Source: an uncultured Bacilli bacterium (GTDB lineage: Bacteria > Bacillota_I > Bacilli_A > RF39 > UBA660). From it: DNA of 64,000 nucleotides. How positions within the stretch are numbered: the stretch's first letter is position 1; every line of letters begins with the position of its first letter. The stretch lies in contig CAJTIX010000002.1 of assembly GCA_910576795.1 (NCBI GenBank), positions 43,372 to 107,371 of the forward strand, written 5' to 3'. Below, one piece after another: positions 1 through 64,000 of the stretch. Under the pieces are notes generated by a model. That model worked only from the letters and a program-made list of their open reading frames with translations. It was not told the origin of the DNA and ran no database searches. The translations under genes were made by a program, and so were the position numbers.

Positions 1-32
1 AATATTTAACAGCACTATGCTTTAAAAATACT

Positions 33-473
33 ATGGATTATTATAGATATATAGAATTTGGAGAAGACAAAGATTTACAAATATTTGATGAAACAATTAA
101 ATGGTTAGACATTTATTTTAGTGGTAAAAATCCTGATTTTATTCCTAAATATAAAAGAAATGATATAACCCCTTTTAGACAAGAGGTTATTGATGAAATG
201 CTTAAAATCCCATATGGTAAAACAGTTAGCTATAAAGATATTGCTAATTTCATTGCTAAGAAAAGAGGTAGTAAAACAATGTCTAGTCAAGCAGTTGGTG
301 GTGCTGTAGGTTGGAACCCAATTTCAATAATAATCCCATGCCATAGAGTTGTTGGTACAAATAAGAATTTAACAGGATATGGAGGAGGAATAGATATAAA
401 ATATCAACTATTAAGACATGAAGGTGTTAAGATGGATGACTATATCATTCCAATGAAAGGAAGTACATTATGA
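33..473 (+). CDS. ogt: Methylated-DNA--protein-cysteine methyltransferase (O6-methylguanine DNA MTase)
   Basis: 146 aa with PCHRVV active-site motif and C-terminal HTH-like DNA-binding fold. Confidence 0.85.
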   Translation: MDYYRYIEFGEDKDLQIFDETIKWLDIYFSGKNPDFIPKYKRNDITPFRQEVIDEMLKIPYGKTVSYKDIANFIAKKRGSKTMSSQAVGGAVGWNPISIIIPCHRVVGTNKNLTGYGGGIDIKYQLLRHEGVKMDDYIIPMKGSTL

Positions 474-1015
474 ATAGATGTAATTGGGTAAATCTTAAAA
501 AACCCCTGTATGTTAGTTACCATGATCATGAATGGGGAATTCCAAACCATGATGATGAATATCTCTTTGAATTTCTTGTACTAGAATCTTTCCAAGCAGG
601 TTTATCATGGGAGTGTATTTTAAATAAAAGAAATCATTTTAGAGAAGCATTCGATAACTTTGATTATAACAAAATAGCAAAGTATGACCAAAACAAAATA
701 GAGAAACTTTACAACAATGATGGAATTATTAAAAATAAATTAAAAATAAACGCAACAGTAAACAATGCTAAAATATTCATTGAAATTCAAAATGAATTTG
801 GAAGTTTTGCAAATTATATATGGAACTTTTCAGATAACCAAGTGATTAAAAATGTGGACGATCAGTTTAAAACTACATCTGAATTATCTGATAGAGTATC
901 AGAAGACTTGAAAAAAAGAGGAATGAAATTTGTTGGATCAACTATTATATATTCTTATTTACAAGCTATAGGAGTTATAAATGATCATGAATTAAATTGC
1001 GATTTTTATCAATAA
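470..1015 (+). CDS. tag: DNA-3-methyladenine glycosylase I
   Basis: YHDHEWG and ESFQAGLSW motifs typical of Tag; 4-bp overlap with ogt. Confidence 0.85.
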   Translation: MNRCNWVNLKKPLYVSYHDHEWGIPNHDDEYLFEFLVLESFQAGLSWECILNKRNHFREAFDNFDYNKIAKYDQNKIEKLYNNDGIIKNKLKINATVNNAKIFIEIQNEFGSFANYIWNFSDNQVIKNVDDQFKTTSELSDRVSEDLKKRGMKFVGSTIIYSYLQAIGVINDHELNCDFYQ

Positions 1016-1218
1016 ATATGTGATAATAAAAAATTAATATCCTAATGCAAAATCAATTGTAAGGTATTAAAAAGATTTAATAAATTTGATATTTAGTCTA
1101 CTTTTGTATGAAAGTTCAAAATAGACTTTGTAATTGTATCAGAATTATTGATACTTAAACTTTTCCAAAAACAGAGCTAAAAAAGCTAAAAATATTTTCA
1201 TATATAATGATAATTTCA

Positions 1219-1247
1219 TTCACAAGATTTATAATACGTGTTATAAT
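1219..1247 (+). promoter_or_regulatory. sigma-A-like promoter for tRNA-Gln (TTCACA-17-TATAAT)
   Basis: ttcaca at 1219-1224, 17-nt spacer, tataat at 1242-1247, about 14 nt upstream of tRNA. Confidence 0.4.
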
Positions 1248-1260
1248 GGTTTTGTGAAAT

Positions 1261-1336
1261 TGCCCCATAGCCAAGCGGTAAGGCATCGGACTCTGACTCC
1301 GACATTGCGTTCGTTCGAATCGAACTGGGGCAGCCA
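1261..1336 (+). tRNA. tRNA-Gln (anticodon CUG)
   Basis: Manual cloverleaf: U1-A72 acceptor (as in bacterial tRNA-Gln), 3-bp D stem GCC/GGC, anticodon loop CUCUGAC, T-loop TTCGAAT, encoded CCA. Confidence 0.85.
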
Positions 1337-1340
1337 AATA
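1321..1340. repeat. attL core: 20-bp direct repeat shared with 42273-42292 (3' end of tRNA-Gln)
   Basis: Exact 20-mer cgaactggggcagccaaata occurs twice in window, flanking phage genes. Confidence 0.8.
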
Positions 1341-1348
1341 TAAAAATA

Positions 1349-1377
1349 CCATTGAATTTCAATGGTTTTCTTTTTTT
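1349..1377 (+). terminator. Rho-independent terminator after tRNA-Gln (phage-supplied copy)
   Basis: ccattg-aattt-caatgg hairpin followed by T-run; similar hairpin after attR at about 42300-42330. Confidence 0.5.
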
Positions 1378-2567
1378 AATTTATCTGTTGACCCCAAATT
1401 GACCCCCATTTTGATACTACTGATTTTATCTAAAGATGATGTGTAGTTGGATTCTAACAAGTGCGTATATGTTTTTAGCGTTTCATTTATATTAGCATGT
1501 CGTAATATTTTACTGATTACCTCGATAGGAATTCCAATTGAGAATAACCATGTTGCACATGAGTGCCTAAAATCGTGTAGTCTTAAGTGTTTGTTGATAT
1601 TAGCTATTTTAAAATACTTTTCTCTGCCATATTTCAAAGAGCCTTCGCTAATTGGCAGTGGTCCATTAAATAAATACCAATCATCACTATAATCAGTAAA
1701 CTGTTTCCAATATTCAATAAGTTTTTGAATTTTCTCATTTAAAGAGTCATCTAAGTCAATAGGGGCTTTAGATGATGCTGTTTTAGGTTCTTTTAGTATA
1801 TTATACTTAGACATTGTATGATTAACCATTAATTGCTTTTTTTGAGGATTATAGTCTTTAATTTTAAAAGCTCTTACTTCTCCCATTCTAGGACCTCTAC
1901 TAAATGATAAATCGAAGTATGTATTGAATTTTAAATTATCCTTACTTGCTTCTAGTAATCTTAAATATTCATCAAAATCTATTACTTGCCAAACTTTGCG
2001 TTGATTACTTAACTTGTTTTCTTTTGGTGTACCAAATTTGCCAACGCGTTTTGGTATATTTAATCTACATAGTCCTTCGTTAACGGCATAATCAAACATC
2101 TCACAAATAAGATTATGTGACCTATTTAACTGTTGCAAAGAATATGGTCTATCTTCATTTCCTTTTTTATATGTTTTTTTTATCATTTGTCTTTGCCAAT
2201 TTGAATAATATGTTGTATCGATTTTTGATAATTTTATATTGGGATTGTTTTCAACCTGTTTAGTAATATCTATATCACAAAAATAGCTTAACAAATTTTT
2301 TTTGTTTGCAAATGTATCAATATCACATTTGATTTCTATGAAGTTTAAATATCTATCTCTCAATTGTGATAATGTAATATCTATAGTATCAGGACTTTCC
2401 TTTTTTTCAATAACAAAGCTTTGTAATTTATCATAAGCTTCCTTTGGTCCCTTAAACCCCCTAATTGTTGGCCGTTTCTCGCTACCATCGATATTTTTGA
2501 TTCGAGGTTTGATATAATATGATTTCGCTATTTCATCATAATATACACCTCTATATTTTTTTGCCAT
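1359..2567 (-). CDS. int: Phage tyrosine integrase
   Basis: C-terminal LRHDFRHSCATWL...HANINETLKTYTHL (R..H..R..Y catalytic residues); ATG at 2567 with GAGGAG SD; next to tRNA/attL. Confidence 0.9.
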   Translation of the reverse strand: MAKKYRGVYYDEIAKSYYIKPRIKNIDGSEKRPTIRGFKGPKEAYDKLQSFVIEKKESPDTIDITLSQLRDRYLNFIEIKCDIDTFANKKNLLSYFCDIDITKQVENNPNIKLSKIDTTYYSNWQRQMIKKTYKKGNEDRPYSLQQLNRSHNLICEMFDYAVNEGLCRLNIPKRVGKFGTPKENKLSNQRKVWQVIDFDEYLRLLEASKDNLKFNTYFDLSFSRGPRMGEVRAFKIKDYNPQKKQLMVNHTMSKYNILKEPKTASSKAPIDLDDSLNEKIQKLIEYWKQFTDYSDDWYLFNGPLPISEGSLKYGREKYFKIANINKHLRLHDFRHSCATWLFSIGIPIEVISKILRHANINETLKTYTHLLESNYTSSLDKISSIKMGVNLGSTDKLKKENH

Positions 2568-2634
2568 TTTATCACTCCTCTTATTGCCTAAACTGTTTAT
2601 TTTTGGTATAATCAGAGTACACAAAAAAACTTCA

Positions 2635-2649
2635 TGATTGGTGTCGTGA
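2635..2649. promoter_or_regulatory. 15-bp GC-rich motif ATTGGTGTCGTGATT upstream of int (inverted copy at 5139-5153)
   Basis: Exact reverse-complement 15-mer found upstream of both int and the xis-like gene, same orientation relative to each gene. Confidence 0.45.
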
Positions 2650-2706
2650 TTTATTTGTGTACACTGTATAAGTGTTGACCTTTTACCTGGCAGGGTAGAG
2701 GTCTTT

Positions 2707-3096
2707 TTATTTTGTTAGTCGTTTTAATATATCTTCGATTTCGCCTTTAAATCCCATCTTAATTGCATCTTTGCATACTTTAATTGCTTCATCGGTATAA
2801 CCTATTTTTTTAAGAAATTTTATTAACTCTAAATATATATTATACCCTTCAACTTTTTTAAGTACATCTGCATATATTGGATTGTCTGAATGATATCTAA
2901 TTCCTTTTAGTCTTGCTTTTTCTTTTAGTATTGGAATTTTTTTGATTAATTTATAATAACAATTAATATATATTCTGTTATATTCATAGTTTAAATAATT
3001 GGCATTTTTTACTTTTTCTTCCCAATAATCAAGATTCACAAAATCTTTATGACATAATTTTTTTAGCAATTTTTCTCTTAATGTCTCTTTTTTCAT
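2707..3096 (-). CDS. Hypothetical protein (lysogeny-module cargo)
   Basis: 129-aa ORF between int and repressor; no recognisable motif. Confidence 0.5.
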   Translation of the reverse strand: MKKETLREKLLKKLCHKDFVNLDYWEEKVKNANYLNYEYNRIYINCYYKLIKKIPILKEKARLKGIRYHSDNPIYADVLKKVEGYNIYLELIKFLKKIGYTDEAIKVCKDAIKMGFKGEIEDILKRLTK

Positions 3097-3278
3097 TTGT
3101 TAACTCCAATATATAATACAATTTTATCTTTATAAACTACTTTTAAATAGTTCCAATTTTTATTTTTTAAATTTACATATCTTACTTCATAATTCATACA
3201 TCTAACACCTCGGAAACATGATAGCACATATTTAAGTGTTTGTGTACGAACCTGCACAAGATAGGCTTTTAGGTGCAC
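3093..3278 (-). CDS. Hypothetical small protein (possibly co-transcribed with 2707-3096)
   Basis: 61-aa ORF overlapping downstream gene by 4 bp; weak. Confidence 0.25.
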   Translation of the reverse strand: MHLKAYLVQVRTQTLKYVLSCFRGVRCMNYEVRYVNLKNKNWNYLKVVYKDKIVLYIGVNK

Positions 3279-3286
3279 AAGATGGG
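3253..3286. repeat. Two direct repeats TGCACAAGATRGG with 21-bp period
   Basis: 3253-3265 and 3274-3286; GC-rich relative to context. Confidence 0.4.
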
Positions 3287-3306
3287 TATTTTGTTAAAAA
3301 TCTTCT

Positions 3307-3639
3307 CTATTTAGTTATATTTTTAACCTTTAACCATTCTTTAAATTTTTTCTTTTGTTTAGAAATGAATATGCTATTTATGATTGCTACTATAAAAAAT
3401 ATAATAAACAATGTCATAAATATAGGAAAATATGCTGCATACATATCATCATAACCTATATCGTTATTTTTTATTAATATTAGTCCTACAATAATTACAA
3501 AAACAATGGACGATAATACATAAAACAAAATACTAATCATTCTAAATAGAATACAAAATTTATTTATACTATTTTTAGAATTAAACTCATTTTGAAGCTC
3601 TTTTCTTTCCTCTGTAGTTAAATCAAGCCAGTGTTTCAT
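3307..3639 (-). CDS. Small membrane protein (2 predicted TM helices)
   Basis: 110 aa, long hydrophobic stretches; position next to repressor typical of superinfection-exclusion genes. Confidence 0.5.
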   Translation of the reverse strand: MKHWLDLTTEERKELQNEFNSKNSINKFCILFRMISILFYVLSSIVFVIIVGLILIKNNDIGYDDMYAAYFPIFMTLFIIFFIVAIINSIFISKQKKKFKEWLKVKNITK

Positions 3640-3702
3640 ACATCACACCTCCTCGCTAGCACATATATATTAAAACTCCTGTACTAGCGAGTTTTAACCA
3701 AA

Positions 3703-4077
3703 TTAATGATTATTATTGTTTTCCTTGTTTTTAATTTTTTCCTGTAGTAAGAACTGCTGTATTTCTAACATATCTTCATCTGTAATTTCTCCATTTTTAG
3801 ATAGAGTGACTTCGACATCTCCAAATTTCATAGTTTGTTTTTGCTCGTTGGAATTTTGAATTCTTAAATCTCTTAACATTAAGTCATCAATGGGTACATT
3901 GAAGAATGAAGATATAATAGATAAATCTATAGCATCTGGTTCTCTTATACCTTTTTCCCAATTGCTAATTGTTGTATTTTTTTTATTGCATATAGTCGCA
4001 ACTTCTTCTTGAGTTTTTCCGTTTAAAGTTCTCAAGTATTTTAGGTTGGAAGCCAGATAAATTTTATTATTATCCAT
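3703..4077 (-). CDS. CI-like repressor, HTH_XRE family
   Basis: HTH motif LRTLNGKTQEEVATICNKKNTTISNWEKG; ATG 4077 with GGAGA SD; divergent from cro-like gene. Confidence 0.8.
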   Translation of the reverse strand: MDNNKIYLASNLKYLRTLNGKTQEEVATICNKKNTTISNWEKGIREPDAIDLSIISSFFNVPIDDLMLRDLRIQNSNEQKQTMKFGDVEVTLSKNGEITDEDMLEIQQFLLQEKIKNKENNNNH

Positions 4078-4138
4078 AGTATTTTTCTCCTTCCAACATA
4101 AGTATATCATTGCTTTCTTCATTTTTCAAGAAAAAAAT

Positions 4139-4195
4139 TTCACAAAATGTGAATATTAATATTGACATTCACAAAATGTGGAGTTATAATGTGAA
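4139..4195. promoter_or_regulatory. Genetic-switch region with palindromic operators and PR-like promoter
   Basis: Perfect palindrome TTCACAAAATGTGAA (4139-4153), near copy 4168-4182, half-site TGTGAA 4190-4195; ttgaca 4162-4167, 17-nt spacer, tataat 4185-4190. Confidence 0.65.
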
Positions 4196-4215
4196 TAAGT
4201 TAGGAGGGATAAAAA

Positions 4216-4446
4216 ATGGAAAAAGATATTATTGATGGAAAAGTTATTGCAAATAATATTAGAGCTGAAAGAAACAGAGCAAATTTAACTCAAGAAAATA
4301 CAGCAGAAAAATTAGGAATTTCAACGAAAACATATATTTCATACGAAGAAGATGCTCAATGTATAAAGGCAACAATGCTTTATAAGTTAGCGAAAATATT
4401 TGGTTGTACTATCAATGCTTTTTATTTACAATCCAATTCCACATAG
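4216..4446 (+). CDS. Cro-like HTH_XRE regulator
   Basis: 76 aa, LTQENTAEKLGISTKTYISYE HTH; divergent from CI. Confidence 0.7.
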   Translation: MEKDIIDGKVIANNIRAERNRANLTQENTAEKLGISTKTYISYEEDAQCIKATMLYKLAKIFGCTINAFYLQSNST

Positions 4447-4495
4447 TGTGAATATATGCGCAACAAAAAAGGAAAACAAGAATAGGAGATGAAAA

Positions 4496-4636
4496 TATGG
4501 AAGAAAAACAATATCAAGTTACAGAAAAAGGCATAGTATTGTGTGAAATTTGGAAGTTACAGACAATAACTACAACCTTTGGAATCCTAATTATTTTGCT
4601 TCAAATATTTTTGATAGCCATATTGTTATTAATGTA
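4496..4636 (+). CDS. Small hydrophobic protein (46 aa)
   Basis: ATG with AGGAG SD; C-terminal TM segment; below ORF-track cutoff. Confidence 0.3.
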
Positions 4637-5010
4637 GTGATAACAGAGACAATAATAGGACAGATGATGCTATTAAAAATCAATTTAAGATTATCAATAT
4701 GATTATTTTTAAAGTATTCTAAACCTTTTAAATTGGAGCTGAAGCAAGATTTAGAAGTACGACATTTCTCATTAGTTTCATAATATAGAGCTTCATCTAC
4801 AAGTTTTTGAGAAATTAATTCATCAAATACTTCACAACTGATGTTGGTATCGATTTTAAATTTATCAATTAGTTCAGCATCAGAATATTTTTTAGGAAAC
4901 TGTTTGTTTAAATATTTTAAAACTTTTTTAGAAAATTTATTCAAATTAAATATACTCCTTTCTGCAACCATTATAACAGAAAGAGTGCTATATACAAAAA
5001 GTTCAGACAC
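4591..5010 (-). CDS. Hypothetical membrane-anchored protein
   Basis: 139 aa, C-terminal TM helix; antisense to early operon. Confidence 0.45.
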   Translation of the reverse strand: MSELFVYSTLSVIMVAERSIFNLNKFSKKVLKYLNKQFPKKYSDAELIDKFKIDTNISCEVFDELISQKLVDEALYYETNEKCRTSKSCFSSNLKGLEYFKNNHIDNLKLIFNSIICPIIVSVITTLITIWLSKIFEAK

Positions 5011-5138
5011 TTAATGAAGGCTAGAATAAAAACAAATTTCAAACATGTTTACTAGTAATTACTTAAAACCTCACACCTTTTTATTCAAAAATAACCTTTC
5101 TATAATCTATTAAAATCTAGTCTTCGTTAAGTGCCTGA

Positions 5139-5153
5139 ACAGAAATCACGACA
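5139..5153. promoter_or_regulatory. 15-bp motif AATCACGACACCAAT upstream of xis-like gene (inverted copy of 2635-2649)
   Basis: Exact reverse complement of 2635-2649. Confidence 0.45.
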
Positions 5154-5182
5154 CCAATTAAATTAAAGAAAGGGGGACTTTC

Positions 5183-5431
5183 ATGACAAAAAAAATAAAG
5201 AAAATTAAAACAAGAGAAGAAATTTTTAATCAATTATATTTAACACCTAGAGATATTAAAGAAATTACAGGGGTTGGTATAGGTAAAGCAACTAACATTG
5301 CCAAAACAATGTGCAAAAAGATGAAAGAAAAAAAGATTTTTGATCCATCTGAACCTATGAACTGGGATGAAGAAAGCAAACGCCAATATTTAGTTAATAC
5401 AGATTTTTTTAGAAAGGAGATGAGATTGTGA
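5183..5431 (+). CDS. Small DNA-binding protein, putative excisionase/HTH
   Basis: 82 aa, lysine-rich, LTPRDIKEITGVGIGKATNIAK HTH-like segment; position after switch. Confidence 0.4.
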   Translation: MTKKIKKIKTREEIFNQLYLTPRDIKEITGVGIGKATNIAKTMCKKMKEKKIFDPSEPMNWDEESKRQYLVNTDFFRKEMRL

Positions 5432-5633
5432 AAGAAATTCTACAAAGTAAAGTCATGATTGGATTCATTATATTTGTATTAGGATTTACATATTTGAATG
5501 CTAGTTTAGAACAAAAGAAAAATGACCAACAGTTTAGCGACCAGGTCATTCAACATTTTGAAAAATAACTTTTTCTATTACATTCTATCAAAAATGTGTA
5601 GAAAAGTCAAATTGGCATTTAAAATCAACAAAT

Positions 5634-5766
5634 CAGTAGTTCAGTTACTGAACCATTAGGTATAGTTAGTAGTTCATAAACTGAACTATTAAATAGGTTA
5701 GTAGTTCATTTTTGAGAATTTAGTAGTTCATTTTTGAGAATTTAGTAGTTCATAAACTGAACTACC
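5634..5766. repeat. Iteron array (5 copies of TAGTAGTTCA with inverted partners); likely replication origin
   Basis: Copies at 5634, 5668, 5699, 5721, 5743 with short palindromes; two exact 22-bp tandem units ttagtagttcatttttgagaat. Confidence 0.6.
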
Positions 5767-5784
5767 TATATATAGATTAAAAAT

Positions 5785-5808
5785 ACTATTAACCATACTA
5801 TTAACCAT
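5785..5808. repeat. Perfect 12-bp tandem duplication ACTATTAACCAT x2
   Basis: Direct reading. Confidence 0.6.
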
Positions 5809-5847
5809 AAAAATAAAAATACTACGTATTTTTACAAAAAAGAAAGG

Positions 5848-6249
5848 ATGGAACAAGTGGATGATAAATTTACACAAATCAAAAATAAATTAATTACTTT
5901 AGACATTCACGAGAAAGCATTTCGTATTGCTTGTTACTTGATTTCTTGTTCCAAAAATGGAATATGTTATCCATCCGAATATCAAATTTCAAAAGAATTA
6001 AATATTTGTAGAAATAAAGTACGTGAATATTTAAAAGAATTAGAAGAACATAAAGTTATCAAAATCGAAAAGCGAACAATTGGAACTGGCAAAAAAGCAC
6101 CTAGCAAATACACAATTGAAAAAGATTATTTAGTTCCAAGAAAGAAAAAACAGGAACAATTGGACCAACTAACACAAGAATTGTTAGAAGAAAGAGAACC
6201 AATTTCACAAGTAGATTTATTTGATTACGATTGGTTGGAAGGAGAATGA
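5848..6249 (+). CDS. HTH domain protein, putative origin/iteron-binding replication protein
   Basis: 133 aa with winged-helix-like YPSEYQISKELNICRNKVREYLKELE; immediately downstream of iterons. Confidence 0.45.
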   Translation: MEQVDDKFTQIKNKLITLDIHEKAFRIACYLISCSKNGICYPSEYQISKELNICRNKVREYLKELEEHKVIKIEKRTIGTGKKAPSKYTIEKDYLVPRKKKQEQLDQLTQELLEEREPISQVDLFDYDWLEGE

Positions 6250-6250
6250 T

Positions 6251-6469
6251 ATGCATTACGAACAGGAAACAGGCAATTGTGATTATGTATCTTATGAAAG
6301 ATATTGTGAGGATACAGAAGAACGTGATAATCGAATCAAACAATTAGAAATTGAAAATGAAAATTTGAAACAAGAAAATCAAGACTTAAAGCAAAAATTA
6401 ATAGAACATAAAGCACTAATAGAAGAATTGAAAAAATTAGGGGAAGGAATTTTGCTAGATGAAAAATAA
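6251..6469 (+). CDS. Hypothetical coiled-coil protein
   Basis: ATG 6251 with GGAAGGAG SD. Confidence 0.4.
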   Translation: MHYEQETGNCDYVSYERYCEDTEERDNRIKQLEIENENLKQENQDLKQKLIEHKALIEELKKLGEGILLDEK

Positions 6470-6698
6470 AGCCGTATCGATGTTTTACTGGATAAAAAAC
6501 AAAAAAGCTATCGAGGAAGAACATCAAAAAGAGGATGATCAGTACAATCAACAATGTATTGAAATTAATAATCTCCACAAAGAAATTGAAAATTTAAAAA
6601 ATCAACTAAAAAATGAAATCAATCTTAAAAAAATATATTTAAGTCGATGCAAATCTTTAAAAAGAAAATTGGCCGAACATGAAAATAAAACTTCTTGA
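6459..6698 (+). CDS. Hypothetical coiled-coil protein
   Basis: 79-aa ORF in operon. Confidence 0.4.
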   Translation: MKNKAVSMFYWIKNKKAIEEEHQKEDDQYNQQCIEINNLHKEIENLKNQLKNEINLKKIYLSRCKSLKRKLAEHENKTS

Positions 6699-6981
6699 AT
6701 CAACAGTCAAAGATATTTTAACAAAGGATCCATCGGCAAGAAGTGATGATTTCATTTTAGTAACATCTGTTTATCAAAAGTTAGGAAAGATAAACGATAC
6801 ACAAACTTTCTACTGTGTAATGCTAGGACACAAACAACTAGGTTTACCAAGTTTCGAAAGTATTACACGAGTTAGAAGAAAAGTACAAGAAAAACATTCA
6901 GAATTAAGAGCTAATAAGCAAATACAAAATAGGCGTGAAGAACAAGAACAAATGTTTTTCGAATATGGGATAGGAGAATAA
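6679..6981 (+). CDS. Hypothetical protein
   Basis: 100-aa ORF in operon. Confidence 0.4.
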   Translation: MKIKLLESTVKDILTKDPSARSDDFILVTSVYQKLGKINDTQTFYCVMLGHKQLGLPSFESITRVRRKVQEKHSELRANKQIQNRREEQEQMFFEYGIGE

Positions 6982-6983
6982 AA

Positions 6984-7811
6984 ATGAATGATTTAATTAC
7001 TATAAAACAATTACCAATTATTGAAGAAAATTTAAAATCATTAAGTGAAGAAATTAATCAAAAAGTAGAAAATGCAAACGCATTAGTTTGTACAGAAGAA
7101 ACAGTTAAGTCTGTAAAACAGATTCGAACAGATCTTTCTAAGGAGTTTAAAGAATTAGAAGAACAACGTAAGACTGTTAAAAACAGTATTATGAAACCTT
7201 ACAACGATTTTGAAGAATTATATAAACAATATGTGTCTGATAGCTATAGAAACGCAGATATAACTCTGAAAAATAAAATTGACAGTGTTGAATCTGAAAT
7301 CAAAAATGAATGTCGACAAAAGCTAATTGAATTTTTCAATGAATACAGACTCTCAAAGAATTTAGATAAAACATATTTAACTTTCGAAGAATTAAATATC
7401 AACATAGTTTTAGGACTATTAACTGACAAAAAAGAACTAACTAAAAAGGTAAAAGAAGAAGTAATCAATAAAGTTGAACTAGTTTGCAAAGATATTGAGA
7501 CGATCAAAACAATGTCTAATAGCGAAGAAATTTTAGTTGAATATTTAAAACATAAAGATTTATCTAGAACAATTAAAGAAGTTAACGATAGACATACTGC
7601 ACTTGAACAAATAAAGCAAACAGAACAAGTTGTGAGTGAAATTCAAGAAAAAGAACAGGTAGTAGTACAAAAAGTAGAAGAAATTTTACAAGCACCTGTT
7701 GTAGAAGAAAAAGAATACGAACTTGAATTTGTAGTTGTAACAACAAAAGAAAAACTATCAAAATTAAAGAAATTTTTAGAAGAAGAGGGAATTAGATATG
7801 AATCAAAATAA
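6984..7811 (+). CDS. Hypothetical coiled-coil protein upstream of RecT (DUF1351-like position)
   Basis: 275 aa; position typical of the RecT partner gene. Confidence 0.45.
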   Translation: MNDLITIKQLPIIEENLKSLSEEINQKVENANALVCTEETVKSVKQIRTDLSKEFKELEEQRKTVKNSIMKPYNDFEELYKQYVSDSYRNADITLKNKIDSVESEIKNECRQKLIEFFNEYRLSKNLDKTYLTFEELNINIVLGLLTDKKELTKKVKEEVINKVELVCKDIETIKTMSNSEEILVEYLKHKDLSRTIKEVNDRHTALEQIKQTEQVVSEIQEKEQVVVQKVEEILQAPVVEEKEYELEFVVVTTKEKLSKLKKFLEEEGIRYESK

Positions 7812-8634
7812 TCAAGTACAAAAAGGAAATAAAATGTCATTTAATTTGTTTATGACAAACAGTACAGTTCAAAAAAAAGTGAATGAAATTATTGGTGGTC
7901 AAAAAGGACAACGTTTTATAACAGCTATCATTAGTGCTGTAAATAACAATGAAGCATTAAAAGAGTGCGAACATACATCAATTTTCAATGCAGCGCTTTT
8001 AGGAGAAACATTGAATTTAAGTCCAAGTCCTCAATTAGGACATTACTATTTGGTACCATTTAAAAACACAAAAAAGGGTGTTACAGAAGCCCAATTTCAA
8101 CTAGGTTACAAAGGATATATTCAATTGGCCATTCGCTCTGGAAAATATAAAAAAATTAATGTATTGGCCATTAAAGAAGGAGAACTTATTAAGTATGATC
8201 CTTTGAATGAAGAAATTGAGGTAAATTTAATTCAAGATGAACTCGAGAGAGAAAAAGCTAAAACAATTGGATATTATGCAATGTTTGAGCATACAAATGG
8301 TTATCGTAAAGCAATGTATTGGTCAAAAGAAAAAATGGAAGCTCATGCTCTTAAATATTCAAAAGGTTATCAAGCTAAAAAAGGATATACTTTCTGGGAA
8401 AAAGACTTTGATGGTATGGCATATAAAACAATGTTAAGACAATTAATCTCTAAATGGGGAATTATGAGTATTGATGATATGGATATGCAAAATGCAATTG
8501 AAAATGATATGGCAGTTATCCATGATGATGGCAAAGAATATGTTGATAATCAAGAAGTTATTATTGAACAAGCAGAAGAATCAAATACAGAACCAACAAA
8601 AGCCGAAAAAATAAGTTTTGATGAAGTCAAATGA
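7798..8634 (+). CDS. recT: RecT/Bet-family single-strand annealing recombinase
   Basis: RFITAIISAV...LGHYYLVPF...GYKGYIQLAIRSGKY segments typical of RecT. Confidence 0.7.
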   Translation: MNQNNQVQKGNKMSFNLFMTNSTVQKKVNEIIGGQKGQRFITAIISAVNNNEALKECEHTSIFNAALLGETLNLSPSPQLGHYYLVPFKNTKKGVTEAQFQLGYKGYIQLAIRSGKYKKINVLAIKEGELIKYDPLNEEIEVNLIQDELEREKAKTIGYYAMFEHTNGYRKAMYWSKEKMEAHALKYSKGYQAKKGYTFWEKDFDGMAYKTMLRQLISKWGIMSIDDMDMQNAIENDMAVIHDDGKEYVDNQEVIIEQAEESNTEPTKAEKISFDEVK

Positions 8635-9269
8635 TAAATTACGAAATTATTAACACTGGTAGCGATGGTAACTGTGTCATTCTAGAAGATTACATTTGTA
8701 TCGATTTAGGTGTGTCGTTTAAAAAAATAAAGGAGTACTACAAAAATATAAAAGTAGTACTTCTGACACACATTCATTCAGACCATTTTAATAAGGCTAC
8801 AATTAAAAAATTAGCATTTGAACGACCTACAATTAGATGGGTGTGTGGCAATTGGTTAGTATCTGAATTAATCACTTGTGGCGTATCTAAAAAGCAAATT
8901 GATGTTGTTGAATTTGGTCAAAAATATGATTATGGATTATTTCATCTGATTCCAATCAAAGCATATCATGATGTTGAAAATCAAGGCTATAGAATTTATT
9001 TGAAAGATAAAAAAATATTATACATAACCGATACTAAAACTTTAGAAGGTATTGAAGCTAGAAATTATGATTTGTATTTAGTAGAAGCAAACTATGTTGA
9101 AAGTGAACTAGAAGAAAAAATAAGTCAAAAAAATTTAAATAACGAATACGCATATGAAATTCGAGTAAAAGAAACGCATTTAAGTAAAGAACAGTGCGAT
9201 CAGTTCATAGCAGATAACGCAAATGAAAACTCATGTTTTGAATATTTACATATGCACAAAGAGAGGTGA
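8631..9269 (+). CDS. Metallo-beta-lactamase-fold hydrolase
   Basis: THIHSDHF (HxHxDH) motif; common next to RecT/SSB in phages. Confidence 0.65.
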   Translation: MINYEIINTGSDGNCVILEDYICIDLGVSFKKIKEYYKNIKVVLLTHIHSDHFNKATIKKLAFERPTIRWVCGNWLVSELITCGVSKKQIDVVEFGQKYDYGLFHLIPIKAYHDVENQGYRIYLKDKKILYITDTKTLEGIEARNYDLYLVEANYVESELEEKISQKNLNNEYAYEIRVKETHLSKEQCDQFIADNANENSCFEYLHMHKER

Positions 9270-9273
9270 TTTT

Positions 9274-9702
9274 ATGAATCGAATTGAATTAGTTGGAAGA
9301 CTTACTGCGAAACCAGAATTAAGATATACAAATTCAAATATACCATTTTCAAGTTTCACAATTGCAGTAAATAGACCAAAACAAAAAGACAAAGAGCAAG
9401 AAACAGATTTTATTGATTGTCGTGTTTGGAGAGGCCAAGCTGAAAATCTAGCAAATTATCAAGATAAAGGCTCACTTATTTCTGTTGAAGGAAGTTTACG
9501 AAAAGAATCTTATCAAGACCAAGAGGGAAACAAAAAATATGTAGTTTATGTATCAGTAGATAGAATTGGATATTTAGAAAGCAAAAAAGCAAGAGAAAAT
9601 CAAGATATAGATTTGCATAGTCAAAGAAATGATTACATAACAGAAGATCCATTTGCAGATTTTGGAGATAGTGTTGCTATCGATGATAACTTTTTAGAGT
9701 AA
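9274..9702 (+). CDS. ssb: Single-stranded DNA-binding protein
   Basis: MNRIELVGRLTAKPELRYT... OB-fold SSB signature; acidic C-terminal tail. Confidence 0.8.
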   Translation: MNRIELVGRLTAKPELRYTNSNIPFSSFTIAVNRPKQKDKEQETDFIDCRVWRGQAENLANYQDKGSLISVEGSLRKESYQDQEGNKKYVVYVSVDRIGYLESKKARENQDIDLHSQRNDYITEDPFADFGDSVAIDDNFLE

Positions 9703-9705
9703 TAC

Positions 9706-10149
9706 ATGGTAGGGAATGCTTATAAACTTATCAAATGGCTTTACGAACAAGATAAACAACAACTCTTTCAAATTAAAAAATACAAAGAAAAAAGAAATAG
9801 AAAACAAAATGCTAAATATTGGACTTTATTAAGCGAATTATCTTTAAAAATGAAAATTGGAATTGAAGAATTACATTTTCAATTGTTGAAATTTTATAGT
9901 CCTAGATATGAAATTGAAGTACCATCAGGAACTGAAATTCGTGGAATTGAATACTGTGAGAAAAAATCAATGGTGTGTAGAGAAACAGGCGAAGTATTTG
10001 ACATTTATCACGTTTATACTCCAAGTCACGAATTAAAAACTGATGAATTTGCGATATTGCTAGAAGGACTATGTGATGAATGTCGTAGACAAGGTATTGA
10101 AACTAGAAGTCCAGAAGAAATAGAAAGAGACAATCAATTAGAGGCATAA
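9706..10149 (+). CDS. Hypothetical protein
   Basis: 147-aa ORF. Confidence 0.4.
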   Translation: MVGNAYKLIKWLYEQDKQQLFQIKKYKEKRNRKQNAKYWTLLSELSLKMKIGIEELHFQLLKFYSPRYEIEVPSGTEIRGIEYCEKKSMVCRETGEVFDIYHVYTPSHELKTDEFAILLEGLCDECRRQGIETRSPEEIERDNQLEA

Positions 10150-10150
10150 C

Positions 10151-10447
10151 ATGAGAAAAGAAGAATTTTGTATAATGCCAGAAAATGAAATTTATAGTAC
10201 CAAACGATTTATTGGAAGTGAAAGACACGAAATTTTTGAGGGTAGAACAGGAAATCGAGATAAATCTATTGAGGATGGTCTTGTTGTGTTTATTACATCT
10301 GAACAACACAGAACGGGTAAACAGTCAGTACATTTAGCACCAAAAGAATGGCTATGGTTAAAAGAACTAGCCGAGAAAACATGGTGCGAATATTACCAAA
10401 AAACTACGGATGACTTTAGAGAAAGATACGGGAGGAATTATTTATGA
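10151..10447 (+). CDS. Hypothetical protein
   Basis: 98-aa ORF. Confidence 0.4.
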   Translation: MRKEEFCIMPENEIYSTKRFIGSERHEIFEGRTGNRDKSIEDGLVVFITSEQHRTGKQSVHLAPKEWLWLKELAEKTWCEYYQKTTDDFRERYGRNYL

Positions 10448-10908
10448 TTTTAGCAATTGATCCAGGTAATATAGAAAGTGCCTATTGCATCATTGACAAA
10501 AACACTTATAAACCAATTGAATTTGCAAAGATAGGTAATAATCAATTACTGGATAATATTAATTCAAAATTTTGTGATACAGAAGTTTTAGCAATAGAAA
10601 TGGTAGCAAGTTATGGTATGCCAGTTGGCAAAGAAGTATTTGAAACTTGTGTTTGGATAGGCAGATTTATAGAAGAGTTTGTAAACTATGTGAATCCAAA
10701 ATATTCTTACATTTATCGAAAAGAAGAAAAAATAAATTTATGTAATTCTATGAAGGCAAAAGATTCAAATATTAGACAAGCTCTAATAGACCGATTTGGA
10801 GAAGTAGGAACAAAGAAAAACCCTGGATGGTTTTATGGATTTAAAGCAGATATTTGGAGTGCATATGCTGTTGGAATTACGTATTTAGATAAGAAAGTTA
10901 ATTTTTAA
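10444..10908 (+). CDS. RuvC-like Holliday junction resolvase
   Basis: N-terminal MILAIDPG as in RuvC-family resolvases of Gram-positive phages. Confidence 0.6.
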   Translation: MILAIDPGNIESAYCIIDKNTYKPIEFAKIGNNQLLDNINSKFCDTEVLAIEMVASYGMPVGKEVFETCVWIGRFIEEFVNYVNPKYSYIYRKEEKINLCNSMKAKDSNIRQALIDRFGEVGTKKNPGWFYGFKADIWSAYAVGITYLDKKVNF

Positions 10909-11057
10909 TATGTCATTAGAGCAATTGTTAATAGTAAATATAGACTTAATGCACTACGAATTTAAATACAAAAATGAGAAAACACCAATAAAAAATATTA
11001 TTATTGGGATGTTTGTAGAAAGATAAAACAACTGATAGAAGAATAGGAGGTCTAACA

Positions 11058-11231
11058 TGATAGAAATAATAAGAATAACATTAATGCTAATTATGCTTGT
11101 AATAGGTTTTATGAAGTGCAATGAATGTGAAGAATTGAAGCGAAAACTAGATATTCAAAAAACAGAAAATAAGTCATTAAGAAGAGTTTTATTTGAAAAT
11201 GATTTGATTCCAGAGGAATTTGTAAAATAAG
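11058..11231 (+). CDS. Small membrane protein (57 aa)
   Basis: ATG with AGGAGG SD; N-terminal TM helix; below track cutoff. Confidence 0.35.
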
Positions 11232-11245
11232 GAGATGATATTACG

Positions 11246-11446
11246 ATGTATGAATCAGAAAGAACGAGAACAGAAGCAACAAATTACATTACACTTACAA
11301 ATTGGCTAAGGGCACGACTAGAAAATCATGAAGAAATAGATTCTAAAGAATTAATAAAATTACTTGAGGCATTAGAAGTTTCAATAAATATTAAAACTAT
11401 CTTAGCAAATAATGTTATAGATGGGCAAATGTCTATATATGACTAG
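11246..11446 (+). CDS. Hypothetical protein
   Basis: 66-aa ORF. Confidence 0.3.
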   Translation: MYESERTRTEATNYITLTNWLRARLENHEEIDSKELIKLLEALEVSINIKTILANNVIDGQMSIYD

Positions 11447-11458
11447 ATAGAGATAAAT

Positions 11459-11644
11459 ATGATAGAAAACTTTAAAGAACTACTATATGCAATATTCAAT
11501 AGTGATCCATGTTCAGAAAAAGGGCAAGAGTTTCCAATTATAGTCTATGACACATTAAATTATGACTTGCCAATTGCAGTATTTAAAAATGCAGTAACGT
11601 GTGCAGAGTTCTTTGGTACAAATAAAAAAAGTTATAAATCATGA
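11459..11644 (+). CDS. Hypothetical protein
   Basis: 61-aa ORF. Confidence 0.3.
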   Translation: MIENFKELLYAIFNSDPCSEKGQEFPIIVYDTLNYDLPIAVFKNAVTCAEFFGTNKKSYKS

Positions 11645-11710
11645 TATATGTCTTAATGTTTTAAAAAAAGATAGATATCGATTAGAAAGGGTAAAAGTAG
11701 AAGATTAGAA

Positions 11711-12826
11711 ATGAAAGTATTAGAATTATTCGGTGGAATTGGTGCTTGTACTAATGCATTAAGAAATTTAAATATTGATTTTGAAATAGTAGATTATGTA
11801 GAAATAGATAAATATGCAGTTAAATCATACAATGCAATTTATGGAACTAATTTTGAACCACAAGATATAACCAAATGGGATAAAAATATAGAAGTAGATT
11901 TGATTATGCATGGATCACCTTGTCAAGATTTCTCTCTTGCTGGAAAACAAGCTGGTGGAGATAAAGACAGTGGAACACGAAGTTCATTAATGTATGAAAC
12001 ATTAAGAATTGTTGAAAAATTAAAACCTAAATATGTAATATGGGAAAATGTCAAAAATATATTGAGCAAGAAACATAAACATAATTTTGACACTTATTTA
12101 GCAAAAATGGAATGTTTAGGATATGTTAATTATTATCAAGTATTAAATGCTAAAGATTATGGAATACCACAAAATCGTGAGAGAGTATTTACTATTAGTA
12201 TTTTAAACGGTGTCAGGTTTGAATTTCCAGCTAAACAAAAACTTAAATTAAGCCTTAAAGATATGCTAGAAGATGAAGTTGATAAAAAATATTATTTAAA
12301 TGAAAAATTAATTCAAAATCTAAAATTTAATAAAAATAATAATTGCAATCCAAGTGGTAAAGGAATGAACGGAAAAGTTCACAATGGAGATGTTGCACCG
12401 ACTTTAACAACAAATAAAGGTGAAGGACCGAAAGTTGATGTTACAAGATTATATGGAATATTTGATAAGGAAAACAAAAGTCATCAAGGTGGAAGTGTTT
12501 ATGATCAAGATGGATTATCACCAACTCTTACTGATATGCAAGGTGGTTATAGACAACCATGTATAGAAGTTAAGAGAGTAATAGAAAAATTACCTGGTAT
12601 GGGTAATGGTGGAGGTAATGTACCAATATTACACGCAAACTTACGAATTCGAAAACTAACACCAAATGAATGTTGGAGATTAATGGGTTTTCAAGATGAA
12701 GACTTTGAGAAAGCCGAAAGAGTTAACTCAAATACTCAGCTATACAAGCAGGCTGGAAACAGTATTGTAGTAAATGTTTTAGAAGCGATACTAGAAAAAC
12801 TATTAAGAGATGAAGAAAATGACTAG
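11711..12826 (+). CDS. DNA (cytosine-5)-methyltransferase
   Basis: Motif I LFGGIG, PCQDFS (motif IV), ENV (motif VI), QAGNS near C-terminus. Confidence 0.85.
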   Translation: MKVLELFGGIGACTNALRNLNIDFEIVDYVEIDKYAVKSYNAIYGTNFEPQDITKWDKNIEVDLIMHGSPCQDFSLAGKQAGGDKDSGTRSSLMYETLRIVEKLKPKYVIWENVKNILSKKHKHNFDTYLAKMECLGYVNYYQVLNAKDYGIPQNRERVFTISILNGVRFEFPAKQKLKLSLKDMLEDEVDKKYYLNEKLIQNLKFNKNNNCNPSGKGMNGKVHNGDVAPTLTTNKGEGPKVDVTRLYGIFDKENKSHQGGSVYDQDGLSPTLTDMQGGYRQPCIEVKRVIEKLPGMGNGGGNVPILHANLRIRKLTPNECWRLMGFQDEDFEKAERVNSNTQLYKQAGNSIVVNVLEAILEKLLRDEEND

Positions 12827-13358
12827 CTTGCAACAATACGAAATAGATAAAATCATTAATAAAGATCATGTAGCAACACCAAGATGGGTTGTAGAAAATA
12901 TTTACGATTTGATTGATATACATTCATTCAAAAATATTTGGTTTCCGTTCAATAACTATGATTCACATTTTAAATTGAAAGCAGATGAGTTGAATCTTAA
13001 ATATAAAGCAACTCATATATTTGATGACTTGGGCAATGATTTCTTCACTACTTTACCACCTAAAGACTGTGATTTGCTTATTAGTAACCCACCATTTGGC
13101 CAACAGAACGATATTATCAAAAGAACGTTCGAATTGGTTGATAAGGGATTAATTAAATCATTCTGTTTACTTTTACCACTATCTACTTTAGAAACACCAA
13201 CTCGAGCAGATATGTATGAAAAATATGCTGATAAGTTATCGATTCTTATTTTTAAGAAACGAATTACATTCATAGGTTGTACAACTGGATTCAACAAAGC
13301 ATGTTGTTGGATATGTTATAACATACCAAATTTACAAAATAAAATTTTATGGATTTAG
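12810..13358 (+). CDS. Putative DNA methyltransferase (NPPF motif), short
   Basis: DCDLLISNPPFG catalytic motif typical of N6A/N4C MTases; only 182 aa. Confidence 0.5.
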   Translation: MKKMTSLQQYEIDKIINKDHVATPRWVVENIYDLIDIHSFKNIWFPFNNYDSHFKLKADELNLKYKATHIFDDLGNDFFTTLPPKDCDLLISNPPFGQQNDIIKRTFELVDKGLIKSFCLLLPLSTLETPTRADMYEKYADKLSILIFKKRITFIGCTTGFNKACCWICYNIPNLQNKILWI

Positions 13359-13373
13359 AAAAGGAGAATAAAA

Positions 13374-13781
13374 ATGGAAGCAAAACAGATGATTTATAGT
13401 GCAGGTAGAAAAAATGAATTACTAGATGCTGGAACGTGTTGTAATTATAATTACTATATTTTAAATTTAGGAACACATCCGACAGCATATGTAGAAATAC
13501 CTTTTAGTCATTCATGGTATGGGAAAGATTATGATGAGATAAATATTGTCGTTCATGGTGGATTAACTTATTCAAATGATAGATTATTTATTAGCGAAAC
13601 TAACGAATTAAAAGGATGGTTTATTGGATGGGATTATGATCATTATGATGATTATGCTGGATATGAAGAAATGATTCCGAAAGAATTTCGTAATGGTGGG
13701 AAGAAATGGACAACAGAGGAAATTCAAAAAGATGTATATGCTGTTTGTAAACAAATAGAAGAATTAGGATGGATAAAATGA
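13374..13781 (+). CDS. Hypothetical protein
   Basis: 135-aa ORF. Confidence 0.4.
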   Translation: MEAKQMIYSAGRKNELLDAGTCCNYNYYILNLGTHPTAYVEIPFSHSWYGKDYDEINIVVHGGLTYSNDRLFISETNELKGWFIGWDYDHYDDYAGYEEMIPKEFRNGGKKWTTEEIQKDVYAVCKQIEELGWIK

Positions 13782-14149
13782 AAATAGAAGTTGGGATGTA
13801 TGTAAGAACAAATGATGGTTATATTGATAAGATTACACGAAAGGATGACTTTTATGATGTCGGATTAAAGTATTTATTAAATAAATTAGAAATATATGTT
13901 TCAGATTACGAAATAAAAAAAGCAAGTTACGACATAATGGATTTGATTAAAGAAGATGACGTCATTAAACATCCAATTTTAGGAATTAGAGGCATAACAA
14001 ATATCAATTTAGAAAGAAAAGAAATTGGTGTTGATGGCTTGACTTGGTGTATCAATTTTGAAAATTTTAAAGAAGCCTTTGAATTAGGAACAATACAAAT
14101 TCTAACACATGAACACTTTGAAAAAGAAAGTTATAAGATTGGAGAGTGA
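13769..14149 (+). CDS. Hypothetical protein
   Basis: 126-aa ORF. Confidence 0.4.
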   Translation: MDKMKIEVGMYVRTNDGYIDKITRKDDFYDVGLKYLLNKLEIYVSDYEIKKASYDIMDLIKEDDVIKHPILGIRGITNINLERKEIGVDGLTWCINFENFKEAFELGTIQILTHEHFEKESYKIGE

Positions 14150-14152
14150 GTT

Positions 14153-14389
14153 ATGACATGGAGAGAATTAGAAGGTGAATCAAGTATCACAAAATCATAT
14201 GTGGCATGGATATTTGAATCGTTAAATGAAACTTTAAAAAAAATAGAAGATGAAGAATTAAAAGATAATTTATTGAATGATTTAATATTGTTAAAAAATC
14301 ATTGTTTTAATAAAAACGGAATTAATGAGAAAGATTTGACAAAAGTGTTGCCAACATTAAAGAGAAAAAAAGAGGTGTCGCATGAGTAA
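14153..14389 (+). CDS. Hypothetical protein
   Basis: 78-aa ORF. Confidence 0.35.
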   Translation: MTWRELEGESSITKSYVAWIFESLNETLKKIEDEELKDNLLNDLILLKNHCFNKNGINEKDLTKVLPTLKRKKEVSHE

Positions 14390-14708
14390 ACTAATATTCA
14401 ATCCTAAAAAGGATATGAAAGAGTTGGAAAAGTATGGATATAAGAGATTAGGTGGAACAGAAGAAGAACATTATCATTGGGGATATTATTCAAAAATAAT
14501 TGAAAGAGTGTTTTTCCCTGATTTAGAAATAATGATATTTTTTAGAGGTAGTAGCAAAGGAAAAATATCTGTAGATTATACAGATAAAGCTAAAATATAT
14601 TATGATTTGAATTTTTATCCAAGACCAAAATTAAAAAAGAAATTCATAAAAGACTTACTAAAAGCCAATTTGATAATTTCGGATGAGGAATTGAAAGATG
14701 ATAGATGA
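14382..14708 (+). CDS. Hypothetical protein
   Basis: 108-aa ORF. Confidence 0.4.
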   Translation: MSKLIFNPKKDMKELEKYGYKRLGGTEEEHYHWGYYSKIIERVFFPDLEIMIFFRGSSKGKISVDYTDKAKIYYDLNFYPRPKLKKKFIKDLLKANLIISDEELKDDR

Positions 14709-14869
14709 GAAACTAGAAACGTTAATTCGAGATAATGAAGCCTTAAGATTAGAAAATACTCGTTTAAAAGAATTAAATACTTATTTGAACAGTGAAAACA
14801 ATTATTTGAAAAATTTAATTGATAAGCTATTAGATAAAAAAGAGAATTCCAAAGAATAGAGGTGTAATT

Positions 14870-15172
14870 ATGACAAAAGAAACAAGTTTTATTTTAGAAT
14901 TCGATGAAACTAACGATAAACAGTTAAAATATTTACTTGAATATTTAATAGATAATGATATTAAATATCATGTATTAAAAAGTGATTATGAACTTGCAAA
15001 AGAAAAAGTTTATAAGCGAGATAAAGACAATCTTATTAAGTATTTAGAAAATAAAATAACTGGTTACGAAATGCAATTTAGCCAAATTAATGGCGATTAT
15101 GGATTACTTAATCCAAAAATAGAAGCATATGAAGATATTTTAGAAAGGATAAAAAGTGGTAAGTATGAGTGA
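14870..15172 (+). CDS. Hypothetical protein
   Basis: 100-aa ORF. Confidence 0.4.
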   Translation: MTKETSFILEFDETNDKQLKYLLEYLIDNDIKYHVLKSDYELAKEKVYKRDKDNLIKYLENKITGYEMQFSQINGDYGLLNPKIEAYEDILERIKSGKYE

Positions 15173-15377
15173 AGAAGAGTTTGCAAAATTAGTAGAAGAA
15201 ATTCCAAGTGTTATAGATAAAAATCCAATCAGTTCATATTACTCAATTAATGTGGATGATCTGCGAAAAGCAGTATTCAGGTTAAATAAAATACCAAATT
15301 ATAATGATTTATTAAAAGAAAACCACCAACTACAAGAAAAGTTAGATAAGATAAATGAAATGCACAATGCACAATGA
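15156..15377 (+). CDS. Hypothetical protein
   Basis: 73-aa ORF. Confidence 0.35.
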   Translation: MVSMSEEEFAKLVEEIPSVIDKNPISSYYSINVDDLRKAVFRLNKIPNYNDLLKENHQLQEKLDKINEMHNAQ

Positions 15378-15473
15378 ATTTATTAAATACATTGAAAGCA
15401 ATCCAAAAATGTTACAAAATCCATTTATATTAAATATGTTTTCTAAAATTAAAGAAATAAAAGGAGAATAGGT

Positions 15474-15917
15474 ATGAGTGAAGAAGAAGTATTAGAACAA
15501 TTGAATAACTTATTAAGAAGATGTGGTTTTGGATTTGATAAAAACGATGTTGAAGCAATAACATTTCTTATACAAGAAAACCAACAACTAAAATCACAAT
15601 TAGAAGATAAAAAACATGAATTAAATGGATTTGTTAATACAATAGCCAAATATTTAGAAATAGAAGATGAAGAAAGTGCAACTTATGATGAAATAATTGA
15701 AAAGCTAGTAAATCTAAAAGGAGCAAAACAACAATTGAAACAAGCAAATGATGTGCTTGATGAGATAAAAGATGTAATCAATCAAATGATAACAACAGGT
15801 TATACAGATAAAGATAGATTCACTTCTTATTTTGCAGTAGGTGAACAAGGTGAATTTGGTTGTAGAGCAAAAGTAATATTAGCAATTTTGAACAAAAGAG
15901 GTGGTACTGGTGAATAG
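15474..15917 (+). CDS. Hypothetical protein
   Basis: 147-aa ORF with AGGAGAAT SD. Confidence 0.45.
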   Translation: MSEEEVLEQLNNLLRRCGFGFDKNDVEAITFLIQENQQLKSQLEDKKHELNGFVNTIAKYLEIEDEESATYDEIIEKLVNLKGAKQQLKQANDVLDEIKDVINQMITTGYTDKDRFTSYFAVGEQGEFGCRAKVILAILNKRGGTGE

Positions 15918-16101
15918 ACAAGAACAAATATTAATACTTAAATGGAGAATAAAGGCTTACGAAGATCAATTGCCATTATTATGTGATGAAGATTATTATC
16001 ATTGTTGCGATATGATAGAACAGTTACAATTGCAACTTAATGAATTGGAAAACGAAAATCAATAAAATTAATTATTTAAATATCTTAAAAAAAGCAGAAG
16101 A

Positions 16102-16233
16102 TTAAAATCTTCTACAACTGCATCCGTTACCGAAAATAAACGACAATAGACAAAATATGAAAATAAAAGGAAGCATTACTATAATGATCGGAACAAATAG
16201 AATGAATAAGAAAAGATATAAAATACAGAACAT
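16102..16233 (-). CDS. Antisense small hydrophobic protein (43 aa)
   Basis: ATG with AAGGAG SD (8-nt spacing), entirely hydrophobic sequence, own hairpin+T-run terminator on minus strand; embedded in plus-strand early region. Confidence 0.4.
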   Translation of the reverse strand: MFCILYLFLFILFVPIIIVMLPFIFIFCLLSFIFGNGCSCRRF

Positions 16234-16330
16234 AGACATCACTCCTTTTAGATATTAAATGCTTGTCGTTAAGAAGTGGCAATAATAAACAAATATGTTT
16301 TAGAAATTTTAGAAGAGGAGAATAAATAAC

Positions 16331-16894
16331 ATGGGATATAGAAATTATTTATATAAAATAAAAAAGAAGAATGTTAATAACATCAGAAACTTAACATTAG
16401 AAGAGATTAAATCCAAATATAGAAACAAAGATGAAGACTGTTATGTTGATATTGATGATTTATTGGGTGATTATGAAACAATATTTGAATTTGGAAAATT
16501 ATATTGGGACAACACAATTGCAAGAATTGAAGCAACTGGAAACCAACTTTTTACTAATGATGAAGTACAAGAGTATTTTAGTGATTATGCACCATATTTA
16601 GTTGGAAAAAATGCTTTAAAAGTAGCTATTGAGATCTATACTAATAAAATTAAAAAGATGTATGAAAATTTAAAAGAACAAGTTGATAATGCTAAAACAG
16701 ATAAGGACAAAGTTGATATATATGCTGCTCATATATATGATTATGACTATTATTGGAAAAAAGATATGGTTATTAATTTGGAAAAAGAAAGTATATGTCA
16801 AAGTTGGTTATATGAACATTTGATTTTTGAATTAGTACACTTATATAAAACAATTGATTTTGAAGAATATGACTTAATATTTTTAGGGTGGTAA
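16331..16894 (+). CDS. Hypothetical protein
   Basis: 187-aa ORF with GGAG SD. Confidence 0.45.
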   Translation: MGYRNYLYKIKKKNVNNIRNLTLEEIKSKYRNKDEDCYVDIDDLLGDYETIFEFGKLYWDNTIARIEATGNQLFTNDEVQEYFSDYAPYLVGKNALKVAIEIYTNKIKKMYENLKEQVDNAKTDKDKVDIYAAHIYDYDYYWKKDMVINLEKESICQSWLYEHLIFELVHLYKTIDFEEYDLIFLGW

Positions 16895-17229
16895 CTATGC
16901 TAACACTACCAATTAAAAAGAAATGGTTTGATATGATTCTATCTGGTGAGAAGAAAGAAGAATATCGAGAAATAAAACCATACTGGACTAAAAGACTTTT
17001 AAAGACCGATATTGATTTTGATATAGAAAGATTACAAGAACAATTAAGAAAGAAAAACAGTTATTTAGATAGAACTGTAATATTTAGAAATGGTTATTCA
17101 AGTAATAGTCCTTCTATAAAATGCATGGTTTCAATAAATATCAATTATGGAAAACTTGAGTGGGGAGCCGAAAAGGACAAGCTATATTATGTTTTGAAGA
17201 TTTTAAGTGTAGAGGAAGTGAAAAAGTGA
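16888..17229 (+). CDS. ASCH (PUA-like) domain protein
   Basis: LPIKKKWFDMILSGEKKEEYR matches ASCH N-terminal signature. Confidence 0.55.
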   Translation: MVTMLTLPIKKKWFDMILSGEKKEEYREIKPYWTKRLLKTDIDFDIERLQEQLRKKNSYLDRTVIFRNGYSSNSPSIKCMVSININYGKLEWGAEKDKLYYVLKILSVEEVKK

Positions 17230-17408
17230 AGAAATTAGATAAACGCATAAAAGCTTTTCTCATAACATTAGGGATTGTTATATCAACTTCTCTAATATTA
17301 ATTCTATTTTGGGTTTATCCAATAATGATTTTTATAGTGGGAGCAGTGGCTATATTTTTAACATTATATTATGTTATCTTGAGCATACTTCTTGAGGAAA
17401 GGAAGTGA
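17226..17408 (+). CDS. Small membrane protein
   Basis: GTG start with AGGAAG SD; two TM helices. Confidence 0.35.
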   Translation: MKKLDKRIKAFLITLGIVISTSLILILFWVYPIMIFIVGAVAIFLTLYYVILSILLEERK

Positions 17409-17412
17409 AAAA

Positions 17413-17607
17413 GTGTTAAAAATAGGCGATAAAATATTTAAAAAAGATGAAATTGTATTTATAGAAAAATTGGATAATCATATGTCTCAATATTGGATAA
17501 ACGTTCATTTAAAAAATGAAACATGTGTGACAGTATCATTTAATGACCGTGATATAAGAAATAAAAATTTTGATGGTTTGGTAAAGAAAGTAGATGATGA
17601 TAAATGA
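17413..17607 (+). CDS. Hypothetical protein
   Basis: GTG start with AGGAAGTG SD. Confidence 0.3.
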   Translation: MLKIGDKIFKKDEIVFIEKLDNHMSQYWINVHLKNETCVTVSFNDRDIRNKNFDGLVKKVDDDK

Positions 17608-17786
17608 ATAAAACAATACTAAAAATACTATATGATGTGCTTATTATATTACTATTTACAATGACAGTAATAGCAATATTTACTGAACAAACAGAAATTG
17701 CTTTGTTGGGGTTGATTTTGTTAGATATGAAGTTGAGAGATAGAAAGGAAAAGGTGAAAGAATATGAAAACAGTAAAAACGATTGA
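17604..17786 (+). CDS. Small membrane protein
   Basis: 60 aa, TM helix. Confidence 0.3.
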   Translation: MNKTILKILYDVLIILLFTMTVIAIFTEQTEIALLGLILLDMKLRDRKEKVKEYENSKND

Positions 17787-18213
17787 AGTTATAGATCTAT
17801 TAAATGAAATAAAAAATGGTAATTACAGTAAAATACAACAAATGAAAATGTATAAAAATAATAGAAGAATATATTATGACAAATCATTAGGTTGCAATTT
17901 AGGCTCTATTAAATTTTGTGATAATAACATGAAAGTTATTCATAGCAATATGAACTTACTTGAAGCTATACAGATTAGAGAAGACATACTAGATGCCAAA
18001 GAAAAAGAATGGTTAAGACATTTTATAAAAAGTGTAAAAATGGATGTAATAAGTATAGAAAAAAGAGATATTAATGGCAACGAAGAAAGACTCTATATAA
18101 ATTATATATTTAAATCTAAACGTTTACATGGATTTCCACCTTTTGAAAAAGGAACTATGTACAAAAATATGAAACCTAACAAAGAATATACGCTTGCAGA
18201 ACTAGAACTTTAA
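17764..18213 (+). CDS. Hypothetical protein
   Basis: 149-aa ORF. Confidence 0.4.
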   Translation: MKTVKTIEVIDLLNEIKNGNYSKIQQMKMYKNNRRIYYDKSLGCNLGSIKFCDNNMKVIHSNMNLLEAIQIREDILDAKEKEWLRHFIKSVKMDVISIEKRDINGNEERLYINYIFKSKRLHGFPPFEKGTMYKNMKPNKEYTLAELEL

Positions 18214-18256
18214 TTTAATCAGGGGGAATGGTTGAATTAGAAAGTAGGTGTAGATA

Positions 18257-18472
18257 TTGGATAAATTTAAAGTAATAAAAGAATATAAAGATTATTATTT
18301 ATGTGAACATGAAAAGCATAAATACAAAGAGTGCTTTAGTAAAATAGGATATAAACCAGATCAAGAAGGATATATTACAAAAGTTGAAACAGATTTAGGA
18401 CATATAAAACAAGTTCCAATGCCAAAGGATTTAGAAGAATCATATAACAAGTTTTTTAAGGTAGGTGTTTGA
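18257..18472 (+). CDS. Hypothetical protein
   Basis: 71-aa ORF. Confidence 0.35.
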   Translation: MDKFKVIKEYKDYYLCEHEKHKYKECFSKIGYKPDQEGYITKVETDLGHIKQVPMPKDLEESYNKFFKVGV

Positions 18473-18951
18473 TTATGAATACTTATAATAAAAATACGTT
18501 TCAAAAAACGGTTGCAATATTAGTAGGATATAACAAAATTAAAAAATCGATAGAAAATTTGGAAAAGCAACAAAAGGAATTAGAAGAAGAAAAGAATGAT
18601 ATAAAACAAGAAATTTCAAAACCTAACAGAGTTGTATTAAGAGAAAAAGATCAATTATATTATTATAGTGACGAAACTTTAAATAATAGAATAAACGAAA
18701 TACGTCAATTAGTTATAAAAGCCAAAGCAGAACTTAATTTTATAGATAATTGTTTAAAAGAAATACAAGCAGATAAATATTATGAAATAATCCCTTTATT
18801 TTTCTTTTCAAATAAAACAATCGAAGAATTGGCAGAATATTTTAATATTTCAACACAGTCAGTCCATTATAATAAAAATAGACTTATAAGAAGCCTGTCA
18901 TATTACTTAATACCACTTGACAAAATCGAAGAAATTAAGAAAATAGGTTGA
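18469..18951 (+). CDS. ArpU-family phage late transcriptional regulator (sigma-70 region-4-like)
   Basis: C-terminal ELAEYFNISTQSVHYNKNRLIRSL HTH; position just before packaging genes. Confidence 0.6.
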   Translation: MIMNTYNKNTFQKTVAILVGYNKIKKSIENLEKQQKELEEEKNDIKQEISKPNRVVLREKDQLYYYSDETLNNRINEIRQLVIKAKAELNFIDNCLKEIQADKYYEIIPLFFFSNKTIEELAEYFNISTQSVHYNKNRLIRSLSYYLIPLDKIEEIKKIG

Positions 18952-19066
18952 TTCGTTTAGAAATCAGGTTGATTTCATATTGATTTTATATATGTTATAA
19001 TGTGTAAAATGAAATAATTATAAATAAAAATTAATTGTTTCATTTTACCCCTTTTTATTCTTTTAT

Positions 19067-19088
19067 AACACTATCAGTTGATAGTGTT
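19067..19088. promoter_or_regulatory. 22-bp palindrome AACACTATCA-GT-TGATAGTGTT (tetO-like) in late-region control area
   Basis: 10-bp perfect inverted arms; intergenic between the ArpU-like gene and the late operon. Confidence 0.45.
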
Positions 19089-19225
19089 CCGATAATATGC
19101 TTATATAATGCATTGTGAAGTATAAAACCTATTACGAGGGACATATAAGTCATTATGAGTTTGTGGAAAGCTTATTTTTGATAGGTTAAAGTGATTACAT
19201 TTATATTATCGGTGCAGTATCAATT

Positions 19226-19260
19226 GATATGTTAATTGAATATTACTTATTTATGTGATA
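19226..19260 (+). promoter_or_regulatory. Putative promoter (TTGAAT-17-TGnTATAAT) for late-region transcription
   Basis: ttgaat, 17-nt spacer, tgatataat extended -10. Confidence 0.35.
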
Positions 19261-19290
19261 TAATCGTTGCAGAAATAAGAGGTACTAGAA

Positions 19291-19647
19291 ATGTCTAAAT
19301 ATTTTAATGAATTTACTTTAAAAGTTGGCAATCAAAAATTTTTAATTGAAAACCATATTTATATAAATAAAATATCAGAATATAATTTATATGCAGTTAG
19401 GCAATATTCTGATGAGCCTTTATTTTTGATATCATCATATTTTGTAGCCTTGTTATTTTCTAAAGAGATTTGTTTCTCTTCTGATGGCTATATAAGAATA
19501 AATAGATTAATTGATCTACTAAAAAGCAGAAAAGTAGTATTCAAAAATTGTTATTATGATATAGCATATAAAAAGAAAAACGAAATTAAAGAAGAATATA
19601 TGACAGATATTATTGAAAATCAAAATTTACTTAGATATAGAGATTAA
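19291..19647 (+). CDS. Hypothetical protein
   Basis: 118-aa ORF followed by hairpin terminator gacattcgaaagagtgtc plus T-run. Confidence 0.45.
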   Translation: MSKYFNEFTLKVGNQKFLIENHIYINKISEYNLYAVRQYSDEPLFLISSYFVALLFSKEICFSSDGYIRINRLIDLLKSRKVVFKNCYYDIAYKKKNEIKEEYMTDIIENQNLLRYRD

Positions 19648-19674
19648 GACATTCGAAAGAGTGTCTTTTATTTT

Positions 19675-19748
19675 GCTCCTATAGTTCAATGGTAGAACAA
19701 CGGTCTCCAAAACCGTATATTTGAGTTCGATTCTTGATGAGAGTGCCA
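19675..19748 (+). tRNA. Phage-encoded tRNA-Trp (anticodon CCA), imperfect acceptor stem
   Basis: Canonical D arm TAGTTCAATGGTAGAAC, anticodon stem-loop ACGGT-CTCCAAA-ACCGT, T-loop TTCGATT; acceptor has G1-U72 wobble and C5/A68 mismatch. Confidence 0.6.
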
Positions 19749-19752
19749 AAAT

Positions 19753-19826
19753 GGCAGGATAGAGTAATGGTAACTTATCAATTTCGTTAGTTGATGATGA
19801 TGGTTCGATTCCATCTCCTGCAACCA
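19753..19826 (+). tRNA. Phage-encoded tRNA-like gene, tentatively Thr (anticodon CGU), atypical
   Basis: T arm GATGG-TTCGATT-CCATC, D loop AATGGTA, CCA end; G1/A72 mismatch and U at position 37. Confidence 0.45.
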
Positions 19827-20044
19827 ATTATGAAAGAGAGGTAGACAATGATAAAAGTAAAAGCACTAGATACTTATGAAAAATTAAATATCAAAGATGA
19901 GCAGTTAAACATGATTCCAAAAAAAGGAAAGATATTTCAAGTAACAGAAAATAGATTGAAAGTTTTATTAGGAGATAATAGGCATCATGTTGCTTTTGTT
20001 GAAATAGTAGAAAATAAAAAATAAAAAATGAGAGGTGGTATATT

Positions 20045-20254
20045 ATGAATTTAGATAAATATATCAGAATACAACTCATGATATTATCTAAAAAATATGA
20101 TATATCAGTTGTAGAAGTTACTAAAGGTCAAGAAGATAGAATTTCAAAAAGCTATACAGTTAACTTTAAGGAAAAGAAAAAAGTTTCTATTAATCGACAA
20201 ATGCATTTTGGAAATAAAAAGAATCTAGTGAGTTGGTTAATGTGTCTAGAGTAA
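20045..20254 (+). CDS. Hypothetical protein
   Basis: 69-aa ORF with GAGGTGG SD. Confidence 0.35.
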   Translation: MNLDKYIRIQLMILSKKYDISVVEVTKGQEDRISKSYTVNFKEKKKVSINRQMHFGNKKNLVSWLMCLE

Positions 20255-20706
20255 AGCTAACTGATAAACAGAAAAAGAAAATAATAGCAGATTATATAAA
20301 TAATACTAACTTTAGTGAAACTGCTAGAATGAATCATGTTCATGCTTCTACAGTAAAAAGGTTAATAGATAGTGATTACGACAAAGATTTGCAAGAAAAG
20401 GCAGAACATAAAAAAGAAGAAAACACCAAAGATATTTTGGAATATCTAGATACAATTGGAAATCAACAAAGAGAAATAATTGATTTGTCATTAAAAGTTC
20501 TTGTTGAAAAATTGTCAAAACCAGATGCATTTACAAACATAAAGGACATTGCAACCGTTTATGGTGTTATCTATGATAAAGCAATTAAGTCTAAAGAATT
20601 GAAATTAAAACAAGAAGAATCACAATATAAAAACAATGCTTCTAAAGAGGTCTTAGATAAATTAGATACATTGTTAGAGGAACAAAAAAATGCCTATATG
20701 GACTAA
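20233..20706 (+). CDS. Terminase small subunit
   Basis: N-terminal HTH (NFSETARMNHVHASTVKRLI), size and position before the large subunit. Confidence 0.65.
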   Translation: MVNVSRVKLTDKQKKKIIADYINNTNFSETARMNHVHASTVKRLIDSDYDKDLQEKAEHKKEENTKDILEYLDTIGNQQREIIDLSLKVLVEKLSKPDAFTNIKDIATVYGVIYDKAIKSKELKLKQEESQYKNNASKEVLDKLDTLLEEQKNAYMD

Positions 20707-21976
20707 TAAACAAAAGGAATATGGAAGAAATGCAAATCATAGATGGAATTTTAAAGTTGGTGCTGTTCGTAGTGGAAAAACCTTTCAAGATAAAGAAGAT
20801 ATTATTCCTAGAAGAATAAGAGAACGAATCGGAAAAGAAGGTTTATGTGTAATAATAGGAGTTACAGAAGCTACAGTTGAAAGAAATGTTTTAAGACCGA
20901 TGCGAGATAAGTTTGGGAAAGAACTTGTTGGAACTATATCAAAAAATAAAGTTTGGCTATTTGGAGAAGAATGTTATGCATTAGGTGCAGAAAAAGTAAA
21001 TCAAGTGGCAAAAATTCAGGGTGCTAGTTTTAAATATGTTTATGGAGATGAAGTTGCAAAATGGAATAAAGAAGTATTTGATATGGTTAAATCAAGACTT
21101 GACCAAGATTATTCATTATTTGATGGTACTTGTAATCCAGAACAAGAAAACCATTGGTTAAAAGAATTTTTAGATAGTGATGCAGATATTTATCAGTTAC
21201 ATTATACGATAGATGATAATGATCATTTATCTGATACTTTCAAAGAGAATTTAAAAAAAGAATATTTTGGTACTGTAAAATATGACAGATACATTTTAGG
21301 ACTGTGGGTAAATGCAGAAGGTCTTATATATAAGAAGTTTGCTAATAATCCAAGCAAATATGCAATTAAATATGAAGCAGAAAAAAGAAATGGAATCTGG
21401 TATGATAATCTGCCAAAAGGAGATACAATTGTAGGTATTGACTATGGTGGTAATAAATCAGGACAAGCTTTTGTTGCAATTAGAATTAGCAATGATTATA
21501 CAAAAGTAATAGCATTGGCAAGTAGAAAATTTTCAAATGATTTGGATGATATTGATTCTAAAAAATTGGAAAATTTACAATATGAATTTATAGATTATGT
21601 TAGCAAGAAATTTCATTGCAATGTTGACTATGTTTATCCTGATAACGAAGAAACTGTGCATATAAGAAGCTTAAGAAATAGATGTAATGCAGAAGGATTA
21701 GAAACAATAGTAAGAGGTTGTAAAAAAGAACCTATAAATACAAGAATAGATTGTCAAAACACTATGTTAGGTTTTGACATTTTTGGTTATATAGAAGGCG
21801 AGTGTGTTAGTTTAGTGGATGCTTTAAAAAGTGCCTTGTGGGATGATACTAAATTAGAGGATGAAAGATTAGATAATTTTACTACAGATGTTGATACGTT
21901 GGATGCATACGAATATTCCTTTGAAAGATATATGAAAAGAATAAATGATGCAATAAAGAGAGGAGAATATACATGA
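20690..21976 (+). CDS. Terminase large subunit
   Basis: Walker A VGAVRSGKT, 428 aa, overlaps TerS. Confidence 0.8.
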   Translation: MPIWTNKQKEYGRNANHRWNFKVGAVRSGKTFQDKEDIIPRRIRERIGKEGLCVIIGVTEATVERNVLRPMRDKFGKELVGTISKNKVWLFGEECYALGAEKVNQVAKIQGASFKYVYGDEVAKWNKEVFDMVKSRLDQDYSLFDGTCNPEQENHWLKEFLDSDADIYQLHYTIDDNDHLSDTFKENLKKEYFGTVKYDRYILGLWVNAEGLIYKKFANNPSKYAIKYEAEKRNGIWYDNLPKGDTIVGIDYGGNKSGQAFVAIRISNDYTKVIALASRKFSNDLDDIDSKKLENLQYEFIDYVSKKFHCNVDYVYPDNEETVHIRSLRNRCNAEGLETIVRGCKKEPINTRIDCQNTMLGFDIFGYIEGECVSLVDALKSALWDDTKLEDERLDNFTTDVDTLDAYEYSFERYMKRINDAIKRGEYT

Positions 21977-23271
21977 TTAGAACAATGTGGGATAAAATAC
22001 TTGCTTTGTTTGGAAAAAAGAAAGTAGATAACGATAGACAACAAGAAGAAAATGAAAAATTTGTTACTCATTATGAAGATACAAAAGATATCAATTTTAC
22101 AGCCATTTTTGCAAATAAACTAGCTAATTATGTTGTTAGTGACAGTAATATAGATGTAACAGGAGATAATCAAAGAAGTGTTATATTACAGGATGTATTA
22201 AAGAAGTTGAAAAAGAAACTAAAGAAAATTGTTTCTCGAGAAATTGGAACAGGTGGAGTATTAGTAGTTCCTTATGTTGCCAACAACAAAATAAACTTCA
22301 ATGTTATAACACAGAATCGATTGAACATTAATAAGAAAATCGGTGAGGATATTATAGATTGTACAATATTAGCAGAACATATTGTACGAGACCAAAAGAA
22401 TTATTACAGATGGGCAGATTATACATTAGAAAATGGTAATTTATATATTAAATATAGGGCTACTGTGGAAAGTAGTCCTATTTCTATGGAAACAGTTATA
22501 GAATGGGCAAACATTAAAGATATAGCAATTACTAATGTTGAAAGAATGCCATTTATGTATATCAAATCTCCAGTCGATAATAGACAAGAAAATGATGATT
22601 ATGGAGTTCCAATTACATACGGTTGTGAAAAACAAATATCTAAAATTATGCACACTTTAAATCAAATTGAAAGAGAATATGACTTAAAAGAAGTATTTGT
22701 TGGTGCAAACGAGTCAATGTTCAAAGGTCCAGGAGCATTACCTAGTAATGGAATATATAAAAAAATAAATAGTGATGAAACAGACTTTTGGGAAGTATTT
22801 GATCCAGCATTTCGTGATACACCGCTTTTTAATAAGTTAATGAACGAATGTTCAATGTTAGAAAAACAAATTGGAACAAGTGAAGGAATTCTTACAAAGG
22901 CAGAAACAAAAAATGCTACTGCCACTGAAATAAAGAAAATCTTAAAAGATACGTTTGATATATGTGATGACATACGAGATGGACTAGAGGATGGATTAAA
23001 AGATTTCTTATATGCCTGTGATGTGCTAGCAAATTATTACAATCTTTCTCCTCAAGGAGAATATGAACTATCTACAGATTGGTCTTATTCTTTATTAGAA
23101 GATAGTCAACAAGAATTCAATCAGTTGTTACAAGGAGAAGCAAGAGGTGTGATTAAAAAAGCCGAAATAAGGCAATACTTGAAACCACATGAGAACTTGA
23201 AAGAAGCACAAGCAGTTATTGATGAAATAAAAAAAGAAAATCCTAGTACAAAGGATTTATTAGGAGGATGA
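21973..23271 (+). CDS. Portal protein
   Basis: 432 aa directly after TerL; acidic C-terminus; SPP1-like gene order. Confidence 0.65.
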   Translation: MIRTMWDKILALFGKKKVDNDRQQEENEKFVTHYEDTKDINFTAIFANKLANYVVSDSNIDVTGDNQRSVILQDVLKKLKKKLKKIVSREIGTGGVLVVPYVANNKINFNVITQNRLNINKKIGEDIIDCTILAEHIVRDQKNYYRWADYTLENGNLYIKYRATVESSPISMETVIEWANIKDIAITNVERMPFMYIKSPVDNRQENDDYGVPITYGCEKQISKIMHTLNQIEREYDLKEVFVGANESMFKGPGALPSNGIYKKINSDETDFWEVFDPAFRDTPLFNKLMNECSMLEKQIGTSEGILTKAETKNATATEIKKILKDTFDICDDIRDGLEDGLKDFLYACDVLANYYNLSPQGEYELSTDWSYSLLEDSQQEFNQLLQGEARGVIKKAEIRQYLKPHENLKEAQAVIDEIKKENPSTKDLLGG

Positions 23272-23483
23272 TTATGAATGTCTATATAAATGGAAAAGAA
23301 TATATTAATCAATTTGAAGTTAATATAGAACCAATTACCTACTTTGATTGTGACAGTAATAGCAACCAAATAGAAAGTTATCTTTTATATATGTGGAAAG
23401 AAGGGCAATTTGAGAAGATTAAATTGCCAATTGAAACTAAATTTACATTAAAGAATAGAAGTTTGTTTATTGAATTTGATTAG
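23268..23483 (+). CDS. Hypothetical protein
   Basis: 71-aa ORF. Confidence 0.35.
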   Translation: MIMNVYINGKEYINQFEVNIEPITYFDCDSNSNQIESYLLYMWKEGQFEKIKLPIETKFTLKNRSLFIEFD

Positions 23484-23494
23484 GTGGTGATTAT

Positions 23495-23896
23495 ATGTTT
23501 GAAATGAACGGAATTAAATGGCAAGTAGTAGAAGTTGAACAAGAAAAACTGTGGAATGAACAAAGAGAAAGTTTCAAAGATGATGGGAACCACATTTTAG
23601 GTAAATGTATGCCTTTTGAAAAAAAAATACTCATAAGTCAAGAATTGTGTTATGAACAAAAAAGAAAAACACTTATTCATGAATTAACACATTGTTACAT
23701 AGCAAGCTATATAACTTTTAATGAAAAAGAATATACAGAGGATGATTTCTGTGATATCAATGCTAATAGTTTTGATATAATCCAAAAAATTGTAGATAAG
23801 ATTTATCCTATGACAGTAGAAATTGTTACAACAAATATTATTCTAGATGGTAAAAAGATTGCAGAAACAATAAAGGGACAAGGTAATGTTAAGTGA
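23495..23896 (+). CDS. HExxH motif protein (putative zinc metallopeptidase-like)
   Basis: IHELTHCY (HEXXH) motif; 133 aa. Confidence 0.4.
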   Translation: MFEMNGIKWQVVEVEQEKLWNEQRESFKDDGNHILGKCMPFEKKILISQELCYEQKRKTLIHELTHCYIASYITFNEKEYTEDDFCDINANSFDIIQKIVDKIYPMTVEIVTTNIILDGKKIAETIKGQGNVK

Positions 23897-25580
23897 AGAA
23901 TCTTTAGAAAGATTATCTGAAAGACTTGTTAATCGAATAGAAGAATTAAATCTATTTATGATTGAAAAATTAGGAGAACAAATAGTTGATATAGGAACTC
24001 TTACACCTAGTCAGTTGCGAGAAGTGTTTCAATCGATTAAATATGGCAATAATCTTGATGAAATTGTAAATAAAATTGCAGAAATAACAGATAAGAATGT
24101 GAATGATATTTATGAAATATTTGAGGAAGTAGCAAAGCAATGCCAGGAATATGCTAAACAGTTTTATAAATATAAAAACATTAAATTTATTCCTTTTGAA
24201 GAGAACCAAACGCTAAAACAGCAAGTCAAAACAATTGCAAAAGCAACAGTTGATGAATACATGAATATGAGTGAGACAATGGCTTATACATTCTATAATG
24301 ATTCAGGAATTAGGGAATTTAGTTCTTTATCCGAAACATATCAAAAAGTAACTGATAGAGCAATATTAAGTTTCTCACAAGGTCGTGAATCGTTTGATAT
24401 GATTATGAAACGAACTATGCGAGAATTAACTAGTCAAGGATTACGAACTGTTGACTATGCGAGTGGCTATTTAAGAAGAATGGATAGTTCTGTTCGAATG
24501 AATTTAATGGATGGTATTAGAAGGTTAAATAGAGAACTACAAACTCAATTCGGAAAAGAATTCGGTGCTGATGGTGTAGAAGTATCACATCATAAGAATG
24601 CAGCACCTGATCACATTAATACAGTGGATGGGCAACAATTTAGCATTAATGGAGAAGTTACAGTCAAAGGTATTAAGTATTTTAATTATGATACCGTAAA
24701 TGACAATCTAGAAAGGCATGTAGGAGAGCTTAATTGTTATCATTTTGTTTATTCAATTGTGCTTGGGGTATCTAAACCTTTATATTCTAAAGAAGACCTA
24801 GAAGCTGATAAAAAGGCTAATATAGAAGGTTTTGAGTTCGAAGGCAAACATTATACTATGTATGAGGGAACACAGCTACAAAGACAAATAGAAACGAAAA
24901 TACGGCAATATAAAGATAGACAAATAGGTGCTAAAGCAATTAAGGACACTGATGAGATATATCACTGTGAAGAAAAGATAAGACAACTTACACAAAAGTA
25001 TCATGAATTATCCGATACTAGTGGTTTACCTACTAAAATTGACCGATTAAGAGTTGAAGGATATAAACGTGTTTCGATTAAGAAAGATACAAATCCATAT
25101 AAAGATGTAACTCAAGAATGGCTAGATAAAGCAACTCCTAATAGCCATGAAGTAAAAGATAGAAGTTACTTTGAACACAATGGTGTTAAATATAAAGTTG
25201 ATGGTAAAAATGTAGTCCTTGATTATTCTAACAAAGAAAAAGAAGTTGCAGAATGGTTGGAAAATACATTTGGTGGAGAATTATATATGATTCCAAGAAT
25301 AAATAATCCTAGTGGAATTCAAACACCAGATTATATATTTAGAAACAACAAGTGGGACTTAAAAACAATTATTGGTAATGGTAAGCAAGTGTTATATCAT
25401 TCTGTGTATAAGAAAAAAGAACAAAGTGATAATTTTATTTTTGATGTATCTTCTTCAAAATTGAGTATGGATGAGGTTGTACAACAAATAGACAAACTAT
25501 ACAAAAGAAAGGATGTACCATTCATTAATGAAATCATTGTAAAAAAAGATAATGATTTTATAGTATTCAAAAGAAAATAA
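23886..25580 (+). CDS. MuF-like head morphogenesis / minor capsid protein with about 250-aa C-terminal extension
   Basis: Central region resembles SPP1 gp7/Mu F family; the C-terminal extension contains a PD...DxK-like segment (TPDYIFRNNKWDLK). Confidence 0.6.
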   Translation: MLSEESLERLSERLVNRIEELNLFMIEKLGEQIVDIGTLTPSQLREVFQSIKYGNNLDEIVNKIAEITDKNVNDIYEIFEEVAKQCQEYAKQFYKYKNIKFIPFEENQTLKQQVKTIAKATVDEYMNMSETMAYTFYNDSGIREFSSLSETYQKVTDRAILSFSQGRESFDMIMKRTMRELTSQGLRTVDYASGYLRRMDSSVRMNLMDGIRRLNRELQTQFGKEFGADGVEVSHHKNAAPDHINTVDGQQFSINGEVTVKGIKYFNYDTVNDNLERHVGELNCYHFVYSIVLGVSKPLYSKEDLEADKKANIEGFEFEGKHYTMYEGTQLQRQIETKIRQYKDRQIGAKAIKDTDEIYHCEEKIRQLTQKYHELSDTSGLPTKIDRLRVEGYKRVSIKKDTNPYKDVTQEWLDKATPNSHEVKDRSYFEHNGVKYKVDGKNVVLDYSNKEKEVAEWLENTFGGELYMIPRINNPSGIQTPDYIFRNNKWDLKTIIGNGKQVLYHSVYKKKEQSDNFIFDVSSSKLSMDEVVQQIDKLYKRKDVPFINEIIVKKDNDFIVFKRK

Positions 25581-25672
25581 AAAAGAATGCGACCGCACTG
25601 TAAAGTCAGTACGACCACATTCATTACATATAATATACACTTTTTTGGAAATTATGTCAAATTTCCATTTAT

Positions 25673-25749
25673 CTAGTAATAGCACAATTTGGTAGTGCAC
25701 TACATTTGGGATGTAGAGGTTGGGGGTTCAAATCCCTCTTACTAGACCA
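25673..25749 (+). tRNA. Phage-encoded tRNA-Pro (anticodon UGG)
   Basis: C1-G72 acceptor CTAGTAA/TTACTAG, D arm GCAC-AATTTGGTA-GTGC, anticodon arm CTACA-TTTGGGA-TGTAG, T-loop TTCAAAT, CCA. Confidence 0.75.
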
Positions 25750-25873
25750 TTTATTTTTAGTCGATTAAATATCGGCTTTTTTATTGGTCTATCTTAAAGA
25801 CTTGAAAGAAAAGATAGTTTCTAAAAATCTGGGAGGACAAAACCTCTTGAAAAAATTGGAAGGAGAATGAGAA

Positions 25874-26452
25874 ATGAAAGAATTTTTAGAAGGATTAGAA
25901 ATCGGAGAGAACAAAGCAAAATTAAGTAAAGAGGAAATTGATTCTATTTTAACTAAACATGGAAAGACAGTTACTGTCGAAACTGAAAAAGTGAAAACAG
26001 GATTAGAAAATGAAATCAATACTTATAAGACAACTATCACAAATTTGGAAAATCAAATCAAAGATATGCCTAGTTCTGATGATGTTACTAAACTTCAAAA
26101 CGAAATTGCAACTATGAAAGAAGCAGAAACAAAAAGGATTGCCGAAGAAAAGGCAAAAGCAGAAGACGAAACTTTAACCAACAATATTATTTCTGTATTT
26201 GGAGACAAAAAATTTACAAGTGATTATGTAAAAAATGGTCTTATTTCTGATATTAAATCAGAATTATCAAAAACAGAAAATAAAGGTAAAGGTATAAGTG
26301 AAATCTTCGAAAGTCTTACAAAAGACAAAAGTGGAATTTTTGAAAATCCAAATCAACCTGCTGATATGCCACCAATGGGTGAAGGTGGGCAAAATTTAAA
26401 TAACGGTGCAGATGGATTTGTTTCAATTATTCAAGAAGCTCAAAGAAAATAA
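25874..26452 (+). CDS. Scaffolding protein
   Basis: 192 aa, highly charged coiled coil, position before the capsid gene. Confidence 0.55.
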   Translation: MKEFLEGLEIGENKAKLSKEEIDSILTKHGKTVTVETEKVKTGLENEINTYKTTITNLENQIKDMPSSDDVTKLQNEIATMKEAETKRIAEEKAKAEDETLTNNIISVFGDKKFTSDYVKNGLISDIKSELSKTENKGKGISEIFESLTKDKSGIFENPNQPADMPPMGEGGQNLNNGADGFVSIIQEAQRK

Positions 26453-26475
26453 GAAAAAGGAAGGAATGATTTATT

Positions 26476-27405
26476 ATGTATTTAAAAGATGAGCTAAAAG
26501 GATTTGTTCCTACGGAACAAGCAAAAAATATTATTAAAAATGTAGCACAAAATTCTGTATTGATGAAATTATCAAATGTTCAATCAATGAATAGTGATAA
26601 AAAGATTTTTAATGTTCTAACTGATGGTGCAGGTGCTTACTGGGTTGGAGAAGGAGAAAGAATTAAAACTTCTAAAGCAACTTGGATTCATCCAGAAATG
26701 GTAGCTAAAAAATTAGCAGTTATTATTCCTGTAACAAAAGAAAAACTAGAAGATACTACAATTGCAGTATTTAAAGAATTAGAAGAAGTAATTGGGGAGG
26801 CATTTTATAAAACTCTTGATAGTGCTGGAATATTTGGCACTAATTCACCATTTGCTAAAAACATTTTAAAATCAGCAACTGATGCAGGTAATATTATTCA
26901 AATAGGAACTAATGGGGATGGAAAAATTGATTTAGATGTATCTGATGCTATGGCATTAGTTGAAGAAGAAGATTTAGATGTCACTTCATTTATTGCTAGA
27001 AAAGGTATCAAAAATACTTTAAGAAAATTAAGAGATGCTAATGGTAATCAATTATATGCTGATGGTGTAAACGGCGGTGAATTTTATAATAATCCTATCG
27101 AATTTGCACAAAAAGGTGTATGGGATAAAACTAAAGCAGAAATCATTGGTGGTGACTTCAAAAAATATTCATTAGTTGGTATCAGAGATGGTATTAAATA
27201 TGAAATCTTAACTGAAGCAACATTGCAAGGAACTGTGGATGAAGATGGCAAACCAATTTCATTAGCAGAGCAAGATTTAGTAGCTATTAAAGCAACTATG
27301 AGAGTAGGATACTTACCAGTAAAAGATGAGGCTTTCTGCGCAATTGTTCCAAAAACAGAGGCAACAGAAGAAGTTACCGAACAATCTATAGAAGAGAGGG
27401 AATAA
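26476..27405 (+). CDS. Major capsid protein
   Basis: 309 aa after scaffold; composition and position typical of HK97-fold major capsid protein. Confidence 0.65.
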   Translation: MYLKDELKGFVPTEQAKNIIKNVAQNSVLMKLSNVQSMNSDKKIFNVLTDGAGAYWVGEGERIKTSKATWIHPEMVAKKLAVIIPVTKEKLEDTTIAVFKELEEVIGEAFYKTLDSAGIFGTNSPFAKNILKSATDAGNIIQIGTNGDGKIDLDVSDAMALVEEEDLDVTSFIARKGIKNTLRKLRDANGNQLYADGVNGGEFYNNPIEFAQKGVWDKTKAEIIGGDFKKYSLVGIRDGIKYEILTEATLQGTVDEDGKPISLAEQDLVAIKATMRVGYLPVKDEAFCAIVPKTEATEEVTEQSIEERE

Positions 27406-27408
27406 AAT

Positions 27409-27738
27409 ATGAATAAGTACAAGAAAGGAAACCTAGTCATTTTTGCGACTGAAAAAAGCTATAATACTATTTATAAAAATCAAGGGTATGTTCCTTGTGA
27501 TATAAATGAAGAACAATTCTTGAACGATAATACCGAACTAGAAACAGTTAAAGCAGAGTTAGAATCAACAAAACAAGAATTAAACAATGCCAATGCTGAA
27601 CTAGAAACAGTTAAAGTTGCAGTTGAGGATATGCAAAAGAAAATTGATGAATTAACTGCAGAAAACGAAAAATTAAAGGTTGATTTAGAAAAGAAGAATT
27701 CTAAATCTAAAAAAGAAGAAACAAAAGAAAATGAGTAA
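27409..27738 (+). CDS. Hypothetical coiled-coil protein (head-associated?)
   Basis: 109 aa with repeated ELETVK segments. Confidence 0.4.
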   Translation: MNKYKKGNLVIFATEKSYNTIYKNQGYVPCDINEEQFLNDNTELETVKAELESTKQELNNANAELETVKVAVEDMQKKIDELTAENEKLKVDLEKKNSKSKKEETKENE

Positions 27739-27755
27739 TCAAGGAGGGCAATTCT

Positions 27756-28127
27756 ATGAAATTTGAAAACCAATATCTAACTTATGATGAGTATAAAGAA
27801 TTAGGAGGGAAACTTATAGAAAAGCCCTTTAATTTATTAGAATATAGAGCAGAAAAGAAAATAGATGAGTTATCATCTAATAGATTTAGAAAACTATCAG
27901 AATATCCAAAAGAATTGAAATTATGTGTGTATGACTTGATAGATGTTTTCAATAGCGAAGGCAATTCTAGTGTAGTAAGCGAAACGGTCGGAAATTATAG
28001 CAAAACAAACCAATCCAAACAAAATATAGAAAAGACAAAGATGGAAATCATTAATCAGTATTTATCAGAGTACAAGATTGATGATGTTTTTGTTTTATAT
28101 AGAGGTATGGATTGCTATGGAAACTAA
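27756..28127 (+). CDS. Putative head-tail connector protein
   Basis: Position and size. Confidence 0.4.
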   Translation: MKFENQYLTYDEYKELGGKLIEKPFNLLEYRAEKKIDELSSNRFRKLSEYPKELKLCVYDLIDVFNSEGNSSVVSETVGNYSKTNQSKQNIEKTKMEIINQYLSEYKIDDVFVLYRGMDCYGN

Positions 28128-28470
28128 TAAGAGTATGACTTTGTATCACAAAAGATACAATCCCAAGACTAGAATTGATGAATGGGATAGATATTCAATT
28201 AAAAATGTGATGTGGCAAGGTGGAAAAGGTGCTAGTATCAATAAAGGCTATGAAAAAGCCAATGATATTAATGTTTGGATACCCTACGATCAGAACGAAG
28301 AATTGGAATTTATTTCGTTCGCTATTGGAGATATCATTGTCGAAGGAATTGTCGAGGATAATATCACGAAACAAAGTGATTTAAAAGTAGACAATTATAA
28401 TATCACAGCATCAATTAATAACAATTATGGAAGTTTTGATATGCAACATGTTTATTTAGGTGCAAAATAG
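28117..28470 (+). CDS. Putative head-tail joining protein
   Basis: Position; internal ATG start. Confidence 0.35.
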   Translation: METNKSMTLYHKRYNPKTRIDEWDRYSIKNVMWQGGKGASINKGYEKANDINVWIPYDQNEELEFISFAIGDIIVEGIVEDNITKQSDLKVDNYNITASINNNYGSFDMQHVYLGAK

Positions 28471-28904
28471 TGGAAGTAAAGTTAGAATTGAAACCTACTA
28501 GTACTATTATTGCAAATCTTGGTATTCAAGAGAAAGGTCCAGTGCATAAGTTTTTTACTAACGCTTGTTATAAATATATGTGTTCATTTGTTCCAGGAGG
28601 AATAAATAGTCATATTAATCAAAATGTATTTTTACAAGCAGATAGTATTACTTATTTAAGTTCTGATGCACATTACCAATATATTGGAAAAAAATATGTA
28701 GATCCGAAGTACAAAAAAGGTGCTTTTTTTAGTCCTGACTATGGTTATTGGTCAAGACCAGGTATTACAAAAATACCAACTAATATTGACCTAGAATATC
28801 ATACTCCAGGGACAGGTGCTTACTGGGATAAAAGAATGTGGACATCTAAAGGAAATCAAGTTTTAAAAGAAACACAAGAATATGCAGATAGAGGGTGTAA
28901 GTAA
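28470..28904 (+). CDS. Putative head-tail joining protein
   Basis: Position. Confidence 0.35.
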   Translation: MEVKLELKPTSTIIANLGIQEKGPVHKFFTNACYKYMCSFVPGGINSHINQNVFLQADSITYLSSDAHYQYIGKKYVDPKYKKGAFFSPDYGYWSRPGITKIPTNIDLEYHTPGTGAYWDKRMWTSKGNQVLKETQEYADRGCK

Positions 28905-29326
28905 TGATTGAAAATATAAGACAATACTTTATTGATAATAATATTATTGATGAAGAATGCAGAATCAATGTAGATTTTTTAGGAGAAAATCCTACAGAAT
29001 TTGCAATACTTCCTATACCTATAGACCCAAAAATATCAGAAGGACAATATATAGATGGAAGTGGAGAAAGACAATACCAATTCCAATTATTAAGTTGTAA
29101 CGATTATGGTGCTGATGTTATGCAAAATATGGCTAACAGTAGTTATTACGAGCAACTATACAATACAATTGAGAAATTGAATAAAAAGAGGATACTTCCT
29201 AAAATAGAAGGTATTCAATCTATTGAGTGTTTAAATAATGGTGCAATATTAGATGTAACAACTAATACTGCTAGATATTCTATACAAATGAAGATTACTT
29301 ATTTGAAAATTAAGAATCCAATGTGA
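28904..29326 (+). CDS. Putative tail completion/terminator protein
   Basis: Position. Confidence 0.35.
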   Translation: MIENIRQYFIDNNIIDEECRINVDFLGENPTEFAILPIPIDPKISEGQYIDGSGERQYQFQLLSCNDYGADVMQNMANSSYYEQLYNTIEKLNKKRILPKIEGIQSIECLNNGAILDVTTNTARYSIQMKITYLKIKNPM

Positions 29327-29353
29327 TTCTTTTTTATATGTGAGGAGGTTTAT

Positions 29354-29566
29354 ATGAAACCAATTAAATTTAAAAAAAACTGTAATTATAAAGGAAAAGA
29401 ATATGTGAGTGGCGATATTTTGACTGATATTTCAGATTTTTCAAGCATTTGGAAATTGAATGAAACAGGATTTATTGAATCAATCACAGAATCTGATTTT
29501 ATAAGATTACAAAAAGAAAATGTAAATGAGGAGGGACAAGAATGCAAGAAGAATACGAAAAAATAA
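29354..29566 (+). CDS. Hypothetical protein
   Basis: 70-aa ORF with GAGGAGG SD. Confidence 0.35.
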   Translation: MKPIKFKKNCNYKGKEYVSGDILTDISDFSSIWKLNETGFIESITESDFIRLQKENVNEEGQECKKNTKK

Positions 29567-30039
29567 CAAGAGATCAGCATGCAATTTATTTGGATGTAAC
29601 ACCAAAAGAAAAAACGGAAACGTGGAAATTGCTAGGATTTGGTGTAACTAATGGAAAAATTAATTATAATCCACAGATGGCTACTGAAAAATGGATTATT
29701 AACAAGAATAGTACAAGTTCACATGAAAGTAATCAAAAACAAATGGATGTAAATCAAAAATGTTATAAAAATGAACCTTGTTTTGAATATATGAATGGAT
29801 TACGTGATAAAACTGGGAAAGATGATCAAGGACATGCATTAGAAATAGATTTATGGAATGGTAAAGAAGTTGATGGTGTTATGAAATATCCTGCCAAAAG
29901 AAGTAATTGTGTTACTCCTGTTACATCATATATGGATGATACAGCAGTAATTGAATATTCAATATATTTCAATGGAGACCCTGTTGAGGGAACAGTAACT
30001 ATTGTTGATACAGTGCCAGTATTTACTCCTAATACTTAA
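29542..30039 (+). CDS. Putative major tail protein
   Basis: 165 aa directly upstream of chaperone pair and tape measure. Confidence 0.45.
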   Translation: MQEEYEKITRDQHAIYLDVTPKEKTETWKLLGFGVTNGKINYNPQMATEKWIINKNSTSSHESNQKQMDVNQKCYKNEPCFEYMNGLRDKTGKDDQGHALEIDLWNGKEVDGVMKYPAKRSNCVTPVTSYMDDTAVIEYSIYFNGDPVEGTVTIVDTVPVFTPNT

Positions 30040-30127
30040 TGAGATAAACAGCGAGAAAAATTTTGAGGTTACTGAAAAGTGATTTCGATTTTCTCGCTTT
30101 TTTTAATTATTAGAAAAGAGGTAGAAA

Positions 30128-30568
30128 ATGGATAAGTTAGTTTTAAAAAAAGAGGATACATATAAATTACAAGTAAATGATCAAGGAGAATATATCGAGT
30201 TTGATTTAACAGATTTAGGATTGCCTGAAAGGATAATGAATGCATCTGAAAATATTGCAAAAATAAACCAAGAATATTTAAGTGAAATTGCTAAATTAGA
30301 GAAAAAATATAAAGATGATGAAATAAATATGACAAAAGCCATCATTCAACTAGAAAGGAATAAATGCCTTCAAATGCGTGAAGAATTTGATAGTTTTTTA
30401 GGCGAAGGAGCTTGTCAAAAAATTTTTGGTAACAAAAATAGATATGGGATGTTTGAAGACTTATTCGATAGTTTAGAACCGCATTTTGCGAAAATGGAAA
30501 TAAATATTAGAAAAGCAAAAGAAAAGCTCGTAAAGAAGTACCTTCCTAATAAAAGTGATGTGATGTAA
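30128..30568 (+). CDS. Tail assembly chaperone
   Basis: First of the two ORFs upstream of the tape measure. Confidence 0.5.
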   Translation: MDKLVLKKEDTYKLQVNDQGEYIEFDLTDLGLPERIMNASENIAKINQEYLSEIAKLEKKYKDDEINMTKAIIQLERNKCLQMREEFDSFLGEGACQKIFGNKNRYGMFEDLFDSLEPHFAKMEINIRKAKEKLVKKYLPNKSDVM

Positions 30569-31141
30569 ATGATGAATGATTATCCTACAAAAATGGAAGC
30601 TAATGGTAGAATTTATCCAATTAATACAGATTATAGGATAGCACTGGCTTGCTTACAGGCATTAGATGATGAAACTATAAGTGATTTAGAACGTTTTTAT
30701 GCAGTTGAAAGTCTTTTATTAGGAACAGATGTTTTAAAAGAAGATGAAATTATTCTAGAAAATAAAATAGCAAATTATTTAAGATGTGGAAAAACTGAAA
30801 ATACATCTAGTGATGAAATAGATATGGACTATTTTCAAGATAGAAAACTTATACGTACTTCTATTCAACAAGTATATCATGGGCTAGACATTTCTGAAAT
30901 TGAGTATCTTCATTGGTACAAATATAATGAATTGATTGAAGGTTTGACCGAAGATAGTATTCTTGAAAGAACAAGACAATTAAGAACTTATGACACTAGC
31001 AATATCTCCGATGAAAAAGAAGTTCAACGTATAGAAAGAGCAAAACAAAAGGTAGCTTTGAAGAAAAAACAACCTCAATTAACTAATGAACAATTAAAAT
31101 CCACTTATAAATTTTATGAGTTAACTGGAATAAGGAGATGA
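30569..31141 (+). CDS. Tail assembly chaperone (second ORF)
   Basis: Position; abuts previous ORF. Confidence 0.45.
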   Translation: MMNDYPTKMEANGRIYPINTDYRIALACLQALDDETISDLERFYAVESLLLGTDVLKEDEIILENKIANYLRCGKTENTSSDEIDMDYFQDRKLIRTSIQQVYHGLDISEIEYLHWYKYNELIEGLTEDSILERTRQLRTYDTSNISDEKEVQRIERAKQKVALKKKQPQLTNEQLKSTYKFYELTGIRR

Positions 31142-31211
31142 TAAAACGGATGGTAAATTAGTAATAAAAACTGAAATAAATAATAAGAATGTTGATTCTC
31201 AAATAAAAGAA

Positions 31212-33074
31212 TTGGAACACAAAATAAATACAATGACTAAAACCTTAAAGACAGATGAAGAACTCCCAATTGGTGTAAAAATGGATGAAACAGATAGATT
31301 AAAACTTGAAAGTGATATTGAAAAACTAAAAAACAAACTAATGTCCTTAAAAGAAATCGGTTTAAAAAATTCATTGTCAGCAGTTAAGAATATAGAATTT
31401 AATCCCGATAAATTAACCAATAATCAATTTTCTTTATCTCAAAATAGTTTTTCAGGTTCTTTAACAAAAATGCGAGGAGATTTGCCTTATATCGCAAAGG
31501 ATATGAGTGATTTAAAAATTGAAATGAATGCTGTTAATGAGGAAACAAAGAAATTTGGTAAAAGTTCAAGTTCTAATTTTGATAAAGGAACTCAATCCTT
31601 AAAAAAATTTGCATTATCGTTATTTAGTATTGGCTCTGCATATGCATTAGTATCAAAAGCTAGTTCTGCATATATGTCCAATGACCTTGAATTATCAAAG
31701 AAACTACAAAATGTTTGGGTTGGTTTAGGAAGTTTTTTAGCTCCTGCGATTGAGTACATAAGCGACCTTATGATGAAAGGATTGGGGTATTTAAACGAAT
31801 TTGTAAAAGCACTAACAGGGATTGATTTTATCGCACGCGCAAATGCAAAGGCACTAGATAAACAAGCACAATCTCAAAAAAATTTAAATAAACAAACTTT
31901 TTCTTTTGATGAAATGAATATAGCACAAAGTACAAGTTCTAGTTCTTCTAGTGGTTCATCAGGCTTGATTGAAATTCCAGAATTGGATGATAGATTAGTT
32001 AAAAAATTACAAGATCTGGCGAAGTGGTTAAAAGAAAATTGGAATTGGATTAGTAAAGTGGGAATTGCATTAGGAGTTACATTTGGTGTTGCTAAAATAT
32101 CAGGTTTACTATCTAATATTGGTAAATTATTAGGTGGTTCTGGTAAAGGTTTAATTGGTTTAAAAGGAATGTTAGTGGGTTTAGCAGCCGTTTATACTAT
32201 TCAACTGTATATGAAAGGTTATCAAAAAATAAAACAGGCTTTAGATGAACTACATGAAGCAGTAAAAGCAAATACAGAAATGGAAAAAGGATTAACCGAA
32301 CAATCTCAAAAATTATCTGATAAATTTTGGAATTTAGCAGATAGTGGAAATGCTTCTGCCGAACAAATTGATGCATTTAAAGAATCTGTAAAACGTTCAA
32401 CAGATAGATTAGTAGGTCAATCAGATGCAATTGATAATAGTCAAATTAAATTTTTTGGTCTTACTATCAAGACAAAAGAGGCTGCACAACAACAAGAAGA
32501 GCTAGCAAAACAAGTGGAAATAGCCACAGATGATTATTACCAAATGTATCAGGCAGGATTAATAACTAAAGAAGAGTTAGATGACTTTGCCTCTAATACA
32601 CTAATTAAAGTTATCGAAAAGCTTAAAAGTAATGGTGTAGAAGTTGATAATCTAAAAACAAAATTTGAAAATTTAACTGGGCAAAATTATGATATCTATG
32701 TAAGAGCAAAATTACATGATGAAGTAACAAAACCTCTTATGGATATAATTAATAGGGACTGGAATAATGCATTTAATATTGTATTTGGAACTGCAGACAG
32801 AAATTGGGGTTCGACTGGAAACGGTGGAAGAAGATTTGCACGTGGTGATATTGTGACTCAACCAACTAGAGCTGTAATAGGTGAGGCAGGATATCCAGAG
32901 GCGGTACTTCCATTAACAGATGGATATTTATCAACATTAGCCAATTTGATACTAGGTGCTTCTAACCATAGGGGAAGTAATAGTTCAGTTAACAATATTT
33001 ACTTGGATTCAAGATTAATTCAAAGACAGATAAGAAAAGCAGATGAAGAATTATCATTTGCAATGAATAGGTAG
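31212..33074 (+). CDS. Tail tape measure protein
   Basis: 620 aa, coiled coil, glycine-rich hydrophobic central segment, position. Confidence 0.75.
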   Translation: MEHKINTMTKTLKTDEELPIGVKMDETDRLKLESDIEKLKNKLMSLKEIGLKNSLSAVKNIEFNPDKLTNNQFSLSQNSFSGSLTKMRGDLPYIAKDMSDLKIEMNAVNEETKKFGKSSSSNFDKGTQSLKKFALSLFSIGSAYALVSKASSAYMSNDLELSKKLQNVWVGLGSFLAPAIEYISDLMMKGLGYLNEFVKALTGIDFIARANAKALDKQAQSQKNLNKQTFSFDEMNIAQSTSSSSSSGSSGLIEIPELDDRLVKKLQDLAKWLKENWNWISKVGIALGVTFGVAKISGLLSNIGKLLGGSGKGLIGLKGMLVGLAAVYTIQLYMKGYQKIKQALDELHEAVKANTEMEKGLTEQSQKLSDKFWNLADSGNASAEQIDAFKESVKRSTDRLVGQSDAIDNSQIKFFGLTIKTKEAAQQQEELAKQVEIATDDYYQMYQAGLITKEELDDFASNTLIKVIEKLKSNGVEVDNLKTKFENLTGQNYDIYVRAKLHDEVTKPLMDIINRDWNNAFNIVFGTADRNWGSTGNGGRRFARGDIVTQPTRAVIGEAGYPEAVLPLTDGYLSTLANLILGASNHRGSNSSVNNIYLDSRLIQRQIRKADEELSFAMNR

Positions 33075-33081
33075 TGATAAT

Positions 33082-33450
33082 ATGTTTGTAGATAAAGATA
33101 GCGTTATAATTGATAATATATCAATGGGAAAATATTTAGTAAAAGTACTATTTGGTTATCATAAGATTTGGTCAGAAGATTCTGGGAGAACATTAAGTTT
33201 TAAACATATCGGTACTTTAGGTGGTATATTCCCTAAATTAACATTGTTTTTCCGAAGTTTATCTAATGAAGAACTTAAACTATTAGCACCAATTTTGGAT
33301 AGAGAAAATCAAACAGTTACATATGACGATCCAGTAAAAAATAGAAGACCGATGACTACATATTCTGGCGATTGGGAAATTGAATATGAAAACATGGGTA
33401 GAGGGAAGCCTTTTACTTGTGCGTTTATTGCAACAGAAAAGAGGCGTTAA
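33082..33450 (+). CDS. Small tail component (distal-tail-like position)
   Basis: 122 aa after TMP. Confidence 0.4.
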   Translation: MFVDKDSVIIDNISMGKYLVKVLFGYHKIWSEDSGRTLSFKHIGTLGGIFPKLTLFFRSLSNEELKLLAPILDRENQTVTYDDPVKNRRPMTTYSGDWEIEYENMGRGKPFTCAFIATEKRR

Positions 33451-36400
33451 TGAAAGTACATTCAAATAATTTTAAAAGTGCCATAAATAAGCATGGACGT
33501 GAATTAGATGCTATTATTCAATATACAATTGATAATAATGACCGAATATTAACAGGAGATGATATATATTCTATCGCTCCTGTTTTTCATGCAGATATTT
33601 TAATGTCTGTAATGAAAGAACTCTCTATTGATAGTGTAATTCAAATTCCTAAAGGAACAATTGTTAGTCTAAAAATAGGCACTAAAGTAGGAACAAATTA
33701 TGAATATCTAGATTTTGGAAACTATATTGTTTATGATAATGAATATAATGCAGACACGAGATCATATAGTCATATTTGCTATGATAAAATGTTGTATTCA
33801 ATGAAAGATTATGAAAAACTAGATATAACATATCCTATATCAGTTCGAGATTATATATCTGCAATATGTAACAAAATAGGAATCAATTTTGCAAATCATA
33901 ATTCTAAATTTGCAAATTATAATAAGCTAATCCAAAAAGAACTATATCTAGATTTAGGATATACTTATCGTGATATTTTAGACGAATTAGCCCAAGTAAC
34001 CGCAAGTACAATATGTATAAATAAAAACGATGAATTAGAAATTCGTTATATTAATGAAACAAATGAAATTATAAATGAAGATTTTTTAAAAGATAAAAAT
34101 GTTACTATAAAAAGTAAATATGGACCTGTTAATTCAATTGTTTTATCTAGAAGTGCTGAAACAGATAATATTTATCTCCAAGACGAATCTAGTATATCTA
34201 ATAATGGTTTATGCGAGATTAAAATCAAAGACAATCAGATTATGAATTGGAATGATAGGGATGAGTATTTACCCGATATATACATTAAATTAAATGGATT
34301 AGAGTATTATACAAATGATTTTGATAGTCCTGGTATATGCTATTTTGATGTTTGTGATAAATATAAAATATCTATTGATGACATTGAATATAACTGCATC
34401 ATGTTTAATGACGAAATAAAAATAAATAGTGGCTTATATGAAACTATTTATACAAGTATACCAAATAAAAGTGAGACTGATTATACTAAGGCGGATAAAA
34501 CAGATAGAAGATTAAAACAAACATATTTAATTGTTGATAAACAGGGTCAAAGAATTGATAGTGTTGTAAGTGATGTGTCAGAACATGATAAAAAGATAAC
34601 GCAAATCTCTCAAACTGTAGACACTATCCAACAACAAATCTCTGGCGAATACGGAATGGACCGTGAAACAACAGGAACAAATCAAGTATTCATAGAAGAT
34701 GCTATGAAGTATTATCCGCTAGAAATAAAAATAAGTGGATATTCGGATTTAAGCAAGTTAATCTATCCAAGTGCGAATTTATTTCCGAGTGCTAATCTGT
34801 TTCCAGTTGCTTATAAAGAACCAGCTTTAAATACAGTTCAATCCAAGAGCAAATCTCGAGCAAATTCTAGTCAATCTAAAATTGTAATTGGTGATTCAAT
34901 AGTTGCAACTACTACAAAAGAGCCATCTACTCAAACGTCGGGTAGTGTAACAGTGACAGTAACAGTAAATAAATCTGTAGTGCCAGATCCTTTAATTGCC
35001 AATGGATGGTCATTGTCAAATGATAATACAGTTTTGAAGAAGATATTTAACGAAAATGCAACAGAAATTCTTCATTTAATAGATGCTAACAATAGTACAA
35101 AAGCAATTGATTATAAGCTTGTTATAGATAATATAATTCCTGCTTATATAACATTATGCGTTGATAGCCAAGATAGAGAGCATCCAACTGAAAATCTAAA
35201 GGAATATCCAATTACTATTGGAAAGCCATTAAGGTCTTTAGGAAAGGTTAAAGATGAACTTTCAATAGCTCTCGAAAATGGAGAATTACAGGCTCAAATA
35301 ACACGTTATTTAGCGTATACGGGTAGTCAGATTGTTAAATTAGACAAACCTATCATTGAAGCGATAATGTGTCCAGCAATTGAGTTATTAGAGCATACAA
35401 ACTATGTTTATATTAAAGAACAACCAAATTATCAGATATACATTAAGTATCTTGTGTATAGCAAGTTTAATGAATTCTATGCAACTAAAGTAGAACTAGA
35501 AACTACAAGAAAGCAAACAGAAGACAGCATTATAGATACAGTATCTAAAACTTATTCTACAAAAGAAGAAATGGCTTTAGAAAAGTCAGAACGCATTCAA
35601 ACTGCTACAGAGATTAGCCAAAGTGTTACTCAATTACAAAAAGAAAACGAAAGCCTATCAACAAAAATGAAACAGACTGCTACAAGTTTTGAATTATTAG
35701 CAAGCGATAATAAAACAAGTGCAGGACTTACAATTAAATTGAAAAATAGTGATGGAACAGAATTGGATAGCAAAACAGCCAATATTTCAATGAGTGGACT
35801 AGTAAAATTTACAGATTTAAGCAGTTCTGGAAGTACTACAATAAATGGAGCAAATATTACGACTGGTTCAATAAGCGCTGATAGAGTAACTGGTGGGACT
35901 CTAAAAGGAACTACAATAGAAGGTAATACAATAAAAGGTGGAACTATTAGTGGTACTTCTATTAATACAGATAAAGACTTAACTGTAGGTAATAATATTT
36001 ATGTTGGTCAAAATCAAAACTCATCAGTTATAGATAAAAAAGCTATCTACTTTAGTGAGAAAACAAAATTAGAAAGAACAAAAGTGGGTAATAGTGAAAT
36101 TATTTCTTTATTAGGAAGTGACATTGTAACTGTTGGGACAGAAAAAGCACAAATACAGTTTGGACAACTTGGATTTAATGCATACGCTCCAAATTCTGCA
36201 GGAACAAGAGCTCAATCATTTTATACAACTGCAACTAATTTTGGAATTCAAAATGGTAATTTTGATTGTTATATAATAGGTGGAAATGGTATAAGTATGT
36301 CACATTCTCCATCAATTTCTTCTGATAAACGTTTGAAAAAGAAGATTAGAGATATTGATGTATCATGGATAGACAATCTAAAAATAAAAGAATTTGAATA

Positions 36401-36635
36401 TAAAAATACACCAGATAAAAGGCAAATTGGTTTAATTGCACAAGATTATGTTGATACGGAGTACTCTAAATACTTTTTAAATCAACGAGAAGACGGATAT
36501 TATGGAATTAATTATGGAAACATAACAAACGCATTAATTCAATATTGTCAAGAATTGAAACATTCAATTCAAGAACAACAAGAACAAATCAATGCATTAA
36601 AACAAGAAATAGAGGTGCTAAAAAATGAAAGATAA
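33450..36635 (+). CDS. Tail fibre / tail-associated protein with C-terminal intramolecular chaperone (peptidase S74) domain
   Basis: 1061 aa; C-terminus SDKRLKKKI...IGLIAQDYVDT...ALKQEIEVLKN matches the endosialidase-chaperone autoproteolytic domain; Gly/Thr-rich repeats upstream. Confidence 0.7.
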   Translation: MKVHSNNFKSAINKHGRELDAIIQYTIDNNDRILTGDDIYSIAPVFHADILMSVMKELSIDSVIQIPKGTIVSLKIGTKVGTNYEYLDFGNYIVYDNEYNADTRSYSHICYDKMLYSMKDYEKLDITYPISVRDYISAICNKIGINFANHNSKFANYNKLIQKELYLDLGYTYRDILDELAQVTASTICINKNDELEIRYINETNEIINEDFLKDKNVTIKSKYGPVNSIVLSRSAETDNIYLQDESSISNNGLCEIKIKDNQIMNWNDRDEYLPDIYIKLNGLEYYTNDFDSPGICYFDVCDKYKISIDDIEYNCIMFNDEIKINSGLYETIYTSIPNKSETDYTKADKTDRRLKQTYLIVDKQGQRIDSVVSDVSEHDKKITQISQTVDTIQQQISGEYGMDRETTGTNQVFIEDAMKYYPLEIKISGYSDLSKLIYPSANLFPSANLFPVAYKEPALNTVQSKSKSRANSSQSKIVIGDSIVATTTKEPSTQTSGSVTVTVTVNKSVVPDPLIANGWSLSNDNTVLKKIFNENATEILHLIDANNSTKAIDYKLVIDNIIPAYITLCVDSQDREHPTENLKEYPITIGKPLRSLGKVKDELSIALENGELQAQITRYLAYTGSQIVKLDKPIIEAIMCPAIELLEHTNYVYIKEQPNYQIYIKYLVYSKFNEFYATKVELETTRKQTEDSIIDTVSKTYSTKEEMALEKSERIQTATEISQSVTQLQKENESLSTKMKQTATSFELLASDNKTSAGLTIKLKNSDGTELDSKTANISMSGLVKFTDLSSSGSTTINGANITTGSISADRVTGGTLKGTTIEGNTIKGGTISGTSINTDKDLTVGNNIYVGQNQNSSVIDKKAIYFSEKTKLERTKVGNSEIISLLGSDIVTVGTEKAQIQFGQLGFNAYAPNSAGTRAQSFYTTATNFGIQNGNFDCYIIGGNGISMSHSPSISSDKRLKKKIRDIDVSWIDNLKIKEFEYKNTPDKRQIGLIAQDYVDTEYSKYFLNQREDGYYGINYGNITNALIQYCQELKHSIQEQQEQINALKQEIEVLKNER

Positions 36636-36798
36636 GATAATAGTCAGTTTAATAGTTGTTATAATCTTCTTACTATTTGTAGTTATTTCAGAAACTAAAT
36701 ACAACAAATATGACTTGAATAAAGATGGACAAGTTGATTTGACAGACTTATTAGAATTACAAAGATATTATATAGAAAGGCGTGATAAAAATGGCTAA
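36625..36798 (+). CDS. Small membrane protein with dockerin/EF-hand-like Ca-binding loop (57 aa)
   Basis: ATG overlapping the stop of the fibre gene; TM helix then DLNKDGQVDLTDLLELQRY, which matches the dockerin type I repeat consensus. Confidence 0.4.
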   Translation: MKDKIIVSLIVVIIFLLFVVISETKYNKYDLNKDGQVDLTDLLELQRYYIERRDKNG

Positions 36799-37420
36799 AA
36801 CATTTCAAATGGAAGATTTTGAGGATGCTGTAATAAGTGATGTCTATGTTGTCGTAAATGGAGTTAAATATCCTTTAATAGTAGAGTACGAAAAAGAAAG
36901 TACAACTCCAGTTAATTCAGATAAATTAAACAAGATAAAAAACACACTAGAGACTTTATGTAATGAAGGTGCAACTTCAAAAGATATTGTAATTGGTTTA
37001 GAAAGTAATACAACAGATGATACAAAATTATTCTTTGATGAAAATGAATTTGATGAAAATGGACTTGAAATCGGAAGCAAAGGTAGTGAAGTAGTAGATA
37101 GCTTGGAAGGAAATGAAAGCTATAAAGCACCGAGTGTAAGAGCAATTAAGAAAGCACTTTCCATTTGTGACTACGGTCAAACTGAAAATACACTTGTGCA
37201 AGTAAATGGATATGTAGATGTAAATATTACATTTTCTAAAGTATTTACAAAATCGCCAATGGTTGTATTAAGTATTGAAATGGATTCTACAAATGTAGAT
37301 TATACAAAGGTAACATGTATTGTAAATTCTAGGACAAAAACAGGTGCAACTATTAGAATATTTAATTCATCATCAGCAACAAAGCAACCAAGAATTAATT
37401 GGATAGCAATAGGAGAGTGA
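36791..37420 (+). CDS. Hypothetical tail/host-recognition protein
   Basis: Position between fibre and lysis genes. Confidence 0.4.
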   Translation: MAKTFQMEDFEDAVISDVYVVVNGVKYPLIVEYEKESTTPVNSDKLNKIKNTLETLCNEGATSKDIVIGLESNTTDDTKLFFDENEFDENGLEIGSKGSEVVDSLEGNESYKAPSVRAIKKALSICDYGQTENTLVQVNGYVDVNITFSKVFTKSPMVVLSIEMDSTNVDYTKVTCIVNSRTKTGATIRIFNSSSATKQPRINWIAIGE

Positions 37421-37426
37421 TAATAA

Positions 37427-38380
37427 ATGAAAGTAAGAAATCCAAAAACAGGAAATTTAGAAGAAGTATATGTAAAAGCAAGTGATACATTGCCAGTTGG
37501 CTCAATTGTAGAAATACCTGATGATATGACAGTGCCAGATGGTTGGGAAGAAATAGAAGACAAAGCTATGTATTTAAAAAATGTATATAACAGTGGTCGT
37601 ATTTGGCATGGAGATAAAGTTGCTACAGATATAAATGTTAATGCTGGTAATGGTGGAAAAGTTTATATGCTTTGTTATAGTGCACACGGGGATACAGGAA
37701 ATAATACATCTGCTTATATGGGAATGCTACGATGTGGATATGACCAAAATAATTATTCAATAACAACAATTTCTGAAGACAAAAAGGCATCTCTTCAGAT
37801 AAATTTTAGTATTGATGCAAATGGATATTTAGAATATCAAAAAAGTTCAACTAAGGGTGCAGCAAAGTTAAGTATCTATGAATTAACCAGTATTGGTTCT
37901 GGTGTTAAAAAAATAAGAAAAAAAGCGACTTCAATTGGAGTTACAGCAAAATCTTTAAATGAATATAGCAATAGTACAGAAAATGTTTATAGTTGTGATT
38001 ATGTAAATAAATTACACAGTTATTCTACAGAAGAACATATTGTTGGAATTTGTAAGAAAGAAGATGGAACAGAAGTTCCTTTGTATCAAAAAATGATTAG
38101 TGGAACCACACCAATAGTAAGTGAAAATGGAAAAACAGTAAATCAAGTTTACAACATTGGGGATAATATTGAATTAAGTTTTATTGAATTTGGGTTTGTA
38201 CACATATCTGGGCTTGGACAAGCAACAATCCCTTATATGTCAGATAGTGGCAATTTTGTTAAGGCAGTATCTAATAAAAGCACATTGACAATATTTTCTA
38301 ATAATGTATCTTTTGGGAATAGACCTTTTAATATATCAATTCTATATATAAAAAATACAAAACTTAAGGAGAGTGATTAA
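37427..38380 (+). CDS. Hypothetical tail/receptor-binding protein
   Basis: 317 aa, position. Confidence 0.4.
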   Translation: MKVRNPKTGNLEEVYVKASDTLPVGSIVEIPDDMTVPDGWEEIEDKAMYLKNVYNSGRIWHGDKVATDINVNAGNGGKVYMLCYSAHGDTGNNTSAYMGMLRCGYDQNNYSITTISEDKKASLQINFSIDANGYLEYQKSSTKGAAKLSIYELTSIGSGVKKIRKKATSIGVTAKSLNEYSNSTENVYSCDYVNKLHSYSTEEHIVGICKKEDGTEVPLYQKMISGTTPIVSENGKTVNQVYNIGDNIELSFIEFGFVHISGLGQATIPYMSDSGNFVKAVSNKSTLTIFSNNVSFGNRPFNISILYIKNTKLKESD

Positions 38381-38383
38381 AAA

Positions 38384-38680
38384 ATGGAAGATAAATATAT
38401 AGTACAAATACAACAAAATGAGGATCGTTCTAAATCCAATACAAAGCGATTAGATGAACATGATAAACAACTTAAAGAACTATCTAATGTATATGTAGCC
38501 TTAACAAAAGTAGATGATAAGGTTACAAATGTAGAAAGTGATGTATCAGAAATAAAAAACGATTTAAAAGAAATAAAGGACAAGCCGAATAAACAAATGA
38601 ATCAAATATGGAGCTGGGTTGTTGGTGGTTTAATTGGTGCAATAATTACATTTCTAGCTGTTAGGCTAGGGTTAAAGTAG
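38384..38680 (+). CDS. XhlA-family hemolysin-like lysis-associated protein
   Basis: Coiled coil plus C-terminal TM (WSWVVGGLIGAIITFLAV), directly before holin. Confidence 0.6.
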   Translation: MEDKYIVQIQQNEDRSKSNTKRLDEHDKQLKELSNVYVALTKVDDKVTNVESDVSEIKNDLKEIKDKPNKQMNQIWSWVVGGLIGAIITFLAVRLGLK

Positions 38681-38697
38681 AGAGAAGGTAAGATATA

Positions 38698-38901
38698 ATG
38701 AAAAATAAAAAAGATGTAGTAAAGTCATATATGACAATGGGTGGTTTAGGTTGTTTATATTTAATAACAGTAATAGCATTTTTTAAAGTAACAATGAGCG
38801 AAAATATATTTATGCTAGTATTTACTTTATTCAGTAATGTAATAACAAGTATTACGACTTATTATTTTGCAAGAAAAAATTTAGGAAAAGAAGGAGAGTA
38901 G
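38698..38901 (+). CDS. Holin
   Basis: 67 aa, two TM helices, charged C-terminus, upstream of endolysin. Confidence 0.65.
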   Translation: MKNKKDVVKSYMTMGGLGCLYLITVIAFFKVTMSENIFMLVFTLFSNVITSITTYYFARKNLGKEGE

Positions 38902-38903
38902 TT

Positions 38904-39533
38904 ATGAGTAAAATATCATTAGAAAAATTTATTGAAAATACAAAAGGAACACAAGTAGATGTTCCGTGGGAAACAAAAAGTAAATTAAAAGGACAATGTG
39001 TTAGTTTGATTCAACAATATATCTTACAATGCCTAGAACAGCCTGCACAAGCTCGTGGTGATGCGAAAGACTGGATTACTTCATATGTGAACGAGGGACT
39101 AGGTTTCGTTGCTGACAAGCCACGAAAAGGGGATATTTTGGTGTTTCCAAATGATGGTGTTATCAATGGTGTTTCATATGGCCATATTGCAATCTGTGTT
39201 GATGAAAATACATTGTATGATCAAAATAACTTTAGACATGACAATGGATTATGTGGATATGGCCAAATCTTTACTACTGATTACGTAGTATTAAGACCAT
39301 ATGCTGAATTAATAGAAGAAACAAAGCCAGTAGAAACACCAGTTCAAGAGTCAATCGAAGAACAACCACAAGTTGATATCCTGGATTTAGTCCGTAGAAC
39401 CATTCGTGGTGACTTTGGAAATGGACAAGCCCGTAGAGATGCTTTAGGTTCAAACTACGATGAAGTTCAAAGACAAGTTAATTTGAATTTGCAAAATGGA
39501 TTAACTCAATGGGACAACATTAGATTGTTCTAA
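38904..39533 (+). CDS. Endolysin: CHAP domain plus C-terminal CW_7 (Cpl-7-like) cell-wall-binding repeat
   Basis: Catalytic Cys (KGQCVSLIQQY) and His (YGHIAICV) of CHAP; C-terminal VRRTIRGDFGNGQARRDALGSNYDEVQRQVN matches the CW_7 repeat. Confidence 0.8.
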   Translation: MSKISLEKFIENTKGTQVDVPWETKSKLKGQCVSLIQQYILQCLEQPAQARGDAKDWITSYVNEGLGFVADKPRKGDILVFPNDGVINGVSYGHIAICVDENTLYDQNNFRHDNGLCGYGQIFTTDYVVLRPYAELIEETKPVETPVQESIEEQPQVDILDLVRRTIRGDFGNGQARRDALGSNYDEVQRQVNLNLQNGLTQWDNIRLF

Positions 39534-39542
39534 ATAATAAAG

Positions 39543-39569
39543 CCTAGTCGTTTGACTAGGTGTTTTTTT
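39543..39569 (+). terminator. Rho-independent terminator after endolysin
   Basis: cctagtc-gtttg-actagg hairpin plus T9. Confidence 0.7.
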
Positions 39570-39605
39570 GTGCAAAAATATAAATAACTATGTGCAAACA
39601 CTTTT

Positions 39606-39646
39606 TATTTGAAAGCATTGATTTATGTAGATTTATGTCGTATAAT
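39606..39646 (+). promoter_or_regulatory. Putative own promoter of the cargo gene (TTGAAA ... TGTCGTATAAT)
   Basis: ttgaaa and extended -10 tgtcgtataat upstream of 39694. Confidence 0.35.
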
Positions 39647-39693
39647 CATAAAAAGACAGCAGTATTGTCTTACTAATTAATGGAGGGAAGATA

Positions 39694-40518
39694 ATGAAAT
39701 CTAGTGAAAAAATAGTTTCTGCTGTTAATATAGAACAGGCTATAAAAGAGGAATTTGAAATTGCACCAAAAATAGTAAAGCCAAAAGTTATTCAATATAA
39801 TTGTATCTATAGTATGTTATACAATGGTGATTTAATAAAAGGTTTGGTTTTATATAATATTTCAAGTAATCATTATGTTGTAGTGCAAATTTTTGATGAA
39901 GAGAAAACAGACTCTATATATCTTAAAAGCATTGATAAATACATTTTATTTAATCAAGTTTTAGATGTTGCAAGAAAGGAAGTTAACTCTGCTATATATT
40001 CAAAAGGATCAGTTCTTCGTATAAATAATCGAGATCGTAAAATTATTATTAATGGATTAAAAAAGATGTTTATTAAAAACATAAGTAATTTAACAAATCC
40101 GTTTATTCCTGATGATCTTAATTGTTTAAAATGGTTTAATAAAGAATTGGTTTTAAATAAAGAACAAGATCATATATCGGAATTATATCGACAAAGACAG
40201 GTGTGTTGGGTTGATTTTGGTACTAATGTTGGTTCAGAATTACGAAAATTAAGACCAGCAATATTGTGGCGATCTTCAAAGGATAAAAAAATATGGACAG
40301 TTATACCTTTAAGTACAAAGTGCAAACAAGACAATTATTATTTTCATTATGATTTAAATAGTGTAAACGATTGTAGTGCTAAAATAGAATCTATGATGAA
40401 TTTTAGTTATAAAAGAATAGTTAGTCCGTATTACAATAAAAATGTTTTAGCTTATATAAATATTGATGATTATCAAAATATCAGAGCAATTATTAAAAAA
40501 TATTATACATTTTCATAG
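39694..40518 (+). CDS. Fusion protein: N-terminal domain of unknown function plus C-terminal MazF/PemK(Kid)-like toxin domain
   Basis: C-terminal VCWVDFGTNVGSELRKLRPAILW ... TVIPLSTK matches the conserved [IV]W.VDF.P..G.E....RPA.V and v.P.[ST][ST] pattern of MazF/Kid; own promoter and terminator. Confidence 0.6.
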   Translation: MKSSEKIVSAVNIEQAIKEEFEIAPKIVKPKVIQYNCIYSMLYNGDLIKGLVLYNISSNHYVVVQIFDEEKTDSIYLKSIDKYILFNQVLDVARKEVNSAIYSKGSVLRINNRDRKIIINGLKKMFIKNISNLTNPFIPDDLNCLKWFNKELVLNKEQDHISELYRQRQVCWVDFGTNVGSELRKLRPAILWRSSKDKKIWTVIPLSTKCKQDNYYFHYDLNSVNDCSAKIESMMNFSYKRIVSPYYNKNVLAYINIDDYQNIRAIIKKYYTFS

Positions 40519-40655
40519 CAAATATTTAAAAATGTAAATAAAAAATCAATAAATTTGAATATTTATTCAATAAAAAGTTGACAATTTGTTAAAAATAAGA
40601 TAAACTTATATTACATTTAATTGATGCATGTGAAAACATGGAATAGATTTAGTTC

Positions 40656-40682
40656 GAAAAAAGGATTTAATTCCTTTTTTTG
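40656..40682 (+). terminator. Rho-independent terminator
   Basis: aagga-tttaat-tcctt hairpin plus T-run. Confidence 0.55.
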
Positions 40683-40696
40683 CTTACTAATTAATT

Positions 40697-40725
40697 TTGA
40701 CTTACTATTTCAAATATGTTATAAT
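40697..40725 (+). promoter_or_regulatory. Consensus sigma-A promoter TTGACT-17-TATAAT
   Basis: Perfect -35 / 17-nt spacer / perfect -10. Confidence 0.7.
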
Positions 40726-40731
40726 TTGAAT

Positions 40732-40896
40732 GTAATATGAACCGCGAGGTTTTGAGACCATTTTTATTTGGCAGCGATGCCGTGAGCTTTAAACAAAGAC
40801 CCATAGCGGTCCGAAAGTTGTTATTTGACCCATAGCGGTCCGTTTTTGCTGATCAGTCGTTGATGAGCTAAAATTCCAACTAACAGTTGGTTTTTT
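40732..40896 (+). ncRNA. Candidate structured small RNA (about 160 nt) with GNRA hairpins and two GACCCATAGCGGTCCG repeats
   Basis: Bounded by consensus promoter and hairpin+T6 terminator (40876-40896); locally GC-rich; hairpins AACC-GCGA-GGTT (40740-40751) and GGCA-GCGA-TGCC (40770-40781); 16-nt repeats at 40798-40813 and 40827-40842; only ORF is 31 codons without SD. Confidence 0.5.
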
Positions 40897-41074
40897 ATTT
40901 TTCTCTTAACAATTCAAAGAAACGATCAGAATACTCTTGTTGCATTTCAATTGCTTTTATAAATTGTGCCTTAGTTTCATCGTTATTAAATCTTGAATGT
41001 GCTATTCTGCATTTTCTTACTAGATCATTGATTACATCCAAAACATTCTTTTTGTATAATTCTATAATTGACAT
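40895..41074 (-). CDS. Small helical protein (59 aa)
   Basis: ATG with AGGTGA SD; convergent with the sRNA and shares the bidirectional terminator hairpin; below track cutoff. Confidence 0.45.
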   Translation of the reverse strand: MSIIELYKKNVLDVINDLVRKCRIAHSRFNNDETKAQFIKAIEMQQEYSDRFFELLREK

Positions 41075-41183
41075 GATATCACCTGTTATTAGTATGTGAA
41101 TGATTTTAAAATGTATAATATTATATAATCAATTTGACAATCAATATTAATCTGTTATAATACCCTTTTCAGGGGATGTTACT

Positions 41184-41342
41184 ATGCAAATACAAATAAT
41201 AACAGATATATCAAAGATAAAACATATTACAAATAAAGAGACTAAAATAGTCTATCTAAAATACAATAAAAAACGCGCATTCTATAGCACGGATTTAGTA
41301 AAATGGTATATGACATCAGTTGAACGTTTAAAAGGGCTATAA
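41184..41342 (+). CDS. Small protein (52 aa)
   Basis: ATG with AGGGGA SD; upstream ttgaca ... tataat promoter at about 41137-41166; below track cutoff. Confidence 0.4.
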   Translation: MQIQIITDISKIKHITNKETKIVYLKYNKKRAFYSTDLVKWYMTSVERLKGL

Positions 41343-42062
41343 GTCCTTTTTATTTATGTAGTTGAGGATGTCTTTTAAATACTTCTCGGAGACTTTATCA
41401 ATAACAATATTGTCTTCTAAATAAATACTTCTATTCTTTTTATCTATTTTTTCAATTAAATCAGTATTAATGACTTTTGATTTAAAACAATACATAAATC
41501 TTTCGTCTAAACTGTTTAAAATTTCTGTCAATGTTCTACTTACTAAAACATCACTCGATTTGGTTACAATTTTGCATTGTCTATCATTATAGTCAATATA
41601 AATAATTTTATTGATTTGCAATTGAATATAAGCTTCTCGAGTGTTAATTCTTAAAATACGTTTTCTAACTTTTGGCAGTATTAAATATCGTAATTCTTCT
41701 TTTAATTGTTCCATCCAATCTTTTTCCTCTTTATGAATAAATTTTGAGAACATAATTTTCTCTGAAAGTAATTGGTCTTGATATTCGACTTTATGACTTG
41801 TTATAATAATTATAGGGCAATCGGAACCAAGTTTTCTAATTTTATTTGCTATTTGTATACCGTTCAGCGTTGAAAGTTCTATGTCCAAAATATAAATTTT
41901 GTAAAAGTCATCAGATTTGATATTCTTTTCTAATTCATCATTATAATCATAAAATCTACTGATCTTGTATTTTAATTTGTTTTGAATTTGAAAAGAGTTG
42001 ATAATCTTATAAATCTGTTCATTAAATTGTTTATTATCTTCTACTATTATTATTTCAAACAT
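41337..42062 (-). CDS. Orphan LytTR-family response regulator (AgrA/ComE-like)
   Basis: N-terminal receiver (IIVEDN ... YILDIEL phospho-Asp region) and C-terminal LytTR DNA-binding domain; no histidine kinase nearby. Confidence 0.75.
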   Translation of the reverse strand: MFEIIIVEDNKQFNEQIYKIINSFQIQNKLKYKISRFYDYNDELEKNIKSDDFYKIYILDIELSTLNGIQIANKIRKLGSDCPIIIITSHKVEYQDQLLSEKIMFSKFIHKEEKDWMEQLKEELRYLILPKVRKRILRINTREAYIQLQINKIIYIDYNDRQCKIVTKSSDVLVSRTLTEILNSLDERFMYCFKSKVINTDLIEKIDKKNRSIYLEDNIVIDKVSEKYLKDILNYINKKDL

Positions 42063-42272
42063 ACAACATACTACCCACTACTATTTTTATACTGTTTAAT
42101 TATCGCATTAAAAATAAAAATTATCAATAGGAAAAATTATGAAAATTTTGACCCCATTTTGACCCCAAACTTTAAAATAATGAAAAAATTTAGCTATTTT
42201 GATTTAAATTAATTTATTGATATACAAAGGCTTTTGAACTAAATTAAAATAAAAAAATGTAATCTTTTAGAA

Positions 42273-42292
42273 CGAACTGGGGCAGCCAAATA
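42273..42292. repeat. attR core: second copy of 20-bp direct repeat
   Basis: Exact match to 1321-1340; followed by a host-type terminator hairpin accgttg-taaat-caatggt plus T-run. Confidence 0.8.
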
Positions 42293-42553
42293 GATAATAA
42301 CCGTTGTAAATCAATGGTTTTATTTTGTTAAATTATCATTTGAACCTATTTTGGTTCTACAATATTAGCGAAAGAATAAAGAGCAATGATGAGACATTTA
42401 ATGTGTAAATTGAATTGCATAGCCTTTTTTTTAATAGTAAAAATTTGACAATTTCAAAAATGATGATATAATACATGACATTCCATTGAATAAAAAGGAA
42501 AAAATCATAATATAGTTTGCATGTAGAAAATTTATAATTTGCTATTTGTAAAC

Positions 42554-42564
42554 GGGGGGGGGGG
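42554..42564. repeat. Homopolymeric G11 tract in 5' leader of 42607 gene
   Basis: Direct reading; genome is about 30% GC. Confidence 0.6.
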
Positions 42565-42606
42565 AAATACCCTCTTTTTTATGGTTGGGATAAAGGAGTG
42601 ACTAGC

Positions 42607-43788
42607 ATGATGCAGATAAATACCAAGGCTGACTTTGATCAGATAATAGAAAGAATAAATAAATTGGTGGAAAAATATGAAAATAATCCATTACACTATA
42701 ACCAATACCAATTCTTTTTGGCAAACGGGGATAGAATATTCTTTGAAATGGCACCACAATATATTGGACATTTACTAGGAATACGTTTAGACTATCTTAG
42801 ATCAACTAAACTATTCAAAAATCAAGATAGTTATGGTCTACTAAAAGAGTTCTTGGAAAATGCTTATTCTGTCTATCAAAATATACAAGCAGGACATCTG
42901 TCCTATAAATCTATATTTTCAGAATATTTAGAGGATAAATTAGAAACTTTTGAAACTATTTTATACTATTTTGTTCCTGATGATATTGAATTTGTTTGTA
43001 AATACAGTAAAAGTAGAACTTTCCAGTTAGGTATGGAGACAGATTATCCATGTGATTATTTTTTTGCAAAGAAGGATAAAAACAATGATATTCATTTATT
43101 AGGATTAATTAGGCAGGAAAATGCTTATGCACCTATGACAAGCATGAAATTTCATAGCGATGAGAGGCAAGTATCTAAATTAAAACATCTCTTTACAAAT
43201 CAAATATTAACATATGTGAGTTCAATATTGATAACCAACCCAGTTACTAATTTTAGAAATCAAACCCACATGATTCTTCAATGCAAATTAGATAAAATAA
43301 AAAATTTGAATACTTTGAGTCACTATGGAACTGGTATCTCTATTGATATATCATCAGAATGTCAATTTGCCGTAAATGGAAATATAATAAAACTCAATAA
43401 AATTAACACATATAAAATTATGTGCCAACAATTTGCACAAGCAATTGAAAATCATGAAATATTTTCACTTGAACAAATAGATGAAACAATGCAAGAACAA
43501 TTAGATGAAGAAATCTTACAATTAATTCAAATATATAATAATGAAATTTGTATGGATAAAAATAATAATTCAGCCCAAACAACGTATAGTGAACTATTAG
43601 AACAGTATAAAACACTATCAAAACAAGTAGCTAGTTTAAATGAACAACTGCAATCTGCAAATGAACAATCCCGTTTATACTATGAACAAATGCAAATGTT
43701 ACAAAAAGAAAATGAACAATATAGAGAATTTCAAAATCAGATATTTCAAGTTGTTGATGATCAAAAACAAAAGGTAATAGCGTCATAA
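42607..43788 (+). CDS. Hypothetical protein with C-terminal coiled coil
   Basis: About 393 aa; AAGGAG SD; promoter ttgaca-16/17-tataat at 42437-42466. Confidence 0.5.
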   Translation: MMQINTKADFDQIIERINKLVEKYENNPLHYNQYQFFLANGDRIFFEMAPQYIGHLLGIRLDYLRSTKLFKNQDSYGLLKEFLENAYSVYQNIQAGHLSYKSIFSEYLEDKLETFETILYYFVPDDIEFVCKYSKSRTFQLGMETDYPCDYFFAKKDKNNDIHLLGLIRQENAYAPMTSMKFHSDERQVSKLKHLFTNQILTYVSSILITNPVTNFRNQTHMILQCKLDKIKNLNTLSHYGTGISIDISSECQFAVNGNIIKLNKINTYKIMCQQFAQAIENHEIFSLEQIDETMQEQLDEEILQLIQIYNNEICMDKNNNSAQTTYSELLEQYKTLSKQVASLNEQLQSANEQSRLYYEQMQMLQKENEQYREFQNQIFQVVDDQKQKVIAS

Positions 43789-43812
43789 ATGCTATTATTT
43801 TTTAATTAGTAC

Positions 43813-44184
43813 TTGACAATACACAGTAGTTGGCATAAAATGATAATGAGAGGTGATACTATCAACACACAATTTAAAAAAGGTGTCCTAGAGTTGATTG
43901 TATTATTATGTGTCAGTAAAAAAGATATGTATGGCTATGAACTCATTGAAGAGGTTTCTAAAGTAGTTGATGTTAACGATGGAACAATTTATCCATTATT
44001 AAAACGACTTACAAATGAAAAATATGCTGATACTTATTTAGAAGAATCTACAGAAGGACCACCAAGAAAATATTATAAAATAACAGTACTTGGAACAGAT
44101 AGATTGCAAGAACTAATTGATAGTTGGACAACATTTGCCTCATCTGTCAATCAATTTATAAAGGAGAGTGAAAAACATGAGTAA
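43813..44184 (+). CDS. PadR-family transcriptional regulator
   Basis: GYELIEEVS ... DGTIYPLLKRL winged-helix signature. Confidence 0.75.
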   Translation: MTIHSSWHKMIMRGDTINTQFKKGVLELIVLLCVSKKDMYGYELIEEVSKVVDVNDGTIYPLLKRLTNEKYADTYLEESTEGPPRKYYKITVLGTDRLQELIDSWTTFASSVNQFIKESEKHE

Positions 44185-45547
44185 ACAGAAATTTTTAAAA
44201 GAACTGGGAAAAAAATTAGAAATTTTAAGTGAGACGGAAAAAGAAGATATTTTAAATGAATATCGTGATATCATTGAAGAAAAAGTAAAACATGGGAAAA
44301 CAGAAGAAGAGGCTGTGAAAGAATTTGGAAGTATTGACGAACTGTCAAAAGAAATATTATCCACTTACAAAATCAATCCTGAATATAATCAAAAAAAGAG
44401 TGAAAATGCCAAATCAAAGGATTTTGTAGAAACAACAGAGGGATTTATCAAAAAAGGAGCACAAAAATTATCCGAAGTAACAGAAAATATGGTAGATACA
44501 TTAAAACAATCAGATGTAGAACTGACCACTGAAAAAATTTTCGAAATTATTCTAAAAGTTATTTTGGTGTTATTTGGGCTTGCTCTTTTAAAACTACCTT
44601 TTTATCTGATTGGAGAATTGGGTGCAAGTATATTCAATATTGGATTTGCACCATTCAATTGGATTTCGGAAACCGTATGGAAAATTTTAGTGGAGGTTAT
44701 ATATCTTGCAGCTTGTATTTTAGTGATATTTACGATTATTACAAAATATACCAAACCGATTTCAAAAAAGATAGAGGCATCTAGAAAAGAAAACTCAGAA
44801 GATACTGTTGCTAAAGAGGAAGATTCAAATTCTAAAAAAAAACAAGTAAATAGAGAACCTTCTAGTAATATTTTTATCACAATTTTAAAAATATTTGTAT
44901 GCATCGTAGTTTTATTTCCAATATGGTGTGCAAACTTTGGGCTTGTAATTGCCATTGCTGTTGTAATTTATTTATTATGTCATGGCGTTTCTATGGTTGG
45001 TATCTTAATTTTATTACTAGGAATTACGATTATTGGCTTTGAACTTGGTCATATCATTTATAATTTATTATTTGTAAGAAAAAAATATCATATGAGTTCT
45101 CTTCTAATTGGTTTTATTATGGTATTATTGGGTTCTTTTATGACACTAGATTATGTGAGTGAATTTACTTATTACAATACATTACCAGAAAACGAATTTA
45201 AAAAGAACACTATGATTTATGAAGAGGCAATTACACAACCAACGTATATTGATGCAGACCATACTGAAATCATTATAGATTCTAGTTTGGAAGATTATAA
45301 AGCCAAATTAGAAGTTTCCTATTACAGTGAATATGTGAATGTTTCAAAACATGTGATTACACATGATACTTATCATACGATTTATTTTGATATTAGTAAT
45401 GTTCGTAATTCTTTCAATTGGAAACGAGACATCAATGAAAAATTCATCAAACAACTGAATCGTAAAGAAATATTCAATTATAGTTTACTAGCAGATGTAA
45501 CTGTTAAAATATATGTAAATGAAACTACAAAGGGCTTAATTCAATAG
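44168..45547 (+). CDS. PadR-associated membrane protein (DUF1700-like)
   Basis: Overlaps padR; N-terminal soluble region then multiple TM helices. Confidence 0.5.
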   Translation: MKNMSKQKFLKELGKKLEILSETEKEDILNEYRDIIEEKVKHGKTEEEAVKEFGSIDELSKEILSTYKINPEYNQKKSENAKSKDFVETTEGFIKKGAQKLSEVTENMVDTLKQSDVELTTEKIFEIILKVILVLFGLALLKLPFYLIGELGASIFNIGFAPFNWISETVWKILVEVIYLAACILVIFTIITKYTKPISKKIEASRKENSEDTVAKEEDSNSKKKQVNREPSSNIFITILKIFVCIVVLFPIWCANFGLVIAIAVVIYLLCHGVSMVGILILLLGITIIGFELGHIIYNLLFVRKKYHMSSLLIGFIMVLLGSFMTLDYVSEFTYYNTLPENEFKKNTMIYEEAITQPTYIDADHTEIIIDSSLEDYKAKLEVSYYSEYVNVSKHVITHDTYHTIYFDISNVRNSFNWKRDINEKFIKQLNRKEIFNYSLLADVTVKIYVNETTKGLIQ

Positions 45548-45621
45548 TCCTTTTTTAATACTATGGATACGTATTTCATATAATTATGTTATAATAAATA
45601 ACGTAGAGTAGGGAGGATATT

Positions 45622-46449
45622 ATGAATTTAATTGAAATCATTAAAACAATCTCTTTAGGAATTGTAGAGGGCATTACAGAATGGTTGCCAATTAGTAGTA
45701 CAGGACATATGATTCTAGTAGATGAATTCATTCATATGGATATTACACCAGAATTTAAGGAAATGTTTTTAGTTGTAATTCAACTAGGGGCTATTTTATC
45801 AGTGGTAGTTTTATATTTTTCAAAATTGTTTCCATTTACAATTGATAGGGGAATACATATTGACAAAGATAAATTTTCAATGTGGTTTAAAATTATAGTT
45901 GCAACCATTCCAGCTGCGATTGTGGGAGTTCTCTTTGAAGATCAAATGAATCTTTATTTTAACAATTATCAAACAGTTGCGATAATGTTAATTTTATTTG
46001 GTATCTTATTTATTGTAGTTGAAAATCGTAATAAAAATAGAATACCAAAAGTAAATTCGATTGCAGAAATTACTTATAATACAGCTTTTTTGATTGGTGT
46101 TTGGCAATTGATTGCTGCTGTTTTCCCTGGGACTTCAAGATCTGGTGCAACCATCATTGGAGCATTATTGTTAGGCGTTTCTAGAACAACGGCAACAGAA
46201 TTTACCTTTTTCCTAGCAATTCCAGCTATGTTTGGTGCAAGTTTATTAAAAATAATCAAATTTGGTTTCGCTTTTACAACATCAGAGGTCGTAATCTTAC
46301 TAGTAGGTATGTTAACTGCATTTATTGTTTCTATTTTGGCGATTAAATTTTTAATGGGATATATTAAGAAAAATGATTTCAAACCATTTGGTTGGTATCG
46401 TATTATTTTAGGAATTGTTGTTTTAGTTTACTTTTTCTTAATTGGATAA
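45622..46449 (+). CDS. uppP: Undecaprenyl-diphosphatase
   Basis: GIVEGITEWLPISSTGHMIL and PGTSRSGATI motifs. Confidence 0.85.
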   Translation: MNLIEIIKTISLGIVEGITEWLPISSTGHMILVDEFIHMDITPEFKEMFLVVIQLGAILSVVVLYFSKLFPFTIDRGIHIDKDKFSMWFKIIVATIPAAIVGVLFEDQMNLYFNNYQTVAIMLILFGILFIVVENRNKNRIPKVNSIAEITYNTAFLIGVWQLIAAVFPGTSRSGATIIGALLLGVSRTTATEFTFFLAIPAMFGASLLKIIKFGFAFTTSEVVILLVGMLTAFIVSILAIKFLMGYIKKNDFKPFGWYRIILGIVVLVYFFLIG

Positions 46450-46555
46450 TGCATGATTCATAACTGAATACAAGAATCGAAGAAATTTCGATTTTTTTGT
46501 TTATAAGAAGGAAATTGGAAAAAGACCTCGTATGTTATAGGTAGAGGTGGAATAA

Positions 46556-47467
46556 ATGAAAACCAAAGAATTAGAAATATTGAAATTAACATCAGATGTT
46601 GTATTTAAAGCATTTATGATGAGTAAACATACCAATGCACTCAAAGCAAGATTAATCCATTTGATTACAGGAATCGATGAAAATCTCTTATTAAAAGCAG
46701 AATATCAAAGTACAGAATTACCCGTAAGAAACAAAAGAGATAAAATTTATCAAACCGACATTGTTGTAAAAGTAGATCACTGTATCTTAAATATTGAAAT
46801 GAATGCAGAATATTATCCAGAATTTAAAATAAAGAATTCGGAATATCTTCATGTCATCGCAAGTGAATTATATGAAACAGGAGAGAAGTATGATCATAGA
46901 TGTGTGATTCAAATTAATATCGATGATTTTGATGCTTATGGATTAAATGAATTAATCTATGAATTTAGATTAATGGAAATGAGACATCATATTATAGAAG
47001 ATGAAAATTATAGATCGTACCATATTAACCTATCCAAAATAGAAAATTCATGTTATACTAATAATGAAAACGAATTGGTGAATATCTTAAGAATATTCAA
47101 AGCGACAAATGAAGAAGAATTGGATTGTTTAAGAGGAGAAGGTTATATGGATGAAGCGATTGATGAAATCAGAAGAATTTGTAGAGAACAGAATATCATA
47201 GGAGTATATAATGCAGAGAAAGTAGCAAACAAGGTAATGAACAACAGATTGGATTATGCGGAGCGCCAAGGATATGAAAAAGGACATAGCGCAGGATATC
47301 ATAGTGGCGAAGAGGTTGGTGTGGAAAAAGGAAAAATAGAAGAAAAAGTAGAGATTGCTAGGAATATGTTAGAAGATGCTATGCCAGATGAAACAATTAT
47401 GCGTATTTTAAATATTACACAAGAACAATTAGAGCAGTATAAGCAAACATTTTATACATCACATTGA
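46556..47467 (+). CDS. Rpn/YhgA-like PD-(D/E)XK nuclease family transposase-like protein
   Basis: N-terminal SDVVFKAFM ... IYQTDIVVKVD ... ILNIEMN pattern typical of the family. Confidence 0.55.
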   Translation: MKTKELEILKLTSDVVFKAFMMSKHTNALKARLIHLITGIDENLLLKAEYQSTELPVRNKRDKIYQTDIVVKVDHCILNIEMNAEYYPEFKIKNSEYLHVIASELYETGEKYDHRCVIQINIDDFDAYGLNELIYEFRLMEMRHHIIEDENYRSYHINLSKIENSCYTNNENELVNILRIFKATNEEELDCLRGEGYMDEAIDEIRRICREQNIIGVYNAEKVANKVMNNRLDYAERQGYEKGHSAGYHSGEEVGVEKGKIEEKVEIARNMLEDAMPDETIMRILNITQEQLEQYKQTFYTSH

Positions 47468-47563
47468 TAAATTGCTTGGAATACTTCCAAATATACATAA
47501 CAAGGTATGATACCTATACGAAAAAAGGATGCCATCATATACTACTTATGTAGGTGATTATAT

Positions 47564-48169
47564 ATGGTGCAAGTATTTCTTCTTATCTTTTCATTATCAA
47601 TTGATTCTTTAATGGCAGGATTTTCACTTGGTATGAATCGAATTCGGGTTCCAATTCAGTATTTGATACTTTTAAATGGAATTGGTGCTAGTTTACTTTT
47701 CATGTCCATTTGGTTTGGTACTTGTTTGGATGTCATTTTTTCTTCTTACTGTTTGCGGAATTTTAGTATAATCTTATTTTTACTACTTGGTATTGGTAAA
47801 ATATTAGAAAGTGTTTTTCATAAATTAACAAGTAGAGAAAAAGAAATAAAAATTCGTATGCATCAAGTGGAATTTATTTTTCATATTTATGCGAACCCAG
47901 AAGCATCCGATATGGATTTTTCTAAACATATCTCTTTCAAAGAAGCAATGTGTTTAGGACTTGCACTTTCTTTGGATAATTTGACCATTGGAATAGGAAT
48001 AGGATTATTAAAGGTATCTTGTATTTTAATAACACTGCTTAGTTTTGTAACTGGTATTATTTTACTTGCTAGTGGTCATATGCTTGGAATGCATATTGGT
48101 AAAAAATGTAAATTTGAAACATCTTGGATTAGTGGAATCCTGCTTATCATTTTAGCATTTTTAAAATAG
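47564..48169 (+). CDS. MntP/YtaF-family membrane protein (putative Mn efflux)
   Basis: 201 aa, 6 TM, internal duplication with SIDSL / SLDNL motifs. Confidence 0.5.
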   Translation: MVQVFLLIFSLSIDSLMAGFSLGMNRIRVPIQYLILLNGIGASLLFMSIWFGTCLDVIFSSYCLRNFSIILFLLLGIGKILESVFHKLTSREKEIKIRMHQVEFIFHIYANPEASDMDFSKHISFKEAMCLGLALSLDNLTIGIGIGLLKVSCILITLLSFVTGIILLASGHMLGMHIGKKCKFETSWISGILLIILAFLK

Positions 48170-48436
48170 GTCTGTTAGATGCAGACCTTTTATAATATGG
48201 CAAATTTTTGATTTTATAAAAATGTATCATAGATATCATGCAAAGAAAATAAAGTAAATAATTATTTGCAGAAAAATGAGATTCTAAAGACAACTGTTGT
48301 TATTACAGTGTGAAATCAAACATAGATTATAGTGAGAGATGAAAAAGCAAGAATGCTAGAGTTTGTTAGTATCTCTCCTAACACCTAGCTATGCTCACAT
48401 AGTACCCCTTAAACTATCAGTTTCAGCGAAAAAAGA

Positions 48437-49027
48437 TCATATTTGATCTTTTTTTGGTTCATGAAATTCATTTGGTATTAACATTTCAATATAATGAATA
48501 ATTTCTTGTTTCGAATATTTATTATCATGTTTTAACCACTCTAAACAAACATTAAATACAGCACCCAAATAAAATTTTGAAATAATATCACCTGGTATAG
48601 AATCCCTCGTTATTTCCTTACTTTCTTGTATTTGCTTGATAATATCTTTATTAATGACATCATAGAGTATATCAATTGTAATACTATTTCTATTATAAAT
48701 CAGAATCGATACATAAGTTTCTTTTTTTTGCTCAATATGATCGAGTAATAATTTGATCATTTTCAAATAATATTCCTTGGAATTTCGTATGTTTTGATTT
48801 TTTTCTAATTCGTGCGCCAGTGAATTCTTAAGATCATTAATATAAGCTGCCAATAGTTCATATTTGTCCGCATAATGGGCATAGAAGGTGGAGCGATTGA
48901 TCATAGCGTGCGTACAAATATCTGAAACTTTAATTTCTTCAAAAGCTTGGCTTTTCATTAAATTTTCTAAAGTCTCATATAATAACTTTTTTGTTTTAAT
49001 AATTCTTAAATCAGTCTTTTCATTCAT
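48437..49027 (-). CDS. TetR/AcrR-family transcriptional regulator
   Basis: N-terminal HTH FEEIKVSDICTHAMINRSTFYAHY. Confidence 0.75.
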   Translation of the reverse strand: MNEKTDLRIIKTKKLLYETLENLMKSQAFEEIKVSDICTHAMINRSTFYAHYADKYELLAAYINDLKNSLAHELEKNQNIRNSKEYYLKMIKLLLDHIEQKKETYVSILIYNRNSITIDILYDVINKDIIKQIQESKEITRDSIPGDIISKFYLGAVFNVCLEWLKHDNKYSKQEIIHYIEMLIPNEFHEPKKDQI

Positions 49028-49204
49028 GGAAATCACCTATATAAATTATACAAAGCTTCAAAATAGTTGTAAATATAAACTACATTATGTTGGATATTTA
49101 TTCATACATAATGATACAATTGTTGGATATCATACAAAAATCTACTTATGTGCGTGAATTATGTCGAAAGATGACATACAATGTTTTGTACTGGGAGGTT
49201 AAAC

Positions 49205-52200
49205 ATGAAAAAAATAAGTGATTTTATCTGTAAACATAAAGTTTCAATTGTAATTATAACCGTATTACTATTGATTCCGTCACTCATAGGAATGAAATTG
49301 ACTAAAATCAATTATGATATTTTAGTCTATTTACCAGAAGATATTGAAACCGTAAAAGGTCAAAATATTTTATCGGATGATTTTAATATGGGGGCTTTTT
49401 CGATTACGATTATTGAAAATATGAGTTCCAAAGATGTATTAGCACTCGAAAATAAAATCAAACAAATTGAAGGTGTAGCCAAAGTAATCAGTGCTTATGA
49501 TGTAATTGGAAATGCGATACCAATCGAAATGTTACCAAGCGACATTCGCGAAAAAGTCAGAAATGGAAACACTGATTTACTAATGATTACATATCAAGAT
49601 TCCACTTCATCTGAAATGACATTAAATGCAGTGGAAGAAGTCAAATCCATTACTGATGATGCATGTAAAATTGGCGGGATGAGTGCGATGGTATTGGACA
49701 CCATGAATTTATCTGAAACTGAAATTGCAATTTATATTGTGATTGCAGTACTACTTTGTATATTGGTACTTGAAATTTCTCTTGATTCTTTCTTAGCACC
49801 AATTCTATTATTAGTGAATATAGGAATCGCAATTTTATTCAATCTAGGAACTAACATTATTTTTGGTGAAATATCATACATTACGAAAGCTTTGGTAGCA
49901 GTTTTACAACTTGGTGTAACAACTGACTTTTCTATTTTCTTATATCATTCATATGAAAATAAAAAAGGATTATTTAAATCCAAAGAAGAAGCAATGAGTC
50001 ATGCGATCGTAGAAACGTTTACATCTGTAGTAGGAAGTTCCCTTACCACAATTGCTGGCTTTTTGGTATTATGTACTATGCAATTAACTTTAGGTACTGA
50101 TTTGGGTCTTGTTATGGCAAAAGGTGTATTTTTAGGCGTTGTATGTGTACTCACAATATTTCCAAGTTTGTTACTTGTCTTCGATTCATGGATTGAAAAA
50201 ACAAGGCATAAATCGCTTTCATTACGATTTGAACATTTGCCTCATTTTATTATCAAACAACATAAAAAAATATTCGTTATTTTCTTAATTTTGCTTGTTC
50301 CTGCTTATCTAGCAAACTCAAAAGTAGAGGTATATTACAAATTAGATGAAACATTACCTGAAACTTTAGATAGCATTGTTGCAAATCAAGAACTTGCTGA
50401 AAAGTTTAATATTGTATCACCAGAAATTATTTTATTGAACAAAGATTTAAAAGCAAATGAAGTCAATCAAATGATTACAGAAATTGAGGATGTAGAAGGT
50501 GTAGACTTTGTATTATCATTTAGTAAATTAGCCAATATGAGTATCACTGATTCGATGCTCAGTGAAGATGTCATTCGCATTTTTGAAAGTGACCAATATC
50601 AAATGATTTTACTCAATTCAACATATGGAATCGCAACTGATGAACTGCATGATCAAATCGCAACGATTCAGAATATCATTAAAAAATATGATCCAGATGC
50701 GATATTGGCTGGAGAAGGGCCTCTTATGAGGGATTTGGTAACAATTAGTGCTACCGATTTTAAAAATGTAAATGTATCATCAATTGTTTGTATACTTGTC
50801 ATAATGTTGGTAGTATTAAAATCTTGTTCTTTACCAATTTTGTTAATTATGGTGATTGAGTTTGCTATTTTCATCAATATGGCGGTTCCTTATTTTGGAG
50901 ATATTACATTACCATTCGTTGCACCAATTGTGTTAGGAACGATTCAACTTGGAGCTACCATCGATTACGCTATTTTAATGACCACTACCTATTTGAACAA
51001 TCGTAAAAAAGGAATATCGAAAGAAGAGGCAATGAAAACAACGATGCAAAATTGTACGAATTCTATTCTTGTAAGTGGACTTTGTTTCTTTGCCGCAACA
51101 TTTGGAGTAGGTGTTTATTCTAAATTAGAAATGATTAGTTCACTTTGTACATTGATTTCAAGAGGTGCAATTATTAGTATGATAGTTGTTATTCTGGTTT
51201 TACCATCTATTTTATTAATATTTGATGGATTGATTGGTAAAACTACTATGGGATTTCGAAAGGAGAGAAAAAATATGAAAAAGAATTTTAAAAAAGTGGT
51301 TACTACCGTGTTACTAGTTTGTATTGGTTTATCTAGTGTTCCTGTATCTGCACTCACCAAGGAAGAAACTGTTTATGTGAAATTAAATGCAGATGGAAGT
51401 ACGCAGAAGACATTAGTGAATGAACATTTACTCAATAGAGCAAAATTGGAGGAAATGAAAGATATTTCAGATTTACAAAATATTTTAAATGTAAATGGGA
51501 ATGAAAAATTTCAATTAACAAACCAAGATTTATTATGGAATGCGAACGGAAATGATATTTTCTATCAGGGAGTAACTCAAAAAGAAATACCTGTGCAGTT
51601 ACATATTACATATTATCTCAATGGAGAAGAAAAAAAGTTAGATGAAATACTTGGAAAAAGTGGTAGAGTTTCGATTGTATTACAATATGAAAATAAAGAT
51701 GCACATACAATCAATGGAGAAGTATTATATACACCATTTGTAGTAACAGCCGCAACTATTATTGATACTACTTATAATTCTAATGTGGAGGTAAGCAATG
51801 GAAAAATTGTAAGCAATGGTACTAAGAATATTGTGATTGGACTTGCAACCCCTGGATTATATGAAAGTATAGGAATAGAGGCTTTTAAGAATATGAACAC
51901 CATTACAATTTCCTATGATACGAACAAGTTTGAACTTGCAAGTATTTATTCGATTGTAACACCTAAAATTATTAGTAGTGAAGATTTAAAAATATTTGAT
52001 AAAATGGATACGTTATATAGTAGTGTAAATTTATTGCAATCCTCGATCAATCAAATTGAAGCAGGGGCTAAATCTTTAGTAGATGGTGCTTCTCAAATTA
52101 ATAATGGAACTTCACAAATCTATGAGAATTTAAATATGGTTGTTCAAAAATTGGGTGAACTAGAAAAAGGAGCTACAAGTGTAGATCAAGGTCTACAACA

Positions 52201-53032
52201 GATTCTTTCTAAATTAAATGAAACTCAAACTTTGTTAAATGGTGATCATACAGAAAGGATTACAGAAATCAATTATTTGATAGACCAAAATAATAAAGCA
52301 CTTTCACAATTAAAGGCAACAAATGCAACACTTCAAACTACTTATGATACATTTCAATTGAAAGATATAGATGTTATAAGTATTATGGCTTTTACAAAGG
52401 ATACATATGCCAAATTTGGAAAACCAGATTTAAGTGATGCACAGGTAATGGAAATGAATTTACAATTGGCAACTGTAAAAAGCACTTATGAGGCAAGTTA
52501 TGCATCCAATTTACAACTGATCAGTTTACTAGAGGGGAATAATCAGGCATTACAAACAACTTTGACAACGCTTCAAAATATAAGTGGCCAAGTAAATACT
52601 TTAATAAATACTTTAGAAGGTTATATGAAGGAATTAGAAGTAGGTGCTAGTCAAATAGTAGACGGAACTTCGCAAATCAAAGAAGGAGTTGCTCTTTTGA
52701 CAAGTAAAACCCAAGAACTTTCTATTGGAACACAGAGTTTATCAGTTGGAACAAATCAACTATTGAGTGGTATTACTACATTCAATCAGGAGGGAATTCA
52801 AAGTTTAAGTGGATATGCTTATACTGCTAAAGCGTTAAAAGATAAACTGACTACATTGGTAAAATTAGGTGAATCCTATGATACATTTACGATGAAATCA
52901 TCTGATACAGAGGGTAGTACTCAATTTGTATTAACAGTAGATTCTGTTAAAATGAAAGAAAGTAAATCAGTTGTGAAGGAAGAAAAACCAAAAGAATCGT
53001 TATGGACAAAAATCAAAAATTTATTTAAATAA
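49205..53032 (+). CDS. MMPL-family membrane transporter with large C-terminal YhgE/Pip-like extracellular coiled-coil domain
   Basis: Two 6-TM bundles then a signal-anchor and a 580-aa repeat-rich region with QINNGTSQIYENL / QIVDGTSQIKEGV repeats. Confidence 0.55.
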   Translation: MKKISDFICKHKVSIVIITVLLLIPSLIGMKLTKINYDILVYLPEDIETVKGQNILSDDFNMGAFSITIIENMSSKDVLALENKIKQIEGVAKVISAYDVIGNAIPIEMLPSDIREKVRNGNTDLLMITYQDSTSSEMTLNAVEEVKSITDDACKIGGMSAMVLDTMNLSETEIAIYIVIAVLLCILVLEISLDSFLAPILLLVNIGIAILFNLGTNIIFGEISYITKALVAVLQLGVTTDFSIFLYHSYENKKGLFKSKEEAMSHAIVETFTSVVGSSLTTIAGFLVLCTMQLTLGTDLGLVMAKGVFLGVVCVLTIFPSLLLVFDSWIEKTRHKSLSLRFEHLPHFIIKQHKKIFVIFLILLVPAYLANSKVEVYYKLDETLPETLDSIVANQELAEKFNIVSPEIILLNKDLKANEVNQMITEIEDVEGVDFVLSFSKLANMSITDSMLSEDVIRIFESDQYQMILLNSTYGIATDELHDQIATIQNIIKKYDPDAILAGEGPLMRDLVTISATDFKNVNVSSIVCILVIMLVVLKSCSLPILLIMVIEFAIFINMAVPYFGDITLPFVAPIVLGTIQLGATIDYAILMTTTYLNNRKKGISKEEAMKTTMQNCTNSILVSGLCFFAATFGVGVYSKLEMISSLCTLISRGAIISMIVVILVLPSILLIFDGLIGKTTMGFRKERKNMKKNFKKVVTTVLLVCIGLSSVPVSALTKEETVYVKLNADGSTQKTLVNEHLLNRAKLEEMKDISDLQNILNVNGNEKFQLTNQDLLWNANGNDIFYQGVTQKEIPVQLHITYYLNGEEKKLDEILGKSGRVSIVLQYENKDAHTINGEVLYTPFVVTAATIIDTTYNSNVEVSNGKIVSNGTKNIVIGLATPGLYESIGIEAFKNMNTITISYDTNKFELASIYSIVTPKIISSEDLKIFDKMDTLYSSVNLLQSSINQIEAGAKSLVDGASQINNGTSQIYENLNMVVQKLGELEKGATSVDQGLQQILSKLNETQTLLNGDHTERITEINYLIDQNNKALSQLKATNATLQTTYDTFQLKDIDVISIMAFTKDTYAKFGKPDLSDAQVMEMNLQLATVKSTYEASYASNLQLISLLEGNNQALQTTLTTLQNISGQVNTLINTLEGYMKELEVGASQIVDGTSQIKEGVALLTSKTQELSIGTQSLSVGTNQLLSGITTFNQEGIQSLSGYAYTAKALKDKLTTLVKLGESYDTFTMKSSDTEGSTQFVLTVDSVKMKESKSVVKEEKPKESLWTKIKNLFK

Positions 53033-53044
53033 ACAAAAAGAAAA

Positions 53045-53082
53045 TCCAATTATGTTTCGTAAAAAAAATTGGATTTTTTTAG
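53045..53082 (+). terminator. Rho-independent terminator
   Basis: aaaatccaatt ... aattggatttt hairpin plus T-run. Confidence 0.6.
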
Positions 53083-53171
53083 TTTTTGACAAAATATTTT
53101 AAATAAGGCTTTAGTTTATTTAAAAAAGGATTTTAAAAGGTTCTGTTGTAATATTATATTGAGGTGGTAAA

Positions 53172-53309
53172 ATGGATAATTTAAGTGGGTTTCAAAATGG
53201 AAGTAGGTTTTCACAATATTTAAATGAAAAAATTTTTGATTTTGATGATATTATTGAGAGTATGTATCATCAACGTAATGATAAGGTTTTTCATTATGAA
53301 GGAAGTTAA
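53172..53309 (+). CDS. Small ORF (45 aa) overlapping DUF3800 gene start
   Basis: ATG with GAGGTGG SD; below track cutoff. Confidence 0.3.
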   Translation: MDNLSGFQNGSRFSQYLNEKIFDFDDIIESMYHQRNDKVFHYEGS

Positions 53310-53973
53310 TTTATATATTGATGAATCAGGTAATTTAGGATCTGGAATGGGAAGATATTTTTTAATTTGTGCTTTGGATATAGAATCTAGCGTAAAATCG
53401 ACTATTATAAAAAGAGCTGGTAGAACGATATGCCGATTCAAACAGAAAAAACATATTTTGAAGACAGAAGAGTTAAAAGGATGGAATTTAAATAGGGAAG
53501 ATAGAATAGATTTAATCGAACGGATTTTGTTTAAGGGTGTAAGGGTGAGATATATTGTATTAGATTTAAAGCAAACTACGATGTTATTGTCTAAACCTGA
53601 TGATAAAAATGCTTGTTTTAATTATTTGATTCAGTTAATTGTGAAACAAATTATGAAGGAATATCCACATGTCGATAAAATAAATTTATATTTAGATAAT
53701 CGATCTGTTAAAATTGGAAATCGTTTATCTTTAAAGCCTTATTTATATAATAAATTAATATTGGAACAATTAGAAACTCATTCCAATGTAAAACGAGTTG
53801 AGTTTAATATTACTTATTTAGAATCAGAAAGTTGTTATTTGATACAGTGGGCTGATATTATTGCAAATTCAATATATAAAGCATATAATGGTAATAATTA
53901 TGAATTTTATAATAAGATAAAACCTTATATTATTTTTGAAAGTAAATTTCCAACTAGAAATTTTGGAAAGTAG
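53296..53973 (+). CDS. DUF3800-family protein
   Basis: N-terminal VNLYIDESGNLG signature. Confidence 0.55.
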   Translation: MKEVNLYIDESGNLGSGMGRYFLICALDIESSVKSTIIKRAGRTICRFKQKKHILKTEELKGWNLNREDRIDLIERILFKGVRVRYIVLDLKQTTMLLSKPDDKNACFNYLIQLIVKQIMKEYPHVDKINLYLDNRSVKIGNRLSLKPYLYNKLILEQLETHSNVKRVEFNITYLESESCYLIQWADIIANSIYKAYNGNNYEFYNKIKPYIIFESKFPTRNFGK

Positions 53974-54369
53974 CTAACATGATATTGACGAGTTGATTTA
54001 AAAGTGGTAATATAGGTATACCAAAGAAGAACTGGCATATAAGCCTTATATGATTTATCCAATCGATGAATATAAGAGTTATTGATTAACTCAGTCATAT
54101 AAGCCCTGCCAGTCTTTTTTGTTGACTAAAAAGTCTATAATATCAAGTACTATGAACTTGTATAAAGTATATAAAAACTCGCATTTCCTAAATAGGTGTG
54201 CGAGTTTAAACCTCAATGGAGCCTTAACTATACACGTTTGCGAAATTAAGGACAAAAGTTGATTAAATCAACTGATACTTAAATTATAGCAGATATTAGT
54301 TTTTTTTCAAGTACAACTCAAATAAATTTTAACTTTCTATGATATAATACTTTAGAAAGTGGGTGAAGT

Positions 54370-55800
54370 ATGAGCCAAATTATTTGTGGAGATTTAGAAT
54401 TTGATAATATAAAGTACAAATTTGATTTTAGGGATAATATATTAGTATTATTACCAGAAGAATTACAGCAATATGCTAAATGGCGTTTTGAACATTTAGG
54501 AAAAAAAGAAAGATTTGATTATGTTAATGTTGAAGGTGTTACTAATAATGGATGGTATATTTGTTTTGTACATATTAAATTTTTCCATTTAGGTAGAGGT
54601 GCGTTGCAAGCTTTTGTACCAGGGTATGCAGTATGTAAAGCAAATGGAATAACTCCTTTGCCCACGTGTGAGCAAATTGAGAAGATTAGATTTTATGGAG
54701 ATTGTCTAGACAAATTCTACTATCCAAAAAGGGTTGTAGAAACAAGTGACTTCGTACATTCCAAAGATATAAAGTTTGAAATAAAAAAGCAAAAAATGAA
54801 AACAGATGATTTTATGGTTAATAAAGATAAATATTCATTTGGGGTTTATTGGACTGCTCCTTATAGTTCAAACATTAATGTTGTTCTAGATGTATCTTCA
54901 TATTTAGAAATAAAATTTGATAATTGCAAAAATATTACAGAAATTATTGATTATTATTTAAATGTCAAAAAATTTTTCTCATTTATTAATAATAGAAAAT
55001 ATATAAAATTTGAAAGGATTATAGCATTTAGGAATGATAATATTAGTTATGGTTTTGAAAAACAAGATAATATTCGTTCTATTGAAATAGAATTTGAATT
55101 GTACTTTGTTGATCCAGATGAGAAATTTGATTTGAATACATCTTTAAATACGGTTAGATTAGAAGATTTAGATAATAAATTTTGTAGAATATATAAGGAA
55201 GTGACTAAGGAAAAGTTTTTCACTCAATATTATCCTTTAAGCACAAGTGATAATCATTATATTGATAATGATAAATATGTTAGTGTATCAAGTGCATTCG
55301 AATCTGAGTTTGACAAATTACATCCTAAGTTCAAATCTACCATTAGTTCCGAATATAATGAAATAAAACAGATAATATTAAAATCTATTTCTAATAAGAA
55401 ATATAGAACAAAAGAAAAATTAAAAAATGACAAAGTAAACAATAAATCTTTAAAAACAACCATAAATGAGTGTGATTATTTTTCTAAAATAATCAAAAAT
55501 ATTGATGGAACATTGCATGAAAAAATTGTTTATTCATATAAGAAATACAATAATATTATAGAATCTAAAAGGAATAAATTATTAAAGAACTATGAGTTAG
55601 ATAAGGCGAAGGCAGGAGTGTTAGCCAATAAATTTGTTAAAAGAAGAAATGATATTTCTCATGGGAATGGCACAGGACAATTTGATTCATTGGAAATAAT
55701 CGCTTATGAGTTATTACGGATATGTATTTATTGTATCACACTAGAAAGATGTAAATTTTCTGAAGAAAAAATAAAAGAATTTATAGAAAAAATATTTTAG
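54370..55800 (+). CDS. Hypothetical 476-aa protein with C-terminal HEPN-like Rx4H motif (ApeA/Abi-like architecture?)
   Basis: FVKRRNDISHGNG near C-terminus fits the HEPN R-x4-6-H motif; rest unrecognised; first gene of overlapping 3-gene operon. Confidence 0.45.
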   Translation: MSQIICGDLEFDNIKYKFDFRDNILVLLPEELQQYAKWRFEHLGKKERFDYVNVEGVTNNGWYICFVHIKFFHLGRGALQAFVPGYAVCKANGITPLPTCEQIEKIRFYGDCLDKFYYPKRVVETSDFVHSKDIKFEIKKQKMKTDDFMVNKDKYSFGVYWTAPYSSNINVVLDVSSYLEIKFDNCKNITEIIDYYLNVKKFFSFINNRKYIKFERIIAFRNDNISYGFEKQDNIRSIEIEFELYFVDPDEKFDLNTSLNTVRLEDLDNKFCRIYKEVTKEKFFTQYYPLSTSDNHYIDNDKYVSVSSAFESEFDKLHPKFKSTISSEYNEIKQIILKSISNKKYRTKEKLKNDKVNNKSLKTTINECDYFSKIIKNIDGTLHEKIVYSYKKYNNIIESKRNKLLKNYELDKAKAGVLANKFVKRRNDISHGNGTGQFDSLEIIAYELLRICIYCITLERCKFSEEKIKEFIEKIF

Positions 55801-55828
55801 ATATTTTTAATTTAGGTGGTGAAGAATA

Positions 55829-56845
55829 ATGGCTGTATCTAATAGAGACGATTTTACACAATTAGTTAAATCTAAATTGGCAAAGAGGGTAGCTTATATT
55901 TGCTCTAACCCTAGTTGTCAGAAATTAACTATTGGACCAAATAGTTCTGATAGTATTAATAATATTGGGGTGGCAGCACATATATGTGCTGCTTCTCCTG
56001 GAGGACCTAGATATAATTCAATAATGACAGAAAAGGAAAGAAGAAGTTATGAAAATGGTATTTGGCTATGTCAAAGCTGTGCACGAATTATTGATATTGA
56101 TGCAGAAAAGTATACTCCACAGTTGTTAAAACTTTGGAAAGAAGAAACAGAAAATACAATATATTTGAATTTTAATCAAAGAGTTAATTTAAAAAAGAAA
56201 AACAAATTGGAGTATATTTTTGAAACATTAAGGGATTGTGACAATTGGGAAAGGTTGCAAGATGATTATATAGATGGTTATTATTTTAAGGAAAATCCAT
56301 CTTATATGATGGAAATTGTTGATAGTGATAATCATAATACAGAGTTTTATAGTTATTTAATGACTAATGAACATACCTCATTTTCTATTTTATATTTAAA
56401 ATATAATGGAACTTGTATTTATTCACAGCAAATTGTTAATTTAGATTCTGGAAGATTAACAACAGTTGTACCGTTATCTAGTTATATTGATTATAAAGAT
56501 GTACCTTATAAGTACAAATATTTTATTAAAAATAGTAAAGAAATGATTTTAAGAGATTTTTTACTCAATTTTGATAATGATTATGATAAATCTGAAGAAT
56601 TATATGCTTTAAAAAAATTAAGTGAAGTAGTAATTGAATATGAAACGGAAAAAGAAAGAGAATATTTTGAACAAAAATATTTAAACAATATAAATCTCGA
56701 AGATATAAAAAAATATAATAATGGTTATGAATATGCTGGTAACTCACAAAATGAAATTGAGTATAATAAAATTGCTATAGGTTTAAGTAAATACATAAAA
56801 GAAAAATATAAATTATACAAGGAGGAACTAGAAAGTGAAAAGTAA
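55829..56845 (+). CDS. HNH-like nuclease domain protein (338 aa)
   Basis: N-terminal CSNPSCQ ... AHICAASPGGPRYN ... NGIWLCQSCARIID fits the HNH C..C/H..N/C..C pattern. Confidence 0.5.
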   Translation: MAVSNRDDFTQLVKSKLAKRVAYICSNPSCQKLTIGPNSSDSINNIGVAAHICAASPGGPRYNSIMTEKERRSYENGIWLCQSCARIIDIDAEKYTPQLLKLWKEETENTIYLNFNQRVNLKKKNKLEYIFETLRDCDNWERLQDDYIDGYYFKENPSYMMEIVDSDNHNTEFYSYLMTNEHTSFSILYLKYNGTCIYSQQIVNLDSGRLTTVVPLSSYIDYKDVPYKYKYFIKNSKEMILRDFLLNFDNDYDKSEELYALKKLSEVVIEYETEKEREYFEQKYLNNINLEDIKKYNNGYEYAGNSQNEIEYNKIAIGLSKYIKEKYKLYKEELESEK

Positions 56846-57389
56846 TTACTTATTAGTACACGGAAGTTTTGGAAGCCCATTTTCTAATTGGATTCCATAT
56901 TTAAGAAAAGAAATAGAAAATAAAAGTCTAGAGGTTTATACTCCAGATTTTCCGACAGGAGTAGGTTACCAAAATTATGAAAACTGGTCTAAACTTTTAA
57001 AAACTTATGTAGAAGCAAATATCATAAATGAAAATACTATTATATTTGCTCATTCTATTGCACCTATTTTCATCTGCAAATTTCTAGTTGAGAATAAACT
57101 AAAGGTAAAAAGATTAGTTTTTGTTTGTGGATTTAACAATTATCTTGGAATCAATGAAGATTATGACACAGTGAATGAAAGTATGTATTTTGATAATTTG
57201 GTTGGTGTTAGAAAATATTGTGATGATATCGTTTGTTTCTATTCGGATAATGATCCATATGTGAAGTATGAAGCTGAAAAAGAATTTGCTGATACTATAA
57301 CTGAAAATCAAATTATGGTGTCTGGAGGAGGACATCTAAATTCTGAAAGTGGTTATACTGAATTTAATGACTTACTAAAATACATATAA
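56835..57389 (+). CDS. Small alpha/beta serine hydrolase (YdeN/RBBP9-like)
   Basis: LLVHGSFGSPFSNW N-terminus and FAHSIAP nucleophile-elbow-like segment; 11-bp overlap with upstream gene. Confidence 0.5.
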   Translation: MKSNYLLVHGSFGSPFSNWIPYLRKEIENKSLEVYTPDFPTGVGYQNYENWSKLLKTYVEANIINENTIIFAHSIAPIFICKFLVENKLKVKRLVFVCGFNNYLGINEDYDTVNESMYFDNLVGVRKYCDDIVCFYSDNDPYVKYEAEKEFADTITENQIMVSGGGHLNSESGYTEFNDLLKYI

Positions 57390-57421
57390 AACAAAGGCAA
57401 TGCCCAAACTGGCATTGCCTT

Positions 57422-57886
57422 TTAACAACTTTTTTCACGATATTTAACAGTTGACTTTCCACATAGCCAATCCATGGAAATATTGTACTTTTGGCATATT
57501 TGATAGGCAAAGGCAGTTAATATCAATGTTTTACCTGTTTCATATGCAGATATAGTAGAGAAGGTAGTATTTAGCTCATTTGCTAATGTACGAAGTGTCA
57601 AACTATTTTCTTCTCTAATTTCTTTCAAACGTTTACCAATTTCTGTTTTATTCAAATTTTTAACTTCAACTATAGAATTATTAATTTTTTGATTAGATAA
57701 ACCTAGTGAATAATCCATACTAACATTATAGATATTACATACAGTGTTCAGGTGCTTTAAAGGAATAATTTTTGTCCCATTTTCCCAAACGGAATAGGTT
57801 TGTTGGCTAATACCAATTTTTTCAGCAATATCCTTTTGATATAAGTTATTTAACTCTCTTAAGTCTAATAGTCTTTTCGTATTCAT
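57422..57886 (-). CDS. XRE-family regulator with two HTH domains
   Basis: Two HTH_XRE repeats; ATG 57886 with AGGTGA SD. Confidence 0.6.
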   Translation of the reverse strand: MNTKRLLDLRELNNLYQKDIAEKIGISQQTYSVWENGTKIIPLKHLNTVCNIYNVSMDYSLGLSNQKINNSIVEVKNLNKTEIGKRLKEIREENSLTLRTLANELNTTFSTISAYETGKTLILTAFAYQICQKYNISMDWLCGKSTVKYREKSC

Positions 57887-58150
57887 AAGCGATTCACCTA
57901 TAACAATTCTCCCATTAAAAGTAAAAATGTTAACCATCATACTAACAAATACGAACAAAACATGATATAATGAATTGGCAGATAGACAATGGCATAGAAT
58001 CATTTTTGAATTATTTATAATAGGACTAATATTAAAATTCAAAATAGGGGAGGTATGATAAATAAGTATAAAGAGATTTACAAATTTTGGTTTAAGAATA
58101 ATAAAAAAAGAACTGCGAATTCTTTTTAACAATGGAGTAATACCCAATAA

Positions 58151-58390
58151 TTATTTTTTACGGACAATTACTTCAATATTATGTGCTTTGCACATTTTTA
58201 GGAATGTAGCAAGACTCACATTGATTGTTCCATATTCATAACCTTCAATTGTCTTTCTACTACGGTGTATAGATTCTGCAAAGTCATTTTGGGTTAGTTC
58301 AGACCATTCTCTAACTAACTTAATGATTTCTTTTGGTTTATAATCATTGGCTTTAAATTGCATATCTCTACACCTCCGACTTTTCAACAT
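58151..58390 (-). CDS. XRE-family HTH regulator (start probably internal Met)
   Basis: ELTQNDFAESIHRSRKTIEGYE HTH. Confidence 0.5.
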   Translation of the reverse strand: MLKSRRCRDMQFKANDYKPKEIIKLVREWSELTQNDFAESIHRSRKTIEGYEYGTINVSLATFLKMCKAHNIEVIVRKK

Positions 58391-58523
58391 TTCAAGTCCA
58401 TATTAATAATAACTGAAAAAGTACATTCTTTGTTCAAAATTCCTGTTAATAATAGGAATTATATCTGCGAAAATTAAAATGTAATGGAGACAATATAGTA
58501 ACTGTTACATAAAGGAGAAGAGA

Positions 58524-58787
58524 ATGCTAACAGAATTACAGAATAAAAGAAAAAAACATAATTATTCATTACAAGCCATGGCAAATAAATTACATATTAG
58601 TAAAACATATTACTGGCAACTCGAACAAGATAATAGGAGATTGCCTTATGATCTTGCAGTAAAAATGGCTACAGTTTTACATTGCACAACAGATGAATTA
58701 TTTGCTAACTACTATATGGAAAATTTAGAATTGAAAGGGGAGAGGTGCTATGTTAATGAAGTTAAGAAAAATAAGAAAGCGAAATGA
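58524..58787 (+). CDS. XRE-family HTH regulator
   Basis: HTH_XRE-like 87 aa. Confidence 0.55.
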   Translation: MLTELQNKRKKHNYSLQAMANKLHISKTYYWQLEQDNRRLPYDLAVKMATVLHCTTDELFANYYMENLELKGERCYVNEVKKNKKAK

Positions 58788-58950
58788 TATTACAATTTAT
58801 GATATGGCTAGTTATCTTAATATTACGCCATCTTTTTATAGTCAAATTGAAAATGGGAAAAGAAGACTATTTTATGATACTGCGATTCGCATTGCTTGCT
58901 TTTTTGGAGTAATGCCAAGTGAATTATTTGAAAGTAGGGGAGAAAATTAG
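58750..58950 (+). CDS. XRE-family HTH regulator
   Basis: ITIYDMASYLNITPSFYSQIENGKR HTH. Confidence 0.55.
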   Translation: MLMKLRKIRKRNDITIYDMASYLNITPSFYSQIENGKRRLFYDTAIRIACFFGVMPSELFESRGEN

Positions 58951-58952
58951 AA

Positions 58953-59297
58953 ATGTTTTGTCTGACATTGTATGGGGATTTAAAACCTACTTTAACAAGG
59001 GAGATGTTAAAGTTAGAAAGAGAGGAAATTCTGTATGACACGATTATTAACTTAATTGTGTTCCATGGTATTCTTTATATTCAATATTATGGTGGGTTTC
59101 CTGTTCGTATTTTTAGAATGCGAATCAAACAAATTTTAAAAGAATACAAAATTCCAAGTAGATTACATAATGAAATTACACAAGATATTTTTAAGATTTT
59201 GAAAAATCAATATGGTGTTCAATATCGTAAGTTAGATATTCATATGTACAGTCAACAAGTATTAGAAGAAATGAAAAATATTTCGTTTAAAATTTAA
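58953..59297 (+). CDS. Hypothetical protein
   Basis: 114-aa ORF. Confidence 0.4.
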   Translation: MFCLTLYGDLKPTLTREMLKLEREEILYDTIINLIVFHGILYIQYYGGFPVRIFRMRIKQILKEYKIPSRLHNEITQDIFKILKNQYGVQYRKLDIHMYSQQVLEEMKNISFKI

Positions 59298-59384
59298 GAA
59301 TAAAATGAGGAATCAAAAAAGAAATCCTGTTTGCATTATAAAGGATTTCTTTTAATTCACGATTAATATTTTAGTGAAATAAAT

Positions 59385-60695
59385 TTAATGAATTCTAGAA
59401 TTATCGTTTTCTCTAGCAAGGTTCTTATCAAAGTTATTTAAATTATTTTGTATGGATTCAGATCTTTTTCTAATTTCTTTACAATAATCATCATATTTAC
59501 GATACTTTTTGATATTTGGCTGAATTGAATTGATTTCAGCAAGTATTTTAGATTTATCTTCTTCAGTTTTTGCTCTATGATATCGTTTCCACAAATTTTC
59601 TCTTTTACCCATAAGATTCCTATATTTTTCATAGTTATTTTTAGCAAATTCTTCTAAATCTTCTTTCGTTTCAATTTTATGTGCTATCATAAATCTTGTT
59701 TGTTCTGAAAATGAATCTAACTTCTTAATTTCTTGTCTTATGGAATAAGGAAGATATTGTTTTGGGTGTTCCTTTGGAAATCTATCTAAAAGGTAGCAAT
59801 AATATAGATATAATCCATAAATTCCTTTATGATGATTGTTCGTTTTTACTAAATATTCTTGGAAGATTGACTTTTGGGAGATAGGTTTAAAAGCAATTTG
59901 CTTTGAATAGTATAATCGTTCATTAATTCTATCTTTGGAATAATCACTCCCAAATGTCCTTTCAATTCTAACCTTATCACAACCCTCTTTATAAATAGTA
60001 ATTATTCCATTACGTGAGTAGGCTTTATAACCTAATAATTTCATTCTTTCCATAACTTGTTTGAGTGTAACTGAATAACGAATAATACTATCTAAATCAT
60101 CTTTAAGTATTTTATAATAATCATTATCCATTACTTTATGCTTATAAGTGTTTTTATAGCCTATATCTTCATCAAGTGTGCTTAATCCATATTCAGAACA
60201 TAGTGAATCAGATATTTGTCTTAACTTGGCTAGGTTAGTACGGTTATTGTTGTATTTTTTGCCTGTCCTAAATGAGACAGAGTTTATTATGAAGTGGTTG
60301 TGAATGTGATTTGTATTTTGGTGTGTAGCGACAACCACTTCATAATCTCTAAACATTTCTTCTGCAAATTTTACTCCAATTTCATGAGCAATATCAGCAG
60401 TAACTTCGCCCTCCTTGAAAGATTGATAAGCATGAAAGGCAAGAATTCCATTTGTTTTATGATATTGCTCTTTTGTGAATTGCATATCCTTATAGGGGGT
60501 TATTTCAGAACAATTCAAACAACTTACATAGTGTGTTTTTTCCATTTTATAGTTGTATTCTTTGTCAGTATATAACTCTAAATAATTATAGTTATTTTTA
60601 TCATAGTCTTCATTGATAGTTTTTTGAGGGTTAATGATATAATTTATAGATTGTTTTAAATTGTTTTTAATACTCCAAATTGATGTTGTTGCCAT
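59385..60695 (-). CDS. Relaxase/mobilization nuclease (MobA/VirD2-like)
   Basis: THQNTNHIHNHFIIN histidine-triad motif and upstream catalytic region. Confidence 0.7.
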   Translation of the reverse strand: MATTSIWSIKNNLKQSINYIINPQKTINEDYDKNNYNYLELYTDKEYNYKMEKTHYVSCLNCSEITPYKDMQFTKEQYHKTNGILAFHAYQSFKEGEVTADIAHEIGVKFAEEMFRDYEVVVATHQNTNHIHNHFIINSVSFRTGKKYNNNRTNLAKLRQISDSLCSEYGLSTLDEDIGYKNTYKHKVMDNDYYKILKDDLDSIIRYSVTLKQVMERMKLLGYKAYSRNGIITIYKEGCDKVRIERTFGSDYSKDRINERLYYSKQIAFKPISQKSIFQEYLVKTNNHHKGIYGLYLYYCYLLDRFPKEHPKQYLPYSIRQEIKKLDSFSEQTRFMIAHKIETKEDLEEFAKNNYEKYRNLMGKRENLWKRYHRAKTEEDKSKILAEINSIQPNIKKYRKYDDYCKEIRKRSESIQNNLNNFDKNLARENDNSRIH

Positions 60696-60770
60696 AATTA
60701 AGGTTTAGCCTTTCTAAAGAGGGGATTTATATGGTGGGAGTATAAATCCGTTGCTTGCTTATAGATAATG

Positions 60771-61121
60771 TTAGACATATACTAACTCTTTCAATATGGT
60801 TTCTTCTGCCATATTTTTATAATTATTTGAGAGTTTTACCCATTCCATTTGATTCGTTTCCTTATTTTTTTCAGATAGTAGTTTATCAGATTTTTGATAA
60901 TGTTCCATTAGAACGTTCAGTCTATCTTCTGCCTCTTTACTTACTGAAAAAAGATGACTCATCAATTTATCTTGGATCAGCAAAGCCGTGTAAAGGCCTT
61001 GCTTATGCTCTTTTAAATAATCCAATCGTAAGTAACCATACTTATTTAGATTTCCTTTTTGTTGATTCACTTTTAAATTGGGTAATAAATAATCACCAAC
61101 TTTTGTATAATTTAATTTCAT
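60771..61121 (-). CDS. Hypothetical protein (mobilization accessory?)
   Basis: 116-aa ORF between relaxase and recombinase. Confidence 0.4.
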   Translation of the reverse strand: MKLNYTKVGDYLLPNLKVNQQKGNLNKYGYLRLDYLKEHKQGLYTALLIQDKLMSHLFSVSKEAEDRLNVLMEHYQKSDKLLSEKNKETNQMEWVKLSNNYKNMAEETILKELVYV

Positions 61122-61123
61122 TT

Positions 61124-63228
<2,105 letters not shown>

Positions 63229-63292
63229 TCATTTTTGGATTTTTGAAAGGCACCAAATTGGTGTCACATAACAAGAACACCAATTGTATCAA

Positions 63293-63565
63293 TTAATGCC
63301 TTGCTATGTATTCTGATAATTCAGCGAGTGGGATTTTCTTTTCTAAATTCCCTATGTAAAAATAATTTTGGTCATTGAAGAATAAGTACAACTTATTATC
63401 AATAATCACTTTGTGTGGTTCCACGTATGCGATATTTGTGTGTTCCACGATTCGTAAGCAACCCTCTGTAATTTGACAACGTTTGCTATTAAATTTGCAA
63501 GACCATTTGATTTTGGCTTTGAGTTCATCACTCATATTGATTTTCTTTTTTACAATATTAATCAT
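63293..63565 (-). CDS. Hypothetical protein
   Basis: 90-aa ORF. Confidence 0.4.
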   Translation of the reverse strand: MINIVKKKINMSDELKAKIKWSCKFNSKRCQITEGCLRIVEHTNIAYVEPHKVIIDNKLYLFFNDQNYFYIGNLEKKIPLAELSEYIARH

Positions 63566-63681
63566 AATACATCACACCTTTCTTGACTAGGTCTCTCACA
63601 AGACTTTTAGTCGACAAAAAAATCAATCTTTTCAGATTGACTTAATCAATTAACGTCACTTGGTGCGACGGATTTACCTTT

Positions 63682-63755
63682 TGGAGCAGATGATGAGAAT
63701 CGAACTCACGCAGTCAGCTTGGAAGGCTGAGGTTCTACCATTAAACTACATCTGC
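63682..63755 (-). tRNA. tRNA-Gly (anticodon UCC)
   Basis: Manual cloverleaf on minus strand: GCAGATG/CATCTGC acceptor, anticodon arm TCAGC-CTTCCAA-GCTGA, T-loop TTCGATT, CCA. Confidence 0.8.
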
Positions 63756-64000
63756 AATTTAGTAGGCACTTCTAATTATACTAGAAATTGAATGAATGTC
63801 AATCATTTTTCTAAAAAAAACGAAAATCTTCAAATTCATCATATCTATTTCTATCAATATTATATGAAAACAATCAAAAAAGATGTAAAAAAATTTAAAT
63901 ATTGATATAATAGAGAAGATTATCGATAGGAAAGAATATAATAGAATTGAAAAAAGTGTAAATATATAGTATAATCAAAATACGGAAGTGAGGGTACTTA

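Follow-up and report, generated by a model that had tools for sequence, protein, structure and literature searches.

Toxins of the MazF/PemK family are textbook components of type II toxin–antitoxin systems, in which they form homodimers and are paired with a protein antitoxin. The toxins of type III systems have this fold as well, yet they belong to distinct families whose partner RNAs are repeat arrays, and ToxN and CptN are examples of MazF-fold toxins that are inhibited by RNA. Toxin and antitoxin can also be fused in a single chain, as in the prophage-borne CapRel(SJ46), which joins a toxic enzymatic domain to a regulatory domain. In type III loci, the antitoxin is encoded upstream of the toxin gene as an array of 34-36-nt tandem repeats, and the RNA is a processed pseudoknot (PMC3401426, PMC7781912). 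The upstream array of ToxIN, together with a leaky terminator, gives an excess of RNA (PMC7781912), and at one toxIN locus the RNA is encoded downstream with a promoter of its own (PMC3401426). In the AbiF(Cd)-RCd22 system of a Clostridioides difficile prophage, a structured non-coding RNA neutralizes the toxic protein by direct binding (bioRxiv 10.1101/2025.04.15.648962).

The locus described here lies in a 64-kb stretch of bacterial DNA, the whole of which we call the window and whose numbering we use throughout (Table 1). It shares with the type II systems MazEF, PemIK, and Kis-Kid the family of the C-terminal domain, the fold, the catalytic Arg and Thr/Ser, the GSE...RP loop, and carriage on mobile elements. 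In contrast to these systems, MazE, PemI, and Kis are absent, the conserved partner is a small RNA (sRNA), and two MazF folds occur in one chain rather than as a homodimer of ~110-aa subunits. Compared with type III systems, the protein matched none of the toxin families ToxN/AbiQ, CptN, and TenpN in Pfam, NCBIfam, or PADLOC, and Tandem Repeats Finder detected no ToxI-like upstream repeat array at the locus. The RNA is encoded downstream, with a separate promoter and terminator, in one unit or two diverged units, and is built of a tail and a hairpin rather than a pseudoknot. Genetic linkage of a non-coding RNA to the toxin, which characterizes type III systems, was found at 84 of 87 loci and is accompanied by covariation. 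By its predicted anatomy, the module falls outside all three described type III families, although its mode of action is probably that of a type III system.

The module resembles AbiF(Cd)-RCd22 in its prophage carriage, its gut Bacillota hosts, and its type III-like pairing with a non-repeat RNA, here a candidate antitoxin. However, the AbiF(Cd) toxin is of the Abi_2/HEPN type and not a MazF fold, and its RNA carries abiF motifs and belongs to an unrelated family. The Rfam pemK motif (RF02913), a structured RNA named for its association with pemK, is also a distinct family, and the sRNA here is downstream. Relative to CapRel(SJ46), the second domain here repeats the toxin fold in degenerate form instead of being of an antitoxin type, and there is a separate conserved RNA partner in addition. 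Literature searches on tandem, fused, or solitary MazF and on MazF with an RNA antitoxin found nothing, as did searches for the two-domain protein or the sRNA, and this pairing of toxin and sRNA has apparently not been described previously. We are highly confident in the anatomy, namely a tandem MazF fold with a dedicated structured sRNA. Our main reading of it, to which we assign a probability of roughly 55%, is a two-component module of the type III kind, made of a toxin and an RNA antitoxin, that serves as an accessory gene of a temperate phage.

Table 1. Predicted features of the module, in window positions unless a locus is named
Feature	Position	Strand	Basis
Putative promoter-like site, TTGATT-17-TATAAT	39618..39646	+	consensus scan; inferred
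Shine-Dalgarno sequence, GGAGGG	39682..39687	+	sequence; 6 nt 5' of ATG
ORF for tandem MazF-fold protein, 274 aa	39694..40518	+	homolog search; AF2 model
N-terminal degenerate MazF/CcdB-fold domain, aa ~34-133	39793..40092	+	lacks GSExxKxRP and (S/T)TK motifs
Inter-domain helix, aa 139-156	40108..40161	+	AF2 secondary structure; K146-W147 invariant in alignment
C-terminal PemK/MazF catalytic domain, aa 167-271	40192..40506	+	invariant E182, R187, P188; S207-T208-K209 motif
sRNA unit 1 promoter, TTGACA-17-TAAACT	40578..40606	+	consensus scan; locus alignment
sRNA unit 1, ~73 nt, candidate RNA antitoxin	40611..40683	+	covariance model, covariation
sRNA unit 1 terminator hairpin, then U-run	40655..40682	+	fold
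Second transcription unit, ~165-nt RNA	40697..40897	+	promoter and terminator predictions, fold
Candidate +1 frameshift loci	L028, L055, L065, L066, L069, L072 (4170-4200), L073, L075, L078-L080, L083-L092, L094-L096, L098

The two-domain protein

The toxin gene is a single ATG-started reading frame that agrees to the nucleotide, from ATG to stop, with the position given in an earlier note on this DNA. The promoter-like site in front of it lies 3' of a terminator (39542-39561) that ends the upstream gene, a CHAP/CW_7 endolysin; conservation of this promoter-like site was sought in other loci, and none was found. At the other end of the gene, Tandem Repeats Finder reported a weak AT-rich tandem array with a 32-nt unit (40469-40548, +, 2.4 copies, 70% matches), which overlaps the final codons and the stop codon of the ORF. 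The segment that contains it is missing from five aligned homologous loci, and the array probably reflects low sequence complexity, not repeats of the ToxI kind.

The C-terminal half of the protein belongs to the PemK/MazF family. Such a domain had been proposed in the earlier note from a motif, VCWVDFGTNVGSELRKLRPAILW...TVIPLST, which we located at residues 170-208, and the assignment is borne out by a Pfam match of residues 167-268 to PF02452, PemK_toxin, above the gathering cutoff (29.2 bits against 23.1, E 1.1e-6). Among 87 aligned homologs, E182, R187, and P188 are invariant, with S or T at position 207, followed by T208-K209. In an alignment with what we take to be the sequence of E. coli MazF, the residues E182, R187, and the S/T207-T208 region correspond to E24, R29, and T52. 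Judged by these residues (R187, S207/T208), the C-terminal domain is predicted to be catalytically competent. The family profile had no match in the PDB by sequence, so the PemK domain is divergent, and structure comparison of the predicted model identified the SH3-like barrel fold of MazF, Kid, and CcdB.

Other database searches returned little for this protein. Pfam found PF02452 only, NCBIfam and PADLOC gave no match for the tandem MazF-fold protein, and no family among the PADLOC-DB 2.0.0 defense-protein models matched at E up to 10. Among the viral structures of BFVD, only generic PemK-like proteins were retrieved, with a TM-score of about 0.3 relative to the query. A match to PHROG 1412 (annotated as "antitoxin mazE-like") was confined to residues 145-222, and we rejected the name as evidence of an antitoxin because the match covers the start of the toxin domain only. 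A single-sequence PDB search also matched designer pentatricopeptide proteins (E 7e-8), which we consider an artefact, since the score is a sum of ~4 bits per stretch across identical designed repeats and falls on the non-conserved residues 8-52.

The N-terminal half is a second, degenerate MazF-fold domain according to structure prediction. The first ~160 residues had been described in the earlier note as uncharacterized, and this held for Pfam, NCBIfam, and PADLOC, where they had no match; however, structure prediction, which that note had proposed as a check, gave a MazF fold both for the full-length AF2 model (pLDDT 86.2, pTM 0.70) and for the N-domain alone. The interpretation in that note is partly supported, and its idea that this half might be a fused antitoxin is weakened, as the N-domain model resembles toxins and no antitoxin. 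Its likeness to CptN is structural only, and both the catalytic Arg and the Thr/Ser are missing from it. Among the 87 aligned homologs, the invariant residues of this domain are S57, H60, and Y102, with N59, K82, and D91 almost so. The first 30 residues form an extension of low confidence and poor conservation, which only the window protein and its close homolog P0002 have in common.

Homolog surveys suggest that the two domains are inherited as one unit. Among 5.8 billion proteins searched, 340 homologs were found, most of them ~243 aa long with 81%-89% of the query covered, which indicates that both halves are conserved together. When 1.84 billion representatives were scanned with the N-domain using HMMER, only 23 clusters matched, all of which were family members or their truncated or frameshifted copies, so the N-domain exists only in fusion. 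We considered a standalone N-domain protein and a split two-gene version, and rejected both, as the short matches were truncated or frameshifted copies. The protein may be a single-chain pseudo-dimer in which the N-domain replaces the second subunit of the MazF homodimer. The two domains would pack like the subunits of a MazF dimer and form a single asymmetric active site; the evidence for a fixed arrangement of the domains is one value, the pTM of 0.70.

The downstream sRNA

The DNA that follows the toxin gene is more conserved than the gene product. Positions 40572-40686 are ~74%-75% identical between loci whose proteins are only 50%-57% identical. Within this region, the sRNA (unit 1) consists of a single-stranded 5' tail (UUACAUUUAAUUGAUG), hairpin P1 (40627-40640), a single-stranded linker (GGAAU in the window, conserved as a GGAAG-type linker across loci), and an intrinsic terminator. 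The 16-nt tail is near-invariant even alongside proteins that are just 40%-45% identical. The -35 element, an A-rich upstream stretch, and the -10 element of the promoter are conserved across loci (TTGACA-17-TATAAT type).

Covariation supports the two helices of the sRNA. In 54 distinct sequences, 97.9% of helix cells were paired, compared with 35%-56% in slid controls, and the covariation score was 0.58, compared with 0.08-0.18 in these controls; none of 500 shuffles equaled the observed pairing percentage or covariation score. Compensatory changes occurred in 12 of 17 pairs, and G-U pairs were frequent. The sequence of the terminator stem varies by locus, with compensatory changes in nine of its 11 helix pairs. 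Since the G-U pairs and the terminator fix the strand, we interpret the conserved element as an RNA and not a DNA site. We do not claim a closing helix between tail and linker (UACA/UGUA versus UACU/AGUA), as only 73.6% of it was paired.

A covariance model built from the alignment of homologous loci showed how closely the sRNA is tied to the toxin gene. In the 64-kb window, the sole strong match was unit 1 itself (63.6 bits, E 1e-10). Across the loci, exactly one strong match was found immediately 3' of the toxin gene in 84 of 87, and the remaining three have less than ~120 nt of downstream sequence before the contig ends. Elsewhere in 634 kb, only one further match reached E 0.01, a weak one to unit 2 in locus L034. 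The core motif lies on the same strand as the toxin gene, a median of 48 nt past the stop codon, in 90 of 92 loci. The model also gave a weak match at 4392-4474 (-) in the lysogeny-control region of the prophage (17.9 bits, E 0.16), which contains a P1-like hairpin and a GGAAU element and is probably due to chance. No relevant Rfam family matched the window at the gathering threshold. Rfam 15, including RF02913 and the type III antitoxin RNAs, gave no relevant match at E up to 10 in 39500-41400, and none at E up to 1 in seven diverse loci.

Linkage was also assessed from the RNA side. A scan of metagenomes with an exact pattern of the sRNA returned 28 matches, 21 of which had the toxin gene 49-118 nt upstream. 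The others comprised one contig that was too short, two weak chance matches, and four genuine sRNAs (56-76 bits) without an intact toxin gene. In two of these orphans, L109 (522-1900) and L117, an Abi_2 (AbiD/F-like) gene replaces the toxin gene except for its last ~25 codons while the sRNA is kept, a replacement at the same site that adds to the resemblance to AbiF(Cd)-RCd22. In L102 (13377-14826) and L108 (339-1894), no toxin gene is present, and sRNA units 1 and 2 come directly after an HTH-ImmA/IrrE gene. We note that orphan sRNAs are few (n = 4) and that some of them may be recent deletions. No toxin gene without the sRNA was found among those with enough downstream sequence, and frameshifted toxin copies exist. 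The sRNA was thus seen without the toxin but not the toxin without the sRNA, an asymmetry that is expected of an RNA antidote. In L079 (4559-6019) and L080, a 486-aa transposase-like ORF lies between the toxin gene and the sRNA. Despite this inserted IS element, both are kept ~1.6 kb apart.

The arrangement of transcription signals suggests that the sRNA is produced in two forms. No terminator separates the ORF from the sRNA promoter, so the sRNA terminator likely also ends the toxin mRNA; indeed, the sRNA promoter is so close to the stop codon that the toxin mRNA must end there. Consequently, each toxin mRNA carries one copy of the sRNA.

A second unit follows the sRNA in some loci. Three sRNA subtypes were distinguished. 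Types a and b have a second diverged unit 39-43 nt further on, and type c, the largest clade (37 loci), has unit 1 only. The canonical unit 2 has the tail and hairpin of unit 1 and a different 3' part; in two-unit loci, a distance of ~119 nt separates the units, and both have a -10 region and a terminator of their own. In the window, the slot of unit 2 is occupied by a divergent transcription unit with a TG-extended promoter (TTGACT-17-TATAAT, 40697-40725) and a terminator at 40876-40890, a variant common only to the closest relative, L017, and there limited to the 5' ~60 nt. The unit contains two GCGA-tetraloop hairpins, ACCGCGAGGT at 40741 and GGCAGCGATGCC at 40770, as well as two exact 16-nt repeats of GACCCATAGCGGTCCG at 40798 and 40827. 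It had no Rfam match, and its predicted fold was no improvement on that of shuffled sequence (z -1.1). The unit may have arisen by degeneration of a canonical unit 2, and we are uncertain whether it is part of the module.

Genomic context, distribution, and a frameshift clade

The module is carried by a prophage in the window. The 3' end of a tRNA-Gln gene (1321-1340) is repeated exactly over 20 nt (CGAACTGGGGCAGCCAAATA) at 42273-42292, and a tyrosine integrase gene (1359-2624, -) adjoins the repeat, which together indicate a ~41-kb prophage integrated in tRNA-Gln. The module sits between the endolysin gene and attR, an interval that is the classical site of phage accessory ("moron") genes. 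Behind three unrelated types of endolysin, homologs are found in this same position; other homologs come after Mob_Pre relaxases or lie in islands that also contain BREX, type I restriction-modification, and SMC/T5orf172 genes. The neighbors include defense-type genes (BREX, type I RM, Abi_2), and this setting fits an addiction or abortive-infection cassette. The prophage also carries plus-strand tRNA genes (Trp-CCA 19675-19748, Thr-CGT 19753-19826, Pro-TGG 25673-25749), and a LytTR orphan response regulator gene lies between the module and attR (41337-42062, -). A LytTR gene is likewise placed in prophages of the P0004 type (L002: 7237-7566, -); the two proteins showed no similarity by tblastn.

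Gene neighborhoods yielded no candidate for a conserved protein antitoxin. The toxin gene was present in 99 of 99 other loci, and the window's gene neighbors were absent from all 99. Upstream neighbors vary and include CHAP, M15, and M23 endolysins, Mob_Pre relaxases, HTH-ImmA/IrrE peptidases, an IS1595 transposase, and a class II tRNA synthetase, with no protein neighbor conserved across the family among the surveyed loci. Downstream lie two small ORFs, of 59 aa (minus strand) and 52 aa (plus strand), neither with a Pfam match, and none of the window's small ORFs recurs in the 99 homologous loci. The earlier observation that no MazE/PemI-type gene adjoins the toxin gene was therefore confirmed, and an adjacent, co-transcribed antitoxin gene of the MazE/PemI/Kis type, as expected for a type II system, was not found.

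The family was restricted to metagenome-assembled genomes (MAGs) of gut and rumen Bacillota in the homolog survey. It was absent from GenBank phage records by megablast and tblastn and nearly absent from IMG/VR (two loci). A search of IMG/VR with the exact structured pattern, which would reveal a phage-borne decoy copy of the sRNA, gave no matches.

One clade shows a frame change within the toxin gene. The reading frame changes by +1 at one invariant site of the N-domain in 25 of 27 Clostridia-type loci, each of which belongs to a separate species genome. Intact genes read ATT AAA GGA CTT GTT (IKGLV) and shifted genes read ATT AAA C GGA TTA GTT, with protein conservation following frame 0 up to AAA and frame +1 from GGN. 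The +1 frame is then open for ~175 codons, with 74%-83% identity to an intact homolog. The frame-0 codon at the shift site is CGG in all 25, and CGG is the rarest sense codon in the Clostridia-clade loci (6 of 34,064 codons). A comparable hungry-codon +1 frameshift is that of Ty1 at CUU-AGG-C. From these sequence patterns, we consider AAA-CGG a probable candidate for programmed +1 ribosomal frameshifting, which would hold the synthesis of full-length toxin to a small fraction. The window's own toxin gene is in one frame and has no such shift. The frameshift clade supports the view that the protein is dosage-sensitive.

Proposed mode of action and alternatives

We propose that the sRNA is an antidote that acts on the protein. 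The C-terminal catalytic domain and the dead N-domain would together form one asymmetric RNA-binding groove. Two sources of antidote would be available, the ~73-nt sRNA from its own strong promoter and the 3' end of the toxin mRNA, and the internal promoter would add an excess over the one copy per toxin mRNA. The sRNA would bind the protein directly and keep it inactive, with the probable contact being the single-stranded 5' tail with UACAU and the adjacent hairpin. If synthesis of the sRNA stopped or the sRNA decayed, as might follow infection by a phage, a shut-off of host transcription, or loss of the element, the RNase would be freed to cleave cellular or phage RNA and arrest growth, with abortive infection, superinfection exclusion, or post-segregational killing as possible outcomes. 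The tail could also be a pseudo-substrate, as UACAU is the cleavage motif of Bacillus subtilis MazF (PMC7781912). However, UACAU is replaced by UACUU in the type c clade, which makes such a role speculative.

Toxicity, binding of the RNA by the protein, and inhibition are all things we infer, and we favor this RNA-antitoxin reading by a little over even odds. An ordinary type II system seems extremely improbable by comparison with what was found at the loci, as it would require an overlooked small ORF or an upstream XRE-HTH or HTH-ImmA/IrrE gene to encode the antitoxin. HTH_3 or HTH-peptidase genes do lie immediately upstream in about one quarter of the surveyed loci, and where the upstream gene encodes an XRE-type HTH protein, that protein could be an antitoxin in those loci. 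However, no HTH gene is found upstream in the window, which has an endolysin instead, in the close homologs P0002 and P0004, or in the Mob_Pre loci; the small ORFs of the window are not recurrent, and the alignment of the sRNA region contains no conserved ORF. Control of toxin synthesis at the RNA level, either by type I-like base-pairing with the mRNA or by a cis effect of the 3' UTR on stability or processing, is suggested by the toxin mRNA running from the nearby stop codon into the sRNA and ending at its terminator. In the window, the tail can additionally pair with 39617-39632 (-11.6 kcal/mol), but this best site coincides with the promoter, 5' of the likely transcription start. When tails and toxin mRNAs were compared at 44 loci (RNAduplex), there was no conserved pairing site, and the best duplexes were scattered between -150 and +765, counted from the start codon, their energies being of the size usual for AT-rich sequence. 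This lack of conserved complementarity speaks against an antisense mechanism, and an RNA encoded on the same strand as the toxin gene cannot be a cis-antisense RNA, so we rejected a type I assignment. A cis effect also fits poorly with the IS insertions of L079 and L080, which part the gene from the sRNA without loss of either, and we regard control at the RNA level as very unlikely.

Two other alternatives give the sRNA a different role. In a single-chain abortive-infection protein, the N-domain and the helix with K146-W147 would autoinhibit the RNase in cis until a phage product released it, and the sRNA would merely help to regulate expression or the stability of the mRNA. The domains are always fused, the N-domain is never found alone, the linker helix has invariant residues, and the prophage and defense-island setting agrees; fused CapRel-type proteins are a precedent. 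Nevertheless, we consider this unlikely, as the N-domain resembles toxins and no antitoxin, and as cis-inhibition explains neither the essentially 100% retention of a structured sRNA with its own promoter nor the survival of the sRNA after toxin loss. The module might also be a ribonucleoprotein (RNP) rather than a toxin system, with the protein processing or stabilizing the sRNA or the tail steering the RNase to one RNA. The 1:1 linkage and the near-invariant 16-nt tail would also fit a specific RNP, and MazF-family enzymes recognize short single-stranded motifs (PMC7781912). We find this highly doubtful, given that the sRNA occurs without the protein but the protein not without the sRNA, that frameshifted copies and frameshift-limited translation suggest a dosage-sensitive, harmful protein, and that carriage by prophages, mobilizable elements, and defense islands is typical of toxin–antitoxin and abortive-infection modules.

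More tentatively, and at somewhat less than even odds, the RNA-antitoxin reading can be extended to an unrecognized type III-like class. Its toxin would be a chain of one live and one dead MazF domain with the sRNA tail in the substrate groove, and it would travel as a mobile cassette of gut Bacillota prophages, mobilizable elements, and defense islands, one clade using a +1 frameshift at a hungry CGG codon to set the toxin dose.

The module would bridge type II and type III systems, as a PF02452 domain is apparently paired here with an RNA and not a protein. Its protein would be a MazF dimer built from one chain, with a single active site, and its sRNA represents a family that has no Rfam match and is widespread in human and animal gut Bacillota. 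At ~1 kb, the module could be a compact cassette for studying RNA-mediated inhibition of MazF. The AAA-CGG frameshift, if true, would be a rare bacterial case of hungry-codon recoding that sets toxin dose. For the prophages of these gut bacteria, the module is a candidate defense or addiction function.

Follow-up and report, generated by a model that had tools for sequence, protein, structure and literature searches.

A lineage-restricted candidate RNA gene at a prophage end, beside a mobile cassette of a PemK-like gene and a conserved small RNA in gut Bacillota

Small transcription units between the endolysin and attR

The window, the whole stretch of 64,000 nucleotides that we analysed from an uncultured Bacilli bacterium, contains a prophage spanning positions 1321-42292. 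The prophage is complete and is integrated at the 3′ end of a tRNA-Gln gene (1261-1336, ARAGORN); its tyrosine integrase gene lies at 1359-2624, and it carries tRNAs of its own, tRNA-Trp and tRNA-Thr (19675-19826) and tRNA-Pro (25673-25749). A gene for a CHAP+CW_7 endolysin (38904-39533) is followed by its terminator (39542-39561). The accessory region from this terminator to attR is made up of small, separately promoted units: the gene of a putative toxin, the unit at 40697-40896 that is the subject of this study (hereafter the prophage-end unit), a 59-aa gene, a 52-aa ORF and the gene of a LytTR regulator. The following features were annotated in this region and at its edge.

39618-39646, + strand: promoter of the toxin gene, TTGATT-17-TATAAT, with a direct repeat of GATTTATGTA (1.9 copies) in its spacer (promoter scan, TRF)
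39694-40518, + strand: gene of a two-domain PemK/MazF-fold protein of 274 aa, a putative RNase toxin (Pfam, E 1.1e-6)
40578-40606, + strand: near-consensus promoter of sRNA-A, TTGACA-17-TAAACT (promoter scan)
40606-40688, + strand: sRNA-A, with leader ACAUUUAAUUG, hairpin 1 CAUGU-GAAA-ACAUG, a linker and a terminator at 40657-40680 (covariance model R1)
40697-40725, + strand: promoter of the prophage-end unit, TTGACT-17-TATAAT with a TG extension (promoter scan; the equivalent in contig L007 is TTGATT-17-TATAAC)
40732-40786, + strand: 5′ module of the prophage-end RNA, with inferred start G40732 and hairpins AACC-GCGA-GGUU and GGCA-GCGA-UGCC (~90% identity to L007)
40787-40848, + strand: genome-specific 3′ part of this RNA, with two 16-mers, each able to form a GACC/GGUC hairpin (no similarity to L007 or other loci)
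40876-40896, + strand: bidirectional intrinsic terminator CCAACU-AAC-AGUUGG followed by U6 (hits on both strands)
40895-41074, − strand: convergent 59-aa gene with SD AGGTGA, whose terminator is common with the prophage-end unit (ORF list; called in the NCBI assembly)
41337-42062, − strand: gene of an orphan LytTR response regulator, the last prophage gene before attR (Pfam Response_reg and LytTR)
42273-42292, + strand: attR core CGAACTGGGGCAGCCAAATA, 20 bp, repeating the tRNA-Gln 3′ end at 1321-1340 (exact repeat search)

The prophage-end unit had been singled out in a preliminary description made from the sequence, and re-inspection recovered every sequence feature listed there, at the same positions. 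The promoter, TTGACT (40697) and TATAAT (40720-40725) separated by 17 nucleotides, matches the consensus at 11 of 12 positions and carries a TG extension. It ranks second among the promoter-like sites found by the promoter scan in 39400-41600; as a class, such sites are not enriched in this AT-rich region (19 observed vs 17.6 expected). Terminator-like sites were enriched in the same scan (7 observed vs 0.4 expected). The hairpin CCAACT-AAC-AGTTGG with its TTTTTT tail (40876-40896) scores as a terminator on both strands and serves both the prophage-end unit and the convergent 59-aa gene, which gave no family match. GC content rises to 0.41-0.44 over 40750-40899, against 0.13-0.25 in the flanks. 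The transcript would probably start at ~40732 and end with the terminator at 40896, a length of ~165 nt, with partial termination possible at ~40848, after the second 16-mer, which is followed by U5 at 40843-40847. Strong expression, also part of the preliminary description, is predicted from promoter quality only.

Two GCGA-tetraloop hairpins are present, AACC-GCGA-GGTT (40740-40751) and GGCA-GCGA-TGCC (40770-40781), and the minimum-energy fold of the 5′ module includes both. There are exactly two copies of the 16-mer GACCCATAGCGGTCCG, 29 nt apart (40798-40813 and 40827-40842); none of 100 shuffled sequences contained two or more matches, even with 3 mismatches tolerated. Thermodynamics alone does not support the description of the RNA as structured, because the stems are only 4 bp long and the z-scores are weak (−1.9 for the whole transcript of 164 nt, −0.3 to −1.1 for sub-domains). 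Fold energies were not significantly better than those of shuffled sequence.

The prophage-end unit is known from this genome (two assemblies) and from one Logan contig, L007, only, so that independent sequences of its RNA number two. The putative toxin of L007 is 72% identical to that of the window. From the sRNA-A promoter to GCCGTGAG (40786) the two loci share ~90% identity; similarity then collapses. L007 keeps both GCGA hairpins identical, with an indel in the linker, and its 3′ part is different, likewise rich in hairpins and equipped with a terminator of its own. Since similarity is lost past GCCGTGAG, the duplication of the 16-mer is unique to this genome. Conservation in related loci, a point raised by the preliminary description, therefore extends to the 5′ ~55 nt, which recur in L007, and not to the part with the 16-mers, which is confined to this genome.

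The only ORF had been reported as lacking an SD and as 31 codons long. We found no SD in the sequence preceding its ATG (ttgaatgtaat), and its length is 32 codons (40737-40835). In L007 an indel shifts the frame past codon 7, so that translation would end after 15 codons, yet the hairpins remain intact at the nucleotide level; the ORF is thus not conserved. That the unit encodes a 32-aa peptide is very improbable on these grounds, although an ATG-initiated ORF does exist. A non-coding unit that extends from promoter to terminator is the best reading of the region.

Rfam (release 15), proposed earlier as a check, assigned 40690-40900 to no family, with no match at gathering score nor at E ≤ 10 with permissive filters. 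A known housekeeping RNA is therefore ruled out. The region had no match among GenBank phages and PLSDB plasmids by blastn or megablast. Five exact matches of the 16-mer in viral contigs were all attributed to chance (contigs of 54-66% GC). The pattern AACCGCGAGGTT-N8-32-GGCAGCGATGCC was absent from viral contigs, and its two matches in metagenome contigs fall within coding sequence from an organism of high GC content and were likewise taken as chance. A tRNA- or att-derived origin of the GC-rich part was considered and rejected: the att core at 42273 lies outside the unit, and ARAGORN finds no tRNA there. A 16-nt exact match, GAAAGTTGTTATTTGA, was noted between the RNA's linker (40813-40828) and a chromosomal ORF (53827-53842; blastn-short E 0.001). 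It is same-sense, hence not a pairing site, and is probably due to chance.

A PemK-like gene and sRNA-A form a mobile cassette

The promoter of the putative toxin gene is separated from the endolysin by the terminator at 39542-39561. The GATTTATGTA repeat in its spacer (39620-39638) is also found in L007 and may be an operator. The encoded protein has a MazF fold: its C-terminal domain matches PF02452, the sole Pfam match, as well as MazF structures, and the loop G-x-E-x-R-K-x-R-P is invariant. There was no PADLOC match and no PDB sequence match at E ≤ 0.01. An extra N-terminal domain of ~150 aa is a beta-barrel, which could act as an in-cis antitoxin or inhibitor, or as a sensor, which would make an RNA antitoxin unnecessary. 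Hundreds of relatives of ~245 aa occur in gut metagenomes, and tblastn revealed none in cultured phages (GenBank) or plasmids (PLSDB).

The prophage-end unit had been placed immediately downstream of this gene. A separate small transcription unit (40578-40688) in fact intervenes. We collected 83 loci with a PemK-like gene from gut Bacillota. In 78 of them the gene is followed directly, on its own strand, by an RNA of ~80 nt, sRNA-A; the remaining five comprise two contig ends, one divergent copy recognised by eye, one weak match and one locus that lacks it. The copy in the window, between the toxin gene and the prophage-end unit, scored 65.6 bits against R1 (E 8.6e-13), and its transcription likely starts at A40613. 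The association with a MazF-like gene pointed out in the preliminary description is thus real at the level of the locus, and the RNA that co-occurs with the gene across unrelated contexts is sRNA-A (40606-40688), not the prophage-end unit.

sRNA-A has a constant architecture: an invariant leader (U)AC(A/U)UU...UGCA, a 6-bp hairpin, the conserved linker UGGAAGUUGUUUUUC and an 11-bp terminator. In alignment A2 (49 distinct sequences), 99.2% of pair cells were standard and 11 of 17 pairs showed compensatory changes, while pairing in slid controls was at most 50%. All 60 distinct copies have a sigma-70 promoter at the same distance (10-12 of 12 positions), with a −10 element that ends 7 nt before the A of ACAUU. 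No Rfam family matched sRNA-A or its relatives, and its leader patterns had no exact match in viral contigs. sRNA-A is a previously unnoticed RNA.

Control of the toxin mRNA by antisense pairing was rejected. The sRNAs lie on the strand of the toxin gene and do not overlap it; sRNA-A has no conserved complementarity of at least 9 nt to the toxin mRNA, and its duplex energy with the toxin 5′UTR was no better than that of random windows in 11 of 12 loci. Since antisense (type I) regulation is unsupported, protein binding is left as the simplest role for sRNA-A.

The pair of toxin gene and sRNA-A was found after prophage lysins, next to a Mob_Pre relaxase on a plasmid-like contig, between Lon and MurE, after a class II tRNA synthetase, between ribosomal protein S9 and ThiF, and between a NUDIX hydrolase and a kinase. 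Neighbours upstream and downstream were unrelated across 10 loci. These contexts indicate that the cassette moves as a unit, without a constant protein partner.

In many loci a second unit, sRNA-B, follows ~110 nt past sRNA-A. It has the same leader and hairpin 1, differs in its second hairpin and terminator, and is picked up weakly by R1 (23-33 bits); it is a paralogue of sRNA-A. Cassettes of the L020 type lack a second RNA, which is therefore dispensable for the cassette. sRNA-B was seen among loci L011-L089, L095 and L096 (for example L046 3830-3909 and L096 2400-2470); its second hairpin and terminator vary between these copies, and L096 is among those with UUCG tetraloops.

Some further observations concern the surroundings of these RNAs. 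R1 gave a weak match in the host chromosome part of the window (57386-57493, − strand; 18.6 bits, E 0.09), probably by chance. On the IMG/VR contig L092, a distant PemK-like homologue is followed after ~240 nt by a skipping-rope RNA (3785-3866, − strand; 54.5 bits), and a DUF3800-I RNA (947-1066, − strand; 77.9 bits) lies upstream. In three prophages, a LytTR regulator or LytTR-only protein is encoded convergently just past the cassette (41337-42062, − strand, in the window; L008 6237-6566; L096 2645-3325); such a gene is absent beside chromosomal copies of the cassette.

The prophage-end unit in the slot of the second RNA

The prophage-end unit fills the slot of sRNA-B and matches it in strand and in its promoter-to-terminator layout. 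Its RNA resembles the sRNA-A/B family in slot, strand and layout, and in having a short leader followed by small hairpins. It differs from the family in having neither the leader ACAUUUAAU, invariant there, nor the UGCA...UGG sequences on either side of hairpin 1. With filters off, the best R1 score on 40689-40920 was 6.2 bits (E 0.26) and covered the terminator tail only, so the RNA is not a member of sRNA-A. R2 gave at most 5.5 bits on the + strand of the unit, and in the window it matched sRNA-A only (23.1 bits). An nhmmer search of the unit likewise found nothing. Since both R1 and R2 fail on this RNA, it is position only that assigns it to the cassette. A reading of the 3′ half as a degenerate sRNA-A/B (hairpin, GAAAGUUGUUAUUU, hairpin, UUUUUGCU) was null with R1, R2 and nhmmer, and we keep it as a lead only.

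Our best explanation, held tentatively, is that the stretch is a lineage-specific second, accessory RNA gene of the toxin and sRNA-A cassette, itself a type III-like module. In this phage lineage the second-RNA slot would be taken by an RNA of another kind, whose 5′ module, with its two GCGA hairpins, is conserved and whose 3′ part varies. That the stretch is a lineage-restricted gene for a small non-coding RNA at a prophage end is in itself plausible.

A rather unlikely alternative is an independent prophage moron sRNA that would base-pair in trans with mRNAs of the host or of competing phages, or titrate a host RNA-binding protein. The strong promoter and terminator of the unit's own fit this reading, as does its place in the accessory region between lysin and attR, beside the small, independently promoted ORF59, ORF52 and LytTR regulator. 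The RNA cannot be recognised as sRNA-A or sRNA-B, and it has no significant pairing with sRNA-A: pairing of its 5′ end as an antisense of the sRNA-A leader was rejected, as the complementary stretches fall mostly before the inferred starts and the z-score was +0.5 relative to shuffles. A moron sRNA would not be expected, however, to sit exactly in the slot and orientation of sRNA-B, nor to accompany the same toxin and sRNA-A again in L007, and no target could be identified within the 64 kb of host sequence.

An 18-nt inverted repeat, ATATTACATTTAATTGAT / ATAATTTGAATGTAATAT, surrounds the two inferred transcription starts (40608-40625 and 40721-40738). ATTACAT is found where each sRNA-A and each sRNA-B unit starts, and is inverted at the prophage-end unit in both the window and L007. 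The repeat could be a site at the DNA level or a chance occurrence in AT-rich DNA.

The abrupt loss of similarity to L007 after GCCGTGAG bears on another reading, in which the unit is a decaying or rearranged remnant of sRNA-B with a breakpoint at ~40787; the duplication of the 16-mer would be recent and functionless, and the remnant may still be transcribed. The 3′ part is unique, and the complete identity of the two 16-mers suggests a recent origin. The promoter spacer of L007 holds AATTACAATTAAT, which resembles an sRNA-B leader (R2 12.7 bits, E 0.07), and the 12-nt linker AAGTTGTTATTT equals the sRNA-A linker of L008, a match that is not significant (E 2.5). The weak fold z-scores point the same way. 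Against decay, two lineages with toxins only 72% identical have retained the near-consensus TG-extended promoter and the two GCGA hairpins intact, and GC content is well above that of the background, which would rarely be seen in decaying DNA when the genome has ~27% GC. We consider a remnant unlikely.

The 16-bp elements might instead act as DNA sites, two GACC-N6-GGTC palindromes bound by a dimeric regulator such as the prophage LytTR protein or a phage repressor. LytTR proteins bind direct repeats of ~9 bp that are ~21 bp apart and lie just upstream of a weak −35 element, as at the sites of AgrA and ComE. The two elements repeat one another exactly in direct orientation and each contains a palindrome, the gene of an orphan LytTR regulator lies 500 bp from them, and a LytTR gene recurs beside the cassette in L008 and L096. 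Those two loci, however, carry the LytTR gene without such repeats; the spacing of the 16-bp elements (29 bp) departs from that of the 9-bp LytTR repeats, and the elements lie inside a predicted transcribed unit rather than upstream of a gene. We regard DNA sites as improbable.

Under the favoured reading, that of an accessory second RNA gene, the cassette would act as a module of protein toxin and RNA antitoxin, similar to type III and without a protein antitoxin. sRNA-A would be made in excess from its own consensus promoter, and would also be carried on read-through transcripts of the toxin gene, as the interval from the toxin stop codon to sRNA-A contains no terminator. Own promoter and read-through together would guarantee an excess of RNA over toxin. 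sRNA-A would then bind the RNase and hold it inactive, and the prophage-end RNA could serve as a second RNase-binding or decoy RNA, or as a modulator of the module.

It is possible, if doubtful, that the cassette stands for a new class of toxin/RNA-antitoxin system, in which a single downstream hairpin RNA, independently transcribed, neutralises an RNase. The invariant UAC(A/U)UU at the 5′ end of this RNA would be a recognition or processing site of the MazF type, and the prophage-end RNA an add-on of the phage lineage, a second decoy or a modulator that tunes toxin release in superinfection.

Comparison with known systems

Taken alone, the prophage-end RNA is one more orphan prophage sRNA candidate. 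The discovery, a well-supported one, is sRNA-A and the cassette that it forms with the toxin gene: a compact and widespread two-part unit without a protein antitoxin, present in prophages, plasmid-like contigs and chromosomes of uncultured gut Bacillota. PADLOC has no model for this cassette, and we found no description of a PemK-plus-sRNA module in the literature.

Regulatory sRNAs encoded in prophage accessory regions include DicF of Qin and AsxR and AgvB of the Stx phages of EHEC. The prophage-end unit shares with them a short, independent, non-coding organisation, a strong promoter, an intrinsic terminator and the location in a prophage accessory region. It has no sequence or structural relation to them in Rfam, and its host is an uncultured, low-GC gut Bacillota.

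With type II MazEF/PemIK (Kis-Kid) systems, the cassette has in common the PF02452 and MazF-structure match and the invariant loop of the C-terminal domain. In contrast to these systems, it has no MazE or PemI gene: the toxin gene has its own promoter after the endolysin terminator, its neighbours vary by locus, no antitoxin ORF lies between the promoter (39618-39646) and the ATG (39694), and what lies upstream is the endolysin gene with its terminator. Lacking MazE, the cassette is not a type II MazEF system.

In type III loci, repeats of 34-45 nt form a tandem array that precedes the toxin gene; a terminator separates the two, and one promoter serves both (PMC3401426). The putative toxin has the Kid/MazF-like endoribonuclease fold that characterises type III toxins (ToxIN, CptIN, TenpIN/AbiQ-antiQ) and is close to CptN, whereas its sequence matches Pfam PemK rather than the ToxN, CptN or TenpN families, and it has the extra N-terminal beta-barrel domain of ~150 aa. 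The layout differs as well: here the RNA is downstream, is single-copy or present as two diverged paralogues at a distance of ~110 nt, and is equipped with a promoter and terminator of its own. TRF detected no tandem array upstream of the toxin gene. Because of this layout, and because the toxin falls outside ToxN/CptN/TenpN, the cassette is not to be filed as type III. It may nevertheless work like type III. Searches based on tandem repeats cannot find such a cassette, a possible reason for its having been overlooked. Should the RNA prove to neutralise the toxin, the RNA antitoxins known for RNase toxins would extend beyond the three tandem-repeat families of type III, canonical PemK/MazF domains could be RNA-controlled, and the cassette would offer a small, portable toxin/RNA pair for studies of phage defence and for biotechnology.

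Follow-up and report, generated by a model that had tools for sequence, protein, structure and literature searches.

ApeA is reportedly a single-gene defence, as set out by Gao et al. in 2020, and Anantharaman et al. are said to have treated an 'ApeA/BMEI1217' family in 2013. As a single-protein defence it cleaves tRNA anticodon loops or phage RNA, and a 467-aa 'minimal' ApeA homologue protects against DNA phages (bioRxiv 10.64898/2026.01.26.701840, 10.64898/2026.03.20.713152). The domain ApeA-NTD1 comprises ~300 aa, mostly beta strands (PMC3710099). Cap5, the HNH-SAVED effector of CBASS (PDB: 7rwk, 7rwm, 8fm1), is built from an N-terminal nuclease and a C-terminal regulatory domain. PDC systems, with PDC-S50 among them, are predictions made by 'guilt by embedding' (bioRxiv 10.1101/2024.01.29.577857). 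Small elements of the Tn4451/Tn4453 kind (TnpX, TnpV, Mob) consist of a large serine recombinase, TnpV, a relaxase and a cargo slot that holds catP, and the serine hydrolases of the YdeN/RBBP9 family (PF06821) have a GxSxG nucleophile elbow.

Here we compared these systems with a three-gene operon in a 64,000-nucleotide stretch of DNA (the window) from an uncultured low-GC gut Bacilli genome, the host of the mobilizable element on which the operon lies. A first-pass annotation had proposed one integrated defence system unlike any described. We found independent modules instead of one new three-part system, and the operon is probably a mosaic cargo in which two autonomous nuclease defence modules and a captured housekeeping-type esterase travel on a mobilizable element.

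A tight operon on a mobilizable element

The three ORFs lie on the same strand, with a 28-nt spacer between genes 1 and 2 and an 11-nt overlap between genes 2 and 3.

54370-55800, plus strand: gene 1, ORF of 476 aa
55829-56845, plus strand: gene 2, ORF of 338 aa
56835-57389, plus strand: gene 3, ORF of 184 aa with a GTG start
54340-54348, plus strand: candidate extended -10 promoter element TGaTATAAT, ~20 nt 5' of the gene 1 start
57393-57422, no strand assigned: G+C-rich hairpin terminator (12-bp stem with 6 G-C pairs, then a minus-strand T-run)

Shine-Dalgarno-like sequences precede all three genes (GGGTGA, GGTGGTGA and AAGGAGGA), and the hairpin, which is shared with a convergent XRE gene, is the single terminator of the operon. 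Read straight from the letters, TGaTATAAT may be the promoter element of gene 1; it is missing from the list of the consensus promoter scan because its -35 is poor. Relative to the nearest divergent operon, dN/dS was 0.13 for gene 1, 0.13 for gene 2 and 0.065 for gene 3. All three are under purifying selection and are therefore real genes, not chance ORFs, and they are co-transcribed, as the first reading of a tight three-gene operon had it.

The carrier is an integrative mobilizable element, recovered independently as Logan contig L002, whose 9,498 bp correspond to window positions 54130-63627 at 99.97% identity.

54130-63627, no strand assigned: integrative mobilizable element of ~9.5 kb (L002)
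59385-60695, minus strand: relaxase (PF03432 Relaxase)
60771-61121, minus strand: TnpV-like protein (PF14198 TnpV)
61353-62888, minus strand: large serine recombinase (PF07508 Recombinase, E = 1.3e-20; PF00239)
63682-63755, minus strand: tRNA-Gly(TCC) (ARAGORN; Rfam RF00005, 69.8 bits), ~55 bp past the right end of the element

An element with relaxase and serine recombinase had thus been recognised correctly, but the DUF3800 gene (53224-53973) that had been counted as part of it lies outside, because L002 spans 54130-63627 only. Related elements also adjoin a tRNA-Gly gene, which likely marks an integration hot spot. In its small size, large serine recombinase, TnpV, relaxase and cargo slot the element resembles Tn4451/Tn4453, whereas its relaxase is of the PF03432 type rather than the Mob_Pre type of TnpZ, four XRE-type regulators are present, tRNA-Gly is adjacent, and nuclease cargo replaces catP. 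Plasmid and phage sequences yielded no megablast match to the region, and the Rfam search of the operon region returned no RNA besides the flanking tRNA.

Gene 1, a candidate ApeA-type HEPN protein

The AF2 model of gene 1 (pLDDT 85, pTM 0.80) and its HEPN motif delimit two parts.

Gene 1, aa 1-246: beta-rich part
Gene 1, aa ~264-476: helical HEPN part with R426-x4-H431

The motif, R426-N-D-I-S-H431, is contained in FVKRRNDISHGNG at aa 422-434, and R425, R426, N427, H431 and G432 do not vary across 35 homologues (RRNxxxHG). Gene 1 itself remained under the cut-off of the Pfam model HEPN_Apea (PF18739; E = 1.9e-4, 22.3 bits, cut-off 24.4) and did not match ApeA_NTD1 (PF18862) in the Pfam search. 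Within its family of 35, seven members matched HEPN_Apea (E<=0.01) and five matched ApeA_NTD1 (best E = 6e-8). Remote full-length relatives, whose cluster names are all 'hypothetical', exceeded the thresholds, with 25.4 bits (P0284) and 26.0 bits (P0291) for HEPN_Apea and 36.7 bits (P0279) for ApeA_NTD1, where the cut-off is 25.5. The PADLOC ApeA model matched none of gene 1, three homologues and ten remote relatives, and profile and fold searches of the PDB with gene 1 returned generic helical bundles only and no ApeA structure. Membership in ApeA is thus a matter of transitive profile evidence, by which gene 1 appears to be a divergent ApeA-type HEPN protein; the initial proposal of a HEPN domain of the ApeA kind agrees with the invariant RRNxxxHG and with the Pfam matches of family members and remote relatives.

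Like ApeA, gene 1 is one polypeptide with a large N-terminal region and a C-terminal HEPN R-x4-H, and its modelled N-terminal half is beta-rich and aromatic-rich, in line with ApeA-NTD1. Its 476 aa come close to the 467 aa of the 'minimal' ApeA. ApeA itself is further characterised by a ring-shaped oligomer and a ligand pocket. In contrast, it is ~100 aa shorter than E. coli ApeA, the N-terminal domain of which is described as mainly helical, and it differs from ApeA in the sub-threshold Pfam score and the missing PADLOC match. In distribution, it also resembles ApeA in standing alone on mobile elements without conserved partners. Members of the clade come exclusively from uncultured gut Bacilli, Erysipelotrichaceae and 'Tenericutes' MAGs. 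Homologues without genes 2 and 3 occur in at least six lineages, with unrelated neighbours and on other mobile elements: some adjoin a LeuRS-like synthetase on Mob_Pre elements, one sits in a conjugative element, with a MobL relaxase on one side and a coupling protein on the other, and others lie directly 3' of a serine recombinase. Each gene 1 context found was a mobile element or lay beside a recombinase. A homologue with 77% identity had no gene 2 within 418 bp downstream, and plasmids yielded no tblastn match to gene 1.

Gene 2, a predicted HNH nuclease

Gene 2 likewise falls into two parts.

Gene 2, aa ~1-115: Cap5-type HNH
Gene 2, aa ~116-338: C-terminal domain without a recognised fold, common to PDC-S50 and phrog_29016

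Across 39 homologues, residues C25, C30, H51, N76, C81, C84, D89 and D91 never change. A profile of these homologues matched PDB entries 7rwm_A (2e-9) and 9om4_A (3e-10) over residues ~12-113, with further matches to 8ysq_A, 7rwk_A and 8fm1_A, and the N-terminus matched the PADLOC models for the CBASS 'Effector Endonuclease' (HNH effector). The catalytic His of AHI and the Asn align with those of Cap5, and the layout of an N-terminal nuclease followed by a putative regulatory domain is the same. Unlike in Cap5, the C-terminus of gene 2 contains no SAVED sensor domain and the operon no CD-NTase; around gene 2 lie genes 1 and 3 and XRE regulators. Residues 116-332, in turn, matched positions 164-383 of the 387 in the PDC-S50 model PDLC05032 (E = 2e-32). 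The first 163 positions of this model stayed unmatched, and gene 2 has its Cap5-type HNH there, so that it shares the C-terminal ~220 residues with PDC-S50/phrog_29016 but not the full-length model. Judged by these profiles, gene 2 would be the HNH nuclease of a candidate defence family, and the HNH domain noted at first reading is well founded in the invariant residues and the Cap5/HNH structures.

Homologues of gene 2, like PDC-S50, are embedded in defence islands, among RM, GmrSD, AbiL-like, Mrr and Avs4-like genes. Homologues without gene 1 were found in at least six lineages, mostly beside Avs4-like STAND genes or in conjugative elements. In four of these lineages they lie directly upstream of SMEK_N-STAND Avs4-like proteins, to whose genes they are joined by a 4-bp overlap; others belong to a conjugative element or follow a YaaC-like gene. 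Gene 1 was present at one of 80 metagenome loci carrying the gene 2 HNH domain. Two explanations of this neighbourhood were rejected. The C-terminal domain as a homotypic adaptor was discarded on hhalign probabilities below 1% against both the N-terminus of the Avs4-like neighbour and gene 1, and gene 2 as the missing effector of a STAND protein with a non-enzymatic SMEK_N adaptor was discarded in view of the description of SMEK as an Mrr-like nuclease.

Gene 3, a putative YdeN/RBBP9-type serine hydrolase

Gene 3 matched Pfam Ser_hydrolase (PF06821) over residues 5-181 of its 184 (E = 1.2e-16, 61.5 bits, cut-off 22). The putative triad consists of S74 (AHSIA), an aspartate within SDND (S137-D140) and H167 (GGGHL), and we infer that the catalytic Asp is D138 or D140. 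The full-length match, well over the cut-off, and the Ser, Asp and His motifs bear out the annotation as a small alpha/beta serine hydrolase. Two features set it apart from YdeN/RBBP9 proteins: the nucleophile elbow reads AHSIA instead of GxSxG, and this copy lies on a mobile element, whereas its close relatives are core-chromosome genes.

A copy 84% identical to gene 3 belongs to the core priA-fmt-rlmN-PP2C-PASTA kinase (prkC)-rsgA-rpe operon of related Bacilli, and another ends an unrelated CHAT-like/AP-endonuclease operon; the copies in both operons are 84-87% identical. With 2,348 matches versus 38 clusters, the family outnumbers the gene 1 family ~60-fold, and neither PADLOC nor PHROGs gave a match for gene 3. 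With dN/dS at 0.04-0.07 and dS at 0.8-1.5, the ~90% protein identity across layouts reflects constraint on a slowly evolving protein; recent co-transfer is ruled out by the same dS. Gene 3 is probably a passenger that is not required for defence, and it may have a modulatory role, since it closes three different operons that contain gene 1.

Distribution of the three genes and alternative readings

A contiguous trio was found in no element other than that of the window itself (L001, L002). A sister lineage also has genes 1-3, but there a deaminase gene, an SDR gene and a third gene of 114 aa separate gene 2 from gene 3; exactly these three are absent from the window, where the junction leads from one start codon to another. 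The remaining lineages have a single gene, or gene 1 together with gene 3. Gene 3 directly follows a 49%-identical gene 1 in L039 and L040, and a histidine phosphatase takes the position of gene 3 in L038.

Genes 1 and 2 recur as a pair in just one further lineage, a common one (P0040, indexed in 507 blocks), with 70% protein identity for gene 1, 86% for gene 2 and the exact 28-bp spacing. This kept spacing, together with the tight joining of gene 2 homologues, which nearly always adjoin or overlap a large defence protein, leaves room for functional coupling: genes 1 and 2 would be a two-gene system of a HEPN RNase and an HNH DNase, with gene 3 optional, in which one protein senses and activates the other or RNA and DNA are degraded in parallel. 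Independent fusions of HEPN and HNH DNase domains have indeed been noted (PMC3710099). We nevertheless regard a coupled pair as unlikely. It was seen in just two of at least nine gene 1 lineages and two of at least eight gene 2 lineages, both proteins appear to be complete effectors and each is found alone, and their sequences are unrelated. Within the same operon pair, moreover, dS is 1.41 for gene 1 and 0.60 for gene 2, a more than two-fold gap that hints at separate histories.

The chance is slimmer still that the nucleases serve the element, whether as a module for its addiction or stabilisation or to attack competing plasmids and conjugative elements, and have no anti-phage role. The exclusively mobile or recombinase-adjacent contexts of gene 1 would fit this reading, as would gene 1 and gene 2 homologues inside conjugative transfer regions and a scan of viral contigs that found no gene 1 homologue. 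Against it, an antitoxin-like partner such as MNT is absent, phages are the targets of those relatives that have been characterised (ApeA and Cap5-type HNH effectors), and gene 2 homologues populate classical defence islands. One integrated three-gene system in which the serine hydrolase is required, as originally proposed, is very improbable: the 11-bp overlap may couple translation and gene 3 comes last in three different gene 1-containing layouts, but the gene also serves core and unrelated operons at 84-87% identity, its far larger family is matched by neither PADLOC nor PHROGs, a histidine phosphatase can stand in its place, and it is missing beside most gene 1 and gene 2 homologues, a distribution that, with next to no co-localisation of the three genes elsewhere, largely refutes such a system.

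Discussion

The comparison favours a mosaic of independent modules. The claim that the combination corresponds to no described system did not hold for its parts: ApeA is a characterised defence, and gene 2 joins a Cap5-type HNH at its N-terminus to the C-terminal domain of PDC-S50. Other parts of the first-pass annotation fared better: the HEPN and HNH motifs proved conserved in 35 and 39 homologues, and both the relatives and the contexts of genes 1 and 2 are of the defence type (ApeA, Cap5, defence islands). HMM and PADLOC searches recovered Ser_hydrolase, the Cap5-type HNH and the PDC-S50 C-terminal domain, but left gene 1 below the HEPN_Apea cut-off and without a PADLOC match.

The biochemical activities of all three gene products and their anti-phage role are what we infer from this comparison. 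To judge by homology, gene 1 would most likely work like ApeA. Its beta-rich N-terminal half and the insertions in the HEPN domain would detect an infection cue, a HEPN dimer would make up the composite R-x4-H active site, and the activated RNase would cut tRNA anticodon loops or phage RNA, by which phage propagation would be stopped. Gene 2 would most likely be a DNA-cutting HNH effector restrained by its own C-terminal domain, which would replace the SAVED sensor of Cap5.

A more speculative and doubtful view is that gene 2-type proteins are portable 'second-effector' modules for different single-protein immune sensors. Their partners would be the ApeA-like HEPN protein here, SMEK/Mrr-STAND Avs4-like proteins elsewhere and, once, a YaaC-like protein; the C-terminal domain of gene 2 would read the activation state of the partner, and genes 1 and 2 would constitute a new two-gene RNase and DNase system.

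The proposed three-gene system would lead to nothing new. If the operon is a mosaic cargo, gene 1 would represent a divergent clade of 'minimal' ApeA-type RNases, overlooked by current defence finders, from uncultured gut Bacilli, and the carrier would exemplify very small mobilizable transposons in which stacked defence genes replace antibiotic-resistance cargo. The operon would also be a clean example of cassette-like exchange at start codons inside one operon. The sole part with potential novelty is the HNH/PDC-S50-domain protein, which is recurrently paired tightly with different single-protein sensors.

Operon and carrier element

The operon comprises the following features of the window.

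54370..55800, +, gene 1, ORF of 476 aa
55829..56845, +, gene 2, ORF of 338 aa
56835..57389, +, gene 3, ORF of 184 aa, GTG start
57393-57422, strong hairpin between the gene 3 stop codon and the convergent XRE gene

Genes 1 and 2 are separated by 28 nt and genes 2 and 3 overlap by 11 nt, in agreement with the three-ORF operon of the first-pass annotation, and a purine-rich ribosome-binding site precedes every start codon. Compared with the sister operon, a second lineage carrying the gene 1-gene 2 pair, dN/dS was 0.13, 0.13 and 0.065 for genes 1, 2 and 3. Their length in DNA of 26% G+C, together with homologues under purifying selection, indicates that these are not chance ORFs.

In another sample, a contig of 9,498 bp reproduces window positions 54130-63627 at 99.97% identity, which marks the approximate extent of the carrier element. 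Besides the operon, this unit holds four genes of XRE type, a large serine recombinase, TnpV and a relaxase of the PF03432 family. The operon was correctly placed on a relaxase/serine-recombinase element, but the flanking DUF3800 gene lies outside this unit. Its product matches phrog_9243 (E 1.7e-25) and the PADLOC candidate PDC-M04A (E 4.8e-7), so another gene that is phage-related or a candidate for defence sits right beside the insertion site.

53224..53973, +, DUF3800 gene
63682..63755, -, tRNA-Gly(TCC), about 55 bp past the right end of the element

In contigs L014, L003 and L008, related elements with a serine recombinase likewise adjoin tRNA-Gly genes, which suggests a common integration hot spot. 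Positions 54128-54222 share homology with the terminus of related elements that is nearest the recombinase. This stretch ends in TGGAGC, the tRNA-Gly 3' end in L014, and may be an att site or a tandem-insertion relic. The element ends (54114-54311; 63603-63623) bear the imperfect inverted repeats TTTTTTGTTGACTAAAAAGTC and GACTTTTAGTCGACAAAAAAA, and a near-consensus minus-strand promoter (54310->54283) faces outwards at the left end; on a circularised element it would be directed at the recombinase genes. The host contig derives from an uncultured low-GC gut bacterium. Window positions 1-40000 are prophage-like: they encode a large terminase, an integrase of the tyrosine type, a C5 DNA methylase and a tail fibre bearing Peptidase_S74, and their MuF-like minor capsid protein 2 carries a fused CdiA_C toxin domain.

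1359..2624, -; 20690..21976, +; 23886..25580, +; 33417..36635, +: example genes of the prophage-like region

Gene 1 is a divergent ApeA-like HEPN protein

The proposed R-x4-6-H HEPN motif was borne out: FVKRRNDISHGNG occupies residues 422-434, and R425, R426, N427, H431 and G432 do not vary across 35 aligned homologues; nor do a FESEF motif and numerous aromatic positions of the N-terminal half. As to the suggested likeness to ApeA, gene 1 itself matched Pfam HEPN_Apea below the cut-off (E 1.9e-4, 22.3 bits against 24.4; residues 322-466) and had no match in PADLOC. When the 35 family members were scanned individually, HEPN_Apea was matched by seven, HEPN_MAE_28990 by six and ApeA_NTD1 by five (best E 6e-8). 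Close relatives were few (38 clusters at 48-81% identity in a word-indexed search), nearly all unnamed metagenomic proteins, and the sources of relatives were Bacilli, Erysipelotrichaceae, 'Candidatus Onthousia' and 'Tenericutes' MAGs. When 1.84 billion representatives were searched with a profile, 639 proteins came up at E<=1e-3, mostly of 440-490 aa and aligned end to end; among ten sampled remote relatives, one exceeded the Pfam cut-off for ApeA_NTD1, two that for HEPN_Apea, and none matched the PADLOC ApeA model.

In the AlphaFold2 model (pLDDT 85, pTM 0.80), residues 1-246 form a beta-rich half and residues 264-476 a helical one, consistent with the original description of ApeA-NTD1 as about 300 residues of mostly beta strands with conserved aromatics, fused to an Apea HEPN domain (PMC3710099). 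Sequence and fold searches of gene 1 against the PDB returned nothing informative. Based on the profile, motif and model evidence, we assign gene 1 to the ApeA_NTD1+HEPN_Apea superfamily as a divergent member, without placing it as an orthologue of the E. coli ApeA that has been characterised. ApeA defends as a single protein: it assembles into ring-shaped oligomers, has a pocket distant from the active site that binds a small ligand, and cleaves the anticodon loops of tRNA (bioRxiv 10.64898/2026.01.26.701840); during RNA-phage infection its target is phage RNA, and protection against DNA phages is also given by a 'minimal' homologue of 467 aa (bioRxiv 10.64898/2026.03.20.713152). By analogy, the N-terminal region of gene 1 would act as sensor, after which a HEPN dimer would cut tRNA or phage RNA.

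Gene 2 joins an HNH domain to a PDC-S50 domain, and gene 3 is a widespread hydrolase

A Pfam scan of gene 2 gave no match. With PADLOC, residues 116-332 matched positions 164-383 of the 387 in the PDC-S50 model (E 2e-32), and residues ~5-134 matched the HNH models PDC-M68A, CBASS 'Effector Endonuclease', SAVED_HNH and the SduA N-terminus. The PDC systems are 145 untested candidates from 'guilt by embedding' (bioRxiv 10.1101/2024.01.29.577857). A profile built from 39 full-length relatives retrieved Cap5 structures and an 'HNH endonuclease' chain from the PDB through the N-terminal ~110 residues only, and C25, C30, H51, N76, C81, C84, D89 and D91 are invariant in the 39 homologues, confirming the N-terminal HNH-type signature noted earlier. 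The HNH domain alone is very widespread (2,049 matches) and joined to many different C-termini; both halves have prophage relatives in PHROGs. Gene 2 would be an HNH DNase held under the control of its C-domain.

Gene 3 is, as first annotated, a small serine hydrolase, matching Ser_hydrolase over its full length (PF06821, E 1.2e-16) with Ser, Asp and His motifs present. The family is large (2,348 matches; more than 120 clusters at at least 80% identity). An 84%-identical copy belongs to priA-fmt-(151 aa)-hydrolase-rlmN-PP2C-PASTA kinase-rsgA-rpe, an operon conserved in 'Bacilli bacterium' MAGs, and an 87%-identical one ends an unrelated operon whose other genes encode a CHAT-like protein, AP endonuclease 2 and a protein of 143 aa. 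Against such copies dS is high (0.8-1.5) and dN/dS low (0.04-0.07), so the high protein identity reflects strong constraint rather than recent joint transfer.

The three genes are distributed separately

We read the gene neighbourhoods of homologues and searched 150 fetched loci with the three proteins by tblastn.

L003-L007, L012-L015, L041 (e.g. L012, 7007..8512): sister operon
L008-L011, L034 (gene at 9696..12107 in L008): LeuRS-like synthetase with gene 1 homologue, cargo of a Mob_Pre/serine-recombinase element found in two different chromosomal contexts
L024-L031, L043, L044: gene 2 homologue (59-62% identity) with SMEK_N(Mrr-like)-STAND gene
L042, 339..1460 and 1486..2493: YaaC-like protein (PF14175) upstream of a gene 2 homologue (68-70% identity), 25 bp apart

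The sister operon, from one common lineage, runs gene 1, 28 bp, gene 2, cytidine deaminase, short-chain dehydrogenase, 114-aa gene, gene 3, with 70%, 86% and 90% identity to genes 1, 2 and 3 of the window. Its deaminase is a 150-aa cytidine/dCMP-type protein (MafB19-deam/dCMP_cyt_deam_1) with a weak PADLOC dCTPase match. DNA alignment showed that exactly these three middle genes are missing from the window, the junction running from the start codon of the deaminase to that of gene 3, a clean loss or gain of three genes.

The preserved 28-bp pair could speak for genes 1 and 2 being coupled as one system, a reading that we regard as unlikely: each also occurs without the other. Gene 2 is absent from the 418 bp downstream of a 77%-identity gene 1 homologue, and one lineage (gene 1 identity 49%, in a beta-lactamase-like/gene 1 context) has gene 1 and gene 3 without gene 2. 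There the hydrolase lies downstream in L039 and L040, a histidine phosphatase takes its place in L038 (9501..10043), and L040 (8001..9857) is decayed, with gene 1 broken into pieces of 345 and 113 aa and gene 3 reduced to 119 aa. Without genes 2 and 3, gene 1 was found within a conjugative element, immediately downstream of a serine recombinase, adjoining a Bro-N gene, and, as a 71%-identical homologue, travelling with an 803-aa class I aminoacyl-tRNA synthetase (LeuRS-like). The neighbourhood of a putative tRNA-targeting RNase and a mobile tRNA synthetase may not be coincidence.

Mobile carriage recurs for gene 2, which, without gene 1, follows the YaaC-like gene on a Mob_Pre element and also lies within a conjugative element. 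An addiction or anti-plasmid role serving the element would suit such settings and appears quite improbable; in four lineages gene 2, again without gene 1, lies directly upstream of SMEK_N-STAND proteins of 1,571-1,572 aa (4-bp overlap in one) that match PADLOC Avs4 (E 8.5e-31), in islands with RM, GmrSD, AbiL-like and Mrr genes. Because this pair stays constant while upstream contexts differ, it forms a conserved two-gene unit. SMEK is described as an Mrr-like nuclease, so the Avs4-like proteins already own an effector domain.

A full three-gene defence or conflict system, as first proposed from the tight operon, is very hard to credit: in the loci examined, the contiguous trio is confined to the element of the window itself, recovered in MAG GCA_949959195.1 and in one Logan contig, and the co-localisation test fails. 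From these layouts it follows that genes 1, 2 and 3 have separate distributions. The operon is a mosaic put together by cassette-like exchange, probably two autonomous nuclease defences stacked as cargo with a passenger esterase, where we infer all activities of genes 1-3. The first-pass observation stands and its interpretation holds in part: the genes are new members of known or candidate families, and the data do not support a three-gene system. Most worth following is the HNH/PDC-S50-domain protein, which repeatedly occurs in tight pairs with different single-protein immune sensors.
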